This document shows, piece after piece, positions 1 to 64,000 of a stretch of DNA of 64,000 nt. Under the pieces are notes generated by a model. It did not search any database and was not told where the DNA came from. It saw only the letters and a program-made list of their open reading frames with translations. Origin of the DNA: Trypanosoma brucei (lineage: Eukaryota); contig CM000207.1 of NCBI GenBank assembly GCA_000002445.1, positions 448,001-512,000 on the forward strand, in the 5' to 3' direction. The position numbers and the translations under genes are program-made. Numbering within the stretch: the first letter of the stretch is position 1; each line of letters starts with the position of its first letter.

Positions 1-519
1 ACAAAGCTGTTGCGCTGTCATATCCGCACAGTTGACGTAGTGACACTGCACTCGCCGACCCTTCCCAAACAAGTGTGGGAACAGTACAGTTGGATCGCCT
101 GGGGTTGCTGCATTCCCAATGCTGCGGAAATGGCCGTCTTTAACGTTATCAGCGCTCACTGCCGCAGCACCCGCAGCATTCCCTTCGGTCTCGGACCCCC
201 GTTGGCGCTTTGTTGGTCGCTGCCGCTCCATTTGCTTCTGTTGCTTTCGTCCCGCTGCTGGCGGAGGCGAATCGCTGAGGCCCCCACCACCGTTGCTGCT
301 ATTGCTACCGGTGCTGGAGCGACCAGCCGCTTTATCATAAGTCATCACTCTATGCGTAACCCGGCGCATGGCCCGAATTATCGTTGACGTCTTACCAGAC
401 CCGCAAGCACCAAAGACAAATAGCGACTTGCAGTGCTGAATCAGCAGACGTTCCTCGATGAACCGAAGTACATCGTTATATTCTTGTTCCCGTCCCAATA
501 GCGGGGTATTTTCCATCAT
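1..519 (-). CDS. ORC1/CDC6-like AAA+ ATPase, 5' part only (N-terminal ~173 aa; gene continues past the window start). Possibly the ORC1B-type paralogue.
   Basis: Minus-strand ATG at 519-517 opens a stop-free frame to position 1. Translation MMENTPLLGREQEYNDVLRFIEERLLIQHCKSLFVFGACGSGKTSTI matches the ORC1/CDC6 signature (human ORC1 LPCREQEFQDIYNFVESKL...YISGVPGTGKT) including the Walker A GxxGSGKT. A polypyrimidine tract on the coding strand (complement of 541-564) lies just upstream of the ATG. Absent from the ORF track because it is truncated by the window edge. Confidence 0.6.
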   Translation of the reverse strand, partial: MMENTPLLGREQEYNDVLRFIEERLLIQHCKSLFVFGACGSGKTSTIIRAMRRVTHRVMTYDKAAGRSSTGSNSSNGGGGLSDSPPPAAGRKQQKQMERQRPTKRQRGSETEGNAAGAAAVSADNVKDGHFRSIGNAATPGDPTVLFPHLFGKGRRVQCHYVNCADMTAQQLC

Positions 520-540
520 TCCTCTCAAACGCGAAATAAG

Positions 541-564
541 TGAGACAAAAGGGAAGAAAGGGCC
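541..564 (-). promoter_or_regulatory. Polypyrimidine tract, putative trans-splice acceptor region for the ORC1-like gene
   Basis: The minus strand reads gccctttcttcccttttgtctcac followed by AG and then ATG within ~25 nt. This is the typical kinetoplastid polyY-AG arrangement. Confidence 0.4.
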
Positions 565-1746
565 GCGTGATGTGGGAAGCTGAATGCACAGCTTTGCTTT
601 TTTCCCCCCTCCAGAGTGAGGAATATATTTCGTCTTCTTGTATCTATGTATGAATGCGAAGATGACCTTCTTCTTCTCTGTATGTTTTGATATTGTGATG
701 GTTGTGATATCTATGCCACGGCAATCTTTTCTATAAGAGAAACAATACTGTGGTTACAGAAGCGAGTGTGTTACAAAAAAACTGGCGCGCACTCACTTAT
801 GTCGTCTAAACGTGTGTGTTTTCGTTTTTTTCTATGCGTGTAGCTTCCGCCTTCGATAGTGTGTGTATGTGTTGAAGCCCGTACGGGGTGAAAATAAATT
901 CTATTTCTTTTCCACCTTCCTCGGGGTATGTTCACTTCCCCTTTATTCGTGCTTCTCTCAGCTTAACTGCGTTGCGGCGAATTTTACCGAATGAGTTGTG
1001 CAGTAAGCCTAAGCTACAGCAGCGCTACGTGTGCACAAGATCCGCAAAAAAAAAAAACGAAAGTGACTCAGATTGAGAACAGAACAGGCCAGGGGGGGGG
1101 ACAGTAGCAAAAAAATAATAATAATAGCAAAGGATGCCATTGCAAATGAATCAGGGGGGGGGGAGGAAAAAGCGACACAACCACCCGCTAGTGGCGACGA
1201 GGCGCGCACTACTTACTTACAGAGCTACAGTCCATTACCATTATACCGGGGCAATGCCGACAGCTAACCCGCTCATTACAGTGCGTTCCACCTGAAATTC
1301 AAAATGTCATGCAGTGGCGGTAGGTGATGATCCTTGTTTTGTTTGTTGATTTGTGTGTACACCGGGAGGAGGTTTGGGGTTCAGAATCGAAGGAAGACAA
1401 AGAAAGCGCAAATGTAAAAGGAGGGGGATATACAACTGAAAGGAGTACAGACATTGGAAAGAGTTCACCACTTTTCCACTTAAACTCCGCTCCCGCCACC
1501 ACTCCATGTGCAAACAAACAAACAAACGCACAGGACACACACCACGGGCGGTAGTTGCTTTCTCTCCCCCTCTTCTTTTCATTCCCATGCGTGAAAACAC
1601 TTCCATCCGTTCCTCGATGCAGTTCAGCAACAGCAGACTGGATCTTTTTCCTCAACCAAAAGAGAGGCAAAACGGACGGGATGCAAGGTGTGACGGTCAC
1701 TGGACGTAAGTTGTGGAGTAGTAACGCCCAGGTACTAAGCACGCTT

Positions 1747-2997
1747 CTAAAATATTGTTAGTGTGGCGAAGACCGCGTAGAAGAGGGACAGTGGGTACAT
1801 GATGAGATATCTCTGCTTCTCCATGTGGAAACCTCTCACCAACATCGACGTTGCGCACCACGCGGACCAAAGAACGGCCAACAAGGCAGGCACCAACATC
1901 GTTTTACCGACATACCCAAATAACCAATACATCAGTGACTGCGAAGCTGCGAGAAAAACATTAGGAATCAAACCATAGCCTAACGCGCTGATGACGAACT
2001 GCAACGACACCGCATTTTCTGTCATGAGCGAGAGCAGGACTCTCATGAATATAACACCAATAACGAACTGCCCGTAAATGGTACTGAACCGCATGCTGCC
2101 CCGAAGTGAAAGCAAAATCGCAAGAAGAACGGCGAATACTATGGGTCCTGCGAGATCCATGCTGTCAGAAACGTTTTCCCCCATCTCTCTAAATGGGTTA
2201 AGGACGGCAAGTGCGTTGGCCCGTATTTCGTGAGGAAATATTCCCAGTTCGTCCAGTAGTGGAAGATCATCTTCGGGGTATCCGAAACGCTGCTGGTGCA
2301 GTGGAACTTGTCCTTGTGAGGTGTCGACTCCGCTTTCGTTGTTAAAGGCTGTCATCATATTCCGCAATGCAAGTGTCTGCAACAAATTCCCGAAGAATCC
2401 CGGTTGGGTTGGGGAATACGACGTTGGGGGTGGTGTTGGTGGTGGACCCGTTGAGGAGGTTCGTTGGTGCCACGACGTGCCCTGCAAGGGGAGCTGTTGA
2501 CCTTTTGGGGAATAGTCATGGAACACCGGTACCGCTGGATTCATTAGAGGCACAGTCGTTGCTACCGGCATCTGAATGAATGGATGAGCAGCAGTAGGTT
2601 TCGGTGATTGGGTTCCACTCACGAAATGGGAGGGGCTACTTTGGAAGCTGTTCCTATCTGAGCCTGTGCGAAAGGCTTTGGGCGATGCGCACGATGCCGG
2701 CCGTGAAAAGTACGGCGTTGCCGAAGCTACTTTAGGAGGTTGCGCTTGCATTTGTTGCTGCGGGTACTGATACGGATGCTGGTATTGTTGCTGTTGCTGT
2801 TGCTGTTGTTGCCGTATTGGGTTCATGTGGTTTGCGTCCCCTCCATTATAGAAGAAATCTTCTGGTCGTGCACCAGCTGACTGGTTGGGCCACGGCGCAA
2901 ACGGCGGCGGTTGCTGGTAGTAGTTACTGTTGTTGGCCCCATTAACTTCACCTTGATTCCCCTGGGGAAAGTATAAACCGTTTGGTTGCGGTTGCAT
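1747..2997 (-). CDS. Yip1-domain (Ypt/Rab-interacting) membrane protein with a Q/P-rich N-terminus
   Basis: ATG verified at 2997-2995. N-terminal half is P/Q-rich (QQQQQQQQQYQHPYQYPQQQ). C-terminal ~180 aa has the conserved Yip1 DLAGP and GY motifs followed by five hydrophobic helices (DLAGPIVFAVLLAILL...GYGLIPNVFL...). Confidence 0.7.
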   Translation of the reverse strand: MQPQPNGLYFPQGNQGEVNGANNSNYYQQPPPFAPWPNQSAGARPEDFFYNGGDANHMNPIRQQQQQQQQQYQHPYQYPQQQMQAQPPKVASATPYFSRPASCASPKAFRTGSDRNSFQSSPSHFVSGTQSPKPTAAHPFIQMPVATTVPLMNPAVPVFHDYSPKGQQLPLQGTSWHQRTSSTGPPPTPPPTSYSPTQPGFFGNLLQTLALRNMMTAFNNESGVDTSQGQVPLHQQRFGYPEDDLPLLDELGIFPHEIRANALAVLNPFREMGENVSDSMDLAGPIVFAVLLAILLSLRGSMRFSTIYGQFVIGVIFMRVLLSLMTENAVSLQFVISALGYGLIPNVFLAASQSLMYWLFGYVGKTMLVPALLAVLWSAWCATSMLVRGFHMEKQRYLIMYPLSLFYAVFATLTIF

Positions 2998-3376
2998 GGG
3001 GATAGTGACCGCTTCCTAAAAGGGATGAGAAACCTTTACTAAACTCGCCTGGCAACTCCGAATGAATGAAAATTAGGGCAAAAGCAGTCACGATTCAAAT
3101 GCAATAATTACAAAGAAAATAAGCAATGCACATGGTCAATGTTCGGTCGCCGTCCCGAGAACAACGTGGCCCCCCTTCTCCGTACTTAAGCAACAGACGC
3201 CAACAACTCATTTCACTTTCGTGTGTTTACTCGATAGTAACACAAAAATCAGACGACCTCTGTTCCCCTTCTTCCTTGTCCTCTTCGCCACACCACCCTG
3301 CCCATTCATGTGATGATTGCACCTTTGCACAGTGGATTTCGTAAGCTCATTTCTCATTTAACGTGATGATTGACCA

Positions 3377-3703
3377 TTAATCCAACTGCGTTTCACCGCT
3401 TCTCGCCGATCCGGTGTTGTTTTTCCTACGAAACGACACCCTCCAGACACCACCGTCCATTAGAGCCAACACCAAACATGTGCCCCAACGCACTCCGTAG
3501 CGAGTTGCGACGGCCAAGGCGTAAGCTATTAACACCGTGGCAGTAAGCTGTAGGATGCCGTAAGCAAATGGAAGGGGTCCGAATAGTAAAAGAATACTGC
3601 AGTAACCGGCAACCAACCCGAGTAACACGGAGGACATCTGCCGCAGCAAGAACTGGGGGGTGGAGTAAATGACAGTAGAGAGAACATCCTTCCAACTGAA
3701 CAT
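3377..3703 (-). CDS. Hypothetical small membrane protein (108 aa, 3 predicted TM helices)
   Basis: ATG verified at 3703-3701. Same strand as neighbouring genes. Hydrophobic segments LLGLVAGYCSILLLFGPLPFAYGIL and TVLIAYALAVATRY. No recognisable motif. Confidence 0.3.
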   Translation of the reverse strand: MFSWKDVLSTVIYSTPQFLLRQMSSVLLGLVAGYCSILLLFGPLPFAYGILQLTATVLIAYALAVATRYGVRWGTCLVLALMDGGVWRVSFRRKNNTGSARSGETQLD

Positions 3704-4426
3704 TGGAAGAAGTCCACTGCCGTGGCTCAGTTCCTTATAACTGACAAAATCGTTAGAGATGACAGCATGTGTTTGTTGGTGATACCGTGGAAAATAGCGA
3801 AAAAAAAAAAGAAACAGTGTTCAAAGGGATCGATTTCATCATAGCTTAAAAAGTATTAAGAGAAACAGAAGCGTAAGTGCCCTCTTTGGAGCACTGAATA
3901 CTCTAAACGACTCGTGTCATATGGCACTGACGAGGGGGAGGGGTCGAGAGCGCGAAGCGGCAGAAAGTATTCCCAGTTTACCGCCACGTGTGAAATTCAA
4001 GGATATAATCAAACGTGGAAGTATGTCCACTCAGTAAACATAATTTTTTTAAAAAAATATGTATCCCTGGTAAAATATCAAAAAACAGTTCAGTTTTCAT
4101 ACACACAGAAAGAGGGATACAGATATAAAGAAAGAGAGTAACCAATCGACGCGGTATATATGTATGTATATATGTATATATTTCGTTGAAGAACGCCGCT
4201 ATAACACTGAGCGGTCTTCGGAACCTCTATTCCTTTCTTCGAAACGTTTAAACTTTTTCGTTGATAATACCCCATGACGGCCAACCAAACCAGCACACCC
4301 CCCCCCAACGAAACTTGAGTAGCAAGTGTACAAGCGAAGAATCTAAGGGAGCCATCTGCAAGCCGGGGGTAGCGTAGCGGTGACGGAGAAAAATGCTGGA
4401 GATGCGCTGACCAAAATACGAAAGAA

Positions 4427-5488
4427 TTATTTACCATCATCTGGTAGTGGCTGCCTTCCGCTATCACGCATCTGCGCAACAAGCCAATTCATCCCGTCAA
4501 CAACTCCTGTGCCATGCAGCGCGCTCATCTCAACGAGTCGCATTACTCTATTTCCAATACCACTTGAACCCGGTGGGGGCGTGGCCACACCACCAAACGA
4601 TTTTTCGTTTGAAAGTTTGTCATATGCCGACCGATCCGGCGGACCCTCATAATCCCCCTCACCATTCCTGTGCAACTCGCCATAAACGGGCTCACCCACC
4701 ACACAATCGTCTGCGTAGAATTCATCCATCAGTGCCACATCAACTAATCGCAGCGCGTCCTGAATTTCTACGAGAGTATGATGGTTTGCTGCATCCACCT
4801 TGTTCGATACAATTAGGAGTGGGGCGCCAGCTAGTAATGGATGACTGAACATCTGGCGGAGGATGAGCGCATCCTTCGCATACAATTTACGGAGGAATTG
4901 GGATCGCTCTCCTTCACGTACATCCCCTATAGGTGAGTTGGGTTGGGCACCTACATCACTTTCGTCATCTTCACTCGTACCAACTTGATCAGGTGAAGTT
5001 TTCCTGCCTCCTTCACTGCAACCATTTGATGTGGCCTCACCTAACGTGCTGTCCACAACAAATATAACACCATGACATGTACCAAAAAAGTTTCCCCAAA
5101 GAGGTCGTAATGACCCTCCTATATCCCATAATATAAGTGGCGTCGTTAAGGGTGTGAGCGAGACATTTGGTGTCTCATGCTGCGGTGGCGTTGTTACGTG
5201 CGTGACGCTCGACCTATTCAATCCTGTAGTTGGCCTAATTTTTTTCCTCAAAGACTCCACCGGGGCCGGTGTGGGAAAATTATAGTTTACCTCACTTGCA
5301 GTTGCGTCACCACTATTTTCTTCCGTAGTGGAACTGTTGGCACCATTCTTGCTACTTTCCGTCGCGTACATGTGCTTGAGCTGCTCTGATAGCGTTGTCT
5401 TCCCAGATGACTCCAACCCAACGATCAGAACTTTCCTGGTGTCATCGGCGAAGATGGAACTGTAAAGACCCCGGACAAGCGAAAACAT
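4427..5488 (-). CDS. ARF/ARL-like small GTPase, divergent, with large low-complexity insertions
   Basis: The track ORF starts at a TTG (5677). The first in-frame ATG is at 5488-5486, preceded by a polyY tract. G1 motif VLIVGLESSGKTTL, G3 WDIGGS (ARF-type WDxGGQ with Q replaced by S), G4 NKVD, N-terminal MFSLVRGLYSSIF typical of ARF-family starts. ~150-aa S/T/N-rich insert between G1 and G3. Confidence 0.6.
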   Translation of the reverse strand: MFSLVRGLYSSIFADDTRKVLIVGLESSGKTTLSEQLKHMYATESSKNGANSSTTEENSGDATASEVNYNFPTPAPVESLRKKIRPTTGLNRSSVTHVTTPPQHETPNVSLTPLTTPLILWDIGGSLRPLWGNFFGTCHGVIFVVDSTLGEATSNGCSEGGRKTSPDQVGTSEDDESDVGAQPNSPIGDVREGERSQFLRKLYAKDALILRQMFSHPLLAGAPLLIVSNKVDAANHHTLVEIQDALRLVDVALMDEFYADDCVVGEPVYGELHRNGEGDYEGPPDRSAYDKLSNEKSFGGVATPPPGSSGIGNRVMRLVEMSALHGTGVVDGMNWLVAQMRDSGRQPLPDDGK

Positions 5489-5520
5489 TGCGTCGTCGGA
5501 GCTCTTTCGCAAAACGGTTA

Positions 5521-5566
5521 CCTTCGTCGTGTGGAAGAGAACCAAAATAAAATCGAGCAAAAAAAA
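5521..5566 (-). promoter_or_regulatory. Polypyrimidine tract upstream of the ARF-like GTPase start
   Basis: The minus strand reads ttttttttgctcgattttattttggttctcttcc followed by an AG, ~30 nt before the ATG at 5488. The translated tract explains the spurious FFLLDFILVLF N-terminal extension of the track ORF. Confidence 0.4.
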
Positions 5567-6461
5567 TAATAATAATATAAATAACAGAGGTTTCAAGGGA
5601 AGCGATATATAGATAACCAGCACGAACACCCATACATTGCACTGCGAACTCCCACAGCATTCATAATGCGGCAGCAATTTGACACGGGTAATAAGCCGAT
5701 ATTCACTGGCATATGCCGCTCACAACAATAACTTCACACGACACGAGGCAACTCCAGGTCCCTTTGTTGATTGCTCCACGGTTGAAGTTAGTAAACAAGC
5801 CAACATGCCTTGGAAAGTTCCAATCCCCCCCCGTTATTTCCCCAGTCTCCGACAACTTCGCATGTGGACGTATGTGCATAAGAAATGGCGGGTCGACTTG
5901 GTGGAGTTTTTCTTTCTTTTAAAAAAATCAACATCTCGAAGGGGAGGGGAGTTCACATGTTAATGCATTCAACGCTTGTTGGAGTTGTGCCGTCTGCTCC
6001 GCCCTTCCCGTCAACTCCAAACATGAATTTACACAAAAGCCGCTACCATCCAGTTGAAATGAGGACTTGAAAGGTGTGTTTGCCACCACTTTACCTCCCT
6101 TTACACGGCATGTGCATTCCTTTTCCCATACAAGTGCGCGGACATACAGAATAAAGTCCCACTGATATATTCTGTTTACCTTTTCCTTCAAATGTATGAA
6201 GGCATGAAGCATGACCCGCCTCTCTTCCAAATCCTTAGACAATCTAACACATGATATTCCTATATAGACACTACAGTGAAGTAAAAGAGCGACTAGGGTT
6301 AAATCAGCAGTCCCATTAACTCACTACAATGGAGAACCACAGCCTCTCTTACAACCCTTACCCAAACGGGAGAAACCACTCTAGATACAATGTTAGAAAA
6401 TGCAGAGAAAGGAAATCAACATAAAAACAGTGATAATATCGTTTCCACGCCAACGCTGCCT

Positions 6462-8708
6462 TCATGAGGGTTTGGGCATTCGTTGACACGTCCAATAATC
6501 GTAATAGTTGCGTCGCGGAGAAGGCTCCAATGGCACAGCATTGTGCGTCTGCCCGCTAGCGGCCGCTTGCCTTTTCCTGGCCGGCTGTGGCTGCTGCGTA
6601 TCAAGCAGAAGTGACGCCTCCCACGTTAATAGGCAACGTTGAGCGTAAGTTAGGGCGGAGAAAGGGCAGGATTGGTGCATCAGTGGGCTGCTGCTCTCAG
6701 GGTTGCACACGTCAGAGCGACCGGTCTTTTCAACATCGGTTGTCACCTTTTCCACCCCATTTGTGCACAGAACGGAGGGACCCGCCTGTTGTCCCTCCAA
6801 TTCTTCCTCATTTGTTGATGGCCGAGTTTGTTGCCGCGCTTCGTTCTTAACGTTCTCCTCGTCAAATTTCACCAATGGGATTGACGGAGTTGAGGAACCC
6901 GTGTGGTAGTAGCGAAGCAACTGAATGAGCGAGGGGTGCATGCCGTGCTCAACTTCAGATTCAGTTTCTTTCGTATCGTGATTTTGAGAGCCGTCTTCTA
7001 CCTTAGTTGAATTTTTGTTGTTTTGTGGGAATGCTGTAAACAGCGCCGCGTACACAGGATCATCTTCCATACGTTCGTGAATGCGTTCAACAACGGCACT
7101 GCACGAAGCTACGTAGTTTGGGGGCTTCAATCCACCGGTCGCTACCCCATCCTGCACAGAATCAATGGTGCCACCGACCTGCGCACTGCGTCTTCGCGTA
7201 GGGCGGATAGACCTCCAGATTTCTGCCAAACACGCCGACCGCGGTGGTCGAAGGCGCTTCGCAGCGTCCGGTGCTTCTGCCACATCGCTGACCGGAGGAT
7301 CCTTCTTCTCATTCGACTCAGCAGCCGCTGCAGGAGCGGATACCCTGCTGCTACGTGCGATGGTACGGGATTCTACGGTTGCCTTCACAACTTCTGTGGC
7401 CTTCTCCTTCGTCCCTGTAGCTAACTTCGCGGAAGATCGAGTATGACCGCTCGCTTCCCAAGTTTTGTTAGGGCCGCTGCCGGTGGGTTTTGTGGCAGAC
7501 CTCACTTCACTGACTTCCCCACCAGTGCTACTTTCTTTTGGTCGGTGCCCGCGGTGCCGACTGCGTGTGCCCGGGGGTGGAGGTCCGTTTCGTGTTGAAT
7601 CAAACCGGGTTCTCAGACGCGGTTTCTCTTCGTCATTTTCCTCTTCTTCTTCCGCTACGTTATTTTCGGTTGCCTCGGCTTTGCGCTGCGGTGGCGCTCG
7701 CTTCCGAGTAGCTTGAGTGTTTGGAAGTTTGTCCTCCTCCCCACCGCCCTCATCCGTCTCTTCTACCTTTTGCTTTGCGGCTACTGAGAGGGTGTTGCTA
7801 GGTTCCTGCGGGACGCTTTTCTTGGGGTGGAAATTTGAGAGCAGTTCATAGTAGAAGTGCCGCAGAGAAATCAGAAGCGTGTCACGGCGGGTGGGGCCAA
7901 CGTGGTTCTTTAACACCTCAACGTCCATGTTGCGGCACACAACCCACCATGAGAAGGCAAGGTCTTTCGAGCTAAACCTGTCTAAGACAACACCGCGTGT
8001 CAACAGAGATTGGTAGTAGGACACTATAGTGTCAACGATAGCGCAAGAGAACTTCACCACATCCGATTTTCCACTTACCTGGCGAGAGGTTTTTCTATCG
8101 GAGCTTGCGCCTCCCCCCTGGCCCACAGCAACTGGGAGAGAGCGCTCCGGCAGCTGCGGCGATGGCGTTCCCCCATTTCCCTCTGTAATTACTCGCTTAA
8201 GTGGCGTTGCACCAGCTTCAAACGCGTCACTTTGTTCCCGCAACCTTTTGTTGCCATCGCTACTCGAGCTCACCCTCCCTCCTCCATTTTCTTCATCCTT
8301 GCTTACAACTAGCAGAGACGCTCTCGAGGTTTCTTCGACATTGTCAGTATCCCCTCTGCTGCCGCTATGGCTCGTAATGTGTGGAGAAGCGGTCATGCGA
8401 CCTGCTGATGTTTTAGAAACAAAAGCCATAGGGCCGAAGAAGATGATGCGAGCCATGTCAACTGCACAGCCGTCCTCTGACGTGCAAATTCTTTCATCTG
8501 GCTCCGCTGCGAGTAGGAGGTGAAGGTTCTTTGCCCGTGCAGCGTTTATTGGCTCTACAGGAAGCGTGGTGTTGGCGTGATATGAACGCAAACGCTGAAT
8601 TGTATTGAGTGCAATGAAGTCTCTGCACCGGTCGTCTTTCCATGGGTCCATTTCGTACACATTGGAGGCATCCAGCGATATGCCCATTCGCCTCGTCTGT
8701 CGACTCAT
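6462..8708 (-). CDS. Hypothetical protein (~749 aa), S/R/E-rich and partly low-complexity
   Basis: The track ORF begins at a GTG (8810). The first in-frame ATG at 8708-8706 gives MSRQTRRMGISLDASNVYEMDPWKDD. Basic and acidic stretches (RKRAPPQRKAEATENNVAEEEEENDEEK) suggest nuclear localisation. No catalytic motif recognised. Confidence 0.45.
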   Translation of the reverse strand: MSRQTRRMGISLDASNVYEMDPWKDDRCRDFIALNTIQRLRSYHANTTLPVEPINAARAKNLHLLLAAEPDERICTSEDGCAVDMARIIFFGPMAFVSKTSAGRMTASPHITSHSGSRGDTDNVEETSRASLLVVSKDEENGGGRVSSSSDGNKRLREQSDAFEAGATPLKRVITEGNGGTPSPQLPERSLPVAVGQGGGASSDRKTSRQVSGKSDVVKFSCAIVDTIVSYYQSLLTRGVVLDRFSSKDLAFSWWVVCRNMDVEVLKNHVGPTRRDTLLISLRHFYYELLSNFHPKKSVPQEPSNTLSVAAKQKVEETDEGGGEEDKLPNTQATRKRAPPQRKAEATENNVAEEEEENDEEKPRLRTRFDSTRNGPPPPGTRSRHRGHRPKESSTGGEVSEVRSATKPTGSGPNKTWEASGHTRSSAKLATGTKEKATEVVKATVESRTIARSSRVSAPAAAAESNEKKDPPVSDVAEAPDAAKRLRPPRSACLAEIWRSIRPTRRRSAQVGGTIDSVQDGVATGGLKPPNYVASCSAVVERIHERMEDDPVYAALFTAFPQNNKNSTKVEDGSQNHDTKETESEVEHGMHPSLIQLLRYYHTGSSTPSIPLVKFDEENVKNEARQQTRPSTNEEELEGQQAGPSVLCTNGVEKVTTDVEKTGRSDVCNPESSSPLMHQSCPFSALTYAQRCLLTWEASLLLDTQQPQPARKRQAAASGQTHNAVPLEPSPRRNYYDYWTCQRMPKPS

Positions 8709-9929
8709 GTTTTGTAGCCACCGAGACACGCTGCCCGCCGATGTCCGCCGCTTTTCAGCCTGTGCTCTGTTCCACCTAACGCTAACCTCACCACCAACTT
8801 TCTCTAACACTTCATATTAATGAAAACGAATTCGAAAAATGAGAGTTGATGTCCGTATTAACTTCCTCCAGTGGTGGGGATGTTGACCAGCATAATTCGC
8901 TAAGATACGTAAGACAGTAACCAAGTTATGCAAAATAGTGTATCCCATGATGCCTGTCCCATCCCCACTCCCCTTCCAACTCCTTGCGACGGGAGCACGC
9001 ATATTCTCTCTCAGTGTTGTGCGTCTCATTGTTATAATTTAGGGGCGTAGCTAACAAGCGTGTTGAGGTGAGTCGGCACACGGGCAGTAAAGGGGGAAGG
9101 ATCAGAAAGGAATCAGAAGAGTAAGAACGCATTTCCATGAATCCATCTACCCGATGAAGCCGCGCCTTCCTCCTCCTTGTTTCCCACCGTCCTGAACTTC
9201 ATTTTCTTGCCACACCTCTTTCTAGCCGTGCAGGGTTCACTAATAGTTTAGCAAGCACGACCTCGGCTATAATGTGGCTTCCTTCTACTGTTCATGTCCT
9301 TGGGTGCCCACATCCCGCGTTAGCGGGTACTGTGCATGAACGCTTCAAAAATTATCGGCAAGAGCGAAAGGAACAATAATAATCTCCGATGCACTTCAAG
9401 TTTGTCAGCGGAACCGACTGCAGGACGGAAAGGAAAGTAATGATGGATGCATCCAAGAGCAGCACACCGACGCCGAGCTGACGTGTAAAGGGTAATAGAA
9501 AATCACCAAACGGTTAAGTGAAACAACGGTCCAATAATCACGACTGTGTGAAAAAAAAAAAGGAACCCGACACGCAGCAAAAACTGAAAACAGCAACAAC
9601 ATACCGACACCACCAAAAGCTACTTCGCTACTATTGTCATTTTCGCTCATTTACATTGGAGAAATGGGATAAAGGTACATCATCTTGTGACGTCTCACAT
9701 TTTGTCTCTTGTCAAAGGGAGCGTCAGGTGAAATAAACAAACCGTAACATTCGCAACACCTAAACAAAACAGACGGAAGACTGCACGCACATATATGCAC
9801 ACATTTTTTATTTATCGCAATCTCCTGTCCTGCCTTTTTTTTTCTGAACTCCGCCGCACACTAATAAACATCGTAAATCAATAAGTCGAGTTGCTCATCA
9901 ACGTGTATGACTCCTCCTTTACGTGTATA

Positions 9930-9931
<2 letters not shown>

Positions 9932-9968
<37 letters not shown>
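9932..9968. repeat. (TA)n microsatellite, ~18 units
   Basis: Direct read in the intergenic region upstream of the giant repeat gene. Confidence 0.9.
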
Positions 9969-9971
<3 letters not shown>

Positions 9972-10697
9972 CCGACGGAGTGAACAAACGAAATAAAAAC
10001 CCACTCAGCCGTGTCTTTGTCACGCCATGCCAGCTGCTTTCATGTAATGGGTGCTGCTTCCTTTACGTGCTCGACTACTCAAGGCAAAATAAGAAGATAA
10101 CAAACACAACCCAAATCCCCAGCGGCTCCAAACTTACCTTCCGCATTACAAATTGAATGAATTCACCCCAATAATGTTTCGGAGTCGATACCTCCCTGTA
10201 CTCAAGTAAACGTATGTATTAGTGTACATGCACTCTGGTGAATTGTAAACATCAGTTACATCTTCTTCCTCCTGTCAACCCTAAAGGCGGCTCTACACAT
10301 GCCATTAGGGAGGGAGGGTGAGGGGGTAAAAACGCGAACATTTATATGGTTTCCATTTTAACAGGTTTGCATATCGCTCGAGTGTTTCTAGTCTGCGACT
10401 TATCACCGTCACCAACTAAATCACACATAATCGGTGGTGTTCCTTTACCCTGTCTTCACTTCCTTCGCAACAGTTTAAGCATTTGGAATTGAAGTAAATA
10501 CACCTCCAGGTGTGTAAAAAATAATAATAATAATAATTAAGAACTAGCGTGTCCCTCTTGTATGTATGTACAAATATGGAAGAGGATTCACACTTTTAAC
10601 GAGGACATGCGTCTGCAGCACACGAGTGTCACGTTTCTAAAGGGTTGGACATACTAAGACCAGTGCAAAGTATGCAGAATCTTTCACCACAAGCCCC

Positions 10698-13600
10698 TCA
10701 TCGTTCATTGTAAAGGTGAATGGCATTTTCCTGCGGTGTGTACCTGCTGGGGACCCAAGAACGAACTTGAACCCTCGAGGCCACGGGTTGGACCCGAGTC
10801 ATCGAGAACCGCGAGGGTGTAGGACCGACAGGTGTGCAGTGGTAATGCGCATTGGCGACTCGTGAAGCGATCCTCCCCAACCTCCTCGCAGTTTGGGACG
10901 TCGAATCCACTGTTGTACTCAAAGCGTTAGAACCGGTTGGAGAATATGGTGGTCCCCAACTGCTGGAGTGGTGCGACGGAGAACCAGGGGAAAGGCGATT
11001 CCAGCCATCCCTTTCCGTTAGCGTTGACGTACTGTCTTGGTAACTCTGTTGAGTGAATACAGGAGAAGGCATCCTTCCGCTTGGCGCCGCTCTCATGGCT
11101 GATTGAAGTGTTGGTGCCCATGAATTTGGCACCTGTTGTTGGGGGGATAGGGAGCGCGAAGCTCCCTGCACTATTTCACGTTGGTGTTCTGAGAAGGATA
11201 GGCTAAGGCGTTTTCTTTGCGGAGGTGGGTGGGGTTGCAGATATTCACCGCGACCCAGCTGGCCAGGCCCCGGTTGGGTACTCATAAAAGCTGAGCCTTC
11301 TGAGTGCGGTTCGTACAAACCACTGGTTTCACTACGCACCTCAGCGACGGGCGGTAAAGTAACGCGCTGACGACCCAACTCACCACCCAGTCCGCTGTTG
11401 GCTTTATTTTGATGTTGCTTTGATCGATTATAAGCATTGGAGATGGTGCTTCTCTTGGCTGGTAACCGCGGTGGCCGTAAGTTGACACCATCACCAAACC
11501 CTAGGTCTGGATACAGCCCAAGATACACAAGCCGCTCACCCTGGAAATCGGGACCAAAAGGCTCAGAGTTGCCGGTGTCTTGTGCAAGATTCAGTTTTCG
11601 AGAGCTCCCTGATGATGACGGACGTGCGGCAGAAGCTATCGCATCCCTTGCAGCAACAGCTCTCAAACAAGATATACTACTTGCGGGTCTCTCACCAGTG
11701 ACAGAGGGGGTGAAACGACTCGAAGTGCGGAGGGCGGGGGAACCCAAAGATTCACTTCGGCCAGCACCTGGACGAAGGGAGCAGGGCGACCCACCATCGA
11801 CCACCCACGGACGCCGATTTTCAGCTTCTGCAGACTGCAAAGACACGTTACGACCAGTATTCTCCTCTTTCGTATCGTGAAGAACTCCATCGCAGCTGAA
11901 AACAACAGAGGGAGATGCAGCTGATTGATTCTTTTCGCGGTAATCAAATGGGGAACTGCCGACATCCCGCGCATTCAGGACGCAGTGTTGGAGATCACGG
12001 CGCCGCGGTGCAGAAAAACGTGACGGTGTCCCCGACAATTTCGAGTGACTACGCATAGATGATGACACATCGGGCAGAGCGCTAACACCTCCAGCTTCTT
12101 TATCGCTGACGTTAGCAATGTCACCGCTCATACTGATAGTTGAACCTACCCGTTCCGTGGACACTCCTTCCGCTTTTGGTGAGTCATCGGCATTGTTATT
12201 GGCTTCAGCAGTTTGACACCGCCTTCGATTATTTGGCAGTCGCGCAGTTTTTTCCTTTGATGATACACCGGCAGAGGCACACCCACTACCCAAAGCATTG
12301 TTCAGTGTGGTAATCACGGCATCACGTGCAGCGTCAACAGCCGAGTTTTTCACAGCACTCCTCAAAGTTGATCTAACAGCAGAGACTCCACCCCCCGTAG
12401 GGGCACCATCATAAATCATATTTGACATTTCTTCCGACGACCAGCGTATAAACTCCTCACCATCAACAACTAGCTGAGCGCAGACATCAACAGAAACGAC
12501 GATTGCTTCACCAAATACAACAGGTTCCACAACAGCAGATGAAAAACTTGTTAACTTACCGCCCCTCCGAGTGTCAACAGATCCCACTTCACCCCCCTTC
12601 ACCGACAACACATCAACATCCTTTGACAACGAGGAAATCTCTCGCATTTCATTGCAGGCATCAGCCTCAAAACGAAATACTTTCCCCTCAACACCAGAAT
12701 TATCTAATGTAAGGCGATTAGCAGAAGAGACGTCACTACCAACAGATGGTACACCATCAATTTCAAAATCCTCAACATCTTCAGGAGCAGCTGTTCCTGT
12801 AACATCAGTTTTACTTCCCTCGCCATCACAAACAAATCCATCACTTCCACCATCCTCTTTGCTCAGTTCCTTTGCATCAACATCAGCTGTGGGAATAGCT
12901 GCATCCTCTTTGCTCAGTTCCTTTGCATCATCATCAGCTGTAGGAATAGCTGCATCCTCTTTGCTCAGTTCCTTTGCATCATCATCGGCTGTGGGAATAG
13001 CTGCATCCTCTTTGCTCAGTTCCTTTGCATCATCATCAGCAGTGGGAATAGCTGCATCCTCTTTGCTCAGTTCCTTTGCATCATCATCAGCTGTAGGAAT
13101 AGCTGCATCCTCTTTGCTCAGTTCCTTTGCATCAACATCAGCTGTGGGAATAGCTGCATCCTCTTTGCTCAGTTCCTTTGCATCAACATCAGCTGTGGGA
13201 ATAGCTGCATCCTCTTTGCTCAGTTCCTTTGCATCATCATCAGCTGTAGGAATGGCTGCATCCTCTTTGCTCAGTTCCTTTGCATCATCATCAGCTGTGG
13301 GAATGGCTGCATCCTCTTTGCTCAGTTCCTTTGCATCATCATCAGCTGTAGGAATAGCTGCATCCTCTTTGCTCAGTTCCTTTGCATCATCATCGGCTGT
13401 GGGAATAGCTGCATCCTCTTTGCTCAGTTCCTTTGCATCATCATCAGCTGTGGGAATAGCTGCATCCTCTTTGCTCAGTTCCTTTGCATCATCATCGGCT
13501 GTGGGAATAGCTGCATCCTCTTTGCTCAGTTCCTTTGCATCAACATCAGCTGTGGGAATGGCTGCATCCTCTTTGCTCAGTTCCTTTGCATCATCATCAG

Positions 13601-16600
13601 CTGTGGGAATAGCTGCATCCTCTTTGCTCAGTTCCTTTGCATCATCATCAGCTGTAGGAATAGCTACATCCTCTTTGCTCAGTTCCTTTGCATCATCATC
13701 GGCTGTGGGAATAGCTGCATCCTCTTTGCTCAGTTCCTTTGCATCATCATCAGCTGTGGGAATGGCTGCATCCTCTTTGCTCAGTTCCTTTGCATCATCA
13801 TCGGCTGTGGGAATAGCTGCATCCTCTTTGCTCAGTTCCTTTGCATCATCATCAGCTGTGGGAATAGCTGCATCCTCTTTGCTCAGTTCCTTTGCATCAT
13901 CATCAGCTGTGGGAATGGCTGCATCCTCTTTGCTCAGTTCCTTTGCATCATCATCAGCTGTAGGAATAGCTGCATCCTCTTTGCTCAGTTCCTTTGCATC
14001 ATCATCGGCTGTGGGAATAGCTGCATCCTCTTTGCTCAGTTCCTTTGCATCAACATCAGCTGTGGGAATGGCTGCATCCTCTTTGCTCAGTTCCTTTGCA
14101 TCATCATCGGCTGTGGGAATAGCTGCATCCTCTTTGCTCAGTTCCTTTGCATCAACATCAGCTGTGGGAATGGCTGCATCCTCTTTGCTCAGTTCCTTTG
14201 CATCATCATCAGCTGTGGGAATAGCTGCATCCTCTTTGCTCAGTTCCTTTGCATCATCATCAGCTGTAGGAATAGCTACATCCTCTTTGCTCAGTTCCTT
14301 TGCATCATCATCGGCTGTGGGAATAGCTGCATCCTCTTTGCTCAGTTCCTTTGCATCAACATCAGCTGTGGGAATAGCTGCATCCTCTTTGCTCAGTTCC
14401 TTTGCATCATCATCAGCTGTGGGAATAGCTGCATCCTGTTTGCTCAGTTCCTTTGCATCATCATCGGCTGTGGGAATAGCTGCATCCTGTTTGCTCAGTT
14501 CCTTTGCATTATCATCAGCTGTGGGAATAGCTGCATCCTCTTTGCTCAGTTCCTTTGCATCAACATCAGCTGTGGGAATAGCTGCATCCTCTTTGCTCAG
14601 TTCCTTTGCATCAACATCAGCTGTGGGAATAGCTGCATCCTCTTTGCTCAGTTCCTTTGCATCAACATCAGCTGTGGGAATGGCTGCATCCTCTTTGCTC
14701 AGTTCCTTTGCATCAACATCAGCTGTGGGAATAGCTGCATCCTCTTTGCTCAGTTTCTTTGCATCAACATCAGCTGTGGGAATAGCTGCATCCTCTTTGC
14801 TCAGTTTCTTTGCATCAACATCAGCTGTGGGAATAGCTGCATCCTCTTTGCTCAGTTCCTTTGCATCATCATCAGCTGTGGGAATAGCTGCATCCTCTTT
14901 GCTCAGTTCCTTTGCATCATCATCAGCTGTGGGAATAGCTGCATCCTCTTTGCCCAGTTCCTTTGCATCATCATCAGCTGTGGGAATAGCTGCATCCTGT
15001 TTGCTCAGTTCCTTTGCATTATCATCAGCTGTGGGAATAGCTGCATCCTCTTTGCTCAGTTCCTTTGCATCATCATCAGCTGTGGGAATAGCTGCATCCT
15101 CTTTGCTCAGTTCCTTTGCATCAACATCAGCTGTGGGAATAGCTGCATCCTCTTTGCTCAGTTTCTTTGCATCAACATCAGCTGTGGGAATAGCTGCATC
15201 CTCTTTGCTCAGTTCCTTTGCATCAACATCAGCTGTGGGAATAGCTGCATCCTCTTTGCTCAGTTCCTTTGCATCAACATCAGCTGTGGGAATAGCTGCA
15301 TCCTCTTTGCTCAGTTCCTTTGCATCAACATCAGCTGTGGGAATAGCTGCATCCTCTTTGCTCAGTTCCTTTGCATCAACATCAGCTGTGGGAATAGCTG
15401 CATCCTCTTTGCTCAGTTTCTTTGCATCAACATCAGCTGTGGGAATGGCTGCATCCTCTTTGCTCAGTTCCTTTGCATCAACATCAGCTGTGGGAATGGC
15501 TGCATCCTCTTTGCTCAGTTCCTTTGCATCAACATCAGCTGTGGGAATAGCTGCATCCTCTTTGCTCAGTTTCTTTGCATCAACATCAGCTGTAGGAATA
15601 GCTGCATCCTCTTTGCTCAGTTCCTTTGCATCATCATCAGCTGTGGGAATAGCTGCATCCTCTTTGCTCAGTTCCTTTGCATCATCATCAGCTGTGGGAA
15701 TAGCTGCATCCTGTTTGCTCAGTTCCTTTGCATCATCATCAGCTGTGGGAATGGCTGCATCCTGTTTGCTCAGTTCCTTTGCATCAACATCAGCTGTGGG
15801 AATAGCTACATCCTCTTTGCTCAGTTCCTTTGCATCATCATCAGCTGTGGGAATAGCTACATCCTCTTTGCTCAGTTCCTTTGCATCATCATCAGCTGTG
15901 GGAATAGCTACATCCTCTTTGCTCAGTTCCTTTGCATCATCATCAGCTGTGGGAATAGCTGCATCCTCTTTGCTCAGTTCCTTTGCATCAACATCAGCTG
16001 TGGGAATAGCTACATCCTCTTTGCTCAGTTCCTTTGCATCATCATCAGCTGTGGGAATAGCTGCATCCTCTTTGCTCAGTTCCTTTGCATCAACATCAGC
16101 TGTGGGAATAGCTGCATCCTCTTTGCTCAGTTCCTTTGCATCAACATCAGCTGTGGGAATAGCTGCATCCTCTTTGCTCAGTTCCTTTGCATCATCATCG
16201 GCTGTGGGAATAGCTACATCCTCTTTGCTCAGTTCCTTTGCATCATCATCAGCTGTGGGAATGGCTGCATCCTGTTTGCTCAGTTCCTTTGCATCAACAT
16301 CAGCTGTGGGAATAGCTACATCCTCTTTGCTCAGTTCCTTTGCATCATCATCAGCTGTGGGAATAGCTACATCCTCTTTGCTCAGTTCCTTTGCATCATC
16401 ATCGGCTGTGGGAATAGCTGCATCCTGTTTGCTCAGTTCCTTTGCATCATCATCGGCTGTGGGAATAGCTGCATCCTGTTTGCTCAGTTCCTTTGCATCG
16501 TGAGCTGCATCATTATTTGTTTTATCGTTATCACTTCCTTTATTTTTCTGTTGGAGTTCAGTGATTGTGATGTTGTCAATGACCTTTTGCGCGTTGTCAG

Positions 16601-19229
16601 ATACGGCTTTATCCATTGATTGTTGTATTAGATTGGTTAAAATTGTTTCTTTACCTTCTTGTTCGCCATTTGTGTCCAAATGTTGCTGTTTGTTTATTGT
16701 TTTGCCGTGTTGTGGTGAGTCAAATTGATTGTGTACCGTGTGCTCATTTTCGTGTGTGGTAAGCGGTTTTTCTTGCTGGTTATTGTTTGTTTCTTTAGTT
16801 GTGAAGTCGTCGCAAGTTTCTGTACCCTCTTGTTTAATTTTGTCACTGGCTCGCCGGCTTGGAACTATTTCTTGAGTGGCAACGGTATCGTTAAGGGACG
16901 GAGTGCCACCCTCGCTACCTGTTGACCCCTTCAAAACCGTGTTTTCCCCTGCGTTGTTCAAGAGTGTTTGTTCCGCTGACAGGGCATCCCCTGGTTGTTG
17001 ATGCATGGGCTCTGTTGCTTGTATTGACAGCCGATTAGAAGAATTGATTTTGTGTTCTAAATTTGTCGGTGTTGTCCCCCCAGTTTGTTTTCCTGTATCT
17101 TGTTCTTTTGATGTCCTTTCCTCTCCCTCCACTATCGTGGTAGGCTGCATACCGTTCGCCAGTTCTTGTTCTGCATGTCGTTGATTCGGTGATTCGCGTG
17201 TCTGCCGCTCTTTCTCATCTATATTTTGGCATTTTCCCACAGGAGTGAGTTGATCCCTTGTGACAGTGGTGTGCTCTTGGCAATTTCCATTGTTAATTAA
17301 CAGTTGAGAAGTATTCACCCCTTGACAACCGTTGAATTGTTGCTCAGTTGCTTGACAAGGTGGCTGTTGGTACTGCTGGAGAGCCAGCCGAAGAGACATG
17401 ACCTCTTTCTGTATAGCAGTGGTTGCACTCATTATGTATTGTTCAGAGCTCTCCGTCGCGGTGGTTCCTGCAAATTGTTCTTCGGAGCAAACATTTGTTT
17501 CGTGTTCAACTGCACTAGGTACCGATTTTTCATTTCCTGGGACCAGTGCGTCTTCGTTGAACCCCAAAACTCTGTTAACTTGCGGGGCAAACACCTGCTC
17601 CACTTTATGTGTGTGTAGTGTCTGTTGTTGTTGGTTGCCCTTATTAGTCTCGACTTCGGTGGCCGTTCTCACATCACCGAGATGCCCATGCAGATATTCT
17701 GTGGTAACACTACTGCTGTGTTCTTCCCAAAAAGGCTGAGAAGTAGGCGGCTCCTTCGTTTTCACACTTTGTACTTGGCTCCTTTGGTTCTGTGAGGATT
17801 TCCTCCTTTTCCCCTCCAGAAGTTCATACAACTTGTGAACGTTGTTCAGTTCACATGTAGTAATGATGTCGCGAATTGCAGCATCACTGAGTTTGCCGTC
17901 GTGTTGTATGGATACCTCCACCATATTTGAATTTCTACAATTAAGTGCTACCGAAACATTTCCATGCGGTACCCCAAGAGAGTGTGCGATATCTTTTTCA
18001 TATGCCTGACATAGGTGAAACGGTACCACGCGCAACGACGTGTTTTGCTTGCTCTTGGGAAGGTCAAGGAGGAACATTGACTCTCTGGGGACCAACTTGG
18101 GCACCATCGCCCTTCGTGACATCTTTTGTCCCCTGCCTTCTCCCTTTTTAGGAGACATCTCACTGAGGGGCGAGGGAGTGCTCCGTTGCGACAACAGACA
18201 TGGCTTTCTAGGGCTTGAGCACGCTAATGTTGCTGTCAATGAGAACGTGTCACCCAACGCGTCATACTTGAGGCGTCGCAACTTGTACCGTATATGCTGC
18301 TCCGCCGTATACAGTGCCTCCCTATTTAATGTTTCCTCGAACGCTACATATTGTATGTCGTCAAGCATATCTTGACTCATTTCCTCCCATGCTTCTGCCG
18401 CGTCACCTGCACTGCTGGAGCGCTGTGAAGAGCAAGTAGCAGCGAACCCCGGGCACCCCCCTTTTGCTTCCATTTGGCTACTGCTCACTGCACCTGGGCT
18501 GGGGGTTCCCGTCCACCGGGATGTGTCGAATGTCTTCCCGGTGCTGTTCAATTTGTTTAAAACTTTACTGACTATTGCCCCTGTCTCCCCCTCGTCGCCA
18601 GCTGCACCACCCATATACACTTCGTTTCGCTGCGGCGAGCCTTCTTTCCTATCGCTGCCGCTCCGTTGATTTCCCTGTGTATTTCGGTCCTGTGCCACCA
18701 CAGCAATTTTGTACAAGTTCCCAACATGTCGTACGTTATCAGGCGTCAGAAGAGTGTAGGCGCCCTTGTTTTTATCAAAATATGTGATAAACACCACGCT
18801 TAGTTGTAAGAGCTCTGCGTTCTTCTGTATAGTTTCCAATACTGTCTCTATTGTCAGGGGGCCGTCGACATGCGGTGCCCCAACTAGCATAGAACCAACC
18901 AGCTCACCCGAGTCGGATATAAACTCGAGAGACCAGTTTTCTCCATTTATTGTGCCCTCCAGACGGCTTCCACTCGCACCCTGAGATCGGGGGTAACCCC
19001 CTTTGCCCCACGTGCCATCGTAGGTTGATTGCAGCGATATGTCACCCGACTGTTTTTCGAAACGAGACAATGGCCTACTGTAAGGTTCCAATAAATCCGC
19101 ACTGTACGTTGAAGGCGTGTCCCTGCCACTGTGTAGGTTTCTGCCGGCTTGGTTGGGGCGTTCGCTGCCGGTAGCTACACGACCATCTAAATGTCCGTCT
19201 CCCGGATGTGCCCTAGAGGTAAAATACAT
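10698..19229 (-). CDS. Giant tandem-repeat protein (2843 aa): unique N-terminal domain, ~70 x 17-aa acidic repeats DAKELSKEDAAIPTAD[D/V], long S-rich C-terminal region
   Basis: ATG verified at 19229-19227. Single uninterrupted frame of 8.5 kb on the gene strand. The repeat unit is exactly 51 nt and near-identical between copies. Flanking regions are non-repetitive and serine-rich. Confidence 0.75.
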   Translation of the reverse strand: MYFTSRAHPGDGHLDGRVATGSERPNQAGRNLHSGRDTPSTYSADLLEPYSRPLSRFEKQSGDISLQSTYDGTWGKGGYPRSQGASGSRLEGTINGENWSLEFISDSGELVGSMLVGAPHVDGPLTIETVLETIQKNAELLQLSVVFITYFDKNKGAYTLLTPDNVRHVGNLYKIAVVAQDRNTQGNQRSGSDRKEGSPQRNEVYMGGAAGDEGETGAIVSKVLNKLNSTGKTFDTSRWTGTPSPGAVSSSQMEAKGGCPGFAATCSSQRSSSAGDAAEAWEEMSQDMLDDIQYVAFEETLNREALYTAEQHIRYKLRRLKYDALGDTFSLTATLACSSPRKPCLLSQRSTPSPLSEMSPKKGEGRGQKMSRRAMVPKLVPRESMFLLDLPKSKQNTSLRVVPFHLCQAYEKDIAHSLGVPHGNVSVALNCRNSNMVEVSIQHDGKLSDAAIRDIITTCELNNVHKLYELLEGKRRKSSQNQRSQVQSVKTKEPPTSQPFWEEHSSSVTTEYLHGHLGDVRTATEVETNKGNQQQQTLHTHKVEQVFAPQVNRVLGFNEDALVPGNEKSVPSAVEHETNVCSEEQFAGTTATESSEQYIMSATTAIQKEVMSLRLALQQYQQPPCQATEQQFNGCQGVNTSQLLINNGNCQEHTTVTRDQLTPVGKCQNIDEKERQTRESPNQRHAEQELANGMQPTTIVEGEERTSKEQDTGKQTGGTTPTNLEHKINSSNRLSIQATEPMHQQPGDALSAEQTLLNNAGENTVLKGSTGSEGGTPSLNDTVATQEIVPSRRASDKIKQEGTETCDDFTTKETNNNQQEKPLTTHENEHTVHNQFDSPQHGKTINKQQHLDTNGEQEGKETILTNLIQQSMDKAVSDNAQKVIDNITITELQQKNKGSDNDKTNNDAAHDAKELSKQDAAIPTADDDAKELSKQDAAIPTADDDAKELSKEDVAIPTADDDAKELSKEDVAIPTADVDAKELSKQDAAIPTADDDAKELSKEDVAIPTADDDAKELSKEDAAIPTADVDAKELSKEDAAIPTADVDAKELSKEDAAIPTADDDAKELSKEDVAIPTADVDAKELSKEDAAIPTADDDAKELSKEDVAIPTADDDAKELSKEDVAIPTADDDAKELSKEDVAIPTADVDAKELSKQDAAIPTADDDAKELSKQDAAIPTADDDAKELSKEDAAIPTADDDAKELSKEDAAIPTADVDAKKLSKEDAAIPTADVDAKELSKEDAAIPTADVDAKELSKEDAAIPTADVDAKKLSKEDAAIPTADVDAKELSKEDAAIPTADVDAKELSKEDAAIPTADVDAKELSKEDAAIPTADVDAKELSKEDAAIPTADVDAKKLSKEDAAIPTADVDAKELSKEDAAIPTADDDAKELSKEDAAIPTADDNAKELSKQDAAIPTADDDAKELGKEDAAIPTADDDAKELSKEDAAIPTADDDAKELSKEDAAIPTADVDAKKLSKEDAAIPTADVDAKKLSKEDAAIPTADVDAKELSKEDAAIPTADVDAKELSKEDAAIPTADVDAKELSKEDAAIPTADVDAKELSKEDAAIPTADDNAKELSKQDAAIPTADDDAKELSKQDAAIPTADDDAKELSKEDAAIPTADVDAKELSKEDAAIPTADDDAKELSKEDVAIPTADDDAKELSKEDAAIPTADDDAKELSKEDAAIPTADVDAKELSKEDAAIPTADDDAKELSKEDAAIPTADVDAKELSKEDAAIPTADDDAKELSKEDAAIPTADDDAKELSKEDAAIPTADDDAKELSKEDAAIPTADDDAKELSKEDAAIPTADDDAKELSKEDAAIPTADDDAKELSKEDAAIPTADDDAKELSKEDVAIPTADDDAKELSKEDAAIPTADDDAKELSKEDAAIPTADVDAKELSKEDAAIPTADDDAKELSKEDAAIPTADDDAKELSKEDAAIPTADDDAKELSKEDAAIPTADDDAKELSKEDAAIPTADDDAKELSKEDAAIPTADDDAKELSKEDAAIPTADVDAKELSKEDAAIPTADVDAKELSKEDAAIPTADDDAKELSKEDAAIPTADDDAKELSKEDAAIPTADDDAKELSKEDAAIPTADDDAKELSKEDAAIPTADVDAKELSKEDGGSDGFVCDGEGSKTDVTGTAAPEDVEDFEIDGVPSVGSDVSSANRLTLDNSGVEGKVFRFEADACNEMREISSLSKDVDVLSVKGGEVGSVDTRRGGKLTSFSSAVVEPVVFGEAIVVSVDVCAQLVVDGEEFIRWSSEEMSNMIYDGAPTGGGVSAVRSTLRSAVKNSAVDAARDAVITTLNNALGSGCASAGVSSKEKTARLPNNRRRCQTAEANNNADDSPKAEGVSTERVGSTISMSGDIANVSDKEAGGVSALPDVSSSMRSHSKLSGTPSRFSAPRRRDLQHCVLNARDVGSSPFDYREKNQSAASPSVVFSCDGVLHDTKEENTGRNVSLQSAEAENRRPWVVDGGSPCSLRPGAGRSESLGSPALRTSSRFTPSVTGERPASSISCLRAVAARDAIASAARPSSSGSSRKLNLAQDTGNSEPFGPDFQGERLVYLGLYPDLGFGDGVNLRPPRLPAKRSTISNAYNRSKQHQNKANSGLGGELGRQRVTLPPVAEVRSETSGLYEPHSEGSAFMSTQPGPGQLGRGEYLQPHPPPQRKRLSLSFSEHQREIVQGASRSLSPQQQVPNSWAPTLQSAMRAAPSGRMPSPVFTQQSYQDSTSTLTERDGWNRLSPGSPSHHSSSWGPPYSPTGSNALSTTVDSTSQTARRLGRIASRVANAHYHCTPVGPTPSRFSMTRVQPVASRVQVRSWVPSRYTPQENAIHLYNER
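12850..16505 (-). repeat. 51-bp tandem repeat array (~71 units), coding, inside the giant ORF
   Basis: Plus-strand unit gctgtgggaatagctgcatcctctttgctcagttcctttgcatcatcatca is repeated head-to-tail. Only a handful of substitution types occur (atc/aac, agct/ggct, atagct/atggct, gcatcc/acatcc, tcctct/tcctgt, gttcc/gtttc) and they appear in blocks. Confidence 0.95.
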
Positions 19230-20295
19230 GTATCCCCGCTAAGGGGGCGATAGAACCACTGCTTGTTGCCTATAAATGGGCAATCCTTACCTCCTCTTTT
19301 TCTTACCCTCCCCTCTCTCCTACTACCACGCAGTCAATGCTTTCTAATGTGAAGCCGCTCACCGCGTTAAATGAACGGGTTTGCCGAGCGAAAGGAACAA
19401 ATAATACTGTGCGAGTGCGCTTTTTTCCGTGGCCGTATGTTCATGCAACGCCAAGAAGCGTGTAGGGAGCACGAAGTCCCTCTCCGTCACTTCAGTCGGG
19501 AGGGTTGCTCGTATTGTTACAAGACAAAGGTGCTGGAAAAGAAGGTGTTGCGGAGGTTTTTTCTTCCTATTATTTCGACTTCTGACCCTGAGTGTGGAGA
19601 GAAGCACATAGTTCACACAGAAATTAGTGAGGAAAAACGGGTGGTGTGAGCGAAAAGGAGAGTGTCGGTGTGGTAAAATATACACATCCATCCAGTTTTC
19701 CCAAACATAATTAGAACCAAACTTATTTTGTTGTCTGTGAAAAAAAAAATACGTTGTACTGTTGGATATTCTACACACTTTTAAATTTCGGGGTCCGTGC
19801 AGGCATGTTATTGACGACTGTAGTGTTCGTACCCGTTGCGTGGTCCGGTAAGGTGCTCGGCAGTCCCAGTTCCACCCCTTGTGAGAGGCGTGGGTAAGAT
19901 GTGTAAAATTTCATAAATCACCAACTCGTTGGCTTAGTGATGGACGCAACGGAATGTCCCTCTCTCTTTGCATTTGCCCCCACATTGGGTTCAAATGGAT
20001 GCATGCCGTTGACGGTGGGGAAGATCGAAATAAACGGTGGTAATATAGGAGGAGATTAATGGGTTACCAGCGATTTTAATCTCGTTCCGTAAATATAAGG
20101 CTTTCCCCACTCCGCGCCAGCAAGTCACAGAAGAAGAAACTTCGAGCAGGTGGTTACTAAGCTGAAACCGCGCCAGATATACGGTTCTTCGTGGAACAGA
20201 GTACTGATTACAGAAGTATGAAGAAACATTTATCGCTTTGTTCGTAGGGGTGAAACTTGGCATGTAGCACAGCCAACTAACATCGTCGCCGTGGT

Positions 20296-21702
20296 TTACC
20301 GGGCATCCTCTTCCCTTGTGCGCTTTGCCGTTCTCCCACTCTCGTTCCATTGCATCGCCCTCTCTGCGCTGCGTCGACGCCGTTGCAAGAATTCAAAGCT
20401 CCTTTCCCACACCTTCTCCAACTCCAACCGATGCCGCTGAAAGCCAACCCTCGCCAGCTCCAGTGATTCGTCGGTATTCCCTAACCAATACTCCCTGGAA
20501 CCCTCTGTGAGAAGTTTCAGCAGGCGGTCCCAAGCCTCACAGGTGCCCATCGTGCGGGTTACGCGTACTCCCGTCAGAAGAACATAGACGGGAGTTTTGG
20601 CTGCGTGCATTGTCTCCATAATGTGAATAGAACCAGCAACTAATGGGCGGAGGTGTGCAAGTAGGATAGGAAAGCTCGCGCACTCCGGACGACCAAAGAC
20701 AAACATGATTACTCCGCCATCACGAACATGTTTGACAGCGATCTGCAGCTGCGGAACAAGGAAACTAAACCATGGCAACACAGGATGCCCGTCATTCGTG
20801 GGTAGTTCACCGCTGTCGCCACTCGTTTCTTCCTCGCGCTGACCGTAGTCCTGCACGGCACCCCCGTTGACGAAGTAAAAATCCCTTCCCTTGATCGCAC
20901 GGTGCTGTTGCCAGTCCTCCTCCAGTATACTCCCTTCAATTAACTCGAAGCGTCCCTTTGATGTGGGAAAATTTCTCCATGAGGAATCGAAGGCAATCCC
21001 ACCACGGTCAACAGGAAGCGAAACGCCTATCCCAGACCATCGAAGTTCTGTCACAAGGTACTTCGAAACCCCTCCGGGTGCGCATCCAAGATCAAGGAAC
21101 GTAGGTGCCGCCGTGGCATCTCCCGCTGACTGCTGCGTCGGGCGAGAGAGTGCTGGAGGAGCGGTACAGAAGTATTCCGGCGCCACTGTGCGTAAGACAC
21201 GCTTCGCATGATCACAGTACCGCTGGCAGAGTTTACTAACATCGGTTCTCGCAAAGGAGGTAACCGGTGCCACATGTGTGCCGCTGCTCGCCTTCTTGGA
21301 GTCCTCCTCAGGCCCGCCTTGGGTTGAGTGCCTTTGACGTCGCTGATACCACATATCCAGTGCCTCAGACCTCCAACCCTCGTCGCGTTCGGCAATGAGC
21401 GCGCGGTACGCAGTGGACACGGTCAGAAGATAATCCCTCCATCGGCAGCACCGACTACTACCACTGTTAACAACGGGAGCAGAGTTGAGATTCATGGTTT
21501 GCCCATTTTTTTCAAGAACAACGTTATCGGGGGTTTCCATCCAGTGGTACCTCAACCACTTTCCTTCCCTTCCTATAGTGTTTGCAGTCGGTGGTGAACA
21601 CGCTAAAGGATTCCACAGAGGAGGTGTGTGTGTTCGAGTGGGGAGTGGGGCAGGCACCCAACCGAAAAGAGGCACTGCGGATAGAATAGGGTGCACGTCC
21701 AT
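20296..21702 (-). CDS. FtsJ/RrmJ-like ribose 2'-O-methyltransferase domain protein (candidate cap, rRNA or tRNA 2'-O-MTase)
   Basis: The track ORF (start 21879) overlaps the upstream gene by 65 nt. ATG at 21702-21700 (MDVHPILS) is immediately preceded on the coding strand by a polyY tract ending in AG. The SAM-binding motif FLDLGCAPGGVSKYL matches the FtsJ motif DLGAAPGGW. Confidence 0.55.
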   Translation of the reverse strand: MDVHPILSAVPLFGWVPAPLPTRTHTPPLWNPLACSPPTANTIGREGKWLRYHWMETPDNVVLEKNGQTMNLNSAPVVNSGSSRCCRWRDYLLTVSTAYRALIAERDEGWRSEALDMWYQRRQRHSTQGGPEEDSKKASSGTHVAPVTSFARTDVSKLCQRYCDHAKRVLRTVAPEYFCTAPPALSRPTQQSAGDATAAPTFLDLGCAPGGVSKYLVTELRWSGIGVSLPVDRGGIAFDSSWRNFPTSKGRFELIEGSILEEDWQQHRAIKGRDFYFVNGGAVQDYGQREEETSGDSGELPTNDGHPVLPWFSFLVPQLQIAVKHVRDGGVIMFVFGRPECASFPILLAHLRPLVAGSIHIMETMHAAKTPVYVLLTGVRVTRTMGTCEAWDRLLKLLTEGSREYWLGNTDESLELARVGFQRHRLELEKVWERSFEFLQRRRRSAERAMQWNESGRTAKRTREEDAR

Positions 21703-21709
21703 CGTCGCA

Positions 21710-21750
21710 CAACTGCAACAGGATGAGGGAAAGCAACGGAAGGAGTTCTT
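21710..21750 (-). promoter_or_regulatory. Polypyrimidine tract with AG, putative splice-acceptor for the FtsJ-like gene
   Basis: The minus strand reads ctccttccgttgctttccctcatcctgttgcag, then ttgtgcgacg, then ATG. Confidence 0.4.
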
Positions 21751-21814
21751 CGGATGTTGTGAGTTAACGTTACAGTTCGTTCGCTGAGAAAAACATCTCC
21801 ACTGACTCATTATT

Positions 21815-22156
21815 TCAGTTCGCTTCGGGATTCTTCTTACTCCTCTCGATATTGTAAATGTATAATTTCTTGAGGGCACCGTCGGTGCACTGACCGAAGG
21901 CTACGTTCTCCTGAAAGCAGTCCGTTGCCCACCGCTCCCCGGCCTTTTCTTGACATTTCACACCAGTGTTGTACTCTTTTGAACAGAACACCTCCGCGAT
22001 GCCCAACAAGTAGGCGCCCTTCTGCCTTTGGCATACAAAGTTGATATCATCGTTAACACGTGACTGGAGGCATTGTTCAAGGTCGCGGCGCTGCTGATCG
22101 TACGTCTGGGAGAACTTGTCTGCTAGTTGGTTAAATTCCTTTGTATTGCGTGACAT
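21815..22156 (-). CDS. Twin Cx9C (CHCH-domain) small protein, 113 aa; probable mitochondrial intermembrane-space protein
   Basis: ATG verified at 22156-22154. Cysteine spacing C58-x9-C68 (CSKEYNTGVKC) and C80-x9-C90 (CFQENVAFGQC), plus an additional C29-x12-C42 pair. Confidence 0.6.
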   Translation of the reverse strand: MSRNTKEFNQLADKFSQTYDQQRRDLEQCLQSRVNDDINFVCQRQKGAYLLGIAEVFCSKEYNTGVKCQEKAGERWATDCFQENVAFGQCTDGALKKLYIYNIERSKKNPEAN

Positions 22157-22652
22157 TCCCGCCCATTCATTTAAATAGGAAACGAATCGGTCCGATAAAA
22201 GTCAAATAAGTAAATTGAATGAACGAACGATTTATCGCGTCACTCCTGCTCACCTCACCACGCAGTGAAGGTGGTTCTTTGGTCTAAGTATGGGAAATGG
22301 GTGAAATACAGAAAGCACGCATAACAGTACACGGAAGGAGAACGAAGGTTGCTTGAAATGGTACAATGATGTTGCAGTTAAAGTGGTTACGCGTGAAGTC
22401 GATCAAGGAAGTAGGGAATCACGTACGAGAAAGCATAAGGCATTATTTTCGCTTCCCCCTTCACCATCCTCTCATTGAGAGTTTACTTGCTTACGTTAGG
22501 TTTAATCGCCAATTCTTACACACAACGGAAATGCATGCTTGGAGCACCCAAGCTGGCCCCGCGTTGTGCTCCAAAGGGACCTGAAAACACATAACAGCCG
22601 CTACACCGCAATTTTTGCGCGCCACAACGTAGTCCTCTGGATTCCTCACTGA

Positions 22653-23483
22653 CTAGCGATGTCTTTCCAAGAACATGCGCACGCCAGACGTCCCTATCAG
22701 CCTACCAGAAAGGACAGCACGCGCGTTCTGAGCACTCCCCTCATCCACAAAGGAAGCCAATACTCGTTCTTCCAAATCCACGGCGCCGTTATTTCCATTG
22801 GTCGCTTCGTTGAAAGAGGGGTCGAGCGGAAAGGACCTGTTGCTATCAATTTCGCTATCCACGCTTTCCCTTTCGGTGGGCACACTTACGGGGGTGGCGA
22901 TTACAGTGTCCTCAACATCCACTAGTGAAAGAAATCCCTTTGCTCCATTCAATGCTCGGAGTACAAGCGTGCGCGGTGCAGGAGGGACCAGCAGAACATC
23001 AACTAGACATGCCTCTTTCGAACATTGTGTTTCCTTTAATGGAAATATCTCAACCTTCCACTGGCGGCCGCATACCACAGTGTTCTGCAACCGGTCACGC
23101 ATGGCTATGGCTGCTCCCTTGTTCTGCACCTCAAATGTGAGCGTCGCGCCATCTGCCTCCTCCATTATACCCGCCTCCGATATGAACTTGCTTTGAGTTG
23201 GCAGCATGCGCCGGACCATGTGAGTATAAATAGTGTCCATCCTAGTTTGCAAATCGGAGGCGATGAATGAACCGTGGAGGATGTCCGCGTCTGGGGGCTC
23301 ACGTTCTCTTTTGCAGGGACACTTCCTTATACCTTTGGGTTGTTCGACAGAACTGGCGCATTGTTTTCCATCTTCCCGATGTCCGCTACTGTGATCCTCA
23401 CGCTCCAGTTTTTCCATGTTGTGTTTGCCTCTCCTTTTTTCAGGCGAGCCTTTGATACTGTGAATTCGTTCACCACGGGGCAT
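22653..23483 (-). CDS. Hypothetical protein (276 aa), possible RRM-like fold
   Basis: The track ORF starts upstream in a translated polyY tract (MFFFFFLWALLVPIPPLSFL). The first in-frame ATG at 23483-23481 gives MPRGERIHSIKGSPEKRRGKH. The central segment TLTFEVQNKGAAIAMRDRLQNTVVCGRQWKV is weakly RRM-like. Confidence 0.4.
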   Translation of the reverse strand: MPRGERIHSIKGSPEKRRGKHNMEKLEREDHSSGHREDGKQCASSVEQPKGIRKCPCKREREPPDADILHGSFIASDLQTRMDTIYTHMVRRMLPTQSKFISEAGIMEEADGATLTFEVQNKGAAIAMRDRLQNTVVCGRQWKVEIFPLKETQCSKEACLVDVLLVPPAPRTLVLRALNGAKGFLSLVDVEDTVIATPVSVPTERESVDSEIDSNRSFPLDPSFNEATNGNNGAVDLEERVLASFVDEGSAQNARAVLSGRLIGTSGVRMFLERHR

Positions 23484-24128
23484 TTCCGACGAGAATACTT
23501 CAGTTGGGTGACAAAGGTTATTCGTTGAGAGGAATTGATGCGCACTCTCCCTGCACGTTATTCTGGCCTTTTTGTCTGGGTGTGCGTGCGGAGCCGCTTC
23601 ACACGATCTGTGTACAACTACAGCAAACAAATAGATGGGTATTGATAGGAAAGAAAGCGGCGGTATTGGAACCAACAATGCCCACAAAAAGAAAAAAAAA
23701 AACACCGCCTACGGCGGTTTGTGGAGAACAAATAGCGTAGTAACACTAGGATGGAAGCGGAGCACATCCGCAGGGTGTAAAAACGGACAAAAAAACGATG
23801 ATCAGCATCTTCTTCCGTCATATGTGAGGTGTGTTTTCCCATTTTTTTTCTTTTGTGTGTGCGAAAAGAAAGAGGAGAGGGGGAAGAAGTTTCATCACTC
23901 TAGCTAGAGACTATTCCTCCCCCCGTTCAATTCGTACAACTTAGTTTATTCCTACCCCCACCCACTTCGTCTCTGATGGACCAGCGATGCGTCCACCAAT
24001 AAAAGCTCGCGGAGTACAGAGGAGTACGCTTTTTCTATGATGAGCAGGAATACATGGAATAAGTAACGTCACCAACAGCGCGGTTGCAAACGTCGTTTGT
24101 GTGCTTCTTCCATCCTTTTTTTCTTTGT

Positions 24129-27100
24129 TTACTTCTTTTCATCTCCCCCACTTAGTCGCTTTGTCAGTTGTTGTTGTTGCTGCTGCTGTTGCTGCTGCAG
24201 CACCCACGAAGTGGTGATACACCATTTCCCCAGCATATAGTTGTGAAAGGCTGTAGGGCTCACATCTGGGTGTTGCTTTTGCTGTGGTTGCTGCTGCGGT
24301 GAGGAAAAGGAAACGTGTGACCCCTTTATGTTGAATGAATTTGCACTCGCCTCATTTGCGGCTGCGCCTCCACAAACTTCTTGATTGGCGGCTCCCACAA
24401 AACAATCCCGACTACCTGGTTGTTTAGCGCCCGTACCCCCTGCATCGGTGAAGAATGGTAATGTCTCATTTGTAACGAACGGCATTACGCACTCCACCAT
24501 CCTGTTGTCTTGTCGCATGTGTTTCATTAGTGTGACACACCACACATCCGTAGCCAACCGGCACTCCCTATTTAAGTTCCAGAAGGCCTGCATGAGCTCA
24601 CTGAGCAGTTCGTGCTGTCTGGAGTGGGATATACAATCGCCATTTCCTGTGGACCCTGTTTCATACGGTGGTGAAATCTGACGGCAAGAGCTCGGGCAAG
24701 TTCTGCCACCAAGTGTTCCTTTTTTGGGGGTTTCTGCTTCTAAAGGCTCCACATAGCCGCATGCCTCTAATGCCAAACTTAATGCGCCAATAAAAAAGGG
24801 TTGAGGCGAGTGAAACGAACCCCCTTCAGTCTCACTGCTGTCACTCCCGTCTTTTGTAGTGTGGGACTCATCCACACCCGTAGTTGCCGTTGTTTGTGTG
24901 TCGTAATAATCGTCCGTGTTCCTTTCATCCTCTTCTCCAGACGCCATCGGGACTGGATGGGTTTTTGGCAGCCCAACCCTACCGCGGCCTCCACTCTTAC
25001 GTTTCCTTCTGCCATTGCTGCCACCACTCCCGCGGCTGCTGCCCCTACTGCTGATTCTTGTGGGTGACGCCACTTCATGCCGTTCAGAAGTTTGTTTCCC
25101 CACCCTTTCCTGTGCTTGTTTTTCCCCCATCATGCTCAAGCTACAAATTTCCTTCCTGTTATTATTAAGAGAAGGGATGGAGTCACCGCATCCCGACAAA
25201 GAGTTAACGGTGTTCGAGTGCTGACAGCGAGAATACCACTCCTCCGCTAATTCATGATACTCCAGCATAATGTCGACAAAAGCACGATGACAGGGACGTT
25301 TCAGAGAGATGTCGGCGGCACCACTGCCGGTCTGCTGCGGTTTTTGTGACGCTGCCGCCGTCGGTGTTTGCCTTCCTTCCTCTCCGCTTTTATCAAGTAA
25401 TGCGCAGTCGAACCATTTGTCCAGTAACAGCTCTTTAGCACTTGGTCGCCCCGTCTCTGCCGCGCATACGCAGCGCTGCACAAAGGAGGCGAAACTTAGC
25501 GACCACCTCCCCCTCCGTAACCGTGGGAGAGGTCTGTGATGAAGCCGCATCCACCATGGACACGCACCGTCAGCAAGGTGAATGGCAAGTAAGCCAAGCA
25601 TCCAAATGTCGTGCGCGGGTGTGAGAGGGCATCTGGGGTTGTGTGTGTTATGTGTTGCTCGAATCCTTGGACCAGTGGTGTTGAATGCAGCTTTTTTGCT
25701 TGTATTACTCCCGTCTCCATGGGAGGGACGAAGCTTTGAAGTTGGGATCGGGTCGTTATGTGAAGAGGAATCGATGCTTCCACTGTTACCGGTAGAGTTG
25801 ATTGTATTCTCCTCTGTAATGCACTCTGGTGGGGGCAAATACTCTTGTTCCTTAACAGTAAATAAGTGGAGCGCATCCATCGTTGGCGAGTTTCTGAAAC
25901 CCTCGACTGCTTTCAGTGGTAGAGGGTATGCGCTTGAGTAGCAGGAACTTCCACGCAATTGCTCGCAATAACCGCGCGGTCCACTGACCGTTTCTTCACG
26001 GTCTACGCTGTTGCAACATTTTGCGAAAGTGCTAAACAGAGCTTGCTCAACCCTTCCGTAGTATCCGTCGGAAAGAATGACATGGTTAGAAAGCTCTAGC
26101 ATAGCGTCGTTATCCTCTGAATTCGAAATGACTTCTGCAGACGCCCTAGCAGAGGTTGCAGCCTCGTCAAATATTACGGCTGAGCTCCTTCCACTGCTGC
26201 TTCTGGAATGTGTGTGTCTGACGGTAACACTACTATAACGCCTCGTGCCACTGTTTCCCAGTTCGGCGGTTATTGAGGAGGTGAGGGTGCATCCCTTTGG
26301 AGTTAGCGGGGCAACACCATCTTCATTTGCCGCCGCGACAGCTTCCACGACGTGAGAAGTGAGAAAGATGTTTGTTGCCTTCACACTTCCATGCGCTCTG
26401 CCCATGGCGTGAAGAGTCGCAAGTTGTCTTAAAACACTACGGATAATGTTTCGAATAACCACCTCACGGAGCACGTTAGATGGTTGGTTGGTGATCGACC
26501 AGTTAAGAAAAACATCATACACATTTCCTTGCGGAACGAGTGGCAAGGATAACGCAATGGCAAATTGGGGAACCGTTTTTCCTTCTTGTGGCACAGGTGC
26601 ACCGGGTAGGTCACCCCTTGTGGCACTTGGCGTTGTGGTGTCGTGCGCAGGACCAGTTGTACCAATTTTGAAAGTGGAAGCCGTGGTGCCAGTATGCAGT
26701 CGGTCCACAACGGCCCCTTTGCCGTAGTCGAGAGAACTGGGGTAACTTGTACTTTTACTCCTATCCTTTGTACGCGGTACCGAATCGTTGGATGGTCTGC
26801 GAACTCCGGTGGCACCCTTTTTCACGGCTTGGAGCGAGATACCAGATTTGCAAGTCGTATCAGAACTTGGGTTAATGTTTGTCGTCGGAGCCCTGTTGAC
26901 TGAACTTTTCTGTTTTAAGGATGTGCTGAAAGCCTTGGATGCCTTGTTCCCAAAACGAGTAACAGGTTCGGCCTTCACCGTTGGTCCTTGTGGGCATGCA
27001 TCTTCTTTGGTCACCGAAGTTTTGATTTCACCAAGAGAAAAAACCGAGAGACCCAGAATGGGCATCTGACCGCTCAGTATGTTACTGTCCAATCCATCAC

Positions 27101-28406
27101 TTTCCTTGGGTCCGCTTTTCTCGTTGGGAATTGTAGTGGAAAAAGTAAAGTCCCCAATGTCGCCGTCGACTGACGTGGTTACGCCCGCTTGGTATTGGAC
27201 GGTCGGACCCGGTTGGCTGGAAAAACTGCCCCCCGGGCTGTATCCCCTCGCGCCACTTATCACTGATTCCTTCCCACCTCCCACACTCATTTGGTTTCGC
27301 ACGTTCGCGCAACTGTTATTACTAGCAGTGTCTGACACTCTCATCGAAAGCGCAGAAAGTGGCGAGGCCACCACGTCATGTGCCATTTCTCTTGTTACCG
27401 CTAAGCCAACCCGACGTGAAGTTGCCTGGGGACTTACAAAGAACTCCGCGCCCCCAATTTCGCCAATCCTCTTATTGGTCTTCACTAAAGTGTCCACAGA
27501 GTTCATGCCAGTTCCATTCGCCTCTGCAGAAGCTAGTGTAATCCCCTCTCTGCTGCAATGAGTAGTAGATTCCGGTGAAAGGAGGATTTCCTTTAGTTGG
27601 AGTTCCAGTAACTGAGGAAAATCAGCTGGCAAGTTTCCAAAGGCCAGTTCTTCTCCCTCTTGCAAACCGCCACTATTGCGGAGTGGGCTCCCGGGGTCGC
27701 AGCCACCACTGCAACGGTCACGTTGAGGCGTGGGTGAAACTGCCGCACTGTCTGTGCGTGAATTAGGATTAGTTACCACCACTGTCCCATTAAGGGTATC
27801 AGAGAGCTTAGAGAGTCGATGTAACAGGACACCATCAACTACAAATACCCGCACGACACAAGCGGTGTGATTCTTGCACAAAGTACCACGTACAATCCTG
27901 CTTCCACGCCGCACGTTCCGTTGATAATCGGTACCACAAGGCGCATGGGTCTCATTCGGGACTGGAGGCTCGCTCGCGAGACTCGGGTAAATTCCTACGC
28001 TGTTGGTTTGGTGCAGAGGTGGTGGTCGCAGATTTAGATTTGCATATGGAGAAGGCTGCAGAGTCTCACTGTGGGAGGGTCTCGCGAACGTTGCCTTCTC
28101 GGGTGAGCCATTACTCCAGCACTGACGGGTCACGTTCCGCACAATAGACGGGAGACGTTCCTGAGGCCGACGTTTGTTAATTTCCACACCAGCGTAAGCT
28201 TCGTCAAAGATGCGACAGAAAAAACCATTACCCATGCACACCTTCTCCTTCTCCACTGGTGTGGACACGCACTGCTGGTGTTCGGCTACAGACGAAGAAA
28301 ATGTTACCTGTGCTTTGAAAGAACTCGAGAATTGTGGGAGTTGGCGCGGCCGCTGTTTTCGAGGGCCCTTCCCTATTTTCCGCTGCATTTTACTGTTAGT
28401 CAACAT
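24129..28406 (-). CDS. Large protein (~1425 aa) with a degenerate protein-kinase-like domain (probable pseudokinase) and a C-terminal poly-Q tract
   Basis: The track start is a TTG at 28466. The first in-frame ATG is at 28406-28404. Kinase-like catalytic-loop remnant LHAMGRAHGSVKATNIFL (HRD replaced by AHG, catalytic Asp missing). Subdomain IX-like HDIWMLGLLAIHLADGACPW. C-terminal QQQQQQQQQQQ. Confidence 0.5.
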   Translation of the reverse strand: MLTNSKMQRKIGKGPRKQRPRQLPQFSSSFKAQVTFSSSVAEHQQCVSTPVEKEKVCMGNGFFCRIFDEAYAGVEINKRRPQERLPSIVRNVTRQCWSNGSPEKATFARPSHSETLQPSPYANLNLRPPPLHQTNSVGIYPSLASEPPVPNETHAPCGTDYQRNVRRGSRIVRGTLCKNHTACVVRVFVVDGVLLHRLSKLSDTLNGTVVVTNPNSRTDSAAVSPTPQRDRCSGGCDPGSPLRNSGGLQEGEELAFGNLPADFPQLLELQLKEILLSPESTTHCSREGITLASAEANGTGMNSVDTLVKTNKRIGEIGGAEFFVSPQATSRRVGLAVTREMAHDVVASPLSALSMRVSDTASNNSCANVRNQMSVGGGKESVISGARGYSPGGSFSSQPGPTVQYQAGVTTSVDGDIGDFTFSTTIPNEKSGPKESDGLDSNILSGQMPILGLSVFSLGEIKTSVTKEDACPQGPTVKAEPVTRFGNKASKAFSTSLKQKSSVNRAPTTNINPSSDTTCKSGISLQAVKKGATGVRRPSNDSVPRTKDRSKSTSYPSSLDYGKGAVVDRLHTGTTASTFKIGTTGPAHDTTTPSATRGDLPGAPVPQEGKTVPQFAIALSLPLVPQGNVYDVFLNWSITNQPSNVLREVVIRNIIRSVLRQLATLHAMGRAHGSVKATNIFLTSHVVEAVAAANEDGVAPLTPKGCTLTSSITAELGNSGTRRYSSVTVRHTHSRSSSGRSSAVIFDEAATSARASAEVISNSEDNDAMLELSNHVILSDGYYGRVEQALFSTFAKCCNSVDREETVSGPRGYCEQLRGSSCYSSAYPLPLKAVEGFRNSPTMDALHLFTVKEQEYLPPPECITEENTINSTGNSGSIDSSSHNDPIPTSKLRPSHGDGSNTSKKAAFNTTGPRIRATHNTHNPRCPLTPAHDIWMLGLLAIHLADGACPWWMRLHHRPLPRLRRGRWSLSFASFVQRCVCAAETGRPSAKELLLDKWFDCALLDKSGEEGRQTPTAAASQKPQQTGSGAADISLKRPCHRAFVDIMLEYHELAEEWYSRCQHSNTVNSLSGCGDSIPSLNNNRKEICSLSMMGEKQAQERVGKQTSERHEVASPTRISSRGSSRGSGGSNGRRKRKSGGRGRVGLPKTHPVPMASGEEDERNTDDYYDTQTTATTGVDESHTTKDGSDSSETEGGSFHSPQPFFIGALSLALEACGYVEPLEAETPKKGTLGGRTCPSSCRQISPPYETGSTGNGDCISHSRQHELLSELMQAFWNLNRECRLATDVWCVTLMKHMRQDNRMVECVMPFVTNETLPFFTDAGGTGAKQPGSRDCFVGAANQEVCGGAAANEASANSFNIKGSHVSFSSPQQQPQQKQHPDVSPTAFHNYMLGKWCITTSWVLQQQQQQQQQQLTKRLSGGDEKK

Positions 28407-28676
28407 CAAGCAGCCAGGATACCCTCCCACAAATCGGGACGAGCTCACAACAACACTAGTCCACAAAAACGGCAGTCAGCGGAAAGAAGTCAACGGGGTA
28501 GAGCACAAAAGAAACACTTAACTAGTGACAGGGATGGTAAAAGGAATGCATAACACCGGCGATGGAAAGACAACCGAAGAGATCAACGATAGTAGCAATC
28601 AGGGTTAAAAAAAAAAAAGAGGTGTGGGTGCGGCACCCTTTTTTTTTGTACTACTTGAGGCCCTGTTGTACGCACA

Positions 28677-28696
28677 AATATATATATATATATATT
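28677..28696. repeat. (TA)n microsatellite, ~10 units
   Basis: Direct read; intergenic. Confidence 0.85.
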
Positions 28697-29522
28697 TGTG
28701 CAAGCTTATCATCGCCACCTCATACCCTTCGGAGAGAACTGACAGTCTACCTCACAACCGTGCTGAAACAAATGCGTGGACCGCTATCCCGTCCCCATTC
28801 TCGCCTCATTCCAATCGTTTCAACTCTCTTCCCTCTTCAAAATGCATGAAAGCAACAAACCAAAGCAAATGTGAGAAATTATTGGAAAAAAAAAAGGGAA
28901 AAGAAAGGAGGCCTTTGGGTGAAGCGAAAATAACATTAAAAAGAGATTGATGGGAACTAATGCGACTCAAACTTCCGGGGTGTGTCGCCGCGGTCAGTTA
29001 ATAATATACCGCCTTTTATGTACTGCCTTCTCACCGGTGGACAAAAGGAAGCAACCGAGATGAGGGAACAGCACCAAAAGACAAAAGACAAAAAGAGAAA
29101 AGCTGCGTCGGCATACACTAGATAAAGAGGGAAAAAAACATTGAAAAGGGGAAAACAAGTGCGATCAAGGAGGCAAAAAAAGAAAAATAAAGGAAAATCA
29201 TCGAACTGGGCAACAAAAAAAAAACGCCATCCGACCCTAGTACAAGAACTAAGCAAACAAAGAGAAAGGGTGAGCGACAACGACAGCAAAGATACTATAA
29301 ACGATTGACGCACATATACACATACATCGAACGTGCTAGCAAGACCTACGCCGTAACAAAAAAAACATGTTAACTCGAAAATTAAGCGAGGACTCTCTTT
29401 CTCCTCTTTTCACCACTCAGAGGTTATAAATAACCGCACAACTGCATCTCCCCCCTTTCGTCGTTTCGCATCCACACAAGTGATTCCCGTTCATTCCGGC
29501 ACTTTCACTACTACTGACTCCG

Positions 29523-32500
29523 TTACTCCGACATTATCTTTTCGTACAGAAAAGCAAACATATCCGCCATTCCCTCATCCACGTCGGGTTTCGCTTGACC
29601 GAACTGTTTGTTCCCCACTTCCTGGCAATCATATGTCTCAGTGAGTTGGGCGGGACGTTGCTCTTCACCTACGCGATGCATAAACGACAAACGGGGTCCT
29701 TCAGACTCAAGTTTGCTACTCAATTTTCCTGACCCCGCTGTGCTGTGAACTGTTAAGGCTCCGTTATCCGCACATGTGAGCTCGGTTGATACACACACCG
29801 CTGAGCACGTACGCCGATGTGGGCAACCAATCGCGGAATGGCGGGGTGCACTACTGGCGCGACCATCGCCAGTTTGTTCCTTCTGGGTTTTTGGATGGCT
29901 ACCATCCCCTCCGGTGGCATGAGAACCAACGGAGGGTGTATGGACAGGCCCATCACAAATTAATGAGGATGCTGAGGTGGACAGCCGAGAAACCACTCGG
30001 GGAAGCTGGCGGTTGCTCCTTTCTTTTTCCTCCTCCCCTTCCCCCAAATTGGCGTCTGCAACCATGGAATGTGGAACAAGCGACAGCTTCTTCGCTAGTA
30101 GCGCCCCTTGGCGCATCCACGGATGGGTGAGCGCCTCACAAAGCTCAAACCGCGTGCGTGGCTGGGGATCTAGGAGAGATTGAACGAATGAGATGGCCAC
30201 TGTGCTGACATTTTCCCAGCGGCTGCTGTTGCACGCCGGCACGCAAAGCTTCTGTTGCCACATCGTCGCCCGAGATGTTCCATTAAAGGGGAAACAGCCA
30301 CTCAAGAGCACATACGTCACAATGCCAACCGCATAAGCATCCAACTTGCGGGCCTCACAGACAGCTATGGTCTTCTGCTTCCACCCCCTCTGCAAAATCC
30401 ACTGCAATATTTCTGGTGGCAAATACCTTTCAGTACCACAAGGTGTGAACGATAAAAGTGTATCATCGTGGTGATGTGAATCATCCTCCAGCAGTGAGGA
30501 AGGTGCAGGACACTCATGATCAGTAAGCGGAACCGACGCACTTCCCTGCGCTCCGGCGATAGCGCGCGTAGGCATGGCACCCTTCGGCTGTCGGTCCTGC
30601 TGTGTCCCATCCTCTTCATCACCCACCAAAAGGGTGGTTGGAATTTTTGCTGTTGAATCACTTGTCGACCCCGCTCGACTGAGGACTGGTGGAGTGTTAT
30701 TTGAAATTGCAACCGGGACCGTTACCCTGTGAGACAACCCCTCGTCGTCTTCTGATTCTTCTTGTTTGCTCTCAAGTGTCCCTTCTCCACCAGCGACATC
30801 ATCCACGCGCCTCGGTTCTTTTTCCACCTTACCACATGAGGCGAAGGATAACTCAGGGAGATTGAAACCCCCACCAACTGCCACAGTGCCACTGCTCTTG
30901 GGACTTCCTTTTCGGATTATGGGCTTCCGTGTGTCGCTCCCCTCTTCCATCTTCTTTTCTACTGAGGGATTTCCAGTGCCGCTACACCTTGACATATGCA
31001 TTGACAGGCCAAAATCGATGAGGGTTACCTTCAACAGCCGTTCCATCTCATCGGTAGCAGTAGAAACGTTGACGGAAACTGGCTCCCACCACCTATAAGA
31101 CGAAGACCGTGCTTTACTGTCCGCAACTTCGGTGCGGTTGCCGCGTTCACACCCATCTCCCGTTCTCTTGGTGTGCTCCTTCTCGGTCCTTCCAGACACA
31201 TCCTCCTCGTTGTGAGTGTGACTTCGGTTTTTCGACCTCGGAGAAGACTCCACACTACCACCCGTTTCCATAGCTTTCCGGATAATACTTATTGATTGAT
31301 CGACTCGGGAAAGCAGTATATTCTCCAGTTTTATGTCTCGATGCAGGACCTCCTTGACATTGTGCAGGTAATTGACCGCTTCCACAAGCTGATAAACTAT
31401 TAACGAAGCATGCGCCTCATTAAGTGGTCCATGCGCGCGAACGTAGCGCAGGGCATCGATATTACCTTTACCCATGTCCATAACAATTGCAAACTCCTCT
31501 GGAGTTTGCAGTGTTCCAATAAGGTGGGAGCATCCGCTGTGCTCGAGAGCAGCGAGGATTGATACCTCTTCTGCGATTCTTTGCAGTTGTCGCCACTCTG
31601 CGTCACTTTCACTTTGTCGAGGATATTTGCCACACGCGCAATGTTGCGCGGAAGTGCTCGAAACCACGTGCCTCCCCATGTCACTTTCCCCCCTTCTCGC
31701 TGCATGGGGCGCAACCTTGTAACGGCCGCCTCGCTCCGAACGCACACGAGGAATTACTTTTATCGCCACAAAGGAATCACTTGGTCCAGCACTACGGTTG
31801 CAGTTGTTTGCCCCACATGAGCGGCCACCGGTTCCTTGAAACAGGGGAACGGCCCGATACACTCGCGAAAAAGCACCACAGTCAATGTAGTCCCTACCTG
31901 GATGAAAAGCATAGAGATCCTGTAAAGAGTCCACTATCTTGCATTCGTGCAGTGCCGATAATACCCCGGCTCCGTTCTTGTTGCTAACAGAGCCGGTCAC
32001 GCCACGGTCTCCGTCCTTGTGCGTGGTGACCGACTTGCTACAAGGACAAATGCCATCATTACACACAGTTTCGCAGTTAGTATAAGTTAAAGCAGGAACG
32101 GAAGCCGCTCGTTGAGGAGCCCGTCCTCTTCTTGTCCGGGACTTTGTCCTCCGGTAGTCCATTTGAGCTCCATAGAAATCCCTTTCGCTGGCAAGCAGAT
32201 ATTGAATTTGTACTGGCCCGTCCACAGACCTCAATGTTTTCTGCACTTCGCTGCAGCATAGGGCACTGGGTTCATCAACCGTGAACACAAGGACCTGAGG
32301 ATGATGAAGTGCAATAGCCGTGCGGCGTGGATGCGCCCGTCTACCATAACAAAGATGTGTGACAGCGGACTCCATAGCGGAATTGGCCCGTCGTCTACGC
32401 AATGAGGGTTGTTGTATTGACTTCGGTATCGGTGACTCACTCGCTTCTGCTGTTGCTGCGTTTTGTGGGAACAAAAGTTCCGCTACCTCCTTTTCCCTTC

Positions 32501-32600
32501 TCCGGCGCCATGGTCTCAGGCGATCCACGACAACAGCTTCTACAGCTGGAAGTGCGTGGAGTGCAGGAAGCATATCATAGAAACCGCTATCCCGTGCCAT
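29523..32600 (-). CDS. Serine/threonine protein kinase with large inserts (~1025 aa)
   Basis: The track start is a TTG at 32669. The first in-frame ATG at 32600-32598 (MARDSGFYDMLP) is preceded by a polyY tract. Gly-loop CGAFSRVYRA, VAIK FVAIKVI, HRD LHRDIKLENILL, DFG DFGLS, APE-like CGTERYLPPEIL, subdomain IX DAYAVGIVTYVLLSGCFPF. Confidence 0.8.
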   Translation of the reverse strand: MARDSGFYDMLPALHALPAVEAVVVDRLRPWRRRREKEVAELLFPQNAATAEASESPIPKSIQQPSLRRRRANSAMESAVTHLCYGRRAHPRRTAIALHHPQVLVFTVDEPSALCCSEVQKTLRSVDGPVQIQYLLASERDFYGAQMDYRRTKSRTRRGRAPQRAASVPALTYTNCETVCNDGICPCSKSVTTHKDGDRGVTGSVSNKNGAGVLSALHECKIVDSLQDLYAFHPGRDYIDCGAFSRVYRAVPLFQGTGGRSCGANNCNRSAGPSDSFVAIKVIPRVRSERGGRYKVAPHAARRGESDMGRHVVSSTSAQHCACGKYPRQSESDAEWRQLQRIAEEVSILAALEHSGCSHLIGTLQTPEEFAIVMDMGKGNIDALRYVRAHGPLNEAHASLIVYQLVEAVNYLHNVKEVLHRDIKLENILLSRVDQSISIIRKAMETGGSVESSPRSKNRSHTHNEEDVSGRTEKEHTKRTGDGCERGNRTEVADSKARSSSYRWWEPVSVNVSTATDEMERLLKVTLIDFGLSMHMSRCSGTGNPSVEKKMEEGSDTRKPIIRKGSPKSSGTVAVGGGFNLPELSFASCGKVEKEPRRVDDVAGGEGTLESKQEESEDDEGLSHRVTVPVAISNNTPPVLSRAGSTSDSTAKIPTTLLVGDEEDGTQQDRQPKGAMPTRAIAGAQGSASVPLTDHECPAPSSLLEDDSHHHDDTLLSFTPCGTERYLPPEILQWILQRGWKQKTIAVCEARKLDAYAVGIVTYVLLSGCFPFNGTSRATMWQQKLCVPACNSSRWENVSTVAISFVQSLLDPQPRTRFELCEALTHPWMRQGALLAKKLSLVPHSMVADANLGEGEEEKERSNRQLPRVVSRLSTSASSLICDGPVHTPSVGSHATGGDGSHPKTQKEQTGDGRASSAPRHSAIGCPHRRTCSAVCVSTELTCADNGALTVHSTAGSGKLSSKLESEGPRLSFMHRVGEEQRPAQLTETYDCQEVGNKQFGQAKPDVDEGMADMFAFLYEKIMSE

Positions 32601-33458
32601 ATCTAACTCCTTCCCCCAGTCGAAAAACAAAAAAAAAAAAAGAAAAAAATCAATCCCCGTACTGCACAAACTAAACTTTCGTACTGTATTTCTGTGCCCA
32701 CTTACTTGTCCCTAACGGAAGTACTGATTTTCGTTTTCGAGAATCCTTTTTCTAACAGTTCTTCTTCAAGCTCCTTTCCCCTGTATTTTTTGTTGTTGCG
32801 AAGGGAGGGGAGCTGAGGGAACAAAACAAAGAGAAGTACCAAAAGAGTCTTTGCATTTGGGAGAGCAAATATCCCTTTTCCTGCAGGTAGGGGTAGACGT
32901 AGAGGAAATACAAATACCAACAGTGATGTGGGTCCTCCAACACAAACTTGAAGCACAAAAAGGCACCCACGCAATTCCAAATCCATTGTATTCTTGGTAG
33001 GGAGTTGTCCAAGAAGTTCAAAAACATACACAAAAACACACGCCAGCAAACGTAAGACGAACAAGGAGGGAAATGGGGTTCACACCTTGGTTTGTTTTTT
33101 TTTCTTTTACCCAACGTCCCCACCATTCGTCTTTTCCCCCTTGTCATAATCACATGCCAATGACTGCGGCCACCCCTATATCTTCCTTTCGTCCATATTT
33201 GCACTCACCCTTTAGTTTATTTCTTTCTCCCTTAGAGTCATGTCTCCTTCCTCTCTCTCTCTCTTTCTCTCTTCTTTTCTTTTCTTTTTTTTTCTTACTC
33301 CCCTCTTCCACCCATTCAACTCTCCGCCATGCCTCGTCCCGTGCACACCTTTTTTGCGGTCCACTTCCTTTTTCCCCTTCAACAAATCCGCCACCCGCCA
33401 CCGTTCCACTTATTTCACCTCTTATTTTTTTTTCTTCCTTTTACCCAAAAAATGTTTA

Positions 33459-34088
33459 TTACATACGCCGCACCGCAGGGGCATCGTAGAGCCCATTCAC
33501 TTCCCATTGTGGAACTAATATATCGCTCACCATAAACGATAGCGGCACTGGCGGCTGAAGCGGTTGCCCAACTGTTTCTTCAATAGCCCGCTCAATGGCT
33601 GATTCGTTCAAATCCAGTGGGTTGACAGGCGGGAGCGGGAACCGGCGATGCTGCGACCCTCCGCTACGCCAGGAGGATTGAAGGGCTAAAAAATAGCTTT
33701 TACCAACAGGTAATCCTTCTCCCCACAATTCGCGTGTATCATCGCCATGAATAACACCGGAGGTGCGGTTAGCGGGAAATGGGACGCCAGCACATGTGAG
33801 TGGGACATGCGGCGATGTGGACAACACGCCGCTGCTTTGATTATGGCGGCCCACCTGCCACTCACGTGCAAGCTCCGATTCCTTTACGGAAAGCCATGAA
33901 CGTCGCAACATCGAGGCTTCACCAAACGGTATCGGTAACGGTACTACTCCTGCGCATTCAGTTGGAACAGTTATATTTGGCATGTGTTTTCCTCCTGATG
34001 TGGCTGAACGGTGCTCTGACGCCCCCGGGTCCTTTTCGGTATTATTGGTATAATTGCAGATGCCGGGGGAGGAGCCTCGCTGACCCAT
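33459..34088 (-). CDS. Hypothetical protein (209 aa), no recognisable domain
   Basis: The track ORF starts at a GTG (34175). The first in-frame ATG is at 34088-34086. Same strand as neighbours but no motif support. Confidence 0.25.
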   Translation of the reverse strand: MGQRGSSPGICNYTNNTEKDPGASEHRSATSGGKHMPNITVPTECAGVVPLPIPFGEASMLRRSWLSVKESELAREWQVGRHNQSSGVLSTSPHVPLTCAGVPFPANRTSGVIHGDDTRELWGEGLPVGKSYFLALQSSWRSGGSQHRRFPLPPVNPLDLNESAIERAIEETVGQPLQPPVPLSFMVSDILVPQWEVNGLYDAPAVRRM

Positions 34089-34220
34089 CAATGGGGAAAC
34101 GCCACCGGGCAGCGCCAGTGTCGATAAATGCCCCACGCGCCCTTCACCTTCCCTTCGCCTCCTCGTTTTTGCCACACAATCAAATCCTCACGAACCTTAC
34201 TAATATATGTATCTATCTTA

Positions 34221-34275
34221 ATATATATATATATATATGTGTGTGTATATGTATGTGTATGTATGTGTATGTGTT
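34221..34275. repeat. (TA)n then (GT/GTAT)n compound microsatellite
   Basis: Direct read; sits in a 2.6-kb ORF-free AT-rich tract. Confidence 0.85.
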
Positions 34276-34688
34276 TGTGAGTACTTATCCTTATTTGCTT
34301 TTTTTTTCTTTTGCTTGCTTGTGTGCTATCCCCTCCTTTATCCTGGTGCTCCTTTTCTTGCGCAGCCCTCCCCTTTCTCCTTCCTTCTTTGCCTTTAAGT
34401 TGTCGTATAACTACAAATACCCTTTTCTTTCTTCTACCCCTCTAGAAGGGATTAAAAATATGAATTAAGTTGTGTCTTCACCACTTGCGTAAGTGTGGTA
34501 TTGTTTCCTCTGCCGCTTCAAATTTTTTTAAGGAGGGGGAGGGAAAAAAAAAATCTCAACAACTGCAGTTCCTTTTCCTCTTCTTCACTTGACGTAAAGA
34601 TGGTCACGTGATTAAGATTCCGTGGGTACACGTTGCTGAAACTTCTCTCTTCTTCCTTTCACTAATGATGTGTCCGGCTTTTTTTTTC

Positions 34689-34691
<3 letters not shown>

Positions 34692-34726
<35 letters not shown>
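34692..34726. repeat. (TA)n microsatellite, ~17 units
   Basis: Direct read; intergenic. Confidence 0.9.
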
Positions 34727-34728
<2 letters not shown>

Positions 34729-36755
34729 TAAAAAGAAAAACTTTTATTCGACTACTACTACTTCTCCTGCTGCAGCGTGTGTCGCTTTCTTCGGTTTTAT
34801 TGTTTATTTATTTTGAAACTTCTCGCCCTTGCGAACAGAGACGACACAACACTTTGAAAAACCAGATGAGAGATTAAAAAGAAAAAAAATTGAAAAAGTA
34901 AGAGACACCCTTTCCCCTCTTGTTTCTCTTCCTTCCCTCTTTCTACTTTACAATAAAAAAAAGGGTAAAATAATAATAATAATGTATCAAATATTTATTT
35001 ATTTTATCCTCTTTCCCTTGGCGTTATCCTCCTCTTTTACGGCTGCTCAAGAAGATTAAAAGGAAAAAAAAAAACAGATGCTGATAGATTTTTTTCTGTT
35101 TTTTTTGTCTTCATACTGATAGAATATTAATATTAAAACAGTAATGGTCACACAATCATTTATCATACGAAATATTATGGAATAGTTGCGGCAACGCACG
35201 CTTAAGCAGCAATGAGGAGAAAAAAGAAAATTTTATTTTTTATTTCGTTTTAAAGCATTTTTTTTAAAAAAAAGGAAAAACAACAGAACCCAAACAATTT
35301 TGAGCTATCGCCTCACCGTAGCAAGGGTGAAAGAATAATAAAAATAATAGTAATGGCAACCAGAAACTAAAAGTAAAAAAAAAAAAAGAAAAATGACATA
35401 TTCCTCTCCTTCCCACCTTTTCACTCGCCCAAACCCCTTTTTTTTTCTTTCGGTTAAGTGCGAGCAAACCGCTCGTCACCAACAGGAAGCGAAAAGGGTC
35501 AAAAAAGAAAACAAAAACAAAAATCGTCCAGACGCGCAAACGAAGCAGTTGAACGAAATTGTTGGAGGAAGGAAGGAATGAAGGGGGAAAAAAAAAGAAA
35601 GAAAAAAACATTAAACAAGTGGTGCTCACAGTGTAGAGAGTACATCAACTTTAAAATAGGAAAATAATTTAAAGAAACTGAAGGCAAACAACCCAATGGG
35701 TTAAGCTCAAACAAAATACAAATATTCTTGCGTTTCCCATACACCGTAGTTTATTTATTTTTTTTTTGTCATTTTGAAAAAAAATTATATCCCTTCCTCC
35801 TTTCTCTTTTCTCTGTTTCTCGTGTTTTTACTTGCTTGATTTTGTTTCCCTTTCACTCTTATTCCACTTTCTTGCGTTCCCTCAGGTGATGAAAGGAAGA
35901 ATTTATCTTTTGTTTATTTTTATATTTGCTTTAGAGGGGAAGAGAAATAAGCAAGGGCCGGGTGTGTGAGAGGGGGAAAAAAAACATAACAAAAATAAAA
36001 ACAATTGGATTTTAGTTGAGGGCACAAAAGTAAGTAAAAACATAAATTTTGATGAAACATAAGTTTATTCTCTATATATTCATTCGAATTTTTACAGAAG
36101 TTGTGTATGAACACACATGAATATTTATATAAATTAATTATGAAAATGTGAGGCAGGATGGAGTGAACGGTGAGCACCGCCTATCCATCCAAGTAGAGGG
36201 GGGAAAATATGCGTAAAAAACATATATTAATTTTTTTTTTTTACTACGTCACCCTTTCTTCATTATCATTCCTCACGCGCCGCCAAGCACAGTCAAAACA
36301 ACAAACAAGCATACACACCAAAACATGAACAATCAAACGAGTACATAAAAGTATATATATATGCCTGCCCACGTTTGTACTTACGGCTGATTAAACGTAT
36401 ATAAGTAGATACAAACACACACACGTACATATACATATATGTAGTAGTTGGAACATTCATTTCATATTCATATGCACGTGTATGATTTGCTCACCCCGGT
36501 TTCCACCTCCCTGTTTTTTTTTCCTTTCCTAGTGCTTACTTAACTCGCACACACACTCTCTTTCCACTCCACATCCCCTTCTATAATCAGAAACAAAAGA
36601 AAGGAAAAGAAAAGCAAAACAGTTCATATCCGTTCAGACAGTCATCAAGATGAGTAATGGGCACAGAGAGCTAACTGAGCCTTTACTCGAGCACGACGGT
36701 ACACAGACATTAGGGCAGACAAAAGAAAAACCAGAAGAGAATATAAACACACATT

Positions 36756-38990
36756 TCACGCCTTCGTGTATAAGGCCAGTGGTAACCGCCGTAACAAACG
36801 CTGAAGCAGCAGCTCGTGGAGCATCACGCGCCGAAGTGCCGTCACATCCTCTTGCGTGAAGGTTAAAGCGACGCCGTTGACAACACACCACGCCACGTGA
36901 CACACAAAAACACCACAATCAGACGAATTCTGCTGTTGAGGTGCGACATCAAACCAACCATTTGTCGCGTCGTAACCGCAGCAGCTTCCAACTGGTGTGG
37001 CTACAGTCAACCTTCGTTGATCAGCAGCACCATTCACACGCGGTTGATAGCCTCTTTCAGCCTTAACGGTATGATTGCTATTAGCATCGTCACTATCACA
37101 CAAAATACGCCGCGCTTCCTCAAATGTGTGGTGAAGCGCCCCAAGCACAGTACTTCCCTGTGGCACAGGGGCATTTCCGTACAGCAAACTGTCGTAATAT
37201 GTCCATCTGTTTCGTTCCCAATCAAGTACGGCAAGTGTCCAGTGCGACTGCCACAAGTTGACAGGCACAAGCACAATGCGGGTGGTACCCGATTGCAAGA
37301 TATGCCGACGCCTTTTCAGCCAACGGAGGACACCACTGTTTTGCTCAAGAGTTGGGAATCCGCCCGACGAGGGGTTCAAACCGGCATTTCCTATTCGCAT
37401 CTCTTGCTGTACTTTGGCATAGAAATGTGTCCCCATAGACACCGCAGCTTCACAGCCAGCCCTCACATTATACTCGTCACAAATTAGTCCCAGGTAGGCG
37501 TTGATAATTTGGTCGTTTAACCACACGCCTGGTGCCAATGTCGACAACTGCCGGTACGTTATTGCTATTCCGCTCTTGAGTGACACAGCAACCCTCTCCT
37601 GCTCACCAGAGTTCTGAGATCGCGAGCTGTCCCATTTGCCCGTCGTTAGAGTTGTCTCAAAAACAGCTCTATCATCCTCGTCCTCGGCAAGCTCACATAT
37701 ATATGCAGCCTTTCCACATTCGATGTGGCGACGTATGCCATGTGAAAGCGCCTTTGTCGCAACTAAACTTTTCGAAGTTGGTTCCACTTTGGCGACAAGA
37801 GCGCGCATGACATACGACTCCAGAGCTCGTTGAGCCATATGATTAAAGAAATTTATGCACTTTCTTGCCTCTACCTCAACAGCACTCCTCACAAAGTCGC
37901 CCAGTACGATCTCATAAATGTAACGCACCTTCCTGTCGACATCTGTGTCAACGGCGCGCAAAAGAGTTTCGTTACTGTCGTTAAGAGCGCTGTACTGCTG
38001 CGGCCAGCGTGGGTAAAGGTGTTGGCGTTTTTCCTCTGCATTCATTGTGACCGAAGTGATGCTGCCTCCCTTGCTGTCACCACGGAGTTTCCCTTCGACG
38101 TCACGAAGGCAAGCGGCAAGTTTATCACCCCTTTTGTCTCGGATGCACCGACCAACATCCGCGCCGTAGTTTTCGGCAGCATCACGGCACTGCCGCTTAA
38201 AGCTCGCCGCGGCTGCGCTCAAATGTTGTTCTCTCACCTGTTTAGGCCTTTTCGGTGCCTCCTTTCCCGATGTGGGAAGAAGTTGATTGTTAGTGCGCTC
38301 CATTATAAACCGGTCCCCACGGTCGTGCACCGGCTCACACATCAGAGACATTGGCTTTTCCCACTCAGAGAGGTACGGTGATGTGAACCGTTGCCGCACA
38401 TGACCAACAGAGTGGGTGCTCAGCTGCTCAACGGAATAGTGCTCGCTGCCCTCTATTTGTGCATCGGGAAGGCGATATGTTGCCCTCGCAGCAGGCTGTG
38501 AGATCTTCAGCTTTTGCCATTGCCGTTCCTTTTCACTCTCTGTGGTGATTTCCTGGGAATTATTGGGTGTAGTCCACGCAGCATCGCGTTCCAGTGGCGA
38601 TAGTGAGTCGTCTGCCACGCTCATCGAGAGCGGAGTGTCCCGTTTATCCTCTGACAAGATGCACCGGAGCAAGCTTTCCATTCCTTTTGCGATAACACTC
38701 GTTCCCATATGCCTGCTACTTTTTCCTTTCAGTCGTTTATGGGCACAAAGATGCCCAGATGGATATACATCACCAGCAGCGTCGTTAGCAGTGGCACGGG
38801 ATTGCTGCTGAGGTGGGGGCGAAGGAGTAACGCTTCTGCTGCCCGCTTCATTTGCCGGTCGCTGGCCCAGCGGAGGCGTGCAGGGATTCGTTCCAGCCTC
38901 ACACGTCTCTTCTGAAGTTGTCGGGGCCCTGCGTGAGCGGTGTAAAGATGGCAATATCCATCCAGCGGCATTTAAAAGGATATCTGCCAT
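36756..38990 (-). CDS. Ulp1/SENP-family SUMO-specific cysteine protease (C48 peptidase)
   Basis: ATG verified at 38990-38988. C-terminal catalytic domain with the His/Asp/Cys arrangement LVPVNLWQSHWTLAVLDWERNRWTYYDSL ... QQNSSDCGVFVCHVAW (H-x-D ... Q-x-x-x-DCG). Long non-conserved N-terminal region. Confidence 0.8.
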   Translation of the reverse strand: MADILLNAAGWILPSLHRSRRAPTTSEETCEAGTNPCTPPLGQRPANEAGSRSVTPSPPPQQQSRATANDAAGDVYPSGHLCAHKRLKGKSSRHMGTSVIAKGMESLLRCILSEDKRDTPLSMSVADDSLSPLERDAAWTTPNNSQEITTESEKERQWQKLKISQPAARATYRLPDAQIEGSEHYSVEQLSTHSVGHVRQRFTSPYLSEWEKPMSLMCEPVHDRGDRFIMERTNNQLLPTSGKEAPKRPKQVREQHLSAAAASFKRQCRDAAENYGADVGRCIRDKRGDKLAACLRDVEGKLRGDSKGGSITSVTMNAEEKRQHLYPRWPQQYSALNDSNETLLRAVDTDVDRKVRYIYEIVLGDFVRSAVEVEARKCINFFNHMAQRALESYVMRALVAKVEPTSKSLVATKALSHGIRRHIECGKAAYICELAEDEDDRAVFETTLTTGKWDSSRSQNSGEQERVAVSLKSGIAITYRQLSTLAPGVWLNDQIINAYLGLICDEYNVRAGCEAAVSMGTHFYAKVQQEMRIGNAGLNPSSGGFPTLEQNSGVLRWLKRRRHILQSGTTRIVLVPVNLWQSHWTLAVLDWERNRWTYYDSLLYGNAPVPQGSTVLGALHHTFEEARRILCDSDDANSNHTVKAERGYQPRVNGAADQRRLTVATPVGSCCGYDATNGWFDVAPQQQNSSDCGVFVCHVAWCVVNGVALTFTQEDVTALRRVMLHELLLQRLLRRLPLALYTKA

Positions 38991-39847
38991 TTTATGGTCA
39001 CAAAATATGTCAGATAACGAAAAGGTAAATAAATAAATAAATAGCCGCTTCTACACCGTTTCCACAATTTGCACTACTACTTCGACCTGTGCTATCAGTT
39101 TCCGCAATGTTGAGGAGACTGCTACCCCACAGATGACCTACCGAACGGAAAGAAGTGGTGGAGAAATAAAGATGAACGAAACGTTTTAAATGAATCCCAA
39201 AATGCGGCACCACGACATGTAGCAATAATTGAGGCATATGTGTTCAACCCCCTCCTCCATTCCCCCTGCGGAGATTTACTCTGGTGAACTGAAAATAACA
39301 AATGAGACAAACACAGGAAAGTATCAAAAACATGGGTGGCAACAGGCACTTATCTCCCTTTTCCTTCGCTTTGGGGTCCCATGCACGCATTCACGCTAAA
39401 CAACAAAAACACCTACCCTACGCGTATACATATACAAAAAAAAGAAAAGCGAGAATGAGGGGTGCGGCGACTGACTGCGCCACCAGCGCACTGCCATTGC
39501 CACGGAAGTGTTTAAGAGAATGGAGCTTAATAAATTTTGCGGAAGAGCGAAGTAGGAACTATCGCGACCCACTCGCACTAAGCTCTTCGCTGTTACTCCC
39601 CTTTCCGACACCTTCGCTTGCCGCTTAGCGTTAAAATTCTCCGTATACAGAAGACCCAAACCACATTCCGATTTCCCTCTCTCTCTCTCTCGTACTCATG
39701 TCGATTCACAGATATGTTTCCCTCACTTCAAAAACGGAAAACCTTTTAGATTGAAGGTGCAACGTACAATCAAACTAGTTAAACGCTTATTCTTCATGAC
39801 GGTAACAGTAATGATAACAATAGTTTCTCGGACAATCAGGAGGTTTG

Positions 39848-39850
<3 letters not shown>

Positions 39851-39879
<29 letters not shown>
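39851..39879. repeat. (TA)n microsatellite, ~14 units
   Basis: Direct read; intergenic upstream of the SENP gene. Confidence 0.9.
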
Positions 39880-39881
<2 letters not shown>

Positions 39882-41275
39882 TTCCATAAACATAAAGCAA
39901 ACTATGAAATAAAAAGTGAAAAGTAAATGGAGGGAATAGCAAAAGCAACCTGCACCCACACCCTCACTAATGTTAAGTTGCATCATCGAGCAATATGACA
40001 CATCACCTTGCCCTTCTTTTCCCTCCCTTTTAGTAACCTGTGAAGTGAAGTTGCGGTCCGTCAAACTTTTCCCCCCCACCCATCACATTCATCCCTTACG
40101 CGACAACAAGGGCTAAAAAACAAAAAGGGAACTATAGCTAAAATGTGGCTACCTCCACATTTGCACAGACACAAACACACACGTGCACACGCACACATTG
40201 GGTAACACGCAACCGAGAAAACGGCATAAAAAGAAATAACTCAGTACATAAAAAACCACAAGTGACATAAAGCAAACAATCAAAATTACAAATACACAGG
40301 TGCATATCACACGGGTGTATCCGCGTATGTTGCCCTTATATTCAACACAATGCGCGTCAACAATCCTCTCGTCTCATGCAGGAAGCGGCACTGGTGTGTA
40401 AACATATCCGCCCCATACTCCCTCCTCAGTAAACGAGCGTGAGGAGGAATGGTCAATACATCTCGGATGAACACACATCAGCGTCCCCCACATATGCCTC
40501 GACAGAGGAACACAAGTTTTTAAGTGTATGTAAACTATTGCATACATCACTTTACAGTTTCAAACAGTCAAGTGTATCACATGAGCGCACCATTCGAGAA
40601 ACCCCTCATCCCTCACTTGCCCTAAAGGGCATAAAGAATTGTGAAGGATGAAGAACTAGCAGACAGTAAGAAACGCACAGAGAGAAGTTTTGCGACCACC
40701 TCAACGTCATGTTTGCCGCATTTATAACAAGCACCATTGGATACAGCAGATCACACCTTCACTGCCAACCAATGCGCCGTGTGATGCAATGCGTTTGTAT
40801 GTATGTATGTGCACTTATGTAAGGGAAAAGAAGGAACATAATAATAAGTTGCAAAGAGAGAACATATGTCGCCCGTCACATCCAGGTGTTGCAGGAGGTC
40901 GGTACCACCCACTACAGGAAAACGAAGAGAACATTGGCATAAAACATGGCAACGGTAAAAGTCAAACAAACAAACAAAAAGAAAAGAAAAAAGAAAAATA
41001 AAAGGCGATCGACCAAAAGTACCCTTTCCCCACCATAACTCGTCCTTGTGGCAATCCTCTGGACAGGGCTGACTAGCGCACGTCGCATGCCGACAAGAGA
41101 TAAGAAGGGTGAAGGATCTGGGAGGGAAGAAAGTAAGAAAGAAAAAAAAGAAAGGCCGTTGTGAGGATGTAGAAAAACTCAGGTATCACAGTTGCGGACA
41201 CATTTTCATCTTGTTTTCACAGTACCAACTGTGACAGCGCCTGCACATCAGTCCACCTTCAGCCACTGCTTTGCA

Positions 41276-43615
41276 TCAATTGACAACTCCTGTGCATTCT
41301 TCAACGCTTGGCAATAGCGGCAAACCACAGGCAAGTGCCGCAGCCTCAAAGTCTGTTTCTCTCCATGGACTTTCAATTTGTCCACTCCGCACCGCCTCAG
41401 CTGCCCAATGACCCAGCAGAAAATACCTGTGCTGGAGCAGCTCCACCACAGTAGGCCGCTTTGCTGGCACGCGCGAGAGGCAGCGGCGCAGCATTCCGCG
41501 ACACTCTTCTGATAGTTGCTGGGGAAGTGGAACGTCGTGAAAGTTGTCCTCAACGTAGTTTTTGATGTTATTCATCCACATACGGCTCAGTTCAGCACCC
41601 GCCAATCGTTTGCGCGACTGACCTGTGTTCCCTGGATACAGATCCTCATACAGAGCACCGCGCGGCGTCGCAAGCTCAATAAATGTCATCGCAAACGCGT
41701 AGACGTCGCTGGCAGGCGTCAGTACTCCACTTCCCATGCTTTCAGGCGCAAGATGCGGCACACTACCCAGAAGGTGTGACACGTCTTCCTTTTCGCTCAA
41801 CAAAACTGATCGTATACGACCATAGTGACCCAACTTGACGAGAATTTTGCTCTTGCGATGGTACACATCAGCGGAGGAGTGGATACTGCCATCTCCCGTT
41901 CTTTGTTGACCACAAACAAGAACAGGTGTGGGGTGCCCTCTAGAACTGAGCAGACCCCTCGCTTCCACTTCTCCTCCACTCCTGATGTATGCTGTGGTAC
42001 TATTCTCTGCAATGCTACCACACTCGGCGAAGGACAGAGCATGTGGAAAGGCATGTGTACTGCTAACAGAACCATCTTTAGCAACCTTCCCCCCTTTAAA
42101 CAACCCGTTGGTGCCGAAATTAGTGCCTTCCACACTGGAATTGGAGGATGGAATAGAAACCACCTCACCGTCAATGTATGAGCAATCCTGGATGAGGTGC
42201 TTCACTTCATCGTCTACCCAATGACTGCAGCCGCTATCGCAGTCATCACACTCTGTTCGAGCACGATTTGCCACAATGCTGACAGCCCTTTCCCCCCGCC
42301 GTAGTATTGGATCCGTTCGCTGGCTCCCATACGGCTCATTTTTTGCACCACCGACAGACCTGTGGTGGACTGTGGGCGTCCTCTGCCTGAAGCTACGGCC
42401 AGTCGCCCTCTCCGCAGCGTTTCGTCCTTCGCAGTGCCCGGCACTTCCTTCTGCACGCGATGCGCTAGGTTCGGTGCCAGTGAGGAAGTGGGTGGCATCG
42501 GTAGTGGTGCTTATCAGCGCACGGGAAACTGCGCGTGATGACGCCTTATCGAGACGCCCAGCGGGAATGTCAGAAATGTATGCCGGGTACGCAGTACCGT
42601 ACACGCGGCTAATCGGGTTACTAATGAATATATTCTTGGCACATAGGTCACCGTGAGGTATGTCTGCTTCATGAAGGACAGCCAATGCAAGGAGCACCTC
42701 ACGCATATATGCTCGCACCGTGAGTTCATGCATATAGGCTTTACCAAATTTATCTGGAACCTCTTTCAGTAGAACATCACGAAGCGTCCCGTACTTCGCG
42801 TACTCCATGTAAACACGTAGCTTAGCATTCTTTTGAGGCAGATCGACGCTAAGTGCAGGGTTTTTCAACAAAACAAGAGGATCAGCACAAAAAGGCAACG
42901 TCCTTGATGCCGCTTCAGCGCAACTAGTAGATACACCACCGCTTCCGTTATCCGAGTTATCTGGTACTCGCTCAACCAAAAACACCTTCAGCAACCGGTT
43001 GTTGGATTTCAAGTGACAGAGGTGTTCTGCTTCCTTTACCAGCTGCTCAGAAGTGGCCCAACTGAGATTTTTCATGGAATACTCTTTGCATGCAATAAGA
43101 TATTTCATGTGATGATCACTCCCTTCATCAGTACGGTCCCCCTTTTCTCCCGCACCCTTCCACAAACTTCTGGGCACCGTACACACCGTCATATCTGCGA
43201 GTGTTACATCGCTAAACATGCCCCGTCCTACCCGCCGTTCCAAAGCCCTCATGTGATACATTGTTAGCCTATTTGGCTCTCTTACCACCGCAACGGTCAA
43301 CTCACTTGTTTTCCTCATTAACCCATTACCATTTTGTATTCCCTTTTCATCCCCAGCTCTCGGATGGATCGAGCTGCGATGCTTCTCAATACGGGCTGGT
43401 TCATCAATCGGGGCGCTGTAGCGTCGGCAGCCTTCTTCCAGTTGCTTGTTGTACCACTCACACAAGGAAGAGGAAGGAGAGTAAGGAAGCACAACACTGT
43501 CATCCTCTTCTTCCTCTAATCGCCTCACACCCTTATGCGCCCCGCTCCTCCTGCAGCAAACCCCAACAGCCCACCCTCCATCATGGCTCTTCGTGGTGGA
43601 AGTGTTGCACCCCAT
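41276..43615 (-). CDS. Atypical protein kinase (780 aa) with an N-terminal dual-acylation signal MGC
   Basis: The track start is a GTG (43867), and its extension contains a translated (TA)n microsatellite (YIYIYIYI). ATG verified at 43615-43613 (MGCNTSTTKSHDG). Kinase motifs IACKEY (VAIK), YMEYAKYGTLRD, HGDLCAKNIFI (HGD not HRD), ~280-aa insert before KLGHYG (in the DFG position), HLAPESM (APE), DVYAFAMTFIELAT. Confidence 0.7.
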   Translation of the reverse strand: MGCNTSTTKSHDGGWAVGVCCRRSGAHKGVRRLEEEEDDSVVLPYSPSSSLCEWYNKQLEEGCRRYSAPIDEPARIEKHRSSIHPRAGDEKGIQNGNGLMRKTSELTVAVVREPNRLTMYHMRALERRVGRGMFSDVTLADMTVCTVPRSLWKGAGEKGDRTDEGSDHHMKYLIACKEYSMKNLSWATSEQLVKEAEHLCHLKSNNRLLKVFLVERVPDNSDNGSGGVSTSCAEAASRTLPFCADPLVLLKNPALSVDLPQKNAKLRVYMEYAKYGTLRDVLLKEVPDKFGKAYMHELTVRAYMREVLLALAVLHEADIPHGDLCAKNIFISNPISRVYGTAYPAYISDIPAGRLDKASSRAVSRALISTTTDATHFLTGTEPSASRAEGSAGHCEGRNAAERATGRSFRQRTPTVHHRSVGGAKNEPYGSQRTDPILRRGERAVSIVANRARTECDDCDSGCSHWVDDEVKHLIQDCSYIDGEVVSIPSSNSSVEGTNFGTNGLFKGGKVAKDGSVSSTHAFPHALSFAECGSIAENSTTAYIRSGGEVEARGLLSSRGHPTPVLVCGQQRTGDGSIHSSADVYHRKSKILVKLGHYGRIRSVLLSEKEDVSHLLGSVPHLAPESMGSGVLTPASDVYAFAMTFIELATPRGALYEDLYPGNTGQSRKRLAGAELSRMWMNNIKNYVEDNFHDVPLPQQLSEECRGMLRRCLSRVPAKRPTVVELLQHRYFLLGHWAAEAVRSGQIESPWRETDFEAAALACGLPLLPSVEECTGVVN

Positions 43616-43637
43616 CACGATCAACCTACCTTCTCTA

Positions 43638-43640
<3 letters not shown>

Positions 43641-43675
<35 letters not shown>

Positions 43676-43690
43676 CGTGTGCGTGTTTAT
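43641..43690. repeat. (AT)15 followed by (GT/GC)n, 26 nt upstream of the kinase ATG
   Basis: Direct read. Lies in the presumptive 5' UTR / splice-acceptor region of the 41276-43615 kinase. Confidence 0.9.
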
Positions 43691-44565
43691 ATTTATGTAA
43701 AAACCTTTTTTTTCCTGGTACCTTCGTGGGGCCGCAGAGTGGTCACAGAACAATCCGCTCCCTTCTGCCCACTCGCGTATGGTTGAAAGGGGTTCACGGT
43801 TACTGCCTCGCGGTATTCCTTCCGCGCCGGGGAATTTTTTTTTTCTGTTGGGTAAGTTCCCAACCACGACTTTAATAGTTTACCTCACGTGGCCCCTTCT
43901 GCGACTCCGAAGTTACTTTTAATTGGGCAACCAGGTACGAGGCAAGAGATTAAATCAAGAAAAGAGTGGAAATGGTAAGAAAATTACGTAAATGAGCGGA
44001 GACTGGTAATATTTTTAAGCACCATCGAGCCCAGGGCCAAAACGAATAAAACCGTAACTGAGGTGAAGAAGAAAATCCAGCAAATATTTGGATGAATGAG
44101 AACTTTCTTTGTCCTCTCCTCCACTGCCCCAAGCGTCCTGCCCGTACAAATTACATGTCGAGATGCACACCGGACAAACAGGGTATAAAAGAATGGAAAT
44201 TAAAGCATTCAGGTATGTGAAAATAAAATAATGAAAAGTAAAAAGGTGAGAAATACTCTAACAGTGCAAAGGAGCTTCCACCACAAAGAAGTCTGTAAAT
44301 GCATCTGAATGCCTAAATGATGCAAGGAAAGCAACGTAAGTAAATGTTAATAATAATAATAAACAAGGAAACGAATTTCACACACAAAAAAAAATAACAG
44401 AAAATCAATAGAACAAATGACACGACTAGTGGTGACGTGCGATAGTCAGTGCTTTAGCCAAGAAAGGGATAAGTGTGACCACGAATGCAACCGTGTCGCA
44501 TCATATCTCGCCCTCACTTCATGTACCACATTTTCTATGTTAAGTGTTGCTACAAGCTACTGCAT

Positions 44566-45717
44566 TTATCGCTCCCTCACGTCTTCCTCTTGTTGGATAG
44601 AACTTAACACAAGTGACAGCAAGCATTCTTGCTGACCTGCTGCCGTGTCATCGTCGCCGGGCCCTTCAGATGCAGTAGCTGCACCGGTTCCATCACATGA
44701 AGCGTTCCGCAACACTGTAAGTGCTTTAGTCCTCATGTTGCACCAATGCGCTTCGTTTTGTTCTCGCTGCTGGCGCCGGTTTACAAGCACATTGCTCGTG
44801 ACGCGGGCTTTCTCGCGCATCGCCTCGCAGATTACATGCGAGTACCACTTATAGATACTCCGGGTGCTGTTATGATTAAGTGAGATGTTATCGAACTTCC
44901 ATTCTTTTGCAAGACATTGTAAGGCAGCTGGAGTGTCAAGCGTCTGTAGGAGCGACAACGATTGAACCGCGGCAGCAAACCCAGCCCCCGACTCTTCTCT
45001 CCTTTCGACCGCGCGACTAACAAGGTACTGCACAACTTCAGAAAAATCTCTCGACGTAAAAGGTAAAGGAGATCCAAGAGGTGCTTGCACATTCAACCGT
45101 TCTGTACCGTTCCCTGTACAATTTATAAATTCCCTTGCAACCCTAACGGTAAGAGAGAGAGCTTCTCCCAGTCGCCGCTTCCGCTTCAGTTGAATTCCAT
45201 GTTTCGCGATAACAGGCAATGTTTCAACAAGTCTTTCCGCATGCACTACCGCTGCTGCACGCTCAAGGCGGGACCTGAGCTCAGACAGCTTTGTGGTGAC
45301 TCGATAGTAAAACCCGTCGACGACATGAGGATTGAACCACGAATTAATGACATACTGTTTCCATAACGACGCCAGCAGTAGCTTCCGTGCCATAAACTGT
45401 GATTCCCGTAACCGATACGCCGACATGGCTTGCATTCGCTCTGCTTCATGTCTGTAATATGAAGGAGCAGATGCCTCAGGGTTGGCGGCAACGGATAAAG
45501 GTAAGGGGAGATGATACACGGTAGGTGCGGTATCAGTGCCTTTGCGTCCAGCAAGTGGCACCTCCTCACGGTGCAGTTGTGTTAATAAGTGGTGCTGTGA
45601 CGCAGCTGTAGAACGGCGCAACTGACGGTATTGGGTGTGCATAATCGTGGCCGCCTCCTCAAGCCGCAGCAACGCGCCCTTTATAGAATCATCAATGCCC
45701 CGACTGCCATGGTTCAT
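44566..45717 (-). CDS. Hypothetical protein (383 aa)
   Basis: ATG verified at 45717-45715. Long ORF on the gene strand with no recognised motif. Confidence 0.45.
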   Translation of the reverse strand: MNHGSRGIDDSIKGALLRLEEAATIMHTQYRQLRRSTAASQHHLLTQLHREEVPLAGRKGTDTAPTVYHLPLPLSVAANPEASAPSYYRHEAERMQAMSAYRLRESQFMARKLLLASLWKQYVINSWFNPHVVDGFYYRVTTKLSELRSRLERAAAVVHAERLVETLPVIAKHGIQLKRKRRLGEALSLTVRVAREFINCTGNGTERLNVQAPLGSPLPFTSRDFSEVVQYLVSRAVERREESGAGFAAAVQSLSLLQTLDTPAALQCLAKEWKFDNISLNHNSTRSIYKWYSHVICEAMREKARVTSNVLVNRRQQREQNEAHWCNMRTKALTVLRNASCDGTGAATASEGPGDDDTAAGQQECLLSLVLSSIQQEEDVRER

Positions 45718-46732
45718 GTGCCACCACTCACCACTTTCTTTTTTCCTTACCTTCCAGAGTTACGCCGCACACCCGCACACAGGGAACGGTACGTGAAATT
45801 TTTCTTTAGTACGGTTGTGAAGCCTGCTCTTTTTCCTCACACCCTTGTAAAGTGAAAGGCGTGAGGAGTGATGCAATTTAAAACTCTCTAACCTCAGAGA
45901 CTCAACCTGCACACGGTGTTCCTGGTGGAGAAATTGCTATTTATCTACATATATATATGTATATATTGTGAGTAAACAGGTTCGATATGGTAGAGATATG
46001 GCGTATTTAAAGGGGGGAAATACAAGAAAACAGCAGCTTCCACCAAGGGAGGGAAATGATAATCAATTTCTTTCAGTAAAAGTCGGTCAGTTCATCAGGA
46101 TTTGAGGAACCTCATCGAGTAAGGGGGACAACAAACCTTCCCGGTAACCTTTTTTCTTAATTTTTTTCTCTTGGCTTGTTAAATGGAGTCGCTACGCTCG
46201 TTCAGGAAGAAAATAACATGACAACGATCATTAAGTGTTTAAGAAAAAATAGTAACGGTACAGCGTACGCGAAACACTAAATATTTATGCACTCATCCAA
46301 AAACCGTGAAGGGTCGAAGACCAAGGTCAAGGGGCACCAGACCTCAGTTAAAAAAAAGAGGAGTACAGTAAGGTCCAAAAATGAATGCTGATACATGCAG
46401 CTCGCCTCCTCACAAACACATGCGGCGGGTGCCAAAACGAAAAGGATAAAATAAGCACATCAGATGTATCCATAAAATGGAATGCGTATGCATGGTGTGT
46501 ATTTGTCTGTTTGCTTACGATTTTACTTGTCGAAGCCAGATATATTCACTTGTGTATGTGCGTGCAAAGGAATGGGGTAAATGCTGTGCATACAGCCATA
46601 ATGTCCCTCTTTACTCCTCTCCACACTAAACGTAAACGGCTACTGAGCCGTATCCGCCATTTGCCACACCACCTGTGATCATCACTCCGCACACGCGGCA
46701 TGTGATACACATGATGTTAATTCATTTGCATT

Positions 46733-47932
46733 TCATTCCCTACGTACGGGACTCCTTCGCTCCTCTACGTCCTTCCCCACATGTGCGGCGTCATTCCATC
46801 CAGCCGTCTCCAGAGCACCTACAGGAGCGACTGCCGCTTCCCCGGATGCCGGTGATGGGGGGACACCCCCGTGGGTATCGGCAGCACCAGCGCTCACCGA
46901 TGGTCTTCGCCCCCTGCACTTATAGACCACCACCTGTGCTATAACGATTAAGTCTGTAGTTAGTTGGATGCCGCTACACACGAGGAACGGAACAGGTTGT
47001 TCGTACACAATAAAGTAAACCAGTTTGATAATGTCCCCAACGACCCACGTAACCAGGAGAATTAAGGAAAGGCCTTCCGTACACTTGCGGCGATGATTGC
47101 GCAGGATTTGCGGCACCAGCAGCATCGCTTCAAAAATAAGTGCTGTGTACCCAACAACCTGTGGCGCATCCTTCCACGCAGGAATCATGATCAGATAGTA
47201 CAACAGTGTGGTCATAAACATCCCAAGACCCATCATGACACAACGACGTGTGAAGGCACTGGGTGTGTGGGACAGAACACTTTCCTCCAAGCGAACGATA
47301 TGATGGTCCAACCAGTGCAACGGTCCCTGCAAGAATGGAACCCGATCTGCTACAGTAGCGTAGCTGGAGGAATCATCCGGGGAAATCTGTGGTGGTTGCA
47401 ACTCACTTTGGTCAATACAGATCGTCTCATCAACTGTTTTGCCCACGTGTGACCCATTTTCCACAGATCCTACTGGTGCGTCGATACCAATCACAGAACA
47501 CTGACGAATGCATAACAGACGAACAAGCAGCACCATGTGCACGGCCACTGCAACGGCAGACTGGAAGAGCAGCGGAAGCGCATAAGGATTACCCATAAAA
47601 TATAAAATTCTGATATCATTGCTGACAAGCAATATGACAGAAACTAGTGGAGAGTACCCATCTATTATTCCCGTTTTGTTCATTTCGTATAACTGAACGA
47701 GGTAACCAATGTGTGGCCCAAAAATCATTCCAATGGAAAATAGCAGCGACACCAGTTCCTTCGATGAGACCGTATTTGTTGTGTTCTCATCCGCTTTTGG
47801 AGTACTTGTGGAGGTGGGGGAGGGGCCTCCGTCCAGGGAAGCATAGGCGTGAAGCGCTAATAGTAAGATGAGTGCCGATGCGAGGCGAAGGAAGGAGCGA
47901 AAACGTTCAGAAAACGTTGGTGTTGTTTCCAT
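46733..47932 (-). CDS. PQ-loop repeat family membrane protein (7-TM, cystinosin/MPDU1-like)
   Basis: The track start is a TTG (47980). ATG verified at 47932-47930 (METTPTFSERFRSF). Two PQ-loop-like repeats: GPHIGYLVQLYEMNKTGIIDGYSPLVSVILL and LLVPQILRNHRRKCTEGLSLILLVTWVVGD. Multiple hydrophobic helices. Confidence 0.65.
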   Translation of the reverse strand: METTPTFSERFRSFLRLASALILLLALHAYASLDGGPSPTSTSTPKADENTTNTVSSKELVSLLFSIGMIFGPHIGYLVQLYEMNKTGIIDGYSPLVSVILLVSNDIRILYFMGNPYALPLLFQSAVAVAVHMVLLVRLLCIRQCSVIGIDAPVGSVENGSHVGKTVDETICIDQSELQPPQISPDDSSSYATVADRVPFLQGPLHWLDHHIVRLEESVLSHTPSAFTRRCVMMGLGMFMTTLLYYLIMIPAWKDAPQVVGYTALIFEAMLLVPQILRNHRRKCTEGLSLILLVTWVVGDIIKLVYFIVYEQPVPFLVCSGIQLTTDLIVIAQVVVYKCRGRRPSVSAGAADTHGGVPPSPASGEAAVAPVGALETAGWNDAAHVGKDVEERRSPVRRE

Positions 47933-48399
47933 GGAAGCTACTCCCCTTCTCGATAGACGCCTTATCTTTTGTTTGAACAAGTGTACACACGCCCCTATAT
48001 ACCAAGCGTTATTACGGCGCTATATCACCACCAAGCCAATTAGTAATCGTCTTCCTGCTACAGCTTCTAGGGTCCTCACTAAGGTATGAAGAGGAGATGG
48101 TTGCGACGTGTAGGGAAGGGAATAAACACATAATTAGTCACAGTTTAGTTGCTTAGTTGGTTTAAAGCTCGCACCATATTCCCTACCAACCCCTACGCCT
48201 GGTTTGTAGAAGTAAATAGTGAGGAGCAAAATCTACCAACCCTAAAATTGTTGAGCATGCAATGGCGAAAGTCGTACCATGCCTTATTTTATTTGTCGTT
48301 TCGTCTCTGTAAAAGATGCCACTGCGGGGGTCACCGCCGAGTTCTCGATTTCGGTGTGGTATCGCCCCCCCCCAACGCGTTCGATAAACCAAAGCCCCC

Positions 48400-50589
48400 T
48401 CAGTGCAGAGCAGCCGCAGACCTCCCCTTATTTCCTCCAGTTGACTCTGCTACAGAAACCAATTCTAACGAATGCACAACCTTCTTTCCGAGGGGTATGA
48501 GACGCTCAATCGTCTCAGCAACAGCGGCACGTGACTTTGATGTTTTCACTGCTCCTAACACGCCCGGTTCCCCGCATCCCCTTGCTTTATCACAGTCTGC
48601 ACGCTGGTCGCCAACGCTCGCACTAACATTACCAACAGTGGCACTGGCGCGACCCATAGACTCCAGAAGGGTTTGTAAGCGTTCCACGCACTCATACATG
48701 CGGAGTTCCACAGTAGAGCGAGCACCCTCTTTCGTTCGCAGCACGCCCCACAGCACGGCGTACACCTGAGCGATTATGCCGCACTGCTGAAACAACAACA
48801 TATGCTCGACAGAAGTTTGGGAAACGAAAAAAGAAGAAATGTCCTCGCGGTGCTTGCGTTCCATGCCGGCAAGAGCTGACGCGCTATCGATCAACAAGGC
48901 GTGAAGAACCGCCAAGGTATTAGGTGAAGACACTGCCGTGTCCTCCTCGGAAAGATTTGAGAGTAGCTGAACTGAACGGATAAGTAGTTCAAAATCCTCC
49001 CTATCGTACAGAAGCACATCTGTGCCCTCGCGTTCCATCTTCCGCTTGTGTGAAACGTGAATTTGGTGTATAGCGGACAAAGCGATGCCACTTACTGCCC
49101 CGGTTGAGAGCATTTCGATTACCCTCATTGCCGCCTCTGTGGGAATAACGGCGGACACCCCATCGCCTTTCCTGTCAACATCTGAGCCAGTGCGCATGTC
49201 ACAGTGCACGTCTGTAATTGCGGCTGCGTTAGCCAACTCTCGCTCACTTAAGTCTTTCCGGGTGGATGTTAGTGCGGCAAAGGCAGTCACAGCATTTGCA
49301 AGCAAGTCTTGCTGTAGCTGTTTTTCCTCCAGAAGTCCCGCCGCTCCCAAACCCGTCAGGCTGATACCCACCAATCTCACTACCTCCACTATACTTCGCA
49401 CGCAATCCTTGCCACCATTTGCAGCACTCGCATCGGATTTTGAAATCTGGTGCAACACCTCGTACACCATCGGTAGGTTGCTACCGCAGGTTGTCAGATT
49501 CTTCAGAGACATCCATGCCTTTTGCAAGGGTGGCAAGTAGGACAACACCGCAGACCGTTGGGAGCGCGAAGCTGTGGGGAAGTGCAAACAACCACCACTC
49601 TGCTCCGCAGAAGTATCACAAATGGCGCTACTGTCGTGCGACTCCCTGTTCCTTTCTTCGCCGTATCTGTTGTCATTACACAAGTCAATTTTATCAGGCC
49701 GCGTACCAAGCAGAATCAGTCTCGACAGCCAAAACAAATAGTACACCACTGCCTTAACGGTCATGTAATCCGCCTCCTCGTATCGGTAGCTCACTCCCGT
49801 GGCATTATCCCCAGCAGAACTAATAAGCAACCGAGCAACCGCCCCCAGTGCCGCATCTAGTGTCGTTCGCTGCTCAGTACTGAGCAGGCACTCCGTCACT
49901 CCATTCTTCACTGCATCGTAGCGGTTCATCCCATATACTTCCTCCATGATGGCAAGCAAAGTGGTACTGAGAATGGATTCACCACCTGCTAAAACCGCCC
50001 GACGTGCGCCGTCACGCGAAAGGCAAACAAGGTTTAGTACAGCAAGTGCAGCCCACGCCCGTCCCCGTGGACTGAGGTAGCGGTATTTTGTAAGCGTACC
50101 TAGCGCCAATTCTACAGCCCCCTGTTCAACTAGTGAGTCTGACGTGTCGGCATCACCGCGGCTCTCATCTCCTTGGGATGAACAATACGAAGCACCGCTC
50201 GCCAGTTGGCACATATTGGCAACACAACGACAACATCCCTCACAGATGGTCGCATCATCCAAGTGTGATTGCATCAAGTGCAGCACTAAATGTGGTGCTC
50301 CGTTACCCGAACCACCACTGACTCCATCTTGCTCGGTGTAGATACCGCTCTTGGTCGCGTTAAATGACGCAATCGATGCCGTAACATCATCCGTCACGTC
50401 CAAGTCTAGCAACCGCTGGAGTGCAGCGCGGGTTAGCGTTGCGTCGCCGGACTCGTGGTGCTCCGCCAGAACTTGGAGTGTTTGGGCTAATGTGGCCCTC
50501 GGATGTTGAAGTATACGTCCACCTGTGTCCATGAACAGTTCTCTGCTCTCTGCTAAGCTAATCCATCGCATGAAGGAGCGCCGTAACAT
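48400..50589 (-). CDS. Hypothetical protein (~729 aa), probably alpha-helical repeat-rich; start uncertain
   Basis: The track start is a GTG (50886). In-frame ATGs are at 50871 and 50589. The segment between them translates a pyrimidine-rich tract (LWHVLFFNSFSVIAFFCVPSTP), so 50589 (MLRRSFMRWISLAESRELFMD) is preferred. No motif recognised. Confidence 0.4.
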   Translation of the reverse strand: MLRRSFMRWISLAESRELFMDTGGRILQHPRATLAQTLQVLAEHHESGDATLTRAALQRLLDLDVTDDVTASIASFNATKSGIYTEQDGVSGGSGNGAPHLVLHLMQSHLDDATICEGCCRCVANMCQLASGASYCSSQGDESRGDADTSDSLVEQGAVELALGTLTKYRYLSPRGRAWAALAVLNLVCLSRDGARRAVLAGGESILSTTLLAIMEEVYGMNRYDAVKNGVTECLLSTEQRTTLDAALGAVARLLISSAGDNATGVSYRYEEADYMTVKAVVYYLFWLSRLILLGTRPDKIDLCNDNRYGEERNRESHDSSAICDTSAEQSGGCLHFPTASRSQRSAVLSYLPPLQKAWMSLKNLTTCGSNLPMVYEVLHQISKSDASAANGGKDCVRSIVEVVRLVGISLTGLGAAGLLEEKQLQQDLLANAVTAFAALTSTRKDLSERELANAAAITDVHCDMRTGSDVDRKGDGVSAVIPTEAAMRVIEMLSTGAVSGIALSAIHQIHVSHKRKMEREGTDVLLYDREDFELLIRSVQLLSNLSEEDTAVSSPNTLAVLHALLIDSASALAGMERKHREDISSFFVSQTSVEHMLLFQQCGIIAQVYAVLWGVLRTKEGARSTVELRMYECVERLQTLLESMGRASATVGNVSASVGDQRADCDKARGCGEPGVLGAVKTSKSRAAVAETIERLIPLGKKVVHSLELVSVAESTGGNKGRSAAALH

Positions 50590-50949
50590 AACTGTAGCAC
50601 TGATAACCTTCAACTTACAATATTTCAAGGTGTCCTGTGGCACCACCGTGAGGATGTTCTTTCCTTTTTTCCTCTTGCAAAGATGGCAGCAAATGCCTAA
50701 ACAAAATGTCTGGTCAGGTGTTGAAGGGACACAGAAGAATGCGATGACAGAAAAAGAATTGAAGAAGAGAACGTGCCAAAGGGGGTAATAAAGTTGAATA
50801 TGAAGTATCAAAGAACACAAATTCAGAAACCGGGGCAATGCAGAATCCCCTGCACCTCGGCACGCAGCCATCCGTGGGGTCACCACCGCTAACTCCCAGC
50901 GGCCATAACACCAACCTTTCGAGCCTGACCACTCCCAGCCTCCCAGTAC

Positions 50950-51249
50950 TCAACGCTTACCGCCTTTCTTCGTGCCACTGAGTGAACCCTTTCGTGCATT
51001 TTCCTTTGCGCCTGCAGCCTTACCGAATTTTCCACTGCTGTTGTACCCCCCAGGGCGGAACTTCCGTTTGGTTACGCCCCCTTTCTTCGTGATGACGTTG
51101 CGATACGAGAGTTTACGAGGAGTCGAGCGGCTCTCTTTAATTTTCATACTGCGAATTTGATTGTATGTTTTACTCTTCCGCTTCTTAGGAATAAACGGTT
51201 TACCACGTTCCTTTGCTGTCCGGCGGAGTTGGTTGTTGCTGCGTCCCAT
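50950..51249 (-). CDS. Small highly basic K/R-rich protein (100 aa), likely nucleolar or ribosome-associated
   Basis: The track ORF extends upstream through a translated polyY tract. ATG verified at 51249-51247 (MGRSNNQLRRTAKERGKPFIPKKRKSKTYNQ...KKGGKR). Confidence 0.4.
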   Translation of the reverse strand: MGRSNNQLRRTAKERGKPFIPKKRKSKTYNQIRSMKIKESRSTPRKLSYRNVITKKGGVTKRKFRPGGYNSSGKFGKAAGAKENARKGSLSGTKKGGKR

Positions 51250-51869
51250 TGGCGCAAGCTCTCCGCCGTAAGTGGCACTTTGGGTAAAGGGAATACTTTC
51301 AGCGAAAAAAAAAACAAAAAGAAAAGGCATGTGGAGGGGTGAGAGGAGGAAAAAATATTGCCATGGGCGTGTGCATAAACATATCGCATGTTTTTTTTTT
51401 TTTGGGGAGGGGGGGAAATAAGACAAAATAAATTCCACCTCCTGGTCGAAAAACAAAAGAGGTTACATGGGACTGCGCGCTAACGCAACAGCGGAGAAGG
51501 AAAAAAAAAACACTAGTAAGACAGTCAACAGAAACCGTCAACAATCATAAGCAAAGCAAAATGAAAGCTGCAATAGGTTGAAAAGGGAGGCACGTTTGTA
51601 AACAGCTTCCTTCTCCACCGAAGAATGAGTTCAAATACGTCATACATAAGAGAGTAAGTAAAACTGCGTTAAATTCAAGAGCTTAAAAAAAAAAAAAAAA
51701 CATCTCCTCAAGAGGTACAGGAAGATATGTAAGGAGAAGAATTATGAAGCAGCGGAAACGAAGCGGTTTTGAGCACGTTTCCGGGCCGTATAATTACTCG
51801 CTGACCTTTATTGTTAGTACGGAAGGGAACAAAGAAGGAAGTAGAAACGCTGCTCGTAATGTCCTATTT

Positions 51870-52286
51870 TTATTCTACCGTATGCAAGGGAAGATCGTCC
51901 AACGGAAAGGGTTTACAGGAGATGAATTTCATTCCACTCAAAGCACCTGCGTCCGTTTCGCTGTCGTCTTCTTCCATGTATTCGGACAGTTCAATTTCCT
52001 CAACATCTCCATCATATTCTCCCCTAGAGCCTCTTTTCCCCATGCGACGCTTTTTCTCCAGTGTCTCTGGATAACACGCTTCATCACTAGAAAATCTTCT
52101 CACGATCCGCTCACTGTATGACCTAATTGAAGCGGCTGCTGCCCAGAACGAGGGGTAAAGGCGGCGGGCGACGCGTCGTAGCACACCAGTAGGAATCCAA
52201 TCCAGTTTCACATCGAAATACTGCGTGGCAAATGTCCTGGTAGAGTTGTGGGAACAAAACTCCACCTGTACATTATTTAAGGGCAT
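51870..52286 (-). CDS. Hypothetical protein (138 aa) with an acidic C-terminal stretch
   Basis: The track start is a GTG (52364). The first in-frame ATG is at 52286-52284 (MPLNNVQVEF). Confidence 0.3.
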   Translation of the reverse strand: MPLNNVQVEFCSHNSTRTFATQYFDVKLDWIPTGVLRRVARRLYPSFWAAAASIRSYSERIVRRFSSDEACYPETLEKKRRMGKRGSRGEYDGDVEEIELSEYMEEDDSETDAGALSGMKFISCKPFPLDDLPLHTVE

Positions 52287-53306
52287 TGGTTCTTCAGAAA
52301 TAGTCCACGTCGAGCAGGGGTCAATACCTCCTTCCGAGGTGACAGTGGGAGGCACAAACGTCACAATCTAATTAAACCCCTCCCACGAATATTTTATGTA
52401 TATAGTTGTCTGAGCGCTTGCGCCACCGCCCGTTAACGTTAACTCTCTATAGGGTATTCCTGTTGTTTCCCGTAGTTTTTTTTTCTTGACCAGCTCCTAA
52501 ATCCTCTTCAGTGACGCGTCGAACTGAGTCCCAAGAAGCACAGACGCACCCCAGAATAAAAATAATTCTAAGGGAAAGAAGAAAAGGTGGACTAGGGTAA
52601 TTTTACATGATGTTATTCGGACAACTTCTGTCAATCAAAGCAATATTTAGAAAACAAAAACAAAAACAACCGTACATGCATGTGTATGTTACTTTTATAC
52701 GCAACTTTCCTTCCCCTCCCCACACACGTTCCCCAACACCTAAGGTCAAAGCACCACAGCGAATGGGAGGTGTCATGTCTGGGAAGGAGGTCCTCCCCAA
52801 CGGAGGGGAGAAGGAGAAGGGGGAAAAGAGTTCCATGAGAGCAGAAAAGAAAACAAAGAAACTGAACGGCGTCCCATAGGCATGTGCGACGCCTCATCAC
52901 AGCGTGTCTCTGTGTGTGTGTGTGTGAAGGGAGGGGTAAAAATGGAAGAACAATCACAAAGTCCATACACAAGGGCAGCCAATGTTTCTTCATTCCAACA
53001 GGAAACCACCAAGAAACCCGTCCGACTGCTCACGTAAAAAATTGTTTTTTAAAAAAATCAAAAAGCATTAAAAGGGAGGAAAACACACACCCTAAACACG
53101 TCCCTGCGTGCGGTTTACTCCATGGCCTTCCCACATATTTTCCTTCGTTCCTCTTGTCTTCATCTGCCCCATTTCCTTCCAACCACTCCACACACGGAAT
53201 CACGGAATGTCTCCACACCAACAGAGAAAAGAGGAGAGAATCAGCAAAAACGACAAAAAGATGTTTAGGACACCATCAAGATAACACAATAACCCCCAAA
53301 AGTAAC

Positions 53307-54677
53307 TCACCAATACTTATGTGACTCTTTCATTCTCATTTTTTCCCTCTTAAAGGGGCATTCCTCAGGCAGCATAGTGAACACCGACTGCGATGACAAC
53401 GATCCCTGCACGACTGAGCATCCTTGCTCTGTGGTTCTCTTGATGTTTCGCCCATGTTCGCCCTCGTCCTCGTCATCTTCCTCCTCTTCGTCATCTGAGT
53501 TCACGATGAAGCCAGAAAGGCTCGTATCTGAATCATCATCAGCTGCCATCAGCCGTTCCTCAGTGGATGTGGATGAGCGCAAGCTTGTGGTGTCGCTGTC
53601 CATTCCCATCTCGCGGCAACACACCTTACAGTAGCCGATTTCCGACTCATACTTTGGCCCGCCACAAGCCTCATGGCGCAGAACGTTGCACCGAACGCAC
53701 TGGAACAGCGAGCCACCTTCTCCACACTCAGCGCAAACCACCTCGATTGCTCCGTTAGTTTGTGAAGCCTTCACCGCTTCTTCCACCGATAACACAAAAA
53801 CAGAGCCAGATGTACCACTGTTATGAGGGGGCGAATCGTATGGAGTTACCAAATCCACGATTTCGCAGTCACCGTGACGCCTCGTTTCGTCATCGTCGTT
53901 TGTTTTACCATTTAGTGTTCCTCCTTCTGCGTACTGCGTCTGAGTTCCGTTTCGACTTGTGGCGGAAGGAGAATCATGACATTGCTCAGTGGCAGAACTC
54001 TGCACATGGTGTGATCGCCTCACATGAGCCTCATCGCCATCACCGGCTACGCCAGTTCCATTTCTGTTCTCGTAACTTTCAACAGCGCTAGCGGCAATGG
54101 TGCCGGAGGCGGCATCGACTGACGCTAGTGCGAGAAGTTTTTCACCCATTTGACGCACAGCGTCCTTCATGGAGGAATGCCTCTCGTAGGACCTGTCGAA
54201 TTTCATCTGCTCCCTATTAAGAAGGCGAAGGAGGATCCTTTCTCCTTTACTAAGTTTTATGCATGTATTTTGTTGAAACAAATTCGACAGAAACTTATCA
54301 ATATCAGCGGGGACCTCCCGGCGCCACGGGGCCGGTTCCAACAACCTCAGGGAGCCCTCCTGAGCTTCAGCACCGCCGTCATCGGCTTCACCTTCCTCTC
54401 TCTTCCTCTTCTTTTTCTTCCTCCTACCTTCCTCCTCGAAATTGCTGTCGCATTCCTTGAATGTTTCAGCCGCTTCTTCTCGGTTAAATTGTTTGAGAAA
54501 CGATGGTGGGAAGGCGCGCTTAAGTGCGGGAAGAACTCCTTCCAACCACCGAAAGGCGCCCTCATGGTCTTGCGAATTACGCGGTGTTTCACAACTTCCA
54601 CCGCTTACAACGTAGAGATGGTAAACACTCGCGACGGCACGCCACTGTTTAGGTGTCAGTTCTAACAAATCACCCAT
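53307..54677 (-). CDS. PHD-finger protein (456 aa) with an acidic tract
   Basis: ATG verified at 54677-54675. C4HC3 pattern CAECGEGGSLFQCVRCNVLRHEACGGPKYESEIGYCKVCC (C-x2-C-x8-C-x2-C-x4-H-x2-C-x11-C-x2-C). Poly-acidic DDEEEEDDEDEGE and a K/R-rich stretch. Confidence 0.6.
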   Translation of the reverse strand: MGDLLELTPKQWRAVASVYHLYVVSGGSCETPRNSQDHEGAFRWLEGVLPALKRAFPPSFLKQFNREEAAETFKECDSNFEEEGRRKKKKRKREEGEADDGGAEAQEGSLRLLEPAPWRREVPADIDKFLSNLFQQNTCIKLSKGERILLRLLNREQMKFDRSYERHSSMKDAVRQMGEKLLALASVDAASGTIAASAVESYENRNGTGVAGDGDEAHVRRSHHVQSSATEQCHDSPSATSRNGTQTQYAEGGTLNGKTNDDDETRRHGDCEIVDLVTPYDSPPHNSGTSGSVFVLSVEEAVKASQTNGAIEVVCAECGEGGSLFQCVRCNVLRHEACGGPKYESEIGYCKVCCREMGMDSDTTSLRSSTSTEERLMAADDDSDTSLSGFIVNSDDEEEEDDEDEGEHGRNIKRTTEQGCSVVQGSLSSQSVFTMLPEECPFKREKMRMKESHKYW

Positions 54678-55030
54678 ATTTATATAGATATCTATGTATG
54701 TTTATCTATTTACTCTTTTTTTAAAAAAAATCTGTTAACTTTGTAATGTGTGATGTTTCCCCCCTCAACTTTTTTTTCGAACGCTTTGCAAAACCGGGAC
54801 TAAAAGATTATATAAAAAAGCTACACACACGACACGCACACGTCTGCGCGCGCGCAAATGCACAATACGAAAACGTGCTTTATGCGTGTACTTTGCAATG
54901 TGTTGCAACTAAAAGGAAAAAAAAGAGAGGTAGTAAGGGGAAGTACAGAGTGACAAGTAACACAGAAACTAGTATAGATTATACTCAATTGCATCTATGT
55001 GCGCAAACACTCGGTACTACCAATACGCAA

Positions 55031-55049
55031 ATATATATATATATATATG
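55031..55049. repeat. (TA)n microsatellite, ~9 units
   Basis: Direct read; intergenic. Confidence 0.8.
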
Positions 55050-56244
55050 AGCTGTGACTTCGTTTCTGCAAACAACGAAGTTGTCAGCATGCCATTATAC
55101 ACGACAGATAAAGAAATCAGAGAAAGAAAAGCAGAAATAAGGGTTAACAAATTGTTTGCTTCGCTTTCTCTTCACCGCCCTATTGAAGTTTTATTAATAT
55201 AATTATCTTTTTCCACGGGTTTCTCCCCCCCCCCAAAAAAAAAGGAAAAGGGGATTAAAAACACTCCTCCACCGTGGTGCAGCCACCGCACAAAAATATC
55301 TCCATCGCACAGCATTGCTTAAGTTGTTAAGAAGAAATTATTTGGTACTCCACAGTAATGAGTGGCCACACGGGGTTTTCATCCTTACATACAGTCTACA
55401 TTTGCATTTTTGGTTAGCGGAGCACCTAAACTCAGCATTTAAGAGAAGGCTGTTCAAATACGCTTAAGTGTGCATACATGTGTATCGGATTTGCACTCTG
55501 TTGAACAAACAAAAGGGGTAAAAACTCTCGAAAAGACGAAGCAAATGCGGATTTGAAACACAAGTTCTGCAGGCATTATAAAACATTCAGTGTGGTGTTG
55601 TGGTTTCGCTCCCTACCACATCCGTCATGTTAGTCGAGCGTACGCTAAAACCCTCAGCAACGCTGGAGGCGTAAATCAGTAAAATAAGTGGAAGAAAATC
55701 CAACATGAAGTCCCGGAGAAGAAGCATTGATCGGTAACGAAGATAGAAAGAGAGAGAAAAAAATGCTTTAGGAAGACAAAAAACAAAAAGAAAAAATAGC
55801 CTTCTATTTTCGTTTATTTTTACCGATACGTTTTCTAGCGGTACTTCCAACTCCCGCCACATTCCTTTTTTTTAAAAAAAGTCTTATATAGCACAGTATG
55901 AATAAGCGACTCGGTTGGTCGGAGGCCCTGGGAAAATGAAGGCAGCGTGGGGGAAACTTTGTTGGAAATAGCGCCCCAAAAGAAGTTTAACAAAAAATAA
56001 CGCACATGTATTTGGTCGCTTATCCGCAACTGGAAGTCATGCGCGGGAGTTCACACAACCATGTGGTGAGGTTTAACACGTATTAACAAATAAACAAATC
56101 CAAGTACCTATTCGTTGATGAGTACACGTAAAGACGATACAGCGGAGCTGACTGACACAAGACGGTACTTCTGACTATTTTTTATAAGCCGAAACATCAT
56201 TCAAGAGCAAATCTCCACGTTTGTTAGCCAAAGTGCTTCACCCC

Positions 56245-57348
56245 TCAGCGGCGCCGCCACACGGTGCAATGAGCAACCCCCAACTGGTAGCGACGAACAT
56301 GATCACGAATAAGAAATGCCTCATCTGTTTCACTGAGAAGATCAAAGTTCGCTCCCAATATTTCCTTCACCAATATTTCACTCGTTGACCCTTCTGCCCT
56401 TCCACCAACCCACGTATCCCGCTCCTCTACCGAACCCTCCCATGAATATGGTGAGGAGATCACGAGGATGCCACCAGAAACGAGCAGCAGCGGCAGCATA
56501 TCCAACAGCTTGCGAGGGTTGGGAACGCGACAGAGCAGATTCGCAACAAGCACAGCGTCAAAGCGCTCTCCTGAAGGAACACGGTACCATGAAGTTATAT
56601 CTTCATCATTTGTATCACCATGGTGGACGGGAGGCACAATATGACCTCTGCCATCATCGCCATCCGAATCAAGAAGATTCATTGCGTCGCCCCGATAGAA
56701 ACGGCACCGTTGAGGAACCGCCCCATCCGGTAGACATGCAGTGCGCTCCACTGTAATATCACCCTGCAAAGGGGCCTCATATTTGATTGGCTGTATGTTT
56801 GGGTTCAGCGCGCTTTGCACGACATTTCTCGCCATTTTGATGAATGCCACAGAGTAATCAATCCCGACAACCCGGCTGAAATATTTACTCATCTCCAGAG
56901 AGGAAGCACCAACCGCACACCCCAAATCAAGAGCACGTCTTTCCTTTCCATCATTAGCAGGCACAAATTCATGAAACTTGCGAGCGACTCGGATGGGATA
57001 ATCAAAGCTCTCAGATATCATACGAAGGTTTTGCGCAAAGCTTTCCGACGAGAGGGTGTAGTGAAACTCCATGTATTGCCGCACACTTGCATCACTTTCG
57101 TAAACGTTCGCCGGTTCTGAGGGACGACAGAGCGCCCAATGGGGAAACCACTTTCCAAAAAACCCAAACAGTTTACGAAGCACCCAAACCCCATCCGTCC
57201 AAGATAGGAACTTGTAGCGACAGCGCAGGAAGTGATCAAAAACGTCACGAAAGGCATATGTCGCTGCGGAGGAAACGACAGCCGTAAAAATGACACTACC
57301 CACTAAACATCTCGTCTCGGGAGCGGTACATTTGCACAACGCCAGCAT
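56245..57348 (-). CDS. Class I SAM-dependent methyltransferase (367 aa)
   Basis: ATG verified at 57348-57346. Motif I ALDLGCAVGASSLEM, followed by VVGIDYSVAFIKMARN and a later DAVLVANLL post-motif. Typical Rossmann-fold MTase layout. Confidence 0.7.
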   Translation of the reverse strand: MLALCKCTAPETRCLVGSVIFTAVVSSAATYAFRDVFDHFLRCRYKFLSWTDGVWVLRKLFGFFGKWFPHWALCRPSEPANVYESDASVRQYMEFHYTLSSESFAQNLRMISESFDYPIRVARKFHEFVPANDGKERRALDLGCAVGASSLEMSKYFSRVVGIDYSVAFIKMARNVVQSALNPNIQPIKYEAPLQGDITVERTACLPDGAVPQRCRFYRGDAMNLLDSDGDDGRGHIVPPVHHGDTNDEDITSWYRVPSGERFDAVLVANLLCRVPNPRKLLDMLPLLLVSGGILVISSPYSWEGSVEERDTWVGGRAEGSTSEILVKEILGANFDLLSETDEAFLIRDHVRRYQLGVAHCTVWRRR

Positions 57349-57462
57349 AACACAATAAGTTTGGAACCAATGAAAATAAAACTAGAAAATTCAACCTCAC
57401 TGTACGTGCAGTCAAGGAAGAAAAAGCAGGAAAACTGAGCACGGCATCACATTATTCACAAG

Positions 57463-57824
57463 TAGACACCGAAAAAAAAAAAGCAGTATAGAATACACGA
57501 CCCATAAGGCATCATTCAAAGGGGTTGTCAGATTGCTGAAAAAGGGAAATGAAGAGAAAATAATATAACATGGATATACACACAAAACAACAACAACATT
57601 AAAAACACCACAAAGGCCGAATCGAACGGCTGCGAGTCCAACTCGCCTACGGGTTTGAAGCCCGCACCCAGCACCAGCTGAGCTCATCGTGGCGCAACTT
57701 TTTCTTCCATCATCGGATTGAAATTCCATACTCGTGTCATACAGTCGCGTTTTGGGTGGTGACAAGTAACATTTCTCCTTCTCATTCCTTTAAATCCTTT
57801 TTCTTCATCTTTTAGTTGCAAGAA
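57463..57824 (-). repeat. 362-bp direct repeat, copy 1, containing a tRNA-Sec gene
   Basis: Matches 61300-61661 from tagacaccgaaaaaaaaaaagcagtatag through ttagttgcaagaa. Sequence diverges immediately outside both ends. Confidence 0.9.
57606..57693 (-). tRNA. Selenocysteine tRNA (anticodon UCA), copy 1
   Basis: Minus strand gccacgatgagctcagctggtgctgggtgcgggcttcaaacccgtaggcgagttggactcgcagccgttcgattcggcctttgtggtg. Folds with a 9-bp acceptor and 4-bp T stem (the eukaryotic tRNA-Sec 9/4 architecture). Anticodon stem gcggg/cccgt with loop cuUCAaa, identical to the human tRNA-Sec loop. 5-bp variable-arm stem, T-loop gttcgattc, discriminator g, followed by T5. Confidence 0.85.
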
Positions 57825-58181
57825 AAAAACAATAGGTTGGAAGAAAACAACAGAAGAGACAATACTTTGGTTGCGTGGAAGTTAGAGTGACTTGTCAAAG
57901 AAAAAATAAGCGTACCACTGGCCAATGGCCCTCCGGCGCGTAGCGGATACCACATCCGCAACACATGCTTATGCCAAGGGATCGTTAGCAGTATCAACAA
58001 TGGAACAGAAGGAAAGCAAATGAGTATATAAAGTAAAGAAGAAAAAAACAGTGGAGATGCGCCACCTCTGCCAGCTTGCACCTCTAAGGACTATGAGAGA
58101 GAAAGAGGGGAAAAGCGTCAGTGCGAAGAGTGGCTAAGCAAAACGCAGCAGAAGTTATAACTGTGAATAAAAATCGTGCCA

Positions 58182-61100
58182 TCACCACCTACGGTGGGCA
58201 CTGCATCGATAGACTGAGGAAGAACACTGAGACACGGCACGAGCACGCGGCCGTGATTGAAGAATTAAGGCACCCTCCGTTCTGAAACATATATCTGACA
58301 CAAGTTTGTTGACTCGAGCCCGGATTTCCGTACCGTCATCAAGCGTCTCCCTCATAAATTGAGCACATTCACAAGGTGATGGGACTGGGCTTACACACAG
58401 CCACCGTGTGATACGATTTGGTGGGATTGCCCAATGCTGTGCACATTCTTTTATCTCCTCCTCTTCCTTGTGAAGAAGCCTAAACTCTGCATCGTCAAGT
58501 GCTTCCAGCCACTTGTCCATACACCCCTCCAGTTTGGTTGTTGAAGGTCCCACATCCCCAATATGGTTATCATAAGGAACATCTTCACAATCGGTAGTTG
58601 TCGCATCACCGTGCTGAGAGCGACGATGCGCATCCACGAGGTTCGCCCGCCAGTGCATGAAAACGGTATGAACATCACCTGTGATTGTTGTAATGCGATT
58701 CGGCGGAGCGGGAGACGGTATGGCCAACGGCACAGCAGAGACATACTCAACAATAAAACACCGCTCCCCGGCACCGGCGAAATAGTTGTGGCTCCAGCTC
58801 ACCCACGGTAAGGGACTCAACGTGTTGCCACACGCCGTCGCGGTATCGGTTTCCCCGTCAAGGCGATCCTCCAACCACGTGTTGACAGCCGAAACCAACA
58901 TCTCCATTGCGCAGTGTGCAGCTTCCTCCTCGTCCAGAATGTCCTCGTCGTCCTCGATAAGAGAGGGCAGGTAGACCTTATCGACGCGTGCGCTAGCACT
59001 CAGTCTTAATTGTGAATGGATGAAGAAATTGGTGTTCAGGCCGCGTGCTTCTAGCTCTTCGAGCAGTGGCCCGTTGTCGCCAACAGTCTGGAAAGCAATG
59101 TCATATTCTTGCATCTGTAAGAAAACCCGCTCTACAAAACACAAGGTCTTCGGCATGTACATCGGTAGCTTCCGATGGCTTTCATGGTCAGTAGTGCTTT
59201 GCACAGAAACGATGGGATCGACTGGTGTGTCGTACGCACGCAAGTTGCCTAGCGCTGTGAGGATATGTTCAAGAAGTGAAGTGGTTTGGGCGTTCCCCCG
59301 CCGCTCCAGCATATCTCCAGAAACATCGACGCTCCACCAGTGAACGACGTTATGGGGGAGGTAACGCCCATTATCTATTGGTAGAACACTTGGTGTCATG
59401 GTGCGACCTAGTAACGCCGCCTCTTCCTCATCTTCCTCCTCTTCCTCATCGCTGTCACCCAAGCACACGTCCAACAGCACATCTTCTTTTCCCTCGACAA
59501 TGCGCTTAACAGAGGCTTCCACCGACTTCTCCCACCATGGCATGCGTAAAGAAAAAATGGGGGACTCAAGAAGCAATTTCTTGGCAGTAGGTCGTTCCGC
59601 CGGGTCTACTGCCATCATCCTGTCAATGCAATGCAAGAACTCTGCCGAAAGATTTCGTGCCCGCAGTGCCCTTGCCATTAGCTGAACACTTGGTGTGAGA
59701 ACCCATGGAGGCCACTGAGTTGTGCTTGTCACTCCCTCCTTTGTTTCATCCCCACTCAAGGAGGTATACCGGGTGTACTGTGTGCCACTGATGCGGTCGG
59801 TAGCGATGATGTTACCATCCTCTTTGTCCACCCCTACGCTGTGCTCACCACAAATACTCTCCTCGTGGCACCCGCGTCGAGCAGCAAGCTCCCGTATAGA
59901 GATTTGAAGCGCCTTGTCGTCTACAAGTGGAATCACCGCCAGTGTTGCCAGCGGTGGGTAGTCACCTCGCGCAACCCAAAGACGTGCTGCAACTGTGGCA
60001 TTACTTTCGGACTCCGTTGGTGACATAAAGGATGGAATCATACCGTTAAAAGTAACTGTCAACATGCCCTCATCCATTCCTAGACCCCCTCCAGTTAGAA
60101 ACACGTAGAAAAGCGCAGCTGCACTCCAAATATCAGACGCGTACGAGTACGGGCACCGGTGCCGATATCCCCAATATCGCGCAATTTCCGGCGGTAAGTA
60201 GGCGCAAGATCCAACCACTGTACGCTCAGTTTGGGAGTCCGAATCTGTTACCTTAGTTGCAATACCGAAGTCAGCAAGGATCAACTCGACGTTGCTTTCC
60301 CAGTTGGTGGGGGAGACCCTGTTGCGGAGGAGTATGTTGGATGGTTTGATGTCTCTGTGCAGTAACCCGTTTCCGTGCAAGCACGCGAGCCCGCTTAGTA
60401 TCTGTGACATCCAGCATACGAGATGTTCCTCAGCTATGTAAGAGCCATACAGTTTGAGCAGTTCCCCGAAGGTGCCGCCGATCCCCACCTCAACGACCAT
60501 GTGCACGGAAGTCGGTGCTGCCACTGTGCGAGGAGATGATGTTGGCATACAGTCGGTACCGTATAATGGATCGTGTTCCACAAAAACACCATAAAAACGT
60601 TCGAGCCGGGGATGTCGAGGAAGCGTGGCAATGACTTGGGCTTCACGTAAAAGGTTGCACAACATGGGGCAGTGGTTTAACACTGCACAACCAACACCAC
60701 TTGGTGTCAGGTGCAATTCATTCATTGCACCTTCACGACCGCAAACACTCGATAGCAGCATGATCGGAGAAGGAAGTTGCGTGAAACTTTTCGCAGCAAA
60801 GAAACGAGTGGGCCGTAGACGGCTCTGCAACACGGTCACAGAGCTAAAGCTCCCGGTGCCTAACTTCAAAACAGTGTTAAAAAGGCAATCGATGGAATAA
60901 CTGCTGTTGAAGATGATACCGTCAATGTCGTCTCCCTCACCCCAATCACCAGTGGCTTCCCCACACGAGGCACAAGCGTGTTGTCCAGACCGAAAACCAC
61001 TGCTTCCCCCGGATAGCAGGCGATCCACGGGGTACTCGTGCAGTGACGATTTTGAACCCGAGCCCAATAGTGGAAAACGCAACCCCCCATTGGGTCCAAC

Positions 61101-61196
61101 CGTTCGCTTTACGAGATCATCACACCAGGAGAGGGGGACACCATCAAGAATATGCGAGGGAGGGAACAAAATGTTGACAGTCAGATACTCCTCCAT
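58182..61196 (-). CDS. Serine/threonine protein kinase (1004 aa) with a long C-terminal extension
   Basis: ATG verified at 61196-61194. Gly-loop LGTGSFSSV, FFAAKSF (AxK), HRD LLHRDIKPSNILL, DFG LADFGIATKV, APE CAYLPPEIA, subdomain IX SDIWSAAALFYVFLTGG. Acidic DSDEEEEEDEEE in the C-terminal region. Confidence 0.85.
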   Translation of the reverse strand: MEEYLTVNILFPPSHILDGVPLSWCDDLVKRTVGPNGGLRFPLLGSGSKSSLHEYPVDRLLSGGSSGFRSGQHACASCGEATGDWGEGDDIDGIIFNSSYSIDCLFNTVLKLGTGSFSSVTVLQSRLRPTRFFAAKSFTQLPSPIMLLSSVCGREGAMNELHLTPSGVGCAVLNHCPMLCNLLREAQVIATLPRHPRLERFYGVFVEHDPLYGTDCMPTSSPRTVAAPTSVHMVVEVGIGGTFGELLKLYGSYIAEEHLVCWMSQILSGLACLHGNGLLHRDIKPSNILLRNRVSPTNWESNVELILADFGIATKVTDSDSQTERTVVGSCAYLPPEIARYWGYRHRCPYSYASDIWSAAALFYVFLTGGGLGMDEGMLTVTFNGMIPSFMSPTESESNATVAARLWVARGDYPPLATLAVIPLVDDKALQISIRELAARRGCHEESICGEHSVGVDKEDGNIIATDRISGTQYTRYTSLSGDETKEGVTSTTQWPPWVLTPSVQLMARALRARNLSAEFLHCIDRMMAVDPAERPTAKKLLLESPIFSLRMPWWEKSVEASVKRIVEGKEDVLLDVCLGDSDEEEEEDEEEAALLGRTMTPSVLPIDNGRYLPHNVVHWWSVDVSGDMLERRGNAQTTSLLEHILTALGNLRAYDTPVDPIVSVQSTTDHESHRKLPMYMPKTLCFVERVFLQMQEYDIAFQTVGDNGPLLEELEARGLNTNFFIHSQLRLSASARVDKVYLPSLIEDDEDILDEEEAAHCAMEMLVSAVNTWLEDRLDGETDTATACGNTLSPLPWVSWSHNYFAGAGERCFIVEYVSAVPLAIPSPAPPNRITTITGDVHTVFMHWRANLVDAHRRSQHGDATTTDCEDVPYDNHIGDVGPSTTKLEGCMDKWLEALDDAEFRLLHKEEEEIKECAQHWAIPPNRITRWLCVSPVPSPCECAQFMRETLDDGTEIRARVNKLVSDICFRTEGALILQSRPRARAVSQCSSSVYRCSAHRRW

Positions 61197-61299
61197 GTAC
61201 AGAAATTGCTACGTGAAGGGGGTAAAGGGGAAAAAAAAACGAGAGGTTTCGGTGGTAGCGAATTCTTAATAGTGTGGTGTTGTACAATGAGATTAAAAA

Positions 61300-61661
61300 T
61301 AGACACCGAAAAAAAAAAAGCAGTATAGAATACACGACCCATAAGGCATCATTCAAAGGGGTTGTCAGATTGCTGAAAAAGGGAAATGAAGAGAAAATAA
61401 TATAACATGGATATACACACAAAACAACAACAACATTAAAAACACCACAAAGGCCGAATCGAACGGCTGCGAGTCCAACTCGCCTACGGGTTTGAAGCCC
61501 GCACCCAGCACCAGCTGAGCTCATCGTGGCGCAACTTTTTCTTCCATCATCGGATTGAAATTCCATACTCGTGTCATACAGTCGCGTTTTGGGTGGTGAC
61601 AAGTAACATTTCTCCTTCTCATTCCTTTAAATCCTTTTTCTTCATCTTTTAGTTGCAAGAA
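61300..61661 (-). repeat. 362-bp direct repeat, copy 2, containing a tRNA-Sec gene
   Basis: Near-identical to 57463-57824. Lies ~100 nt upstream of the kinase ATG at 61196. Confidence 0.9.
61443..61530 (-). tRNA. Selenocysteine tRNA (anticodon UCA), copy 2
   Basis: Sequence and fold identical to copy 1. Followed by a T5 run on the minus strand (aaaaa at 61438-61442 on plus). Confidence 0.85.
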
Positions 61662-62836
61662 CAGGTTGAGGCATGATAGCGTGTTGTACTGTATCCCACG
61701 TTCCGTCTAATGTGAAAAGAACAAATGTAAGAGTGCCTCGCAGAGAACTCATGGCACGGTCATACTCGTTGCCTTTGATGAATCATACATGAGTGTACCC
61801 TTTTGTACATTAATTTATTTTTTTTTCTAAGCGGGTATCTCATCCCTCAAGTGAAGTTACTAAAAGTTGCTTGGGTGTGAACTCAGTTTCGAGATGACTG
61901 AGAATCCAACTTGGCATACGGTGGCCACGGAGCGATGAGGCACATTCACCATCTGTGGACCCCATCCCTTCAAGAGTTTCGTAGGACTGTATATATGGGT
62001 CACTTAAATACGACCTCTACGAAAACAACTTGGACACGGGACAAAACAAAAAACAAAGAGCAAAGAAAGAAAGAAAGAGGAGAACCAAGAGGGAAAAGGA
62101 GCGGGTGAATGAAGTGATGGATTGATTGAATTGAAGGATGACAGCAAACACGCAATAATAGTGAGTGCGCCATACAACAAAATGAAGAAATTGAGAAGAG
62201 GGATGGTGGGAGGAAAAAAGAAAAGAACGTTTTCATTCAATAGTCAACGAAAAGGCCAACAGAAAATGGAAGGGATTCGGAGTCACTTTTCTCGCACCGC
62301 CTCCCATACCGCTGGAACGGTTCAATTACGAAGGGCAGCGGTAACACGAGGAAAAAGCAGGTGGAAAGAAAAACATTTTTGACCGCTCATAGCGCTAAGA
62401 AAAAAAAAAAGTGACCTCTCCAACAAGCTGCAAACCCCCACAACCGACAGGGGTAGTCACTGCAATGCCCTCCCTTCCCCCCCCCCCCAGGAACACGCTT
62501 ACATTTGCTTTGCTTTTCGTTTCTTTTTGATAGGTATGTCATCGATGCTGTACCTGACGCTATATTTGCACTACTAATACGTATACAAAAATACATACAT
62601 ACTCATTTACTTATAGTTAGTTGCACCATTTTGGCACTTGAAAAGCCACTCCCTCGACCGTTAATGCCAGCACAGAAGGTGCATAATGTATGTGTAAAAT
62701 AGTACCTTATAAAACAAATACGAAAACACGCGCGCGCGAGTAAAGGCAAAGGAGTTAGGGTGCGATGCTGTACGAGGAAGCACCACTCTATTTCTTTAAC
62801 TTTTTCCTCTAGTTCCCGGAAAGAACAGTGCTCGAA

Positions 62837-63433
62837 TTATTTCCGTGGATAAAGGGCAACGGTACGCCAGAAATTGTACACCTTCAGCTGGTTGTGGAAC
62901 CGGCTTTCCTCACTGGGATCGTGAGAATGATCCAAAACAAATGTAACCACAAGTCGATCGGTGAATTTCATCTTCATCTGGCCAATGCGCTCCGATGAAA
63001 TGCCGCAACAGGCAGCCACATCTTCCTTGATGGCTCGCTCCAGAGCCACAGACATATTAGAGAGAGCTTGCGACCAACGTGCCCCGCGGAACCGGATCGT
63101 GTGGGTAACGGCCGTTCTCCCGGCAACTGGTTGAAGAGACCGTACGGAAACGTTTGTACCCGATTCACGACGAGAAGTACTGCGGTTATCAAAAGAGAAA
63201 ATCCTGTCGCCACCACTCCTGGAAGAAACTCTCTCGGTATAGTTGTTGTACACCGCTCCCTGCTTTTCCCCATTCGATCCAGAAAAGGAAGCCTTGCGAG
63301 GATTCATGCCATCCGCTGTGAGAGGAGGGGCAACGTGACCTCTGTTTACAGACGCCCGGCGGTTGGCGACCCAATCCGGCATACGATGAACAACCTCTCG
63401 TTGGCTATAGTTAACACCGTTCTGTGTTGTCAT
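62837..63433 (-). CDS. Hypothetical protein (198 aa), S/R-rich
   Basis: ATG verified at 63433-63431. On the gene strand. No recognisable motif. Confidence 0.35.
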   Translation of the reverse strand: MTTQNGVNYSQREVVHRMPDWVANRRASVNRGHVAPPLTADGMNPRKASFSGSNGEKQGAVYNNYTERVSSRSGGDRIFSFDNRSTSRRESGTNVSVRSLQPVAGRTAVTHTIRFRGARWSQALSNMSVALERAIKEDVAACCGISSERIGQMKMKFTDRLVVTFVLDHSHDPSEESRFHNQLKVYNFWRTVALYPRK

Positions 63434-64000
63434 TTTTCGTCACTTGGGGGCAAACCTTGATGTTAGCTGCACGTGTATGACGACGGAACGTTACACACAG
63501 AGTATGAGAGGAAGGGAATAAGAAGGGATATGAGAAGTCACGGAAACACGAACTACAATGGAATTCAACTACTTTCAGCGACCGTGCGACGTGGCAAGCA
63601 AAGAAATAATTTAATGAAAGGATACATTAACAAATATGTTGAAATGCAGCAGTTGGCCACCCCGCAATGACGTTTGTAAACCGTCAGAGAGTAACGAGTG
63701 TCCTATGACCAAATACGCGAGGAGACATTTAACTCCCCTACTTTACGGCGATCGGGAAGAGCAATCAGACCCCATTGTGTCTTATATCTTGATGCTCACT
63801 TCCCTCGCCCCAATACAACGGACAAATTAACCCCTTGGATAATAATGGCATCCTTTACGCAGCACAGAGGGGAGGAGGAGAGAAAAAAAGAGGAAAACGT
63901 CAAACGTTGCTGGGTTACCAGAGATATAGAAATGTGCCCTTCCCCCACTTCTATATTCCCTAACCCCCTGAATGTCAATAACTGTATAAAACACTGGGAG

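What the first reader, a model, noticed from the sequence alone, without database searches (positions are those of the whole stretch)
1..519. ORC1/CDC6-like gene at the window edge, omitted from the ORF track
The N-terminal 173 aa reproduce the ORC1/CDC6 hallmark (GREQE...Walker A GxxGSGKT). Trypanosomatid replication-initiator components are few and divergent; an ORC1/CDC6 and a second ORC1B-like paralogue are known. This truncated gene is probably one of them, and its position downstream in this transcription unit is relevant because origins in these organisms map to transcription-unit boundaries.
Basis: partly seen in the sequence, partly recalled or inferred. Interest (0 to 1): 0.5.

Follow-up and report, generated by a model that had tools for sequence, protein, structure and literature searches.

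The report
Start of the known TbORC1B gene

Summary
Window 1-519 (minus strand) encodes exactly 173 codons from an ATG at 519, with LLGREQEY and a Walker A box GACGSGKT, and it runs off the window edge.

The window is T. brucei TREU927 chromosome 9. The fragment is 100% identical to the start of the 602-aa protein EAN76315.1/XP_803517.1.

The published TbORC1B (Tb927.9.2030) RT-qPCR forward primer matches window 19-38 exactly. Three further published TbORC1B primers (RT-qPCR reverse, RNAi forward, tagging reverse) map inside the full-length gene on a T. equiperdum contig. That contig is identical to the window over all 700 bases compared.

The full-length protein has Walker B, sensor 1 and sensor 2 motifs. 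Its predicted structure has a lid and a C-terminal winged-helix domain.

A family profile hits human ORC1 (E 2.8e-16) and CDC6 (7.8e-16), far ahead of RFC4 (0.013). The top 24 Foldseek matches are all Orc1/Cdc6.

No conserved arginine sits at the Orc1 arginine-finger position, and there is no BAH domain. A disordered 42-244 aa insert splits the AAA+ core, and most of this insert lies in the window.

The remark about a transcription-unit boundary is not supported: more same-strand genes follow downstream.

Verdict: already known, low interest.

The parts
1..519 (-). First 173 codons of TbORC1B (Tb927.9.2030; 602 aa in full), cut by the window edge
   Evidence: Translation. 100% identical to residues 1-173 of P0039 = EAN76315.1/XP_803517.1. 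DNA identical to the T. equiperdum full-length copy at L002:12470-14278.
478..501 (-). LLGREQEY (aa 7-14): start of the N-terminal helix that precedes the P-loop in Orc1/Cdc6 proteins
   Evidence: Aligns with human ORC1 'LPCREQEF'. R10 and E13 are invariant and E11 is nearly invariant in 12 homologues. The model puts a helix at aa 11-25 with pLDDT above 90.
388..411 (-). Walker A / P-loop GACGSGKT (aa 37-44)
   Evidence: Read directly from the sequence. G37, C39, G40, G42, K43 and T44 are invariant in 12 homologues. Pfam AAA_16 matches aa 7-57 at E 7.8e-05, below the gathering score.
61..348 (-). Low-complexity insert (aa 58-153) between the Walker A helix and strand beta2 of the AAA+ core, predicted to be disordered
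   Evidence: pLDDT is below 50 for aa 62-140. The insert is 42-244 aa long and poorly conserved across the family.
199..249 (-). Basic cluster RKQQKQMERQRPTKRQR (aa 91-107) inside the insert, which looks like a nuclear localisation signal
   Evidence: Read from the sequence. K/R clusters occur in the insert of 11 of 12 homologues. The function is inferred, not tested.
22..51 (-). VQCHYVNCAD (aa 157-166): strand beta2 of the AAA+ core
   Evidence: The model has a strand at aa 157-163 with pLDDT above 80. N163, C164, A165 and D166 are invariant. This stretch is identical in T. grayi.
19..38 (-). Binding site of the published TbORC1B RT-qPCR forward primer ACGTCAACTGTGCGGATATG
   Evidence: The primer is given in Marques et al. 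2016, PMC4889932. It has one exact match in the window and none in 100 shuffles.
520..1746 (-). Intergenic region between the YIP1 stop codon and the ORC1B ATG. It carries pyrimidine-rich runs on the coding strand. The 5' UTR and the trans-splice site were not mapped here.
   Evidence: Sequence. The upstream gene is YIP1 at 1747-2997. The same gene order is seen in T. grayi and T. equiperdum.

Best explanation
Window 1-519 (minus strand) is the 5' end of the T. brucei gene ORC1B (Tb927.9.2030, chromosome 9). The gene encodes a 602-aa Orc1/Cdc6-type AAA+ protein.

Shown here: the protein has the N-terminal helix and the P-loop, followed by a disordered insert and then the rest of the AAA+ core. 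That core carries Walker B (D248 E249), the sensor-1 Asn (N282) and sensor 2 (GDVR, R351). A lid and a C-terminal winged-helix domain follow. There is no BAH domain.

From the literature: ORC1B interacts with ORC1/CDC6 and MCM3. Its loss stops nuclear DNA synthesis within one cell cycle. It is detectable in the nucleus only in S/G2.

Inferred mechanism: ORC1B binds ATP and docks transiently, at S-phase entry, into the diverged ORC-like complex (ORC1/CDC6, ORC4, Tb7980, Tb3120). It would take a Cdc6-like position and so complete or activate the MCM-loading complex. Because no conserved arginine lies at the Orc1 arginine-finger position, it probably receives a neighbour's finger rather than supplying one. 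The disordered insert, with its basic cluster and S/T-P sites, is a plausible handle for nuclear import or cell-cycle control.
For: Identity:
- Five other window proteins match T. brucei TREU927 chromosome 9 proteins exactly, including SUMO1/Ulp2. SENP is Tb927.9.2220.
- The fragment equals residues 1-173 of P0039 = EAN76315.1.
- TbORC1B is Tb927.9.2030 according to PMC4889932.
- The TbORC1B qPCR forward primer matches window 19-38.
- The qPCR reverse, RNAi forward and tagging reverse primers map inside L002:12470-14278. The tagging primer ends on the last sense codon.
- L002 is identical to the window over 700 bases.

Family:
- A profile of 12 homologues hits human ORC1 at E 2.8e-16, human CDC6 at 7.8e-16, and Drosophila, yeast and archaeal Orc1/Cdc6. 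RFC4 reaches only 0.013.
- The conserved motifs are listed.
- The AlphaFold model shows the AAA+ core, lid and winged helix.
- Foldseek ranks 1-24 are all Orc1/Cdc6, and archaeal Orc1 reaches TM 0.62 over its whole chain.
- Pfam Cdc6_C is found in 3 of 12 family members, one of them above the gathering score.

Function comes from the literature.
Against: - T. brucei ORC1B itself does not reach any Pfam gathering score.
- Its winged-helix domain is supported only by the model, by the fold matches and by homologues.
- The model is of moderate quality (mean pLDDT 67.9, pTM 0.52, only 12 sequences).
- The mechanism is not established. A 2021 review states that no work has shown ORC1B to be a true ORC component and that neofunctionalisation cannot be excluded. 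[quoted passage not shown]
- The absence of an arginine finger rests on a sequence alignment across a 6-residue length difference.
Confidence: 0.97

Rival explanations
1. The gene is the other trypanosome initiator, TbORC1/CDC6 (Tb927.11.7216).
For: The fragment has the same kind of N-terminus: an Orc1/Cdc6-like helix and P-loop with no BAH domain.
Against: The window is chromosome 9, not 11. The published ORC1B-specific primers match this gene. The ORC1/CDC6 gene ID given in the paper is on chromosome 11.
Confidence: 0.01
2. It is a different P-loop family, such as an RFC clamp-loader subunit, a Cdc48-like AAA+, a STAND NTPase or a kinesin, that only resembles Orc1/Cdc6 around the P-loop.
For: For the 173-aa fragment alone, Pfam gives only sub-threshold generic matches: AAA_16, nSTAND1, AAA_22, AAA_7 and Kinesin.
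Against: With the full-length family profile, Orc1 and Cdc6 score E 1e-16 to 1e-7, while RFC4 scores 0.013. Foldseek ranks 1-24 are Orc1/Cdc6 and RFC first appears at rank 28. The Orc1/Cdc6-type sensor 2 'SGDxRxxxxxCRR', the 'F.xY' box and a Cdc6_C winged helix are present.
Confidence: 0.01
3. It is Tb7980, the Orc5-like ORC1/CDC6 partner, which also has a Walker A box very close to its N-terminus (GPPGSGKT, residues 33-40).
For: The Walker A box sits at a similar position (aa 37-44 here, against 33-40 in Tb7980).
Against: Tb7980 is Tb927.10.7980 on chromosome 10. Its P-loop sequence differs (GPPGSGKT against GACGSGKT). The ORC1B primers match this gene.
Confidence: 0.005
4. It is a chance open frame or a decayed pseudogene at the window edge.
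For: The gene is truncated in the window. About half of the fragment is low-complexity sequence.
Against: The full 602-codon frame is intact in T. b. brucei, T. b. gambiense and T. equiperdum. It is syntenic in T. grayi. Motifs are invariant across 12 kinetoplastid homologues. The protein has been tagged and detected experimentally.
Confidence: 0.005

Closest known systems
TbORC1B (Tb927.9.2030; EAN76315.1 / XP_803517.1 / UniProt Q38FV5), described by Dang & Li 2011 and Marques et al. 2016
   Same: It is this gene. The protein is 100% identical over the 173 residues in the window, the published primers match, and the gene lies on chromosome 9 next to YIP1.
   Different: Nothing differs. The window simply holds only the first 29% of the coding sequence.
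Eukaryotic Orc1 and Cdc6 (human ORC1 5uj7_A/7jpo_A, human CDC6 8s0e_G, Drosophila 7jgr_A/G, yeast 5v8f)
   Same: It shares the N-terminal helix 'L.GRE.E', Walker A, Walker B (DE), sensor 1 (Asn), the 'F.xY..QL..I' box, sensor 2 (SGD.R....CRR), the lid and the C-terminal winged helix.
   Different: There is no BAH domain or N-terminal extension. A 42-244 aa disordered insert lies between the Walker A helix and beta2. No conserved Arg sits at the position of the Orc1 finger (human 'SSRL'). There is an extra conserved C-terminal helical tail (aa about 559-599). Expression is limited to S phase, opposite to Cdc6 (literature). Orc1 and Cdc6 score equally (62.8 against 61.3 bits), so orthology to one or the other cannot be decided.
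Archaeal Orc1/Cdc6 (S. solfataricus 2qby_A/B, A. pernix 2v1u_A, P. aerophilum 1fnn_A)
   Same: The architecture is the same compact AAA+ plus lid plus winged helix, starting directly at the AAA+ domain. These give the best TM-scores (0.61-0.62 normalised to the target).
   Different: Sequence similarity is weak (E 7e-06 to 3e-03 with the profile). The archaeal proteins lack the insert and the C-terminal tail.
TbORC1/CDC6 (Tb927.11.7216), the paralogue in the same organism
   Same: Both are Orc1/Cdc6-like AAA+ proteins without a BAH domain, and the two interact (literature).
   Different: ORC1/CDC6 is nuclear throughout the cell cycle and keeps all ATPase motifs. ORC1B is more diverged and limited to S/G2. 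Their sequences were not compared here.

Membership tests
TbORC1B (Tb927.9.2030), identity of the gene | The sequence matches the reagents published for TbORC1B | tested here: met
   The qPCR forward primer matches window 19-38 exactly. The qPCR reverse, RNAi forward and C-terminal tagging reverse primers match L002:13014-13032, 13268-13287 and 14256-14275, all inside the gene. The primers are taken from PMC4889932.
TbORC1B (Tb927.9.2030), identity of the gene | The gene lies on T. brucei chromosome 9 in the Tb927.9.2xxx neighbourhood | tested here: met
   Five window proteins are exact matches to TREU927 proteins on the 3,057,547-bp contig, including SUMO1/Ulp2. SENP is Tb927.9.2220.
Orc1/Cdc6 initiator-clade AAA+ | Walker A motif GxxGxGK[ST] | tested here: met
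   GACGSGKT at aa 37-44, window 388-411. It is invariant in 12 homologues.
Orc1/Cdc6 initiator-clade AAA+ | Walker B motif (hhhhDE) | tested here: met
   HVLVLDEVEY, with D248 and E249 invariant. It aligns to human ORC1 VLLVDELD. It lies outside the window.
Orc1/Cdc6 initiator-clade AAA+ | Sensor 1 polar residue (Asn) at the end of beta4 | tested here: met
   FISNQR, with S281 and N282 invariant. It aligns to human ORC1 'IAN'.
Orc1/Cdc6 initiator-clade AAA+ | Sensor 2 arginine in a 'GDxR' motif in the lid | tested here: met
   SGDVRQVAVMCRR, with G348, D349 and R351 invariant. It aligns to human ORC1 SGDARRCLDICRR.
Orc1/Cdc6 initiator-clade AAA+ | Arginine finger (box VII, human ORC1 'SSRL') | tested here: not met
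   In the HMM alignment, the human 'SSRLgL' segment faces 'pqml.leeL'. T. brucei has HMLLKEL and the homologues have E/D/Q/K at this position. The only invariant Arg nearby is R284, two residues after the sensor-1 Asn. This result rests on the alignment alone, so a structurally shifted finger is not excluded.
Orc1/Cdc6 initiator-clade AAA+ | Extra helical insert (initiator-specific motif) between alpha2 and beta3 | tested here: inconclusive
   The model has helices at aa 169-183, 189-199 and 201-218 before strand 242-248, which is consistent with such an insert. The model is of moderate quality and no residue-level superposition was inspected.
Orc1/Cdc6 initiator-clade AAA+ | C-terminal winged-helix domain | tested here: met
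   The model has helices 502-515 and 523-536 followed by a beta-hairpin at 543-553. Full-chain Foldseek alignments to Orc1/Cdc6 structures that include their winged-helix domain give TM up to 0.62. Pfam Cdc6_C matches 3 of 12 homologues, with P0048 at 25.9 bits against a cut-off of 25.1. T. brucei ORC1B itself does not score with Pfam.
   The profile scores ORC1 at 2.8e-16, CDC6 at 7.8e-16 and RFC4 at 0.013. Foldseek ranks 1-24 are Orc1/Cdc6 and RFC first appears at rank 28.
Eukaryotic Orc1 proper | N-terminal BAH domain or a long N-terminal regulatory region | tested here: not met
   The protein starts 8 residues before the GRE motif, and the first ATG of the frame is at window 519.
Eukaryotic Cdc6 / static ORC subunit (by behaviour) | Present in G1 for licensing and removed in S phase, or constitutive on chromatin | not testable with these tools
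   The literature reports the opposite: the nuclear signal is seen only in S/G2 and mRNA peaks in late G1.

The most novel reading that the evidence does not exclude
The most novel reading left open concerns the disordered insert that splits the AAA+ core between the Walker A helix and beta2 (aa 58-153, window 61-348). This insert may be the module that restricts ORC1B to S-phase nuclei. It carries a basic NLS-like cluster, RKQQKQMERQRPTKRQR, and S/T-P sites. Phospho-regulated import or degradation through this insert would make ORC1B the licensing switch in an organism with no detectable Cdt1 or canonical Cdc6. I found no paper in the held library that assigns a role to this insert.
Probability: 0.2. 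Interest if true: 0.35.

Novelty: already known. Interest (0 to 1): 0.08.

Why it matters
The finding adds nothing new. It re-finds the 5' end of a published gene, and the gene looked unannotated only because the window cuts it.

ORC1B itself remains biologically interesting. It is an Orc1/Cdc6-like factor that appears only in S phase, in a lineage with a diverged ORC and no recognised Cdt1. How it acts is still an open question in trypanosome replication.

The part inside the window (P-loop plus disordered insert) would be the place to test ATP binding and cell-cycle control. That would be an experimental programme on a known protein, not a discovery from this sequence.

Tried and rejected
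- the word-indexed protein search with the 173-aa fragment returned only a partial T. grayi orthologue. It missed the 100% identical T. brucei protein. The exhaustive HMMER search found it.
- exact look-ups of the 359-aa YIP1 variant and of P0039 found no record. The 416-aa YIP1 look-up gave the T. equiperdum contig, which extends the window leftwards.
- Dang & Li 2011 (PMC3173170), the first description of Orc1b, is not held. Its claims are cited only through later papers.
- no paper mentions the accessions XP_803517, Q38FV5 or EAN76315. The link to Tb927.9.2030 was therefore made through primer sequences.
- The comparison was redone with the alignment and search tools.
- Rejected readings: TbORC1/CDC6, Tb7980, RFC or another P-loop family, and a pseudogene (see the rival explanations).
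- Also rejected: any significance of the gene's position for origin mapping.

Full report
**Observation**

The minus strand of window 1-519 is one open frame of 173 codons. It begins MMENTPLLGREQEYNDVLRFIEERLLIQHCKSLFVFGACGSGKTSTIIRAMRRV... and is still open at base 1. GREQE is aa 9-13 (window 481-495). The Walker A box GACGSGKT is aa 37-44 (window 388-411).

The mechanical ORF list leaves the frame out because it runs off the end of the window.

The fragment alone matches no Pfam family above threshold; AAA_16 reaches E 7.8e-05. Its best solved-structure match is human ORC1, at E 0.0013 over aa 9-54.

**Where the window comes from**

Six ATG-started window ORFs were looked up by exact sequence, and all six are in the collection. 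Five of them equal proteins of T. brucei brucei TREU927 on a 3,057,547-bp contig. These include SUMO1/Ulp2 (EAN76330) and a Ser/Thr kinase (EAN76342). The sixth, the 416-aa YIP1 form, matches T. equiperdum exactly; TREU927 annotates a shorter 359-aa form.

The trypanosome SUMO protease SENP is Tb927.9.2220, so the window is chromosome 9. All 17 non-overlapping ORFs of 200 aa or more are on the minus strand. The window is therefore part of one polycistronic unit read from right to left.

**Full-length gene**

The word-indexed protein search found only a partial T. grayi orthologue, P0001. It is 55% identical by BLASTP (59% in the alignment), is also cut by a contig end, and has the same upstream neighbours, Yip1 and an Arf-like gene.

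An exhaustive HMMER search with the two-sequence profile found P0039. This 602-aa protein is identical to the window fragment over residues 1-173. P0039 is EAN76315.1 / XP_803517.1 / Q38FV5, named 'hypothetical protein, conserved' or 'AAA+ ATPase domain-containing protein'. It has 602-aa copies in T. b. gambiense and T. equiperdum.

Looking up the neighbouring YIP1 protein returned a T. equiperdum contig, L002. L002 is identical to the window over all 700 bases compared and carries the complete gene at 12470-14278.

**Identity with TbORC1B**

Marques et al. 2016 (PMC4889932) give TbORC1B as Tb927.9.2030 and list its primers.

| Primer | Sequence | Match |
|---|---|---|
| RT-qPCR forward | ACGTCAACTGTGCGGATATG | window 19-38, minus strand, exact; none in 100 shuffles |
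| RT-qPCR reverse | TCCAAGCGAACCTGTGAAC | L002 13014-13032 |
| RNAi forward | CTATCGGCTGAGTACGCCTC | L002 13268-13287 |
| C-terminal tagging reverse | CAGGGATAAAATGCCCTTGA | L002 14256-14275, ending on the last sense codon before the stop |

All three L002 matches lie inside the gene. The gene is therefore TbORC1B.

Twelve kinetoplastid homologues were aligned; they are 29-42% identical to T. brucei ORC1B. The invariant features are:

- P6, R10 and E13 in the N-terminal helix
- G37, C39, G40, G42, K43 and T44 (Walker A)
- N163, C164, A165 and D166 (beta2)
- D248 and E249 (Walker B, HVLVLDEVEY)
- S281, N282 and R284 (sensor 1, FISNQR)
- F299 and Y302 (the 'F.xY' box)
- G348, D349 and R351 (sensor 2, SGDVRQV..CRR)
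- a conserved C-terminal block

The profile of this alignment was searched against the PDB.

| PDB target | E-value |
|---|---|
| Human ORC1 | 2.8e-16 |
| Human CDC6 | 7.8e-16 |
| Drosophila ORC1 | 1.2e-12 |
| Drosophila Cdc6 | 2.6e-12 |
| Yeast Cdc6 | 1e-07 |
| Yeast Orc1 | 2.4e-07 |
| Archaeal Cdc6/Orc1 | 7e-06 |
| RFC4 | 0.013 |

An AlphaFold2 model was built on the 12-sequence alignment (mean pLDDT 67.9). It has a confident AAA+ core (aa 10-60, 141-210 and 241-330), a lid (332-371), and a winged-helix-like domain with a beta-hairpin at 543-553. Two C-terminal helices follow. The insert at aa 62-140 and the linkers are predicted to be disordered.

Foldseek against the PDB puts Orc1/Cdc6 chains at ranks 1-24, from E 9e-10. 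Archaeal Orc1 gives TM 0.61-0.62 normalised to the target. RFC first appears at rank 28.

Pfam Cdc6_C (the winged helix) is found in 3 of 12 homologues, one of them above the gathering score. AAA_lid_10 is also found in 3 of 12.

**Departures from canonical Orc1/Cdc6**

1. There is no BAH domain or N-terminal extension. The ATG at window 519 is the first in the frame.
2. A low-complexity insert lies between the Walker A helix and beta2. It is 98 aa in T. brucei and 42-244 aa across the family. It has a K/R cluster in 11 of 12 members and S/T-P sites in all 12. Most of what the window holds is this insert.
3. No conserved arginine sits at the position that aligns with the human ORC1 arginine finger ('SSRL'). 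T. brucei has HMLLKEL there. This rests on the alignment only.
4. Orc1 and Cdc6 score the same, so orthology to either one is undecided.

**Mechanism**

According to the papers read here, ORC1B interacts with ORC1/CDC6 and MCM3. RNAi against it reduces EdU incorporation within one cell cycle. The protein is detected in the nucleus only in S/G2, unlike any known ORC subunit or Cdc6. [quoted passage not shown] It has not been shown to be a true ORC component.

My inference is that ORC1B is an ATP-binding Orc1/Cdc6-like protein that docks transiently in a Cdc6-like position to complete or activate the ORC-MCM assembly at S-phase entry. The disordered insert is a candidate import or regulation handle. 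Both steps are inference and were not shown here.

**Transcription-unit remark**

This remark is not supported. The window shows no strand switch. Downstream of ORC1B, the T. equiperdum contig carries ribosomal protein L38e, a class-V aminotransferase/kynureninase-like gene and a further 704-aa gene on the same strand within about 7 kb. Only two small unannotated opposite-strand calls lie between them.

**Verdict**

Interest is low.

Noticed in passing
window 57606-57693 and 61443-61530 (minus strand): ARAGORN finds two tRNA-Sec genes (anticodon TCA) on the same strand as the protein-coding array, on either side of the 1004-aa Ser/Thr kinase ORF at 58182-61196. From my own knowledge, T. brucei tRNA-Sec has been reported to be transcribed by RNA polymerase II from within a polycistron. 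That was not checked here.
   Followed up: no
window 12851-16499, inside the minus-strand ORF 10698-19229 (2843 aa): A 51-bp tandem repeat is present in 71.5 copies with 96% matches. This means a very regular 17-aa repeat makes up about 40% of a giant protein. The repeat also produces a spurious 1310-aa ORF on the plus strand and a strong AT skew.
   Followed up: no
window 34001-36000: GC content drops to 0.358, against 0.45-0.53 elsewhere, in a stretch with no ORF of 200 aa or more. I did not determine what is there.
   Followed up: no
window 1747-2997 (minus strand): The YIP1 ORF is 416 aa from its first ATG, and it is annotated that way in T. equiperdum and T. b. gambiense. TREU927 annotates a 359-aa protein that starts at a later ATG. 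This is an inconsistency in start-codon annotation between strains.
   Followed up: partly
proteins P0052-P0057, from unnamed Logan assemblies: These more distant ORC1B-like proteins (344-616 aa) share the 'GRE.E...FVFGACGCGKTST' N-terminus. One of them (P0052, 344 aa) has almost no insert after the Walker A helix. This suggests the insert expanded within trypanosomatids. Their source organisms are unknown.
   Followed up: no
L001 10001-10569 (T. grayi JMRU01000257.1): The T. grayi ORC1B orthologue is also cut by a contig end, at 190 aa. It is deposited as a 'partial hypothetical protein'.
   Followed up: yes

What the first reader, a model, noticed from the sequence alone, without database searches (positions are those of the whole stretch)
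10698..19229. 8.5-kb gene encoding ~70 near-perfect copies of a 17-aa acidic repeat (DAKELSKEDAAIPTAD[D/V])
The 51-bp unit is repeated ~71 times with only six recurrent substitution types, and these are distributed in blocks. The gcatcc-to-acatcc variant clusters near both array ends, and the gttcc-to-gtttc (E to K) variants cluster in the middle. That pattern indicates ongoing homogenisation by unequal crossover or gene conversion rather than old divergence. The array sits between a unique 440-aa N-terminal domain and a ~1150-aa serine-rich tail. Long, highly regular acidic repeats of this kind in trypanosomatids are typically cytoskeleton-associated or immunodominant antigens. I do not recognise this specific 17-mer among the classic named repeat antigens, so it may be an uncharacterised repeat protein. 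Arrays like this are frequently collapsed or mis-sized in short-read assemblies, so the true copy number is uncertain.
Basis: partly seen in the sequence, partly recalled or inferred. Interest (0 to 1): 0.65.

Follow-up and report, generated by a model that had tools for sequence, protein, structure and literature searches.

The report
Trypanosome flagellum-attachment-zone acidic repeat protein
The 8.5-kb gene is real and is the already catalogued Trypanosoma brucei gene Tb927.9.2075, a 302-kDa phosphoprotein of the flagellum attachment zone whose 72 near-identical 17-residue acidic repeats turn over quickly between strains and species; it is a known kind of trypanosome cytoskeletal repeat protein with no dedicated functional study that I could find.

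Summary
Window 10698..19229 (-) is one uninterrupted 2843-codon ORF. It contains 71 full 51-bp units plus one degenerate unit (12828..16499).

The window is T. brucei brucei TREU927 chromosome 9, and the gene is Tb927.9.2075. Two published phosphopeptides listed under that ID (S2426, S2678) occur once each in the ORF, with the serine at exactly those residue numbers. The TrypTag genome-wide tagging project lists it as "whole FAZ". A nanopore transcript over 10 kb is reported for it. GenBank Trypanozoon records do not annotate it, and the DAL972 and T. equiperdum assemblies break inside the array.

Best reading: a FAZ scaffold protein anchored by its N-terminal domains, with a rapidly homogenising polyanionic spacer and a basic, phosphorylated tail. 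The gene is already known and its mechanism is untested. Interest is modest.

The parts
10698..19229 (-). Complete CDS of Tb927.9.2075. It encodes 2843 aa, 302 kDa, pI 4.4.
   Evidence: ORF listing and translation. Mass and pI. Identity by exact residue numbering of the published phosphosites S2426 and S2678.
18942..19229 (-). N-terminal aa 1-96. Predicted disordered and poorly conserved.
   Evidence: AlphaFold2 pLDDT is about 30 over residues 1-95. The alignment shows little conservation here.
18690..18941 (-). Domain 1, aa 97-180. A beta-grasp domain with a PB1-like fold and the most conserved block of the family.
18222..18374 (-). Long predicted helix, aa 286-336. It contains the family-conserved E299, R303 and E310.
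   Evidence: AlphaFold2 secondary structure. Conserved columns.
17769..18092 (-). Domain 2, aa 380-487. Pfam FAZ1_cons (PF23398), an alpha/beta domain.
   Evidence: Pfam gives 29.7 bits in the 910-aa query and 33.9 bits for the domain alone, against a cut-off of 27.5. The domain-only AlphaFold2 model has pLDDT 87 and pTM 0.76. No significant solved-structure match was found.
16500..17768 (-). Linker, aa 488-910. Low-complexity and rich in Gln, Thr, Asn and Glu.
   Evidence: Translation. Composition profile. Most brucei/gambiense amino-acid differences fall in this stretch.
12828..16499 (-). Array of 71 full and 1 degenerate 51-bp (17-aa) units with consensus DAKELSKEDAAIPTAD[D/V]. It spans 1224 aa, has net charge -239 and pI 4.05.
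   Evidence: Tandem Repeats Finder. Unit-by-unit table. Charge and pI.
10701..12827 (-). C-terminal tail, aa 2135-2843. Rich in Ser, Gly, Arg and Pro. The last 300 aa have pI 10.4.
   Evidence: Composition and pI. Weakly conserved with T. vivax apart from one motif.
11952..11954 (-). Codon of Ser2426, a published phosphosite.
   Evidence: PMC6907760 S2 Table lists Tb927.9.2075 S2426 with a flanking peptide found once in the ORF at that position.
11196..11198 (-). Codon of Ser2678 in RKRLSLSFSE, a published cell-cycle-regulated phosphosite.
   Evidence: PMC6907760 S2 and S4 Tables. The position was verified in the ORF.
10827..10886 (-). Short motif RRLGRIASRVANAH near the C-terminus (aa 2782-2801). 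It is the only tail segment shared with the T. vivax orthologue.
   Evidence: BLASTP gives 11/20 identities, E 0.03, at a similar distance from the C-terminus in both proteins. The evidence is weak.
12571..16503 (+). Antisense 1310-aa ORF lying almost wholly within the array. I read it as a by-product of the repeat, not a gene.
   Evidence: ORF listing. It is nearly coextensive with the repeat. The published phosphopeptides map to the minus-strand frame.

Best explanation
[quoted passage not shown] Shown:
- The ORF and its array are real.
- The protein is expressed and phosphorylated.
- A tagged version decorates the whole FAZ.
- The N-terminal third holds two folded modules: a PB1-like beta-grasp domain (aa 97-180) and a FAZ1_cons domain (aa 380-487). 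These modules are shared with positional orthologues and with a short repeat-less paralogue family found only in the genus Trypanosoma.
- The repeat sequence and unit length differ completely between species, while the acidic Ala/Glu/Asp/Pro-rich character is kept.
- The variant pattern differs strongly between two T. brucei subspecies.

Inferred:
- The N-terminal modules target and dock the protein in the FAZ filament, possibly through PB1-type head-to-tail or heterotypic contacts.
- The 1224-residue array carries about one net negative charge per five residues and one proline per 17 residues. It probably acts as an extended, non-globular polyanionic spacer. On this view composition and length matter and exact sequence does not. 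That would explain why unequal crossover and gene conversion can keep rewriting it.
- The basic Ser/Pro/Arg-rich tail (pI 10.4 over the last 300 aa) carries at least one cell-cycle-regulated phosphosite. It is a regulated contact surface, possibly for microtubules or other acidic partners.
For: Identity:
- Five neighbouring proteins match TREU927 GenBank entries exactly.
- Gene order L38e, ORC1B-like, YIP1, 108-aa ORF, Arf, p748, repeat gene fits L38 = Tb927.9.2020, ORC1B = Tb927.9.2030 and Tb927.9.2070 = a nuclear protein.
- The Tb927.9.2075 phosphopeptides S2426 and S2678 are unique in the ORF at exactly those residues.

Localisation and expression:
- The TrypTag source data list Tb927.9.2075 under 'Whole FAZ'.
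- A nanopore transcript over 10 kb covers the CDS.
- S2678 is in the set of 917 cell-cycle-regulated phosphosites.

Domains:
- Pfam FAZ1_cons scores above its cut-off.
- AlphaFold2 models both domains confidently.

Orthology:
- Synteny is perfect in T. vivax and holds on the upstream side in T. theileri.
- Orthologue repeat periods are 73/101/174 aa (T. vivax), 39 aa (T. theileri), 30 aa (T. cruzi) and 16 aa (T. rangeli). All have net charge -14 to -30 per 100 aa.

Turnover and constraint:
- DAL972 lacks the 50T, 22C and 10A variants that mark 41 of 71 units in TREU927. It is instead rich in 29T, 39T, 16G and 20G. The two arrays share only 6 unit types.
- The flanks are under moderate constraint: 13 non-synonymous and 14 synonymous differences in the N-terminal 2730 nt between the subspecies.
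Against: - No functional experiment on this gene was found, so the roles proposed for each part are inferred.
- Domain 1 has no Pfam PB1 match. By eye in the alignment, it lacks a full acidic OPCA cluster and the conserved beta-1 lysine of canonical PB1 domains.
- Foldseek E-values are weak, 6e-3 at best.
- FAZ1_cons has no known biochemical function and no solved structural relative. Pfam does not detect it in the T. vivax, T. conorhini and T. rangeli orthologues, so it may not be essential for the shared role.
- The tail is barely conserved.
- TrypTag localisation comes from a tagged protein in procyclic forms only, and I could not see which terminus gave the signal.
Confidence: 0.6

Rival explanations
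1. The repeat is mainly an immunodominant B-cell antigen. On this view the high-copy identical epitopes exist chiefly because they distract or skew host antibody responses, and the cytoskeletal location is incidental.
For: Tandem-repeat proteins of trypanosomatids are often dominant antibody targets. This rests on general knowledge and on abstracts listed, such as PMC2830943. The repeat evolves fast between subspecies and species. A T. cruzi protein annotated 'Gb4' is seroreactive in 72% of Chagas sera, but I did not see its listed peptide when reading the orthologue sequence P0042.
Against: The protein is intracellular and on the FAZ cytoskeleton, so it is not exposed on live parasites. No paper containing the 17-mer or the orthologue motifs was found. 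The acidic composition is conserved across species with very different hosts, which points to a physical role. Antigenicity and a structural role are not mutually exclusive.
Confidence: 0.15
2. It is the T. brucei GB4 protein or its direct equivalent, a microtubule plus-end or posterior-tip capping protein. Several orthologues in other species are labelled this way.
For: Orthologues or relatives in T. cruzi, T. conorhini, T. rangeli and T. theileri are named 'microtubule-associated protein Gb4' in GenBank. GB4's Lister 427 ID, Tb427tmp.160.1200, suggests to me a chromosome 9 location, but that was not checked. GB4 is listed among the T. brucei cytoskeleton-associated proteins with negatively charged repeats.
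Against: GB4 proper is Tb427tmp.160.1200. It has a 2256-nt unique 5' part followed by 37 repeats of 600 nt and no unique 3' end. The gene here has a 2730-nt unique 5' part, 72 repeats of 51 nt and a 2.1-kb unique 3' part. TrypTag lists Tb927.9.2075 under whole FAZ and not under posterior tip. The 'Gb4' labels therefore look like annotation transfer between relatives.
Confidence: 0.03
3. The array length, or the uninterrupted ORF itself, is an assembly artefact of the reference genome.
For: Other Trypanozoon assemblies fail here. DAL972 shows 36.5 units, then the tail, then 100 N, then a misplaced block of at least 28 units, and no gene is called. T. equiperdum contigs stop after 5 units on one side and 3 on the other.
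Against: The TREU927 array has no indels or frame breaks and has a non-periodic pattern of variants. Phosphosite numbering in an independent proteomic study matches this exact array length, although that only shows the same gene model was used. A direct-RNA nanopore transcript over 10 kb contains the whole CDS, which fits 8.5 kb plus UTRs. The two DAL972 blocks sum to about 65 units, close to 72. The long syntenic T. vivax gene is also uninterrupted.
Confidence: 0.07

Closest known systems
FAZ1 (Tb927.4.3740), the founding FAZ filament repeat protein of T. brucei
   Same: Both are high-molecular-mass, repeat-containing proteins listed as 'whole FAZ'. Both carry the domain modelled by Pfam FAZ1_cons.
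   Different: FAZ1 has a different gene ID on another chromosome. It was not retrieved by an exhaustive HMMER search with the 910-aa N-terminus at E <= 1e-3, so the relationship is limited to one small domain. FAZ1 has a published RNAi phenotype of attachment defects and a disorganised FAZ. This gene has none that I could find.
GB4 (Tb427tmp.160.1200), a posterior-end microtubule-associated repeat protein
   Same: Both are giant T. brucei proteins with a unique N-terminus followed by a tandem repeat array, negatively charged in GB4 too. Orthologues of the present gene are labelled 'Gb4' in other species.
   Different: GB4 has 37 repeats of 600 nt with no unique C-terminus and localises to the posterior end. 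The gene here has 72 repeats of 51 nt with a 709-aa tail and localises to the FAZ. I did not obtain the GB4 sequence, so homology of the N-termini is untested.
Repeat-less paralogue family of about 500 aa. The T. brucei member is EAN76391 / Q38FM9. Other members are T. theileri TM35_000022100, T. congolense CCD16540, T. vivax CCD19729 and T. grayi KEG06787.
   Same: It has the same order of modules: the PB1-like domain, the conserved helix, then FAZ1_cons. In T. brucei, T. vivax and T. theileri it is on the same chromosome or contig as the repeat gene. In T. theileri and T. vivax it lies a few dozen genes away, judged from accession and locus-tag numbers.
   Different: These proteins end just after FAZ1_cons, with no linker, repeats or tail. 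They are uncharacterised.
PB1 domains (p62/SQSTM1, Par6, p67phox, NBR1) and the PB1-like N-terminal domain of Par-3
   Different: There is no sequence-level match. By eye in the alignment, the canonical acidic OPCA motif and basic lysine are not conserved. Oligomerisation is untested.
Other trypanosome FAZ or cytoskeletal giant repeat proteins (FAZ10, FLAM3, ClpGM6, T. cruzi H49)
   Same: The general design is shared: unique terminal domains, a long and highly regular repeat array, and FAZ localisation.
   Different: The non-repeat domains differ: calpain-like in ClpGM6 and H49, and CLU in FLAM3. The repeat units also differ, for example 68 aa in H49. The 17-aa acidic Pro-containing unit seen here is not reported for them in the texts I read.

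Membership tests
Tb927.9.2075 (identity with the annotated T. brucei gene) | Published peptides assigned to that gene ID occur in the ORF at the published residue numbers. | tested here: met
   The S2678 and S2426 31-mers each occur in the ORF, with the central Ser at aa 2678 and 2426.
Tb927.9.2075 (identity with the annotated T. brucei gene) | Chromosomal position between Tb927.9.2070 and Tb927.9.2080 on chromosome 9. | tested here: met
   Gene order from L38e (Tb927.9.2020) and ORC1B (Tb927.9.2030) through YIP1, a 108-aa ORF, Arf and p748 to the repeat gene (IDs).
FAZ1_cons domain family (Pfam PF23398) | Score at or above the Pfam gathering cut-off of 27.5 bits. | tested here: met
   29.7 bits in the 910-aa query and 33.9 bits for aa 380-487 alone.
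Flagellum attachment zone proteins | Localisation of the protein along the FAZ. | not testable with these tools
   Taken from the literature. The TrypTag source data list Tb927.9.2075 under 'Whole FAZ'.
FAZ1 orthologue (Tb927.4.3740) | Sequence similarity along the protein beyond the single shared domain. | tested here: not met
   The exhaustive HMMER search gave only 15 hits at E <= 1e-3. None of the 15 carried a FAZ1 label in the cluster look-ups. The gene ID and chromosome also differ.
GB4 (Tb427tmp.160.1200) | About 37 tandem repeats of 600 nt after a 2256-nt unique 5' part, with no unique 3' end. | tested here: not met
   The repeat unit here is 51 nt in 72 copies, with unique parts of 2730 nt at the 5' end and 2127 nt at the 3' end.
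PB1 domain | Ubiquitin-like beta-grasp fold superimposable on solved PB1 domains. | tested here: met
PB1 domain | Sequence signature: a Pfam PB1 match, or the OPCA acidic motif and/or the conserved beta-1 lysine. | tested here: not met
   No Pfam match even at E <= 10. The alignment shows only D152 nearly invariant in the equivalent loop and no conserved beta-1 lysine, judged by eye.
PB1 domain | Homo- or hetero-oligomerisation through front-to-back contacts. | not testable with these tools
   No multimer prediction or experiment was available.
Trypanosomatid tandem-repeat B-cell antigens | Recognition of the repeat by sera of infected hosts. | not testable with these tools
   No paper containing the repeat peptides was found.

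The most novel reading that the evidence does not exclude
The PB1-like domain polymerises, with itself or with the repeat-less paralogue Q38FM9, into part of the FAZ filament. The species-specific acidic array then acts as a length-tunable spacer or brush whose copy number sets a physical dimension of the attachment zone. Rapid array turnover would in that case be a source of heritable variation in flagellum attachment or cell morphology between strains and species.
Probability: 0.12. Interest if true: 0.55.

Novelty: already known. Interest (0 to 1): 0.27.

Why it matters
The FAZ is essential for trypanosome morphogenesis and division, and TrypTag flags it as one of the most essential, lineage-specific structures. 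This component sits in the catalogue without a functional study that I could find. It is missing from the GenBank annotations of all Trypanozoon genomes in the protein collection, so proteomic or comparative work that relies on those records will overlook it.

The analysis adds three things I did not find in the papers I read:
- A PB1-like fold in front of the FAZ1_cons domain.
- A Trypanosoma-restricted two-member family, one with and one without the repeat extension.
- A clear case of repeat replacement between species, and variant turnover between subspecies, with the acidic composition preserved.

None of this changes the picture of what kind of protein it is.

Tried and rejected
- The search for homologous proteins returned nothing in three attempts. 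The third, using domain 1 alone, found only 2 candidates. I read that as real absence of an annotated Trypanozoon protein.
- A PDB sequence search with the N-terminus gave nothing.
- Foldseek against the PDB with the FAZ1_cons model gave no significant match.
- The afdb50 library was not available, so structural comparison with FAZ1, FAZ4, FAZ8 and FAZ10 models could not be made.
- Literature searches for the repeat peptides found nothing relevant.
- Counting gene IDs back from SENP (Tb927.9.2220) gave inconsistent numbering. I abandoned it in favour of the L38/ORC1B anchor and the phosphopeptide match.
- Supplements of two papers did not contain the gene ID.
- I considered Tb927.9.2120, a nucleolar ribosome-biogenesis candidate, as an alternative ID and rejected it after the phosphosite match.
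- I considered the GB4 identity and rejected it on repeat architecture.
- Pfam scans of the repeat and the tail at E <= 10 gave only noise.
Full report

Yes. Window 10698..19229 on the minus strand is one ORF of 2843 codons with an ATG start. Tandem Repeats Finder reports a 51-bp array at 12851..16499 with 71.5 copies, 96% matches, no indels and score 6696. It is the only array scoring 80 or more in the whole 64-kb window.

Read in protein register, the array covers aa 911-2134. That is 71 full 17-residue units and a 72nd that diverges after nine residues. The consensus is DAKELSKEDAAIPTAD[D/V].

The unique N-terminal part is 910 aa and the tail is 709 aa.

There are ten variable nucleotide positions, six non-synonymous and four synonymous, giving 21 distinct unit sequences. 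The A10V variant is concentrated in the first 14 units, with two isolated copies later, so it clusters at one end rather than both. The E4K variant lies in units 19-35.

The 1310-aa plus-strand ORF at 12571..16503 lies almost wholly inside the array. It is most simply the repeat read in antisense.

**2. What organism and what gene?**

Five neighbouring ORFs are identical to GenBank proteins of Trypanosoma brucei brucei TREU927 on a 3.06-Mb record. One of them is the SUMO protease, which papers give as Tb927.9.2220.

A T. equiperdum contig gives the gene order L38e, a 602-aa AAA protein, YIP1, a 108-aa ORF, Arf, a 748-aa protein, and then the C-terminus of the repeat gene. Published IDs are L38 = Tb927.9.2020, ORC1B = Tb927.9.2030 and Tb927.9.2070 = an uncharacterised nuclear, HDAC1-associated protein. 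That places the repeat gene at Tb927.9.2075.

The decisive test was the phosphoproteome of Benz and Urbaniak (PMC6907760). It lists Tb927.9.2075 S2678 with the flanking peptide YLQPHPPPQRKRLSLSFSEHQREIVQGASRS, and S2426 with RDLQHCVLNARDVGSSPFDYREKNQSAASPS. Each peptide occurs in the ORF, with the central serine at exactly residue 2678 and 2426. The ORF therefore is Tb927.9.2075, with the same start codon and array length as the database model.

**3. What is on record for it?**

- The TrypTag source data list Tb927.9.2075 among 27 'Whole FAZ' proteins.
- S2678 belongs to the 917 cell-cycle-regulated phosphosites.
- I found no paper devoted to the gene. The ID appears in the main text of only one work in the library.

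The exact protein is not in the 15-billion-sequence collection. A clean query with domain 1 alone found nothing.

In DAL972 no gene is called at the locus. That assembly shows 36.5 units, the start of the tail, 100 N, and then another block of at least 28 units. T. equiperdum contigs end 5 units into the array on one side and 3 units on the other. Only a 649-aa C-terminal fragment is called there, and it is identical to TREU927. The reference array itself is consistent with the transcript length and with about 65 units in DAL972.

**4. Anatomy**

The protein is 302 kDa with pI 4.4. The array has a net charge of -239. The last 300 residues have pI 10.4.

An exhaustive HMMER search of 1.84 billion representatives with the 910-aa N-terminus gave 15 hits. 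Conservation is concentrated in aa 86-230 and aa 403-475.

AlphaFold2 on an alignment of these sequences gives two confident domains (pLDDT about 90) and a long helix at aa 286-336. The rest of the first 520 residues is mostly modelled with low confidence (pLDDT below 50 for 218 of them).

- **Domain 2 (aa 380-487)** is Pfam FAZ1_cons at 33.9 bits against a cut-off of 27.5. It models well on its own, with pLDDT 87. It has no significant solved structural relative.

**5. Relatives**

The T. vivax protein P0053 (4584 aa) is the positional orthologue. Its neighbours are a pseudokinase, a 276-aa protein, a 113-aa protein, an FtsJ-like protein, then the gene, then a 747-aa protein, Arf and YIP1. 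The T. theileri gene is syntenic on the upstream side.

These orthologues, and the T. cruzi, T. conorhini and T. rangeli fragments, share the N-terminal modules and then enter acidic arrays of quite different units:

| Species | Repeat period |
|---|---|
| T. vivax | 73/101/174 aa |
| T. theileri | 39 aa |
| T. cruzi | 30 aa |
| T. rangeli | 16 aa |

All are Ala/Glu/Asp/Pro/Val-rich, with net charge -14 to -30 per 100 residues. The tails share only an RLGxIxSRVAxAH motif near the C-terminus.

A second, repeat-less family of about 500 aa has the same modules and ends after FAZ1_cons. Its T. brucei member is EAN76391 / Q38FM9.

Several orthologues are labelled 'microtubule-associated protein Gb4'. 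GB4 proper is a different gene, with 37 repeats of 600 nt and no unique 3' end. It marks the cell posterior.

**6. Array dynamics**

TREU927 and DAL972 differ by about 1% in the flanks: 27 of 2730 nt in the N-terminal part (13 of them non-synonymous), and 19 of 1191 nt in the tail.

Their arrays differ far more in variant content. The D17V change marks 28 of 71 units in TREU927 and none of 64 in DAL972. DAL972 is instead rich in 29T, 39T, 16G and 20G. Only 6 unit types are shared.

**7. Interpretation**

The best-supported reading is a FAZ scaffold protein. I infer the following division of labour.

- The folded N-terminal modules dock the protein. A PB1-type contact is possible but unproven.
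- The array is an extended polyanionic spacer whose composition and length matter more than its sequence.
- The basic, phosphorylated tail is a regulated contact surface.

Rival readings:
- The antigen idea is untested and not exclusive.
- The GB4 identity is refuted.
- An assembly artefact in the reference is unlikely.

The gene is already catalogued, and the design (unique ends plus a regular array on the FAZ) is familiar from FAZ1, FAZ10, FLAM3 and ClpGM6. I therefore score the finding as already known and of modest interest.

Noticed in passing
L001 (T. b. gambiense DAL972 FN554972.1) 12929-20342: The orthologous locus is mis-assembled. It shows 36.5 repeat units, about 1.2 kb of the tail, 100 N, and then another repeat block of at least 28 units. 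No gene is called across about 8.5 kb.
   Followed up: yes
L002 12928-15910 and L009 1-2314 (T. equiperdum OVI contigs): Two contigs end inside the array, 5 units in on one side and 3 units in on the other. Only a 649-aa C-terminal fragment starting at an internal Met (aa 2195) is annotated. It is 100% identical to TREU927.
   Followed up: yes
window 21815-22156 (-): A 113-aa Cys-containing ORF is called in DAL972, T. equiperdum and T. vivax at the syntenic position. The exact-sequence look-up returned no TREU927 record for it, so it may be unannotated in that GenBank entry.
   Followed up: partly
window 1747-2997 (-): The YIP1 gene model differs between records. The window ORF of 416 aa matches T. 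equiperdum and DAL972, whereas the TREU927 GenBank protein in the same cluster is 359 aa. This looks like a start-codon choice.
   Followed up: no
window 24129-28466, 29523-32669, 41276-43867, 58182-61196 (all -): Four protein-kinase or pseudokinase-like genes lie within 37 kb on the same strand. The first has only a sub-threshold Pkinase match.
   Followed up: no
window, whole: Apart from four that each overlap a longer minus-strand ORF, all ORFs of 200 aa or more are on the minus strand. This fits a single polycistronic transcription unit.
   Followed up: no
window 9933-9968: A perfect (AT)18 microsatellite lies in the 1.9-kb gap between the repeat gene's stop codon and the next gene. It is presumably in the 3' UTR or intergenic region.
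   Followed up: no
window 6462-8810 (-): By gene order, the downstream neighbour (782-aa ORF, called as 748 aa in T. equiperdum) is Tb927.9.2070. Papers report that gene as an uncharacterised nuclear protein that co-purifies with HDAC1 and CRD1.
   Followed up: partly
P0040 (T. conorhini), P0050 (T. rangeli), P0048/P0053 (T. vivax): Pfam does not detect FAZ1_cons in these relatives of the repeat gene. In T. conorhini and T. rangeli the aligned segment is Pro-rich and looks degenerate. The domain may be dispensable or fast-evolving in some lineages.
   Followed up: partly
P0051 = EAN76391 / Q38FM9 (T. brucei chromosome 9, outside the window): This is an uncharacterised 495-aa paralogue with the same PB1-like domain, helix and FAZ1_cons layout but no repeats. 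In T. theileri and T. vivax its counterpart sits on the same contig as the repeat gene, roughly 47-49 genes away by accession or locus-tag numbering.
   Followed up: partly
P0052 / P0054 (T. vivax): This protein is built of at least six tandem FAZ1_cons-like domains. It was the only hit to the domain-2 region in the exhaustive search. It shows that the domain also occurs as a repeated module.
   Followed up: no

What the first reader, a model, noticed from the sequence alone, without database searches (positions are those of the whole stretch)
41276..43867. Atypical kinase: MGC dual-acylation start, HGD catalytic loop, DFG replaced, ~280-aa insert in the activation segment, (TA)15 in the 5' leader
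The maximal ORF starts at a GTG and reads through a (TA)n microsatellite. The credible start is MGCNTS, a myristoylation plus palmitoylation consensus that predicts membrane or flagellar targeting. The kinase core has the VAIK lysine and an APE motif. HRD is HGD, however, and the position expected for DFG reads KLGHYG after an unusually long (~280 aa) low-complexity insert. It is therefore either a non-canonical active kinase or a pseudokinase scaffold. The polymorphic-looking (AT)15(GT)n tract 26 nt upstream of the ATG could modulate trans-splice site choice or UTR length between strains.
Basis: partly seen in the sequence, partly recalled or inferred. Interest (0 to 1): 0.5.

Follow-up and report, generated by a model that had tools for sequence, protein, structure and literature searches.

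The report
Known trypanosome pseudokinase gene Tb927.9.2240

Summary
A 779-aa ORF on the minus strand (ATG 43615, stop 41276-41278) starts MGCNTS. It keeps the VAIK lysine (K177), the αC glutamate, the catalytic aspartate (HGD 321-323) and APE (623-625). It reads KLGHYG where DFG belongs. A (TA)15 array lies 24 nt upstream of the ATG.

The protein is 100% identical to T. brucei TREU927 XP_803536.1. Published RNAi primers for Tb927.9.2240 match the gene exactly. That gene is already classed "Pseudo-Orphan" in the T. brucei kinome, and its Leishmania mexicana orthologue LmxM.26.2060 is classed the same way and is dispensable in promastigotes.

- The homologue in free-living Bodo saltans has canonical HRD and DFG, and its DFG aligns with HYG. 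This settles the placement and suggests activity was lost in the trypanosomatid lineage.
- The ~255-aa, mostly disordered insert lies between β7 and β8, before the DFG position. It is not inside the activation segment, and Bodo has it too.
- The microsatellite varies among T. brucei subspecies, is absent in other species, and is one of seven such arrays in the window. Nothing suggests a function.

Dual acylation is predicted from the motif only. The only localisation on record used an N-terminal tag, which masks that signal.

The parts
41276..43615 (-). Coding sequence of Tb927.9.2240 (Tb09.160.0990; XP_803536.1; UniProt Q38FT8), 779 aa plus the stop codon at 41276-41278
   Evidence: ORF listed. 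100% identity and coverage to the T. brucei TREU927 'protein kinase, putative'. RNAi primers TLO65/66 for Tb927.9.2240 match 42179-42198(-) and 41783-41802(+) exactly. TrypTag gives the old and new identifiers.
43595..43615 (-). N-terminus MGCNTST: Gly2 / Cys3 / Ser6 consensus for N-myristoylation plus S-palmitoylation (predicted only)
   Evidence: A PS00008-like pattern matches T. brucei and 12/14 homologues. MG is present in 14/14 and Cys3 in 13/14. There is no experimental acylation data for this protein.
43205..43228 (-). Glycine-rich loop GRGMFSDV (residues 130-137)
   Evidence: Alignment A2. AF2 places strands at 116-131 and 135-148.
43085..43087 (-). Lys177 of LIACK, the VAIK-equivalent β3 lysine, invariant in 14/14 homologues
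42632..42655 (-). Catalytic loop HGDLCAKN (321-328). The HRD arginine is lost, the D+2 lysine is replaced by Cys, and a Lys sits at D+4. D323 is invariant.
   Evidence: OSR1 aligns HRDVKAGN to this stretch. The Bodo homologue has HRDVKPQN here. TYK2 JH2 'HGNVCGRN' aligns here.
42557..42604 (-). Conserved, ordered segment after β7, VYGTAYPAYISDIPAG (338-353). It contains D349, the rejected alternative DFG candidate.
   Evidence: Conserved in all trypanosomatids; P344 and P351 are invariant. pLDDT is 71-84. D349 is Asn in P0014 and aligns with a non-DFG stretch of Bodo. The construct test favours KLGHYG.
41840..42622 (-). Insert between β7 (329-331) and β8 (593-595), residues ~332-592. Residues 372-466 and 485-588 are predicted disordered.
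   Evidence: AF2 pLDDT and secondary structure. The corresponding length is 189-474 residues in homologues, Bodo included. Identity to other Trypanosoma species is lowest here, 15-37%.
42164..42238 (-). Conserved island inside the insert (residues ~460-484, SGCSHWVDDEVKHLIQDCSYIDGE)
   Evidence: W466, D468, E470, V471, Y480 and D482 are invariant among the four Trypanosoma sequences. Identity is 68% to T. congolense and 48% to T. vivax. AF2 predicts helices at 436-455 and 464-477 with low-to-moderate confidence.
41819..41836 (-). KLGHYG (594-599): β8 plus the degenerate DFG, with Asp replaced by His597
   Evidence: Pfam Pkinase resumes at residue 593, profile position 137. BLASTP aligns KILVKLGHYGRIRS with Bodo KTLIKLSDFGSARW. 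All 11 trypanosomatid sequences have His or Cys at this position.
41741..41749 (-). APE motif (residues 623-625); Pro-Glu is invariant
41363..41425 (-). Family-specific C-terminal tail YFLLGHW...G.IESPW (731-751)
   Evidence: Y731, F732 and W737 are invariant in 14/14 and the tail is shared with Bodo.
43640..43686 (-). Compound microsatellite in the leader. On the coding strand it reads (CA/CG)n at 43671-43686, then (TA)15.5 at 43640-43670, ending 24 nt before the ATG.
   Evidence: TRF. (TA)15 in TREU927 and T. b. gambiense, where the CA tract is longer; (TA)9 in T. equiperdum. Absent upstream of the T. vivax gene, and only an imperfect (CA)n lies upstream of the P0004 gene.
43616..43867 (-). 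Upstream extension of the maximal GTG-initiated ORF. This is not coding; it is leader or intergenic sequence.
   Evidence: The extension is translated microsatellite. Homologues start at MGC. The same artefact appears in the automatic gene call for P0004.

Best explanation
The locus is the annotated T. brucei chromosome 9 gene Tb927.9.2240. It lies in a minus-strand polycistronic unit between a 383-aa ORF with no Pfam match and a Ulp1/SENP-type protease gene. It encodes a kinetoplastid-specific protein with a complete bilobal protein-kinase fold that is interrupted by three inserts: β2-β3, β4-β5, and a ~255-aa mostly disordered one between β7 and β8.

Shown here: the fold retains the β3 lysine, the αC glutamate, the catalytic-loop aspartate and, in Trypanosoma, the asparagine. 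It has lost the HRD arginine, the D+2 lysine (now Cys, with Lys at D+4) and the Mg-binding DFG aspartate (now His). The same substitutions occur in every trypanosomatid sequence examined. The homologue from free-living Bodo saltans keeps canonical HRD, D-x-K-x-x-N and DFG, and shares the same insert position, the same MGC start and the same C-terminal tail.

Inferred: an active, N-acylated ancestral kinase became a pseudokinase at or near the base of the trypanosomatids. It most likely does not catalyse ordinary Mg-ATP phosphotransfer. It probably acts as a scaffold or allosteric partner, anchored to the cytoplasmic face of a membrane by N-myristoylation of Gly2 and palmitoylation of Cys3. The well-conserved C-lobe, the C-terminal tail and the conserved island in the disordered insert would serve as interaction surfaces.

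The (TA)15 array is an ordinary polymorphic intergenic microsatellite that happens to lie just upstream of the start codon.
For: Identity: 100% match to XP_803536.1; exact primer matches to Tb927.9.2240; TrypTag identifiers and primers.

Kinase fold: Pkinase scores 76.4 bits against a cut-off of 31.7. The AF2 model has confident lobes and a disordered insert. Foldseek finds generic kinase matches with target-normalised TM-scores of 0.6-0.76.

Motif placement: OSR1 alignment, family alignment and motif table, pairwise BLASTP to Bodo, and the construct test giving 89.4 against 78.0 bits.

Conservation and selection: the family was found across kinetoplastids in a profile search of 1.84 billion representatives, with named members from T. 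congolense, T. vivax, T. conorhini, Novymonas, L. tarentolae, Porcisia, Phytomonas and Bodo. Synteny with the Ulp1 protease gene is kept in T. vivax. The C-lobe is 54-69% identical within Trypanosoma, against 15-37% for the insert.

Prior classification: 'Pseudo-Orphan' in Jones et al. 2014 (PMC3894213). The L. mexicana orthologue LmxM.26.2060 is listed under 'Pseudo-Orphans' and is dispensable (PMC7902614). Orthology was shown by translating its ORF primers to CIAKGM and TYRRFM, both exact matches in the L. tarentolae protein.

Acylation motif.

Microsatellite ordinariness.
Against: No biochemical data on nucleotide binding or activity were found, so 'pseudokinase' rests on sequence only. K177, E195, D323 and N328 are retained, which leaves room for nucleotide binding or non-canonical catalysis.

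Acylation is unproven. The protein's N-terminus (GCNTS) is absent from the held text of the supplement that lists the 2007 high-confidence predicted TriTryp N-myristoylome. The L. donovani orthologue was scored 'no/no' by predictors and was not significantly enriched by YnMyr.

The only localisation is weak cytoplasm, obtained with an N-terminal tag; C-terminal tagging was attempted with no cell line recorded.

Fitness data conflict. Jones et al.'s Table S1 lists a Day-3 bloodstream-form loss of fitness in the Alsford RIT-seq screen, but no effect in their own RNAi lines (Alamar ratios 1.04 and 1.00; both clones were puromycin-resistant; I have not checked what that status implies for these lines).

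Orthology of the Bodo protein, as opposed to paralogy, is inferred from shared architecture. It was not tested by a reciprocal search.
Confidence: 0.68

Rival explanations
1. It is a non-canonical but active kinase, or at least an ATP-binding switch. Under this reading catalysis or nucleotide binding survives loss of the DFG aspartate. Precedents recalled from memory are CASK, which has GFG, and JAK2 JH2, which has a very similar HGNVCAKN catalytic loop.
For: K177 and D323 are invariant in 14/14 homologues, E195 is near-invariant, and N328 is kept in all Trypanosoma species. The position of the lost Asp is always His or Cys, both potential metal ligands, and Cys at D+2 is invariant in trypanosomatids. 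The insert-deleted core has the TYK2 JH2-JH1 chain as its best PDB sequence hit, and the JH2 catalytic loop HGNVCGRN aligns with HGDLCAKN.
Against: Three catalytic-site positions changed together. In Leishmaniinae the HRD histidine and the Mg-binding asparagine are also lost (QYDLCAK[SAER]), which looks like progressive decay of the active site rather than a rebuilt one. Both published kinomes treat it as a pseudokinase. The resemblance to JH2 is short, and its E-value (4e-9) is within one to two orders of magnitude of those for ordinary kinases.
Confidence: 0.2
2. The true DFG equivalent is D349 in YISDIPAG, 21 residues after N328. Under this reading the long insert really would sit inside the activation segment and the kinase could be metal-competent.
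For: D349 and P351 are invariant among Trypanosoma and most Leishmaniinae, and the spacing from the catalytic loop is only ~8 residues longer than usual. The segment is ordered in the AF2 model (pLDDT 71-84).
Against: Bodo and two other homologues carry a bona fide DFG after the insert, and it aligns with HYG. Their segment homologous to YISDIP is not a DFG. D349 is Asn in P0014. AF2 places a β-strand at 593-595 immediately before HYG. Pfam scores the KLGHYG-containing construct 11 bits higher.
Confidence: 0.04
3. The (TA)15/(CA)n microsatellite is a functional regulatory element. Under this reading its length variation tunes trans-splice site choice or translation of this gene.
For: It lies 24 nt from the ATG. 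It probably falls within the 5' UTR, because the nearest polypyrimidine tracts and following AGs lie at ~43966-43900. It is polymorphic among T. brucei subspecies. As RNA it can form a (UA)n hairpin (MFE -26.3 kcal/mol, z -3.45).
Against: It is not conserved upstream of the T. vivax gene or the P0004 gene. There are seven (TA)n>=8 arrays in this 64-kb window, four of them with 14-17 copies, at varied distances from genes. A self-complementary repeat folds trivially. No expression data link repeat length to output.
Confidence: 0.06

Closest known systems
T. brucei kinome class 'Pseudo-Orphan' (Jones et al. 2014, PMC3894213) and L. mexicana 'Pseudo-Orphans' (Baker et al. 2021, PMC7902614)
   Same: This gene is itself an entry in the first list (Tb927.9.2240), and its orthologue LmxM.26.2060 is an entry in the second. 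Baker et al. list kinases that lack one or more of the conserved lysine and two aspartates, and this protein lacks the DFG aspartate.
   Different: Nothing differs in kind. In the papers I could search I did not find the Bodo comparison, the exact position of the insert or the conserved MGC start, but my access to the literature was partial.
Human PSKH2, and its active relative PSKH1
   Same: PSKH2 is an N-terminally acylated pseudokinase (Gly2 myristoylated, Cys3 predicted palmitoylated) derived from an active kinase lineage. An N-terminal tag blocks its myristoylation and sends it to the cytoplasm (PMC9988210). The same caveat applies to the TrypTag result for this gene.
   Different: PSKH2 lost the HRD aspartate (HRN) and keeps DFG; this protein is the reverse. 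PSKH2 is a CAMK relative without a large insert. The two share no specific sequence relationship.
JAK-family JH2 pseudokinase domains (TYK2, JAK2)
   Same: The catalytic loops are similar: HGN-V-C-x-[KR]-N in JH2 against HGD-L-C-A-K-N here, with the HRD arginine replaced by Gly, Cys at +2 and a basic residue at +4. Both have a degenerate DFG (DPG against HYG). The TYK2 alignment is; the JAK2 sequence is from memory.
   Different: JH2 keeps the DFG aspartate and lacks the catalytic aspartate; this protein is the opposite. There is no FERM-SH2-JH2-JH1 architecture, the organisms are unrelated, and the E-value is within one to two orders of magnitude of those for ordinary kinases. The resemblance is best read as convergence.
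Dual-acylated kinetoplastid proteins: PPEF phosphatase (MGCSTSK / MGCDSSK), and calflagins and CAP5.5 from general knowledge
   Same: They share the MGCxxS(K) N-terminus that directs myristoylation plus palmitoylation and membrane association (PMC1885993).
   Different: Acylation of those proteins was shown experimentally. For Tb927.9.2240 it is only predicted, and the compartment (pellicular, flagellar or endomembrane) is unknown.
Kinases with very large intradomain inserts, such as Greatwall/MASTL and the PDGFR/KIT kinase-insert domain (general knowledge)
   Same: The kinase fold is split by a long, disordered, poorly conserved insert.
   Different: Those inserts lie after DFG (subdomains VII-VIII) or between αD and αE. 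Here the insert is in the β7-β8 hairpin, before the DFG position. I could not name another kinase with an insert at this place.

Membership tests
Eukaryotic protein kinase superfamily (Pfam PF00069 Pkinase) | Profile match above the curated threshold | tested here: met
   76.4 bits against a cut-off of 31.7, in two stretches split by the insert. 89.4 bits as one stretch after deleting the insert.
Eukaryotic protein kinase superfamily (Pfam PF00069 Pkinase) | Bilobal kinase fold | tested here: met
   The AF2 model has confident N- and C-lobes. Foldseek against the PDB gives 1595 matches at E<=0.001, with target-normalised TM-scores of 0.6-0.76.
Catalytically competent protein kinase | β3 (VAIK) lysine and αC glutamate | tested here: met
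   K177 is invariant. E195 is present in 13/14 homologues.
Catalytically competent protein kinase | HRD motif: catalytic Asp together with Arg, and Lys at D+2 in Ser/Thr kinases | tested here: not met
   D323 is present, but Arg is replaced by Gly and the D+2 Lys by Cys (HGDLCAKN). Bodo has HRDVKPQN.
Catalytically competent protein kinase | DFG aspartate (metal binding) | tested here: not met
   His597 occupies the Asp position. All 11 trypanosomatid sequences have His or Cys there.
Catalytically competent protein kinase | Measured phosphotransfer or ATP binding | not testable with these tools
   No biochemical study of Tb927.9.2240 was found. The identifier does not occur in any searchable main text.
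Pseudokinase, defined as a kinase fold lacking at least one of the Lys/Asp/Asp triad | Absence of at least one of the VAIK Lys, HRD Asp or DFG Asp | tested here: met
   The DFG Asp is absent. The gene is listed as 'Pseudo-Orphan' in PMC3894213, and its orthologue is under 'Pseudo-Orphans' in PMC7902614.
N-myristoylated and S-palmitoylated (dual-acylated) proteins | N-terminal Met-Gly, a small uncharged residue at position 3, Ser/Thr-type residue at position 6, and an adjacent Cys | tested here: met
   MGCNTST fits the PS00008-like pattern, as do 12/14 homologues.
N-myristoylated and S-palmitoylated (dual-acylated) proteins | Demonstrated lipid incorporation or acylation-dependent membrane localisation | tested here: inconclusive
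   There are no data for the T. brucei protein. The T. brucei lipidation proteomics paper (PMC4906374) is not held. The L. donovani orthologue LdBPK_262060 (MGCKSF) was scored 'no/no' by predictors and was not significantly enriched. TrypTag has only N-terminal tag data, weak cytoplasm.
JAK JH2-type pseudokinase domain | Specific homology to JH2 and a FERM-SH2-JH2-JH1 architecture | tested here: not met
   Only a short catalytic-loop resemblance was found, and the TYK2 E-value of 4e-9 is within one to two orders of magnitude of those for OSR1 and ASK1. No other domains were detected.

The most novel reading that the evidence does not exclude
The trypanosomatid lineage may not simply have inactivated this kinase but rebuilt its active site. 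The changes are an invariant Cys at D+2, a basic residue at D+4, and His or Cys in place of the DFG aspartate, with the β3 Lys and catalytic Asp strictly kept. Such a site might bind a different metal, or bind nucleotide without Mg. That would make a membrane-anchored nucleotide-, metal- or redox-sensing switch, or a weak non-canonical kinase, analogous to JAK2 JH2. The canonical Bodo protein would then be a natural 'before' state for reconstruction experiments.
Probability: 0.1. Interest if true: 0.5.

Novelty: already known. Interest (0 to 1): 0.15.

Why it matters
It matters little beyond trypanosomatid kinase biology. The gene is annotated, already classed as a pseudokinase, and has been through kinome-wide RNAi, knockout and tagging screens.

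Three modest points came out of this analysis:
- The Bodo saltans homologue is canonical. The DFG assignment is therefore secure, and the loss of catalytic residues can tentatively be dated to the trypanosomatid stem.
- The large insert is ancestral and lies in the β7-β8 hairpin, not in the activation segment.
- The only localisation on record used an N-terminal tag, which would destroy the conserved acylation signal. The protein's real compartment is therefore still unknown.

A C-terminal or internal tag would be a cheap, informative experiment.

Tried and rejected
- D349 (YISDIPAG) as an alternative DFG: rejected.
- Pseudogene or decaying ORF: rejected. The ORF is intact and conserved from Bodo to Leishmania, and the C-lobe is 54-69% identical within Trypanosoma. 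Comparisons within T. brucei are too close to give a useful dN/dS (4 synonymous against 3-5 non-synonymous codon differences).
- The GTG-initiated 863-aa ORF as the real product: rejected.
- A specific kinase group from structure: Foldseek gave only generic hits, with tyrosine kinases, ULK1 and ASK1 all scoring alike.
- Literature searches for Q38FT8, Tb927.9.2240 and Tb09.160.0990 in main texts: zero hits.
- The T. brucei lipidation proteomics paper: not held.
- The T. cruzi N-myristoylome paper: its main text does not list this kinase.
- The 2007 predicted N-myristoylome supplement: it does not contain GCNTS.
- The look-up of encoding contigs: nothing for the TREU927 protein or the T. congolense protein.
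- The two 416-aa ORFs at 1747-2997 and 4427-5677: suspected duplicates, but unrelated.
- Distances in the AF2 model (for example D349 to the active site): could not be measured, because the tools do not return coordinates.


Full report
**What is at the coordinates**

The longest ORF overlapping the finding is 41276..43867 on the minus strand. It is 863 aa, starts at GTG, and its first 84 codons translate a microsatellite (…THTHTYIYIYIYIYI…). The first ATG is at 43615 and opens MGCNTSTTK. No other ATG lies on the coding strand between 44025 and 43615. Tandem Repeats Finder reports a perfect (TA)15.5 at 43640-43670 and a short GTGTGC-type tract at 43671-43686. On the coding strand this reads (CA/CG)n(TA)15, followed by 24 nt and then the ATG. 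All ORFs of at least 250 aa in the window, apart from one that lies antisense within a longer minus-strand ORF, are on the minus strand. This fits a trypanosomatid polycistronic unit.

**Identity**

The 779-aa product is 100% identical over its full length to 'protein kinase, putative' of Trypanosoma brucei brucei TREU927 (XP_803536.1 / EAN76332.1 / UniProt Q38FT8), on a 3.06-Mb contig. The RNAi primers published for Tb927.9.2240 match 42179-42198(-) and 41783-41802(+) exactly. They are TLO65 and TLO66 from Jones et al. 2014, PMC3894213. TrypTag gives the former identifier, Tb09.160.0990, and its N-terminal tagging primers end at this same ATG. Two other kinase genes in the window were identified in the same way: Tb927.9.2140 (29523-32669) and Tb927.9.2350 (58182-61196).

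**Placement of the kinase motifs**

Pfam Pkinase matches at 76.4 bits (cut-off 31.7) in two stretches. The second stretch runs from residue 593 to 732 and corresponds to profile positions 137-263. phmmer against PDB sequences aligns OSR1 'HRDVKAGNILL' with 'HGDLCAKNIFI'.

A profile built from the four Trypanosoma sequences was searched against 1.84 billion representative proteins. It found the family throughout kinetoplastids. Named members come from T. congolense, T. vivax, T. conorhini, Novymonas, Leishmania tarentolae, Porcisia, Phytomonas and the free-living bodonid Bodo saltans.

In the 14-sequence alignment:
- K177 (LIACK), D323 and Pro-Glu of APE are invariant, and E195 is present in 13/14.
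- Bodo and two unnamed relatives read HRD[VL]K.QN and KL[ST]DFG.
- All 11 trypanosomatid sequences read [HQ]xDLC[AG][KR]x and have His or Cys where the DFG aspartate should be.

BLASTP aligns T. brucei KILVKLGHYGRIRS directly with Bodo KTLIKLSDFGSARW (E 3e-20).

I considered one alternative, D349 in the conserved YISDIPAG, 21 residues after N328. It fails on three counts:
- It aligns with a non-DFG stretch of Bodo and is Asn in one homologue.
- The AlphaFold2 model has a strand at 593-595 just before HYG.
- A construct that keeps KLGHYG scores 89.4 bits against Pkinase as one continuous match. A construct that keeps only YISDIPAG scores 78.0 bits.

**The insert**

There are 268 residues between N328 and H597, and 189-474 in the homologues, Bodo included. 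The insert therefore lies in the β7-β8 hairpin, between subdomains VIb and VII. It is not within the DFG-to-APE activation segment as the finding's title says, and it predates the loss of catalytic residues.

In the AF2 model (14-sequence alignment, mean pLDDT 56.5):
- The lobes are confident.
- Residues 332-371 are ordered (pLDDT 71-84).
- Residues 372-466 and 485-588 fall below 50.

The insert is enriched in Ser, Gly, Ala and Thr. It is the least conserved region, at 15-37% identity within Trypanosoma, against 54-69% for the C-lobe. It does contain a conserved island at about residues 460-484. Smaller low-confidence inserts lie between β2-β3 and β4-β5. Foldseek against the PDB returns only generic kinase matches.

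**What is already known**

- Jones et al. 2014 list Tb927.9.2240 as 'Pseudo-Orphan'. Their Table S1 records a Day-3 bloodstream-form loss of fitness in the Alsford RIT-seq screen. Their own RNAi lines showed no effect (Alamar ratios 1.04 and 1.00), and both clones were puromycin-resistant.
- The L. mexicana gene LmxM.26.2060 is the orthologue. Its diagnostic ORF primers translate to CIAKGM and TYRRFM, which are exact matches at positions 165 and 723 of the L. tarentolae family member. Baker et al. 2021 list it under 'Pseudo-Orphans', as dispensable in promastigotes and not tagged.
- TrypTag records 'cytoplasm[weak]' for the N-terminal tag. For the C-terminal tag it records only 'tagging attempted'.

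**Acylation**

MGCNTST fits the PROSITE-type N-myristoylation pattern and has an adjacent cysteine. Twelve of 14 homologues fit the pattern, MG is invariant, and Cys3 is present in 13/14. T. brucei PPEF (MGCSTSK) is a characterised dual-acylated precedent (PMC1885993).

There is no direct evidence for this protein:
- Its N-terminus is absent from the held text of the 2007 predicted N-myristoylome supplement.
- The T. brucei lipidation proteomics paper is not held.
- The L. donovani orthologue LdBPK_262060 has Phe at position 6. Two predictors scored it 'no', and it was not significantly enriched in YnMyr pull-downs.

An N-terminal tag blocks myristoylation, as was shown for the acylated pseudokinase PSKH2 (PMC9988210). 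The TrypTag result therefore says nothing about the native location.

**The microsatellite**

The array is (TA)15 in TREU927 and in T. b. gambiense DAL972, where the CA tract is longer. It is (TA)9 in T. equiperdum, next to an assembly gap. The flanks and the 24-nt spacer are nearly identical in all three. It is absent upstream of the T. vivax gene, and only an imperfect (CA)n lies upstream of the unnamed Trypanosoma-like gene P0004.

The window holds seven (TA)n arrays of at least 8 copies, four of them with 14-17 copies. The predicted (UA)n hairpin is the trivial result of self-complementarity. Nothing suggests a function. Polypyrimidine tracts at 44075-44065 and 43966-43957, with AG dinucleotides from 43917 onward, suggest that the array lies within the 5' UTR. 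This is inference; splice-site data were not available.

**Mechanism**

Shown here:
- The protein has a kinase fold, conserved under constraint, that lacks the DFG aspartate, the HRD arginine and the D+2 lysine.
- A canonical relative exists in Bodo with the same overall architecture.

Inferred:
- An active, N-acylated kinase was converted to a pseudokinase in the trypanosomatid stem.
- The protein now acts as a membrane-tethered scaffold or allosteric regulator.

The main rival, at about 0.2, is residual nucleotide binding or non-canonical catalysis. Three observations keep it alive: K177, E195, D323 and N328 are retained; His or Cys occupies the Asp position; and the catalytic loop resembles that of JAK JH2 domains (TYK2 alignment). 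Against it, Leishmaniinae have additionally lost the HRD histidine and the catalytic-loop asparagine.

**Verdict**

Novelty is low and interest is low.

Noticed in passing
window 29523-32669 (-) and 58182-61196 (-): The window holds two further protein-kinase genes. Exact matches to published RNAi primers identify them as Tb927.9.2140 and Tb927.9.2350, both classed 'Orphan' with no loss of fitness in Jones et al. 2014. Both have Pkinase hits that cover only part of the profile in the best stretch, which suggests that they too carry inserts.
   Followed up: partly
window 36756-38990 (-); L002 7345-8472: The gene immediately downstream encodes a Ulp1/SENP-type cysteine protease (Peptidase_C48). 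The same kinase-protease order is kept in T. vivax, which supports orthology of the locus.
   Followed up: partly
window 10698-19229 (-) and 12571-16503 (+): A 2843-aa ORF carries a 1310-aa ORF on the opposite strand inside it. This pattern usually reflects biased or repetitive composition rather than a second gene. I did not examine it.
   Followed up: no
window 9934-9967, 34694-34725, 39851-39878, 43640-43669 (also 28679, 34222, 55032): Long perfect (TA)14-17 arrays recur in the intergenic regions of this window. The array next to the kinase is the only one within 30 nt of a start codon.
   Followed up: yes
window 42632-42655 (-), residues 321-328: The catalytic loop HGDLCAKN closely resembles the HGNVC[AGT][KR]N loop of JAK-family JH2 pseudokinase domains. 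After the insert is deleted, the TYK2 JH2-JH1 chain is the best PDB sequence hit. This is probably convergence.
   Followed up: partly
window 42164-42238 (-), residues ~460-484; Leishmaniinae homologues P0010-P0013: A conserved island lies inside the otherwise disordered insert (W.DDEVK......Y.D.E). Leishmaniinae have a different conserved motif in the same region (…PFPSPHDG…). These may be docking or regulatory motifs.
   Followed up: no
L001 104-2776 (Logan SRR16767846 contig); L005 ~1320-1330: The automatic gene call for homologue P0004 starts 66 codons upstream of its conserved MGC and reads through leader repeats. This is the same artefact as the GTG ORF in this window. Separately, the T. 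equiperdum assembly has a run of N exactly at the microsatellite.
   Followed up: yes
TrypTag record for Tb927.9.2240 (PMC9981465, supplementary file 2): C-terminal tagging is recorded only as 'tagging attempted', while the N-terminal line gave weak cytoplasmic signal. For a protein with a conserved MGC start, the informative experiment is therefore still missing.
   Followed up: yes

What the first reader, a model, noticed from the sequence alone, without database searches (positions are those of the whole stretch)
57463..61661. Two identical tRNA-Sec (UCA) genes on the mRNA strand inside a Pol II-type gene array, bracketing a kinase gene
Both 88-nt copies fold into the eukaryotic selenocysteine tRNA architecture: 9-bp acceptor, 4-bp T stem, long variable arm and a cuUCAaa anticodon loop identical to human tRNA-Sec. 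Each is followed by a T5 run. In trypanosomatids, tRNA genes usually cluster at strand-switch or transcription-unit boundaries and are Pol III transcribed. Here the two genes sit internally, co-oriented with 20+ protein-coding genes. This matches the unusual arrangement reported for African trypanosomes, where tandem tRNA-Sec genes lie within a polycistronic unit and show alpha-amanitin-sensitive (Pol II-dependent) transcription. This is the only RNA-gene locus in the window and the strongest organism and locus identifier.
Basis: partly seen in the sequence, partly recalled or inferred. Interest (0 to 1): 0.8.

Follow-up and report, generated by a model that had tools for sequence, protein, structure and literature searches.

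The report
Known trypanosome selenocysteine tRNA gene pair

Summary
ARAGORN and Rfam both call two identical tRNA-Sec (UCA) genes on the - strand at 57606-57693 and 61443-61530. Each lies in a 362-bp block that is 100% identical between copies. They flank a 1004-aa protein kinase ORF and are co-oriented with every large ORF in the window.

The fold is the eukaryotic 9/4 tRNA-Sec type: 6-bp D stem, CUUCAAA anticodon loop, 5-bp variable arm and 4-bp T stem. One U.U mismatch sits in the acceptor stem. A T5 run follows each gene.

This is the published T. brucei locus. The probe and four RACE primers of Aeby et al. 2010 match exactly. The intergenic lengths (833 and 1640 bp) equal theirs. The chromosome 9 coordinates published in 2009 equal the window coordinates plus 448,000. 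That paper showed Pol II-dependent, promoter-less expression by experiment.

I found the same arrangement (FAZ1-domain gene, tRNA-Sec, kinase, tRNA-Sec, methyltransferase) in five further Trypanosoma species. The tRNA is nearly invariant there, but the flanks and the T run are not conserved. A 2025 paper already describes the synteny between T. cruzi and T. brucei.

Verdict: interpretation supported, already known, low interest.

The parts
61443..61530 (-). tRNA-Sec (UCA), the copy upstream in the direction of transcription. It lies in the 1640-bp intergenic region between the FAZ1-domain ORF and the kinase ORF.
   Evidence: ARAGORN; Rfam RF01852 at 72.3 bits; identical to the other copy; equals published chr9 509,443-509,530.
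57606..57693 (-). tRNA-Sec (UCA), the downstream copy. It lies in the 833-bp intergenic region between the kinase ORF and the methyltransferase ORF. This is the copy Aeby et al. used for their tagged constructs.
   Evidence: 9/4 fold checked; equals published chr9 505,606-505,693; the 'shorter intergenic region'.
61300..61661 (-). 362-bp block identical to 57463-57824. It holds 131 nt 5' of the tRNA, the 88-nt tRNA and 143 nt 3' of it.
   Evidence: Outside the tRNA (plus or minus 3-5 nt) the block does not align to the orthologous loci of other species.
57463..57824 (-). 362-bp block identical to 61300-61661.
58182..61196 (-). Protein kinase gene (1004 aa) bracketed by the two tRNA genes; published as Tb09.160.1090.
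   Evidence: Pfam Pkinase E 2.1e-31. The 3'-RACE primers for Tb09.160.1090 map at 59011-59033 and 59041-59059. Orthologues at 39-45% identity in seven Trypanosoma species.
56245..57348 (-). Methyltransferase-domain gene (367 aa) downstream of the cluster; published as Tb09.160.1070.
   Evidence: Pfam Methyltransf_23 and related families. The 5'-RACE primers map at 57062-57082 and 57117-57134. The same neighbour is present in L001, L002, L004 and L005.
62837..63433 (-). FAZ1_cons-domain ORF (198 aa as listed) upstream of the cluster.
   Evidence: Pfam PF23398 E 1.3e-13. FAZ1_cons genes lie upstream in L003, L004 and L005.
57601..57605 (-). T5 run directly 3' of the tRNA discriminator base. The equivalent run in the other copy is at 61438-61442.
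   Evidence: Not conserved in the genus: T10-12 in T. cruzi, only TT in T. rangeli and T. conorhini, TTT in T. theileri.
57536..57549 (-). Polypyrimidine tract TTTCCCTTTTTC followed by AG, 57-70 nt 3' of the tRNA and inside the duplicated block. The equivalent site in the other copy is 61373-61386. I predict it is a trans-splice acceptor for the downstream gene; this is inference only.
   Evidence: Pattern found; the sequence context is. Not checked against the mapped sites in Fig. 3 of Aeby et al., because figures are not held.

Best explanation
These are the two functional nuclear selenocysteine tRNA genes of Trypanosoma brucei (TREU927 chromosome 9, about 505.6 and 509.4 kb). They have no working promoter of their own. 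RNA polymerase II reads through them as part of the long polycistronic precursor that also carries the FAZ1-domain gene, the kinase gene and the methyltransferase gene. [quoted passage not shown] It is then cut out of that spacer RNA by the ordinary tRNA end-processing enzymes. Polymerase dependence and promoter-lessness are shown by published experiment. Gene identity, fold, position, co-orientation and conservation are shown here. The processing pathway is inferred: Aeby et al. proposed RNase P and 3' nucleases. The two copies and about 270 bp of flank are kept identical, most likely by gene conversion or a recent duplication; this too is inference.
For: Gene identity and fold.

Identity of the locus with the published one:
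- exact matches of 5 published oligonucleotides (sequences);
- intergenic lengths of 833 and 1640 bp;
- published coordinates offset by exactly 448,000 for both copies.

Placement: both genes lie between co-oriented ORFs, with no strand switch anywhere in the 64 kb.

Published experiments (PMC2943599):
- transcription is maximally inhibited at 10 ug/ml alpha-amanitin, like tubulin, whereas tRNA-Ile and U6 are largely resistant;
- the steady-state level falls on RPB9 RNAi and rises on Pol III RNAi;
- a tagged copy is silent in the rDNA spacer unless a Pol I promoter is induced, but is expressed when placed in the VDAC polycistron;
- RT-PCR shows one RNA spanning the spacer and both flanking ORFs.

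Conservation, from my own comparison:
- In T. cruzi, T. rangeli, T. melophagium, T. theileri and T. conorhini, tRNA-Sec genes lie on the coding strand on both sides of the orthologous kinase.
- The 88-nt tRNA differs by at most 1 nt, and both substitutions preserve structure: C-G to U-G in the D stem, and one change in the variable-arm loop.
- By contrast, the kinases are only 39-45% identical and the tRNA flanks do not align between species. This indicates strong purifying selection on the tRNA itself.
- The T run after the tRNA is not conserved, as expected if Pol III termination is not needed.
- Box B deviates from the consensus at positions 1 and 11, and Box A carries an extra base (visible in the sequence).
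Against: Nothing in the sequence contradicts it. Some caveats remain.
- The T. brucei genes do carry a T5 run directly after the tRNA, and a T loop with G53 T54 T55 C56 A58 C61 intact. By sequence alone a Pol III contribution cannot be excluded.
- The RPB9 RNAi effect on the steady-state level in Aeby et al. was modest, about 25%.
- The processing route has not been demonstrated.
Confidence: 0.93

Rival explanations
1. Mixed transcription: Pol II read-through supplies most tRNA-Sec, but Pol III also initiates at the genes through the residual Box B-like T arm and terminates at the T5 run, as reported for Leishmania major.
For: A T5 run lies directly 3' of both copies. The T loop TTCGATT with flanking G and C keeps the invariant Box B positions. 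Dual Pol II and Pol III transcription of L. major tRNA-Sec is cited.
Against: In T. brucei the tRNA-Sec level rose rather than fell on Pol III RNAi. The tagged gene was silent without an external promoter. Box A and Box B deviate from the trypanosomatid consensus. The T run is missing in T. rangeli, T. conorhini and T. theileri although the tRNA is conserved there.
Confidence: 0.05
2. Conventional Pol III tRNA genes that merely happen to lie between protein-coding genes, with their own internal promoter and T5 terminator.
For: All other nuclear tRNAs are Pol III products. The T5 run is present.
Against: The experiments on this very locus speak against it. The genes lie in 833-bp and 1640-bp spacers between co-oriented genes, not in the gene-free regions of 5 kb or more where other T. 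brucei tRNA genes lie. No other Pol III gene is nearby.
Confidence: 0.015
3. One or both copies are inert relics of a duplication: tRNA-like sequences that are not used.
For: Duplicated blocks in intergenic DNA can be neutral. A 43-nt tRNA-Sec fragment does exist in T. theileri (L004 10393-10435).
Against: Both copies are full length, are 100% identical and score 72 bits. The tRNA is held at 99-100% identity across six species while the flanks have diverged beyond alignment. The RNA is detected on northern blots with a probe that matches both copies. Which copy contributes how much has not been resolved.
Confidence: 0.005

Closest known systems
Trypanosoma brucei tRNA-Sec genes on chromosome 9 (loci chr09-II and chr09-III of Padilla-Mejia et al. 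2009; Aeby et al. 2010, NAR 38:5833)
   Same: It is the same DNA. Coordinates, oligonucleotides, intergenic lengths, the flanking kinase (Tb09.160.1090) and Tb09.160.1070 all match.
   Different: Nothing differs. The window adds no feature that those papers lack.
Trypanosoma cruzi tRNA-Sec and kinase tandem array (Genome Biol Evol 2025, PMC12204681)
   Same: The tRNA sequence is identical. The tRNA genes are interspersed with the orthologous Ser/Thr kinase, a methyltransferase gene follows the cluster, and all are on the coding strand.
   Different: In T. cruzi the whole unit of about 3.5 kb (tRNA plus kinase) is tandemly amplified: 11 tRNA copies reported in Dm28c, 4 in my 21-kb locus. T. brucei has one kinase and only a 362-bp repeat on each side. 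The T run is T10-12 rather than T5.
Leishmania major tRNA-Sec gene (chromosome 6)
   Same: It is also embedded in a Pol II polycistron on the coding strand.
   Different: It is a single copy with different flanking genes and seven sequence differences. [quoted passage not shown]
Vertebrate tRNA-Sec genes (Pol III, type 3-like external promoter: TATA box, PSE and activator element, plus internal Box B)
   Same: They share the 9/4 cloverleaf, the 6-bp D stem, the CUUCAAA anticodon loop and a non-consensus Box A.
   Different: They are transcribed by Pol III from upstream U6-like elements. The trypanosome genes have no such elements reported and depend on Pol II read-through.
Intron-encoded or polycistron-encoded small RNAs released by processing (snoRNAs; intronic tRNAs in C. 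elegans and Drosophila)
   Same: A stable small RNA without its own promoter is excised from a Pol II precursor. Aeby et al. draw this analogy themselves.
   Different: Here the host is an intergenic spacer of a trans-spliced polycistron, not a cis-spliced intron, and the product is a tRNA.

Membership tests
Eukaryotic selenocysteine tRNA (Rfam RF01852) | Covariance-model score above the family's gathering score | tested here: met
   72.3 bits against 47, full model 1-91, both copies. ARAGORN also calls tRNA-SeC.
Eukaryotic selenocysteine tRNA (Rfam RF01852) | Anticodon UCA (reads UGA) in a 7-nt loop | tested here: met
   The loop is CUUCAAA and the anticodon TCA starts at position 36 of the 88-nt gene.
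Eukaryotic selenocysteine tRNA (Rfam RF01852) | 9-bp acceptor stem plus 4-bp T stem (the 9/4 fold; 13 bp coaxial rather than 12) | tested here: met
   The acceptor stem has 9 positions with 8 standard pairs and one U8.U mismatch. The T stem is GCCG/CGGC, 4 bp. The 7/5 alternative needs an A.C pair.
Eukaryotic selenocysteine tRNA (Rfam RF01852) | 6-bp D stem with a 4-nt loop, and a long variable arm | tested here: met
   D stem CUCAGC/GCUGGG with loop UGGU. Variable arm GCGAG/CUCGC with loop UUGGA.
Eukaryotic selenocysteine tRNA (Rfam RF01852) | Charged with serine, then converted by PSTK and SepSecS, and delivered by a dedicated elongation factor | not testable with these tools
   This is biochemistry. 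[quoted passage not shown]
Polycistron-embedded, Pol II-transcribed trypanosomatid tRNA-Sec (Aeby et al. 2010) | Located in a short spacer between co-oriented protein-coding genes, on the coding strand, away from strand-switch regions and tRNA clusters | tested here: met
   The spacers are 833 and 1640 bp. All large ORFs across the 64 kb are on the - strand. There are no other tRNA or Rfam genes.
Polycistron-embedded, Pol II-transcribed trypanosomatid tRNA-Sec (Aeby et al. 2010) | Sequence identity with the published locus | tested here: met
   5 of 5 published oligonucleotides match exactly. The intergenic lengths are identical. The published coordinates equal the window coordinates plus 448,000.
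Polycistron-embedded, Pol II-transcribed trypanosomatid tRNA-Sec (Aeby et al. 2010) | Transcription sensitive to low alpha-amanitin and to Pol II knock-down but not Pol III knock-down, with no autonomous promoter | not testable with these tools
   Published experimental results for this locus; I took them from the paper and did not re-derive them.
Canonical Pol III (type 2) tRNA gene | Consensus internal Box A and Box B | tested here: not met
   Box B reads CGTTCGATTCG against GGTTCGANTCC, so positions 1 and 11 differ. Box A has an inserted base. Both are visible in the sequence and were reported. Sequence alone does not prove loss of function.
Canonical Pol III (type 2) tRNA gene | Oligo-T terminator just 3' of the gene, conserved among orthologues | tested here: inconclusive
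   T5 is present in T. brucei and T10-12 in T. cruzi. Only TT or TTT is found in T. rangeli, T. conorhini and T. theileri, and TGCTTTT in some T. melophagium copies.

The most novel reading that the evidence does not exclude
The repeated unit may be more than a passenger tRNA. It could be a 'tRNA plus splice-acceptor cassette'. In T. brucei, T. rangeli and T. conorhini the duplicated, within-species homogenised block always carries about 140-170 nt 3' of the tRNA and ends roughly 60-380 bp (about 100-125 bp in four of the six cases) before the next start codon. In T. brucei it includes a polypyrimidine-AG 70 nt after the tRNA. If so, both downstream genes (kinase and methyltransferase) would receive the same 5' processing signal and the same first part of their 5' UTR. 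Excision of the tRNA could then be mechanistically coupled to 5'-end formation of those mRNAs, a nuclear analogue of mitochondrial tRNA punctuation. That coupling might explain why tRNA-Sec has stayed linked to this kinase throughout the genus.
Probability: 0.1. Interest if true: 0.45.

Novelty: already known. Interest (0 to 1): 0.1.

Why it matters
The locus is the classic exception to the rule that nuclear tRNAs are made by RNA polymerase III, and it identifies the window as T. brucei chromosome 9. Both points have been in the literature since 2009-2010, and the cross-species synteny since 2025. The scan's value here is only as a positive control: a reader without tools recognised a real and unusual locus and interpreted it correctly.

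Tried and rejected
- I looked for a degenerate second kinase copy in the long spacer (61662-62836), which would show that T. brucei descends from a T. cruzi-like tandem array. tblastn against the kinase, methyltransferase and FAZ1-domain proteins gave only chance hits (E>=0.08), and blastn found no other repeat. No remnant is detectable.
- I looked for further RNA genes, to test 'the only RNA-gene locus in the window'. The Rfam gathering and E<=0.1 scans found only the two tRNA-Sec genes plus (TA)n-driven sub-threshold miRNA hits at 9911-9982. Trypanosome RNAs absent from Rfam would be missed.
- The exact-sequence look-up of the window's kinase returned nothing. The homology search then gave a 100%-identical unnamed cluster and the named orthologues.
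- The unconstrained MFE fold merges the variable and T arms into one long hairpin, at -40.1 kcal/mol with z = -2.6. I rejected it as a guide, because the covariance model and the hand-checked cloverleaf fit the tRNA-Sec architecture.
- The 7/5 fold is rejected because it needs an A.C pair.
- The Padilla-Mejia 2015 paper on L. major is not held, so its claim is cited second hand.
- Covariation statistics were not attempted. There are only three distinct tRNA sequences with two substitutions among six species.


Full report
**1. The observation**

ARAGORN finds exactly two tRNA genes in the 64-kb window. Both are tRNA-SeC with anticodon TCA, on the - strand, at 57606-57693 and 61443-61530. Rfam's tRNA-Sec model (RF01852) matches both over its full length at 72.3 bits, against a gathering score of 47, with E 7.5e-13.

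The two 88-nt sequences are identical. They sit inside a 362-bp block that is 100% identical between 57463-57824 and 61300-61661, with a spacing of 3837 bp.

I checked the cloverleaf pair by pair:
- The acceptor stem has 9 positions, with 8 standard pairs and one U8.U mismatch.
- The D stem is 6 bp with a 4-nt loop.
- The anticodon stem is 6 bp with loop CUUCAAA, which is also the Rfam consensus loop.
- The variable arm is 5 bp.
- The T stem is 4 bp, and the discriminator is G.

An unconstrained MFE fold differs from the cloverleaf in the variable and T region. That is usual for tRNAs and carries no weight against the covariance-model match.

Each gene is followed at once by TTTTT. The ORF between the genes (58182-61196, -, 1004 aa) has a protein kinase domain. 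Every ORF of 150 aa or more that is not a nested antisense ORF is on the - strand, about 21 in all. No other Rfam family is found, even at E<=0.1, apart from (TA)n noise. The only nuance is the U.U mismatch in the acceptor stem.

**2. What the locus is**

The window is Trypanosoma brucei TREU927 chromosome 9, and the locus is the one studied by Aeby et al. 2010 (PMC2943599). Four lines of evidence agree:
- Their tRNA-Sec northern probe matches at 57673-57693 and 61510-61530.
- Their two 3'-RACE primers for Tb09.160.1090 match inside the kinase ORF. Their two 5'-RACE primers for Tb09.160.1070 match inside the downstream ORF. All matches are exact (primer sequences, mapping).
- They give the two intergenic regions as 1640 and 833 bp. 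The window gives 61197-62836 = 1640 bp and 57349-58181 = 833 bp.
- Padilla-Mejia et al. 2009 (PMC2695483) give the genes at chr9 505,606-505,693 and 509,443-509,530. Both equal the window coordinates plus 448,000.

The downstream ORF (56245-57348) is a methyltransferase-domain protein, and the upstream ORF (62837-63433) carries a FAZ1_cons domain.

**3. How it works**

The mechanism has been established by experiment for this very DNA:
- Nascent transcription of tRNA-Sec is maximally inhibited at 10 ug/ml alpha-amanitin, like tubulin, while tRNA-Ile and U6 are largely resistant.
- The steady-state level falls by about 25% on RPB9 (Pol II) RNAi and rises on Pol III RNAi.
- A tagged copy with 308 nt of 5' flank and 205 nt of 3' flank is silent in the rDNA spacer unless an upstream Pol I promoter is induced. 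It is expressed and correctly processed when placed in the unrelated VDAC polycistron.
- RT-PCR shows a single RNA spanning the spacer and both flanking ORFs.
- No histone-variant marks of transcription-unit boundaries lie at the genes.

So the tRNA has no working promoter and is excised from the Pol II polycistronic precursor. The excision route is the authors' proposal and has not been shown: trans-splicing and polyadenylation of a spacer fragment, followed by RNase P and 3' nucleases.

From the sequence I can add one point. Box B reads CGTTCGATTCG, which differs from the consensus at positions 1 and 11, and Box A carries an extra base. Both were already noted in 2009.

**4. Independent comparative check**

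The kinase has orthologues at 39-45% identity in T. congolense, T. cruzi, T. rangeli, T. melophagium, T. theileri, T. conorhini and T. grayi. I fetched five of these loci. In every one, tRNA-Sec genes lie on the coding strand on both sides of the kinase, and all score above the Rfam threshold. The methyltransferase gene lies downstream in T. cruzi, T. rangeli, T. theileri and T. conorhini. FAZ1_cons genes lie upstream in T. melophagium, T. theileri and T. conorhini. Gene order in each species is:
- T. cruzi: a tandem array with a period of about 3.5 kb.
- T. rangeli and T. conorhini: tRNA, kinase, tRNA, methyltransferase, as in T. brucei.
- T. theileri: one tRNA before the kinase and two after it.
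- T. melophagium: several kinase copies with two tRNAs per spacer.

The tRNA is identical in T. brucei and T. cruzi and differs by a single base elsewhere. One change turns a C-G pair into U-G in the D stem, and the other is G to U in the variable-arm loop. Both are neutral for the structure.

By contrast, only the tRNA plus or minus 3-5 nt of the T. brucei 362-bp block aligns to any other species. Within each species the copies and their near flanks are almost identical: 100% over 362 bp in T. brucei, 98.9% over 285 bp in T. rangeli and 96% over 260 bp in T. conorhini. That pattern points to strong purifying selection on the tRNA and to concerted evolution, or repeated recent duplication, of the flanks.

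The T run after the tRNA is not conserved. It is T5 in T. brucei and T10-12 in T. cruzi, but only TT in T. rangeli and T. conorhini and TTT in T. theileri. This fits a gene that does not depend on Pol III termination.

I found no relic of a second kinase copy in the long spacer.

**5. Comparison with what is known**

Everything essential is published:
- The two genes and their coordinates, together with the deviations in Box A and Box B, were reported in 2009.
- The Pol II mechanism and the context were reported in 2010.
- A 2025 paper (PMC12204681) describes the T. cruzi expansion, the kinase, methyltransferase and hypothetical-protein synteny with T. brucei, the identity of the T. cruzi and T. 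brucei tRNAs, and 'two or more copies in most Trypanosoma genomes'.

My five-species comparison extends the synteny picture a little, to T. rangeli, T. conorhini, T. theileri and T. melophagium. It adds the non-conservation of the T run and the homogenisation of the flanks within each species. These are small refinements of a known system.

**6. Rivals**

A purely Pol III origin is contradicted by the published experiments. A minor Pol III contribution, as in Leishmania, cannot be excluded from sequence, because T. brucei retains T5 and the invariant T-loop positions. However, the rise in tRNA-Sec on Pol III RNAi and the silence of the promoter-less transgene argue against it. An inert relic is excluded by the near-perfect conservation of the tRNA against fully diverged flanks.

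**7. Verdict**

The novelty class is 'already known' and the interest is low (0.1).

The most novel reading I cannot exclude concerns the homogenised block. It may act as a combined tRNA plus splice-acceptor cassette that couples tRNA excision to 5' processing of the two downstream mRNAs. A polypyrimidine-AG lies 70 nt after each tRNA, inside the repeat. The evidence is only positional, and I rate its probability at about 0.1.

Noticed in passing
window 12851-16499 (within ORF 10698-19229, - strand): There is a 51-bp tandem repeat of 71.5 copies at 96% match, which encodes a 17-aa repeat inside a 2843-aa ORF with a weak FAZ1_cons domain. The 1310-aa '+' ORF at 12571-16503 is its antisense artefact.
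   Followed up: partly
window 57412-57765 (-) and 61144-61602 (-): Mechanical ORFs of 117 and 152 aa run across the two tRNA-Sec genes. The first probably corresponds to the 'Tb09.160.1080 hypothetical protein, unlikely' that the 2009 paper says overlaps a tRNA-Sec gene. Both are spurious.
   Followed up: partly
window 57536-57549 and 61373-61386 (- strand): The polypyrimidine tract TTTCCCTTTTTC plus AG lies 57-70 nt 3' of each tRNA, inside the identical block. If it is used as a trans-splice acceptor, the kinase and methyltransferase mRNAs would share the first ~74 nt of their 5' UTRs. I did not check it against mapped sites.
   Followed up: partly
L002 317-601 and 3947-4228; L005 5366-5623 and 9223-9481; window blocks: Within each species the tRNA-flanking blocks are 96-100% identical, but between T. 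brucei and the other species nothing beyond the tRNA plus or minus 5 nt aligns. This is a signature of concerted evolution. In all three single-kinase species the repeat extends mainly 3' of the tRNA.
   Followed up: partly
L004 (T. theileri) 10393-10435: A 43-nt fragment is 100% identical to the 3' half of tRNA-Sec. It lies between the two full copies downstream of the kinase and looks like a truncated pseudo-copy.
   Followed up: no
L003 (T. melophagium) 966-14092: The kinase is tandemly repeated, with two tRNA-Sec genes about 1.25 kb apart in each spacer. There are six tRNA-Sec genes in 14.8 kb.
   Followed up: no
window 9911-9982: A (TA)n microsatellite gives sub-threshold matches to the mir-297 and mir-1277 models on both strands. 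These are chance hits driven by low complexity.
   Followed up: yes
window 62837-63433 and 10698-19229; L003-L005 upstream genes: FAZ1_cons-domain genes recur in this region. There are two in the window and one to three upstream of the tRNA-Sec and kinase cluster in T. melophagium, T. theileri and T. conorhini.
   Followed up: no
window 62470-62495 (- strand view): A run of 12 G followed by a G-rich stretch lies in the long spacer upstream of tRNA-Sec copy 2. A T11 run lies about 70 nt further downstream on the same strand. Its significance is unknown.
   Followed up: no
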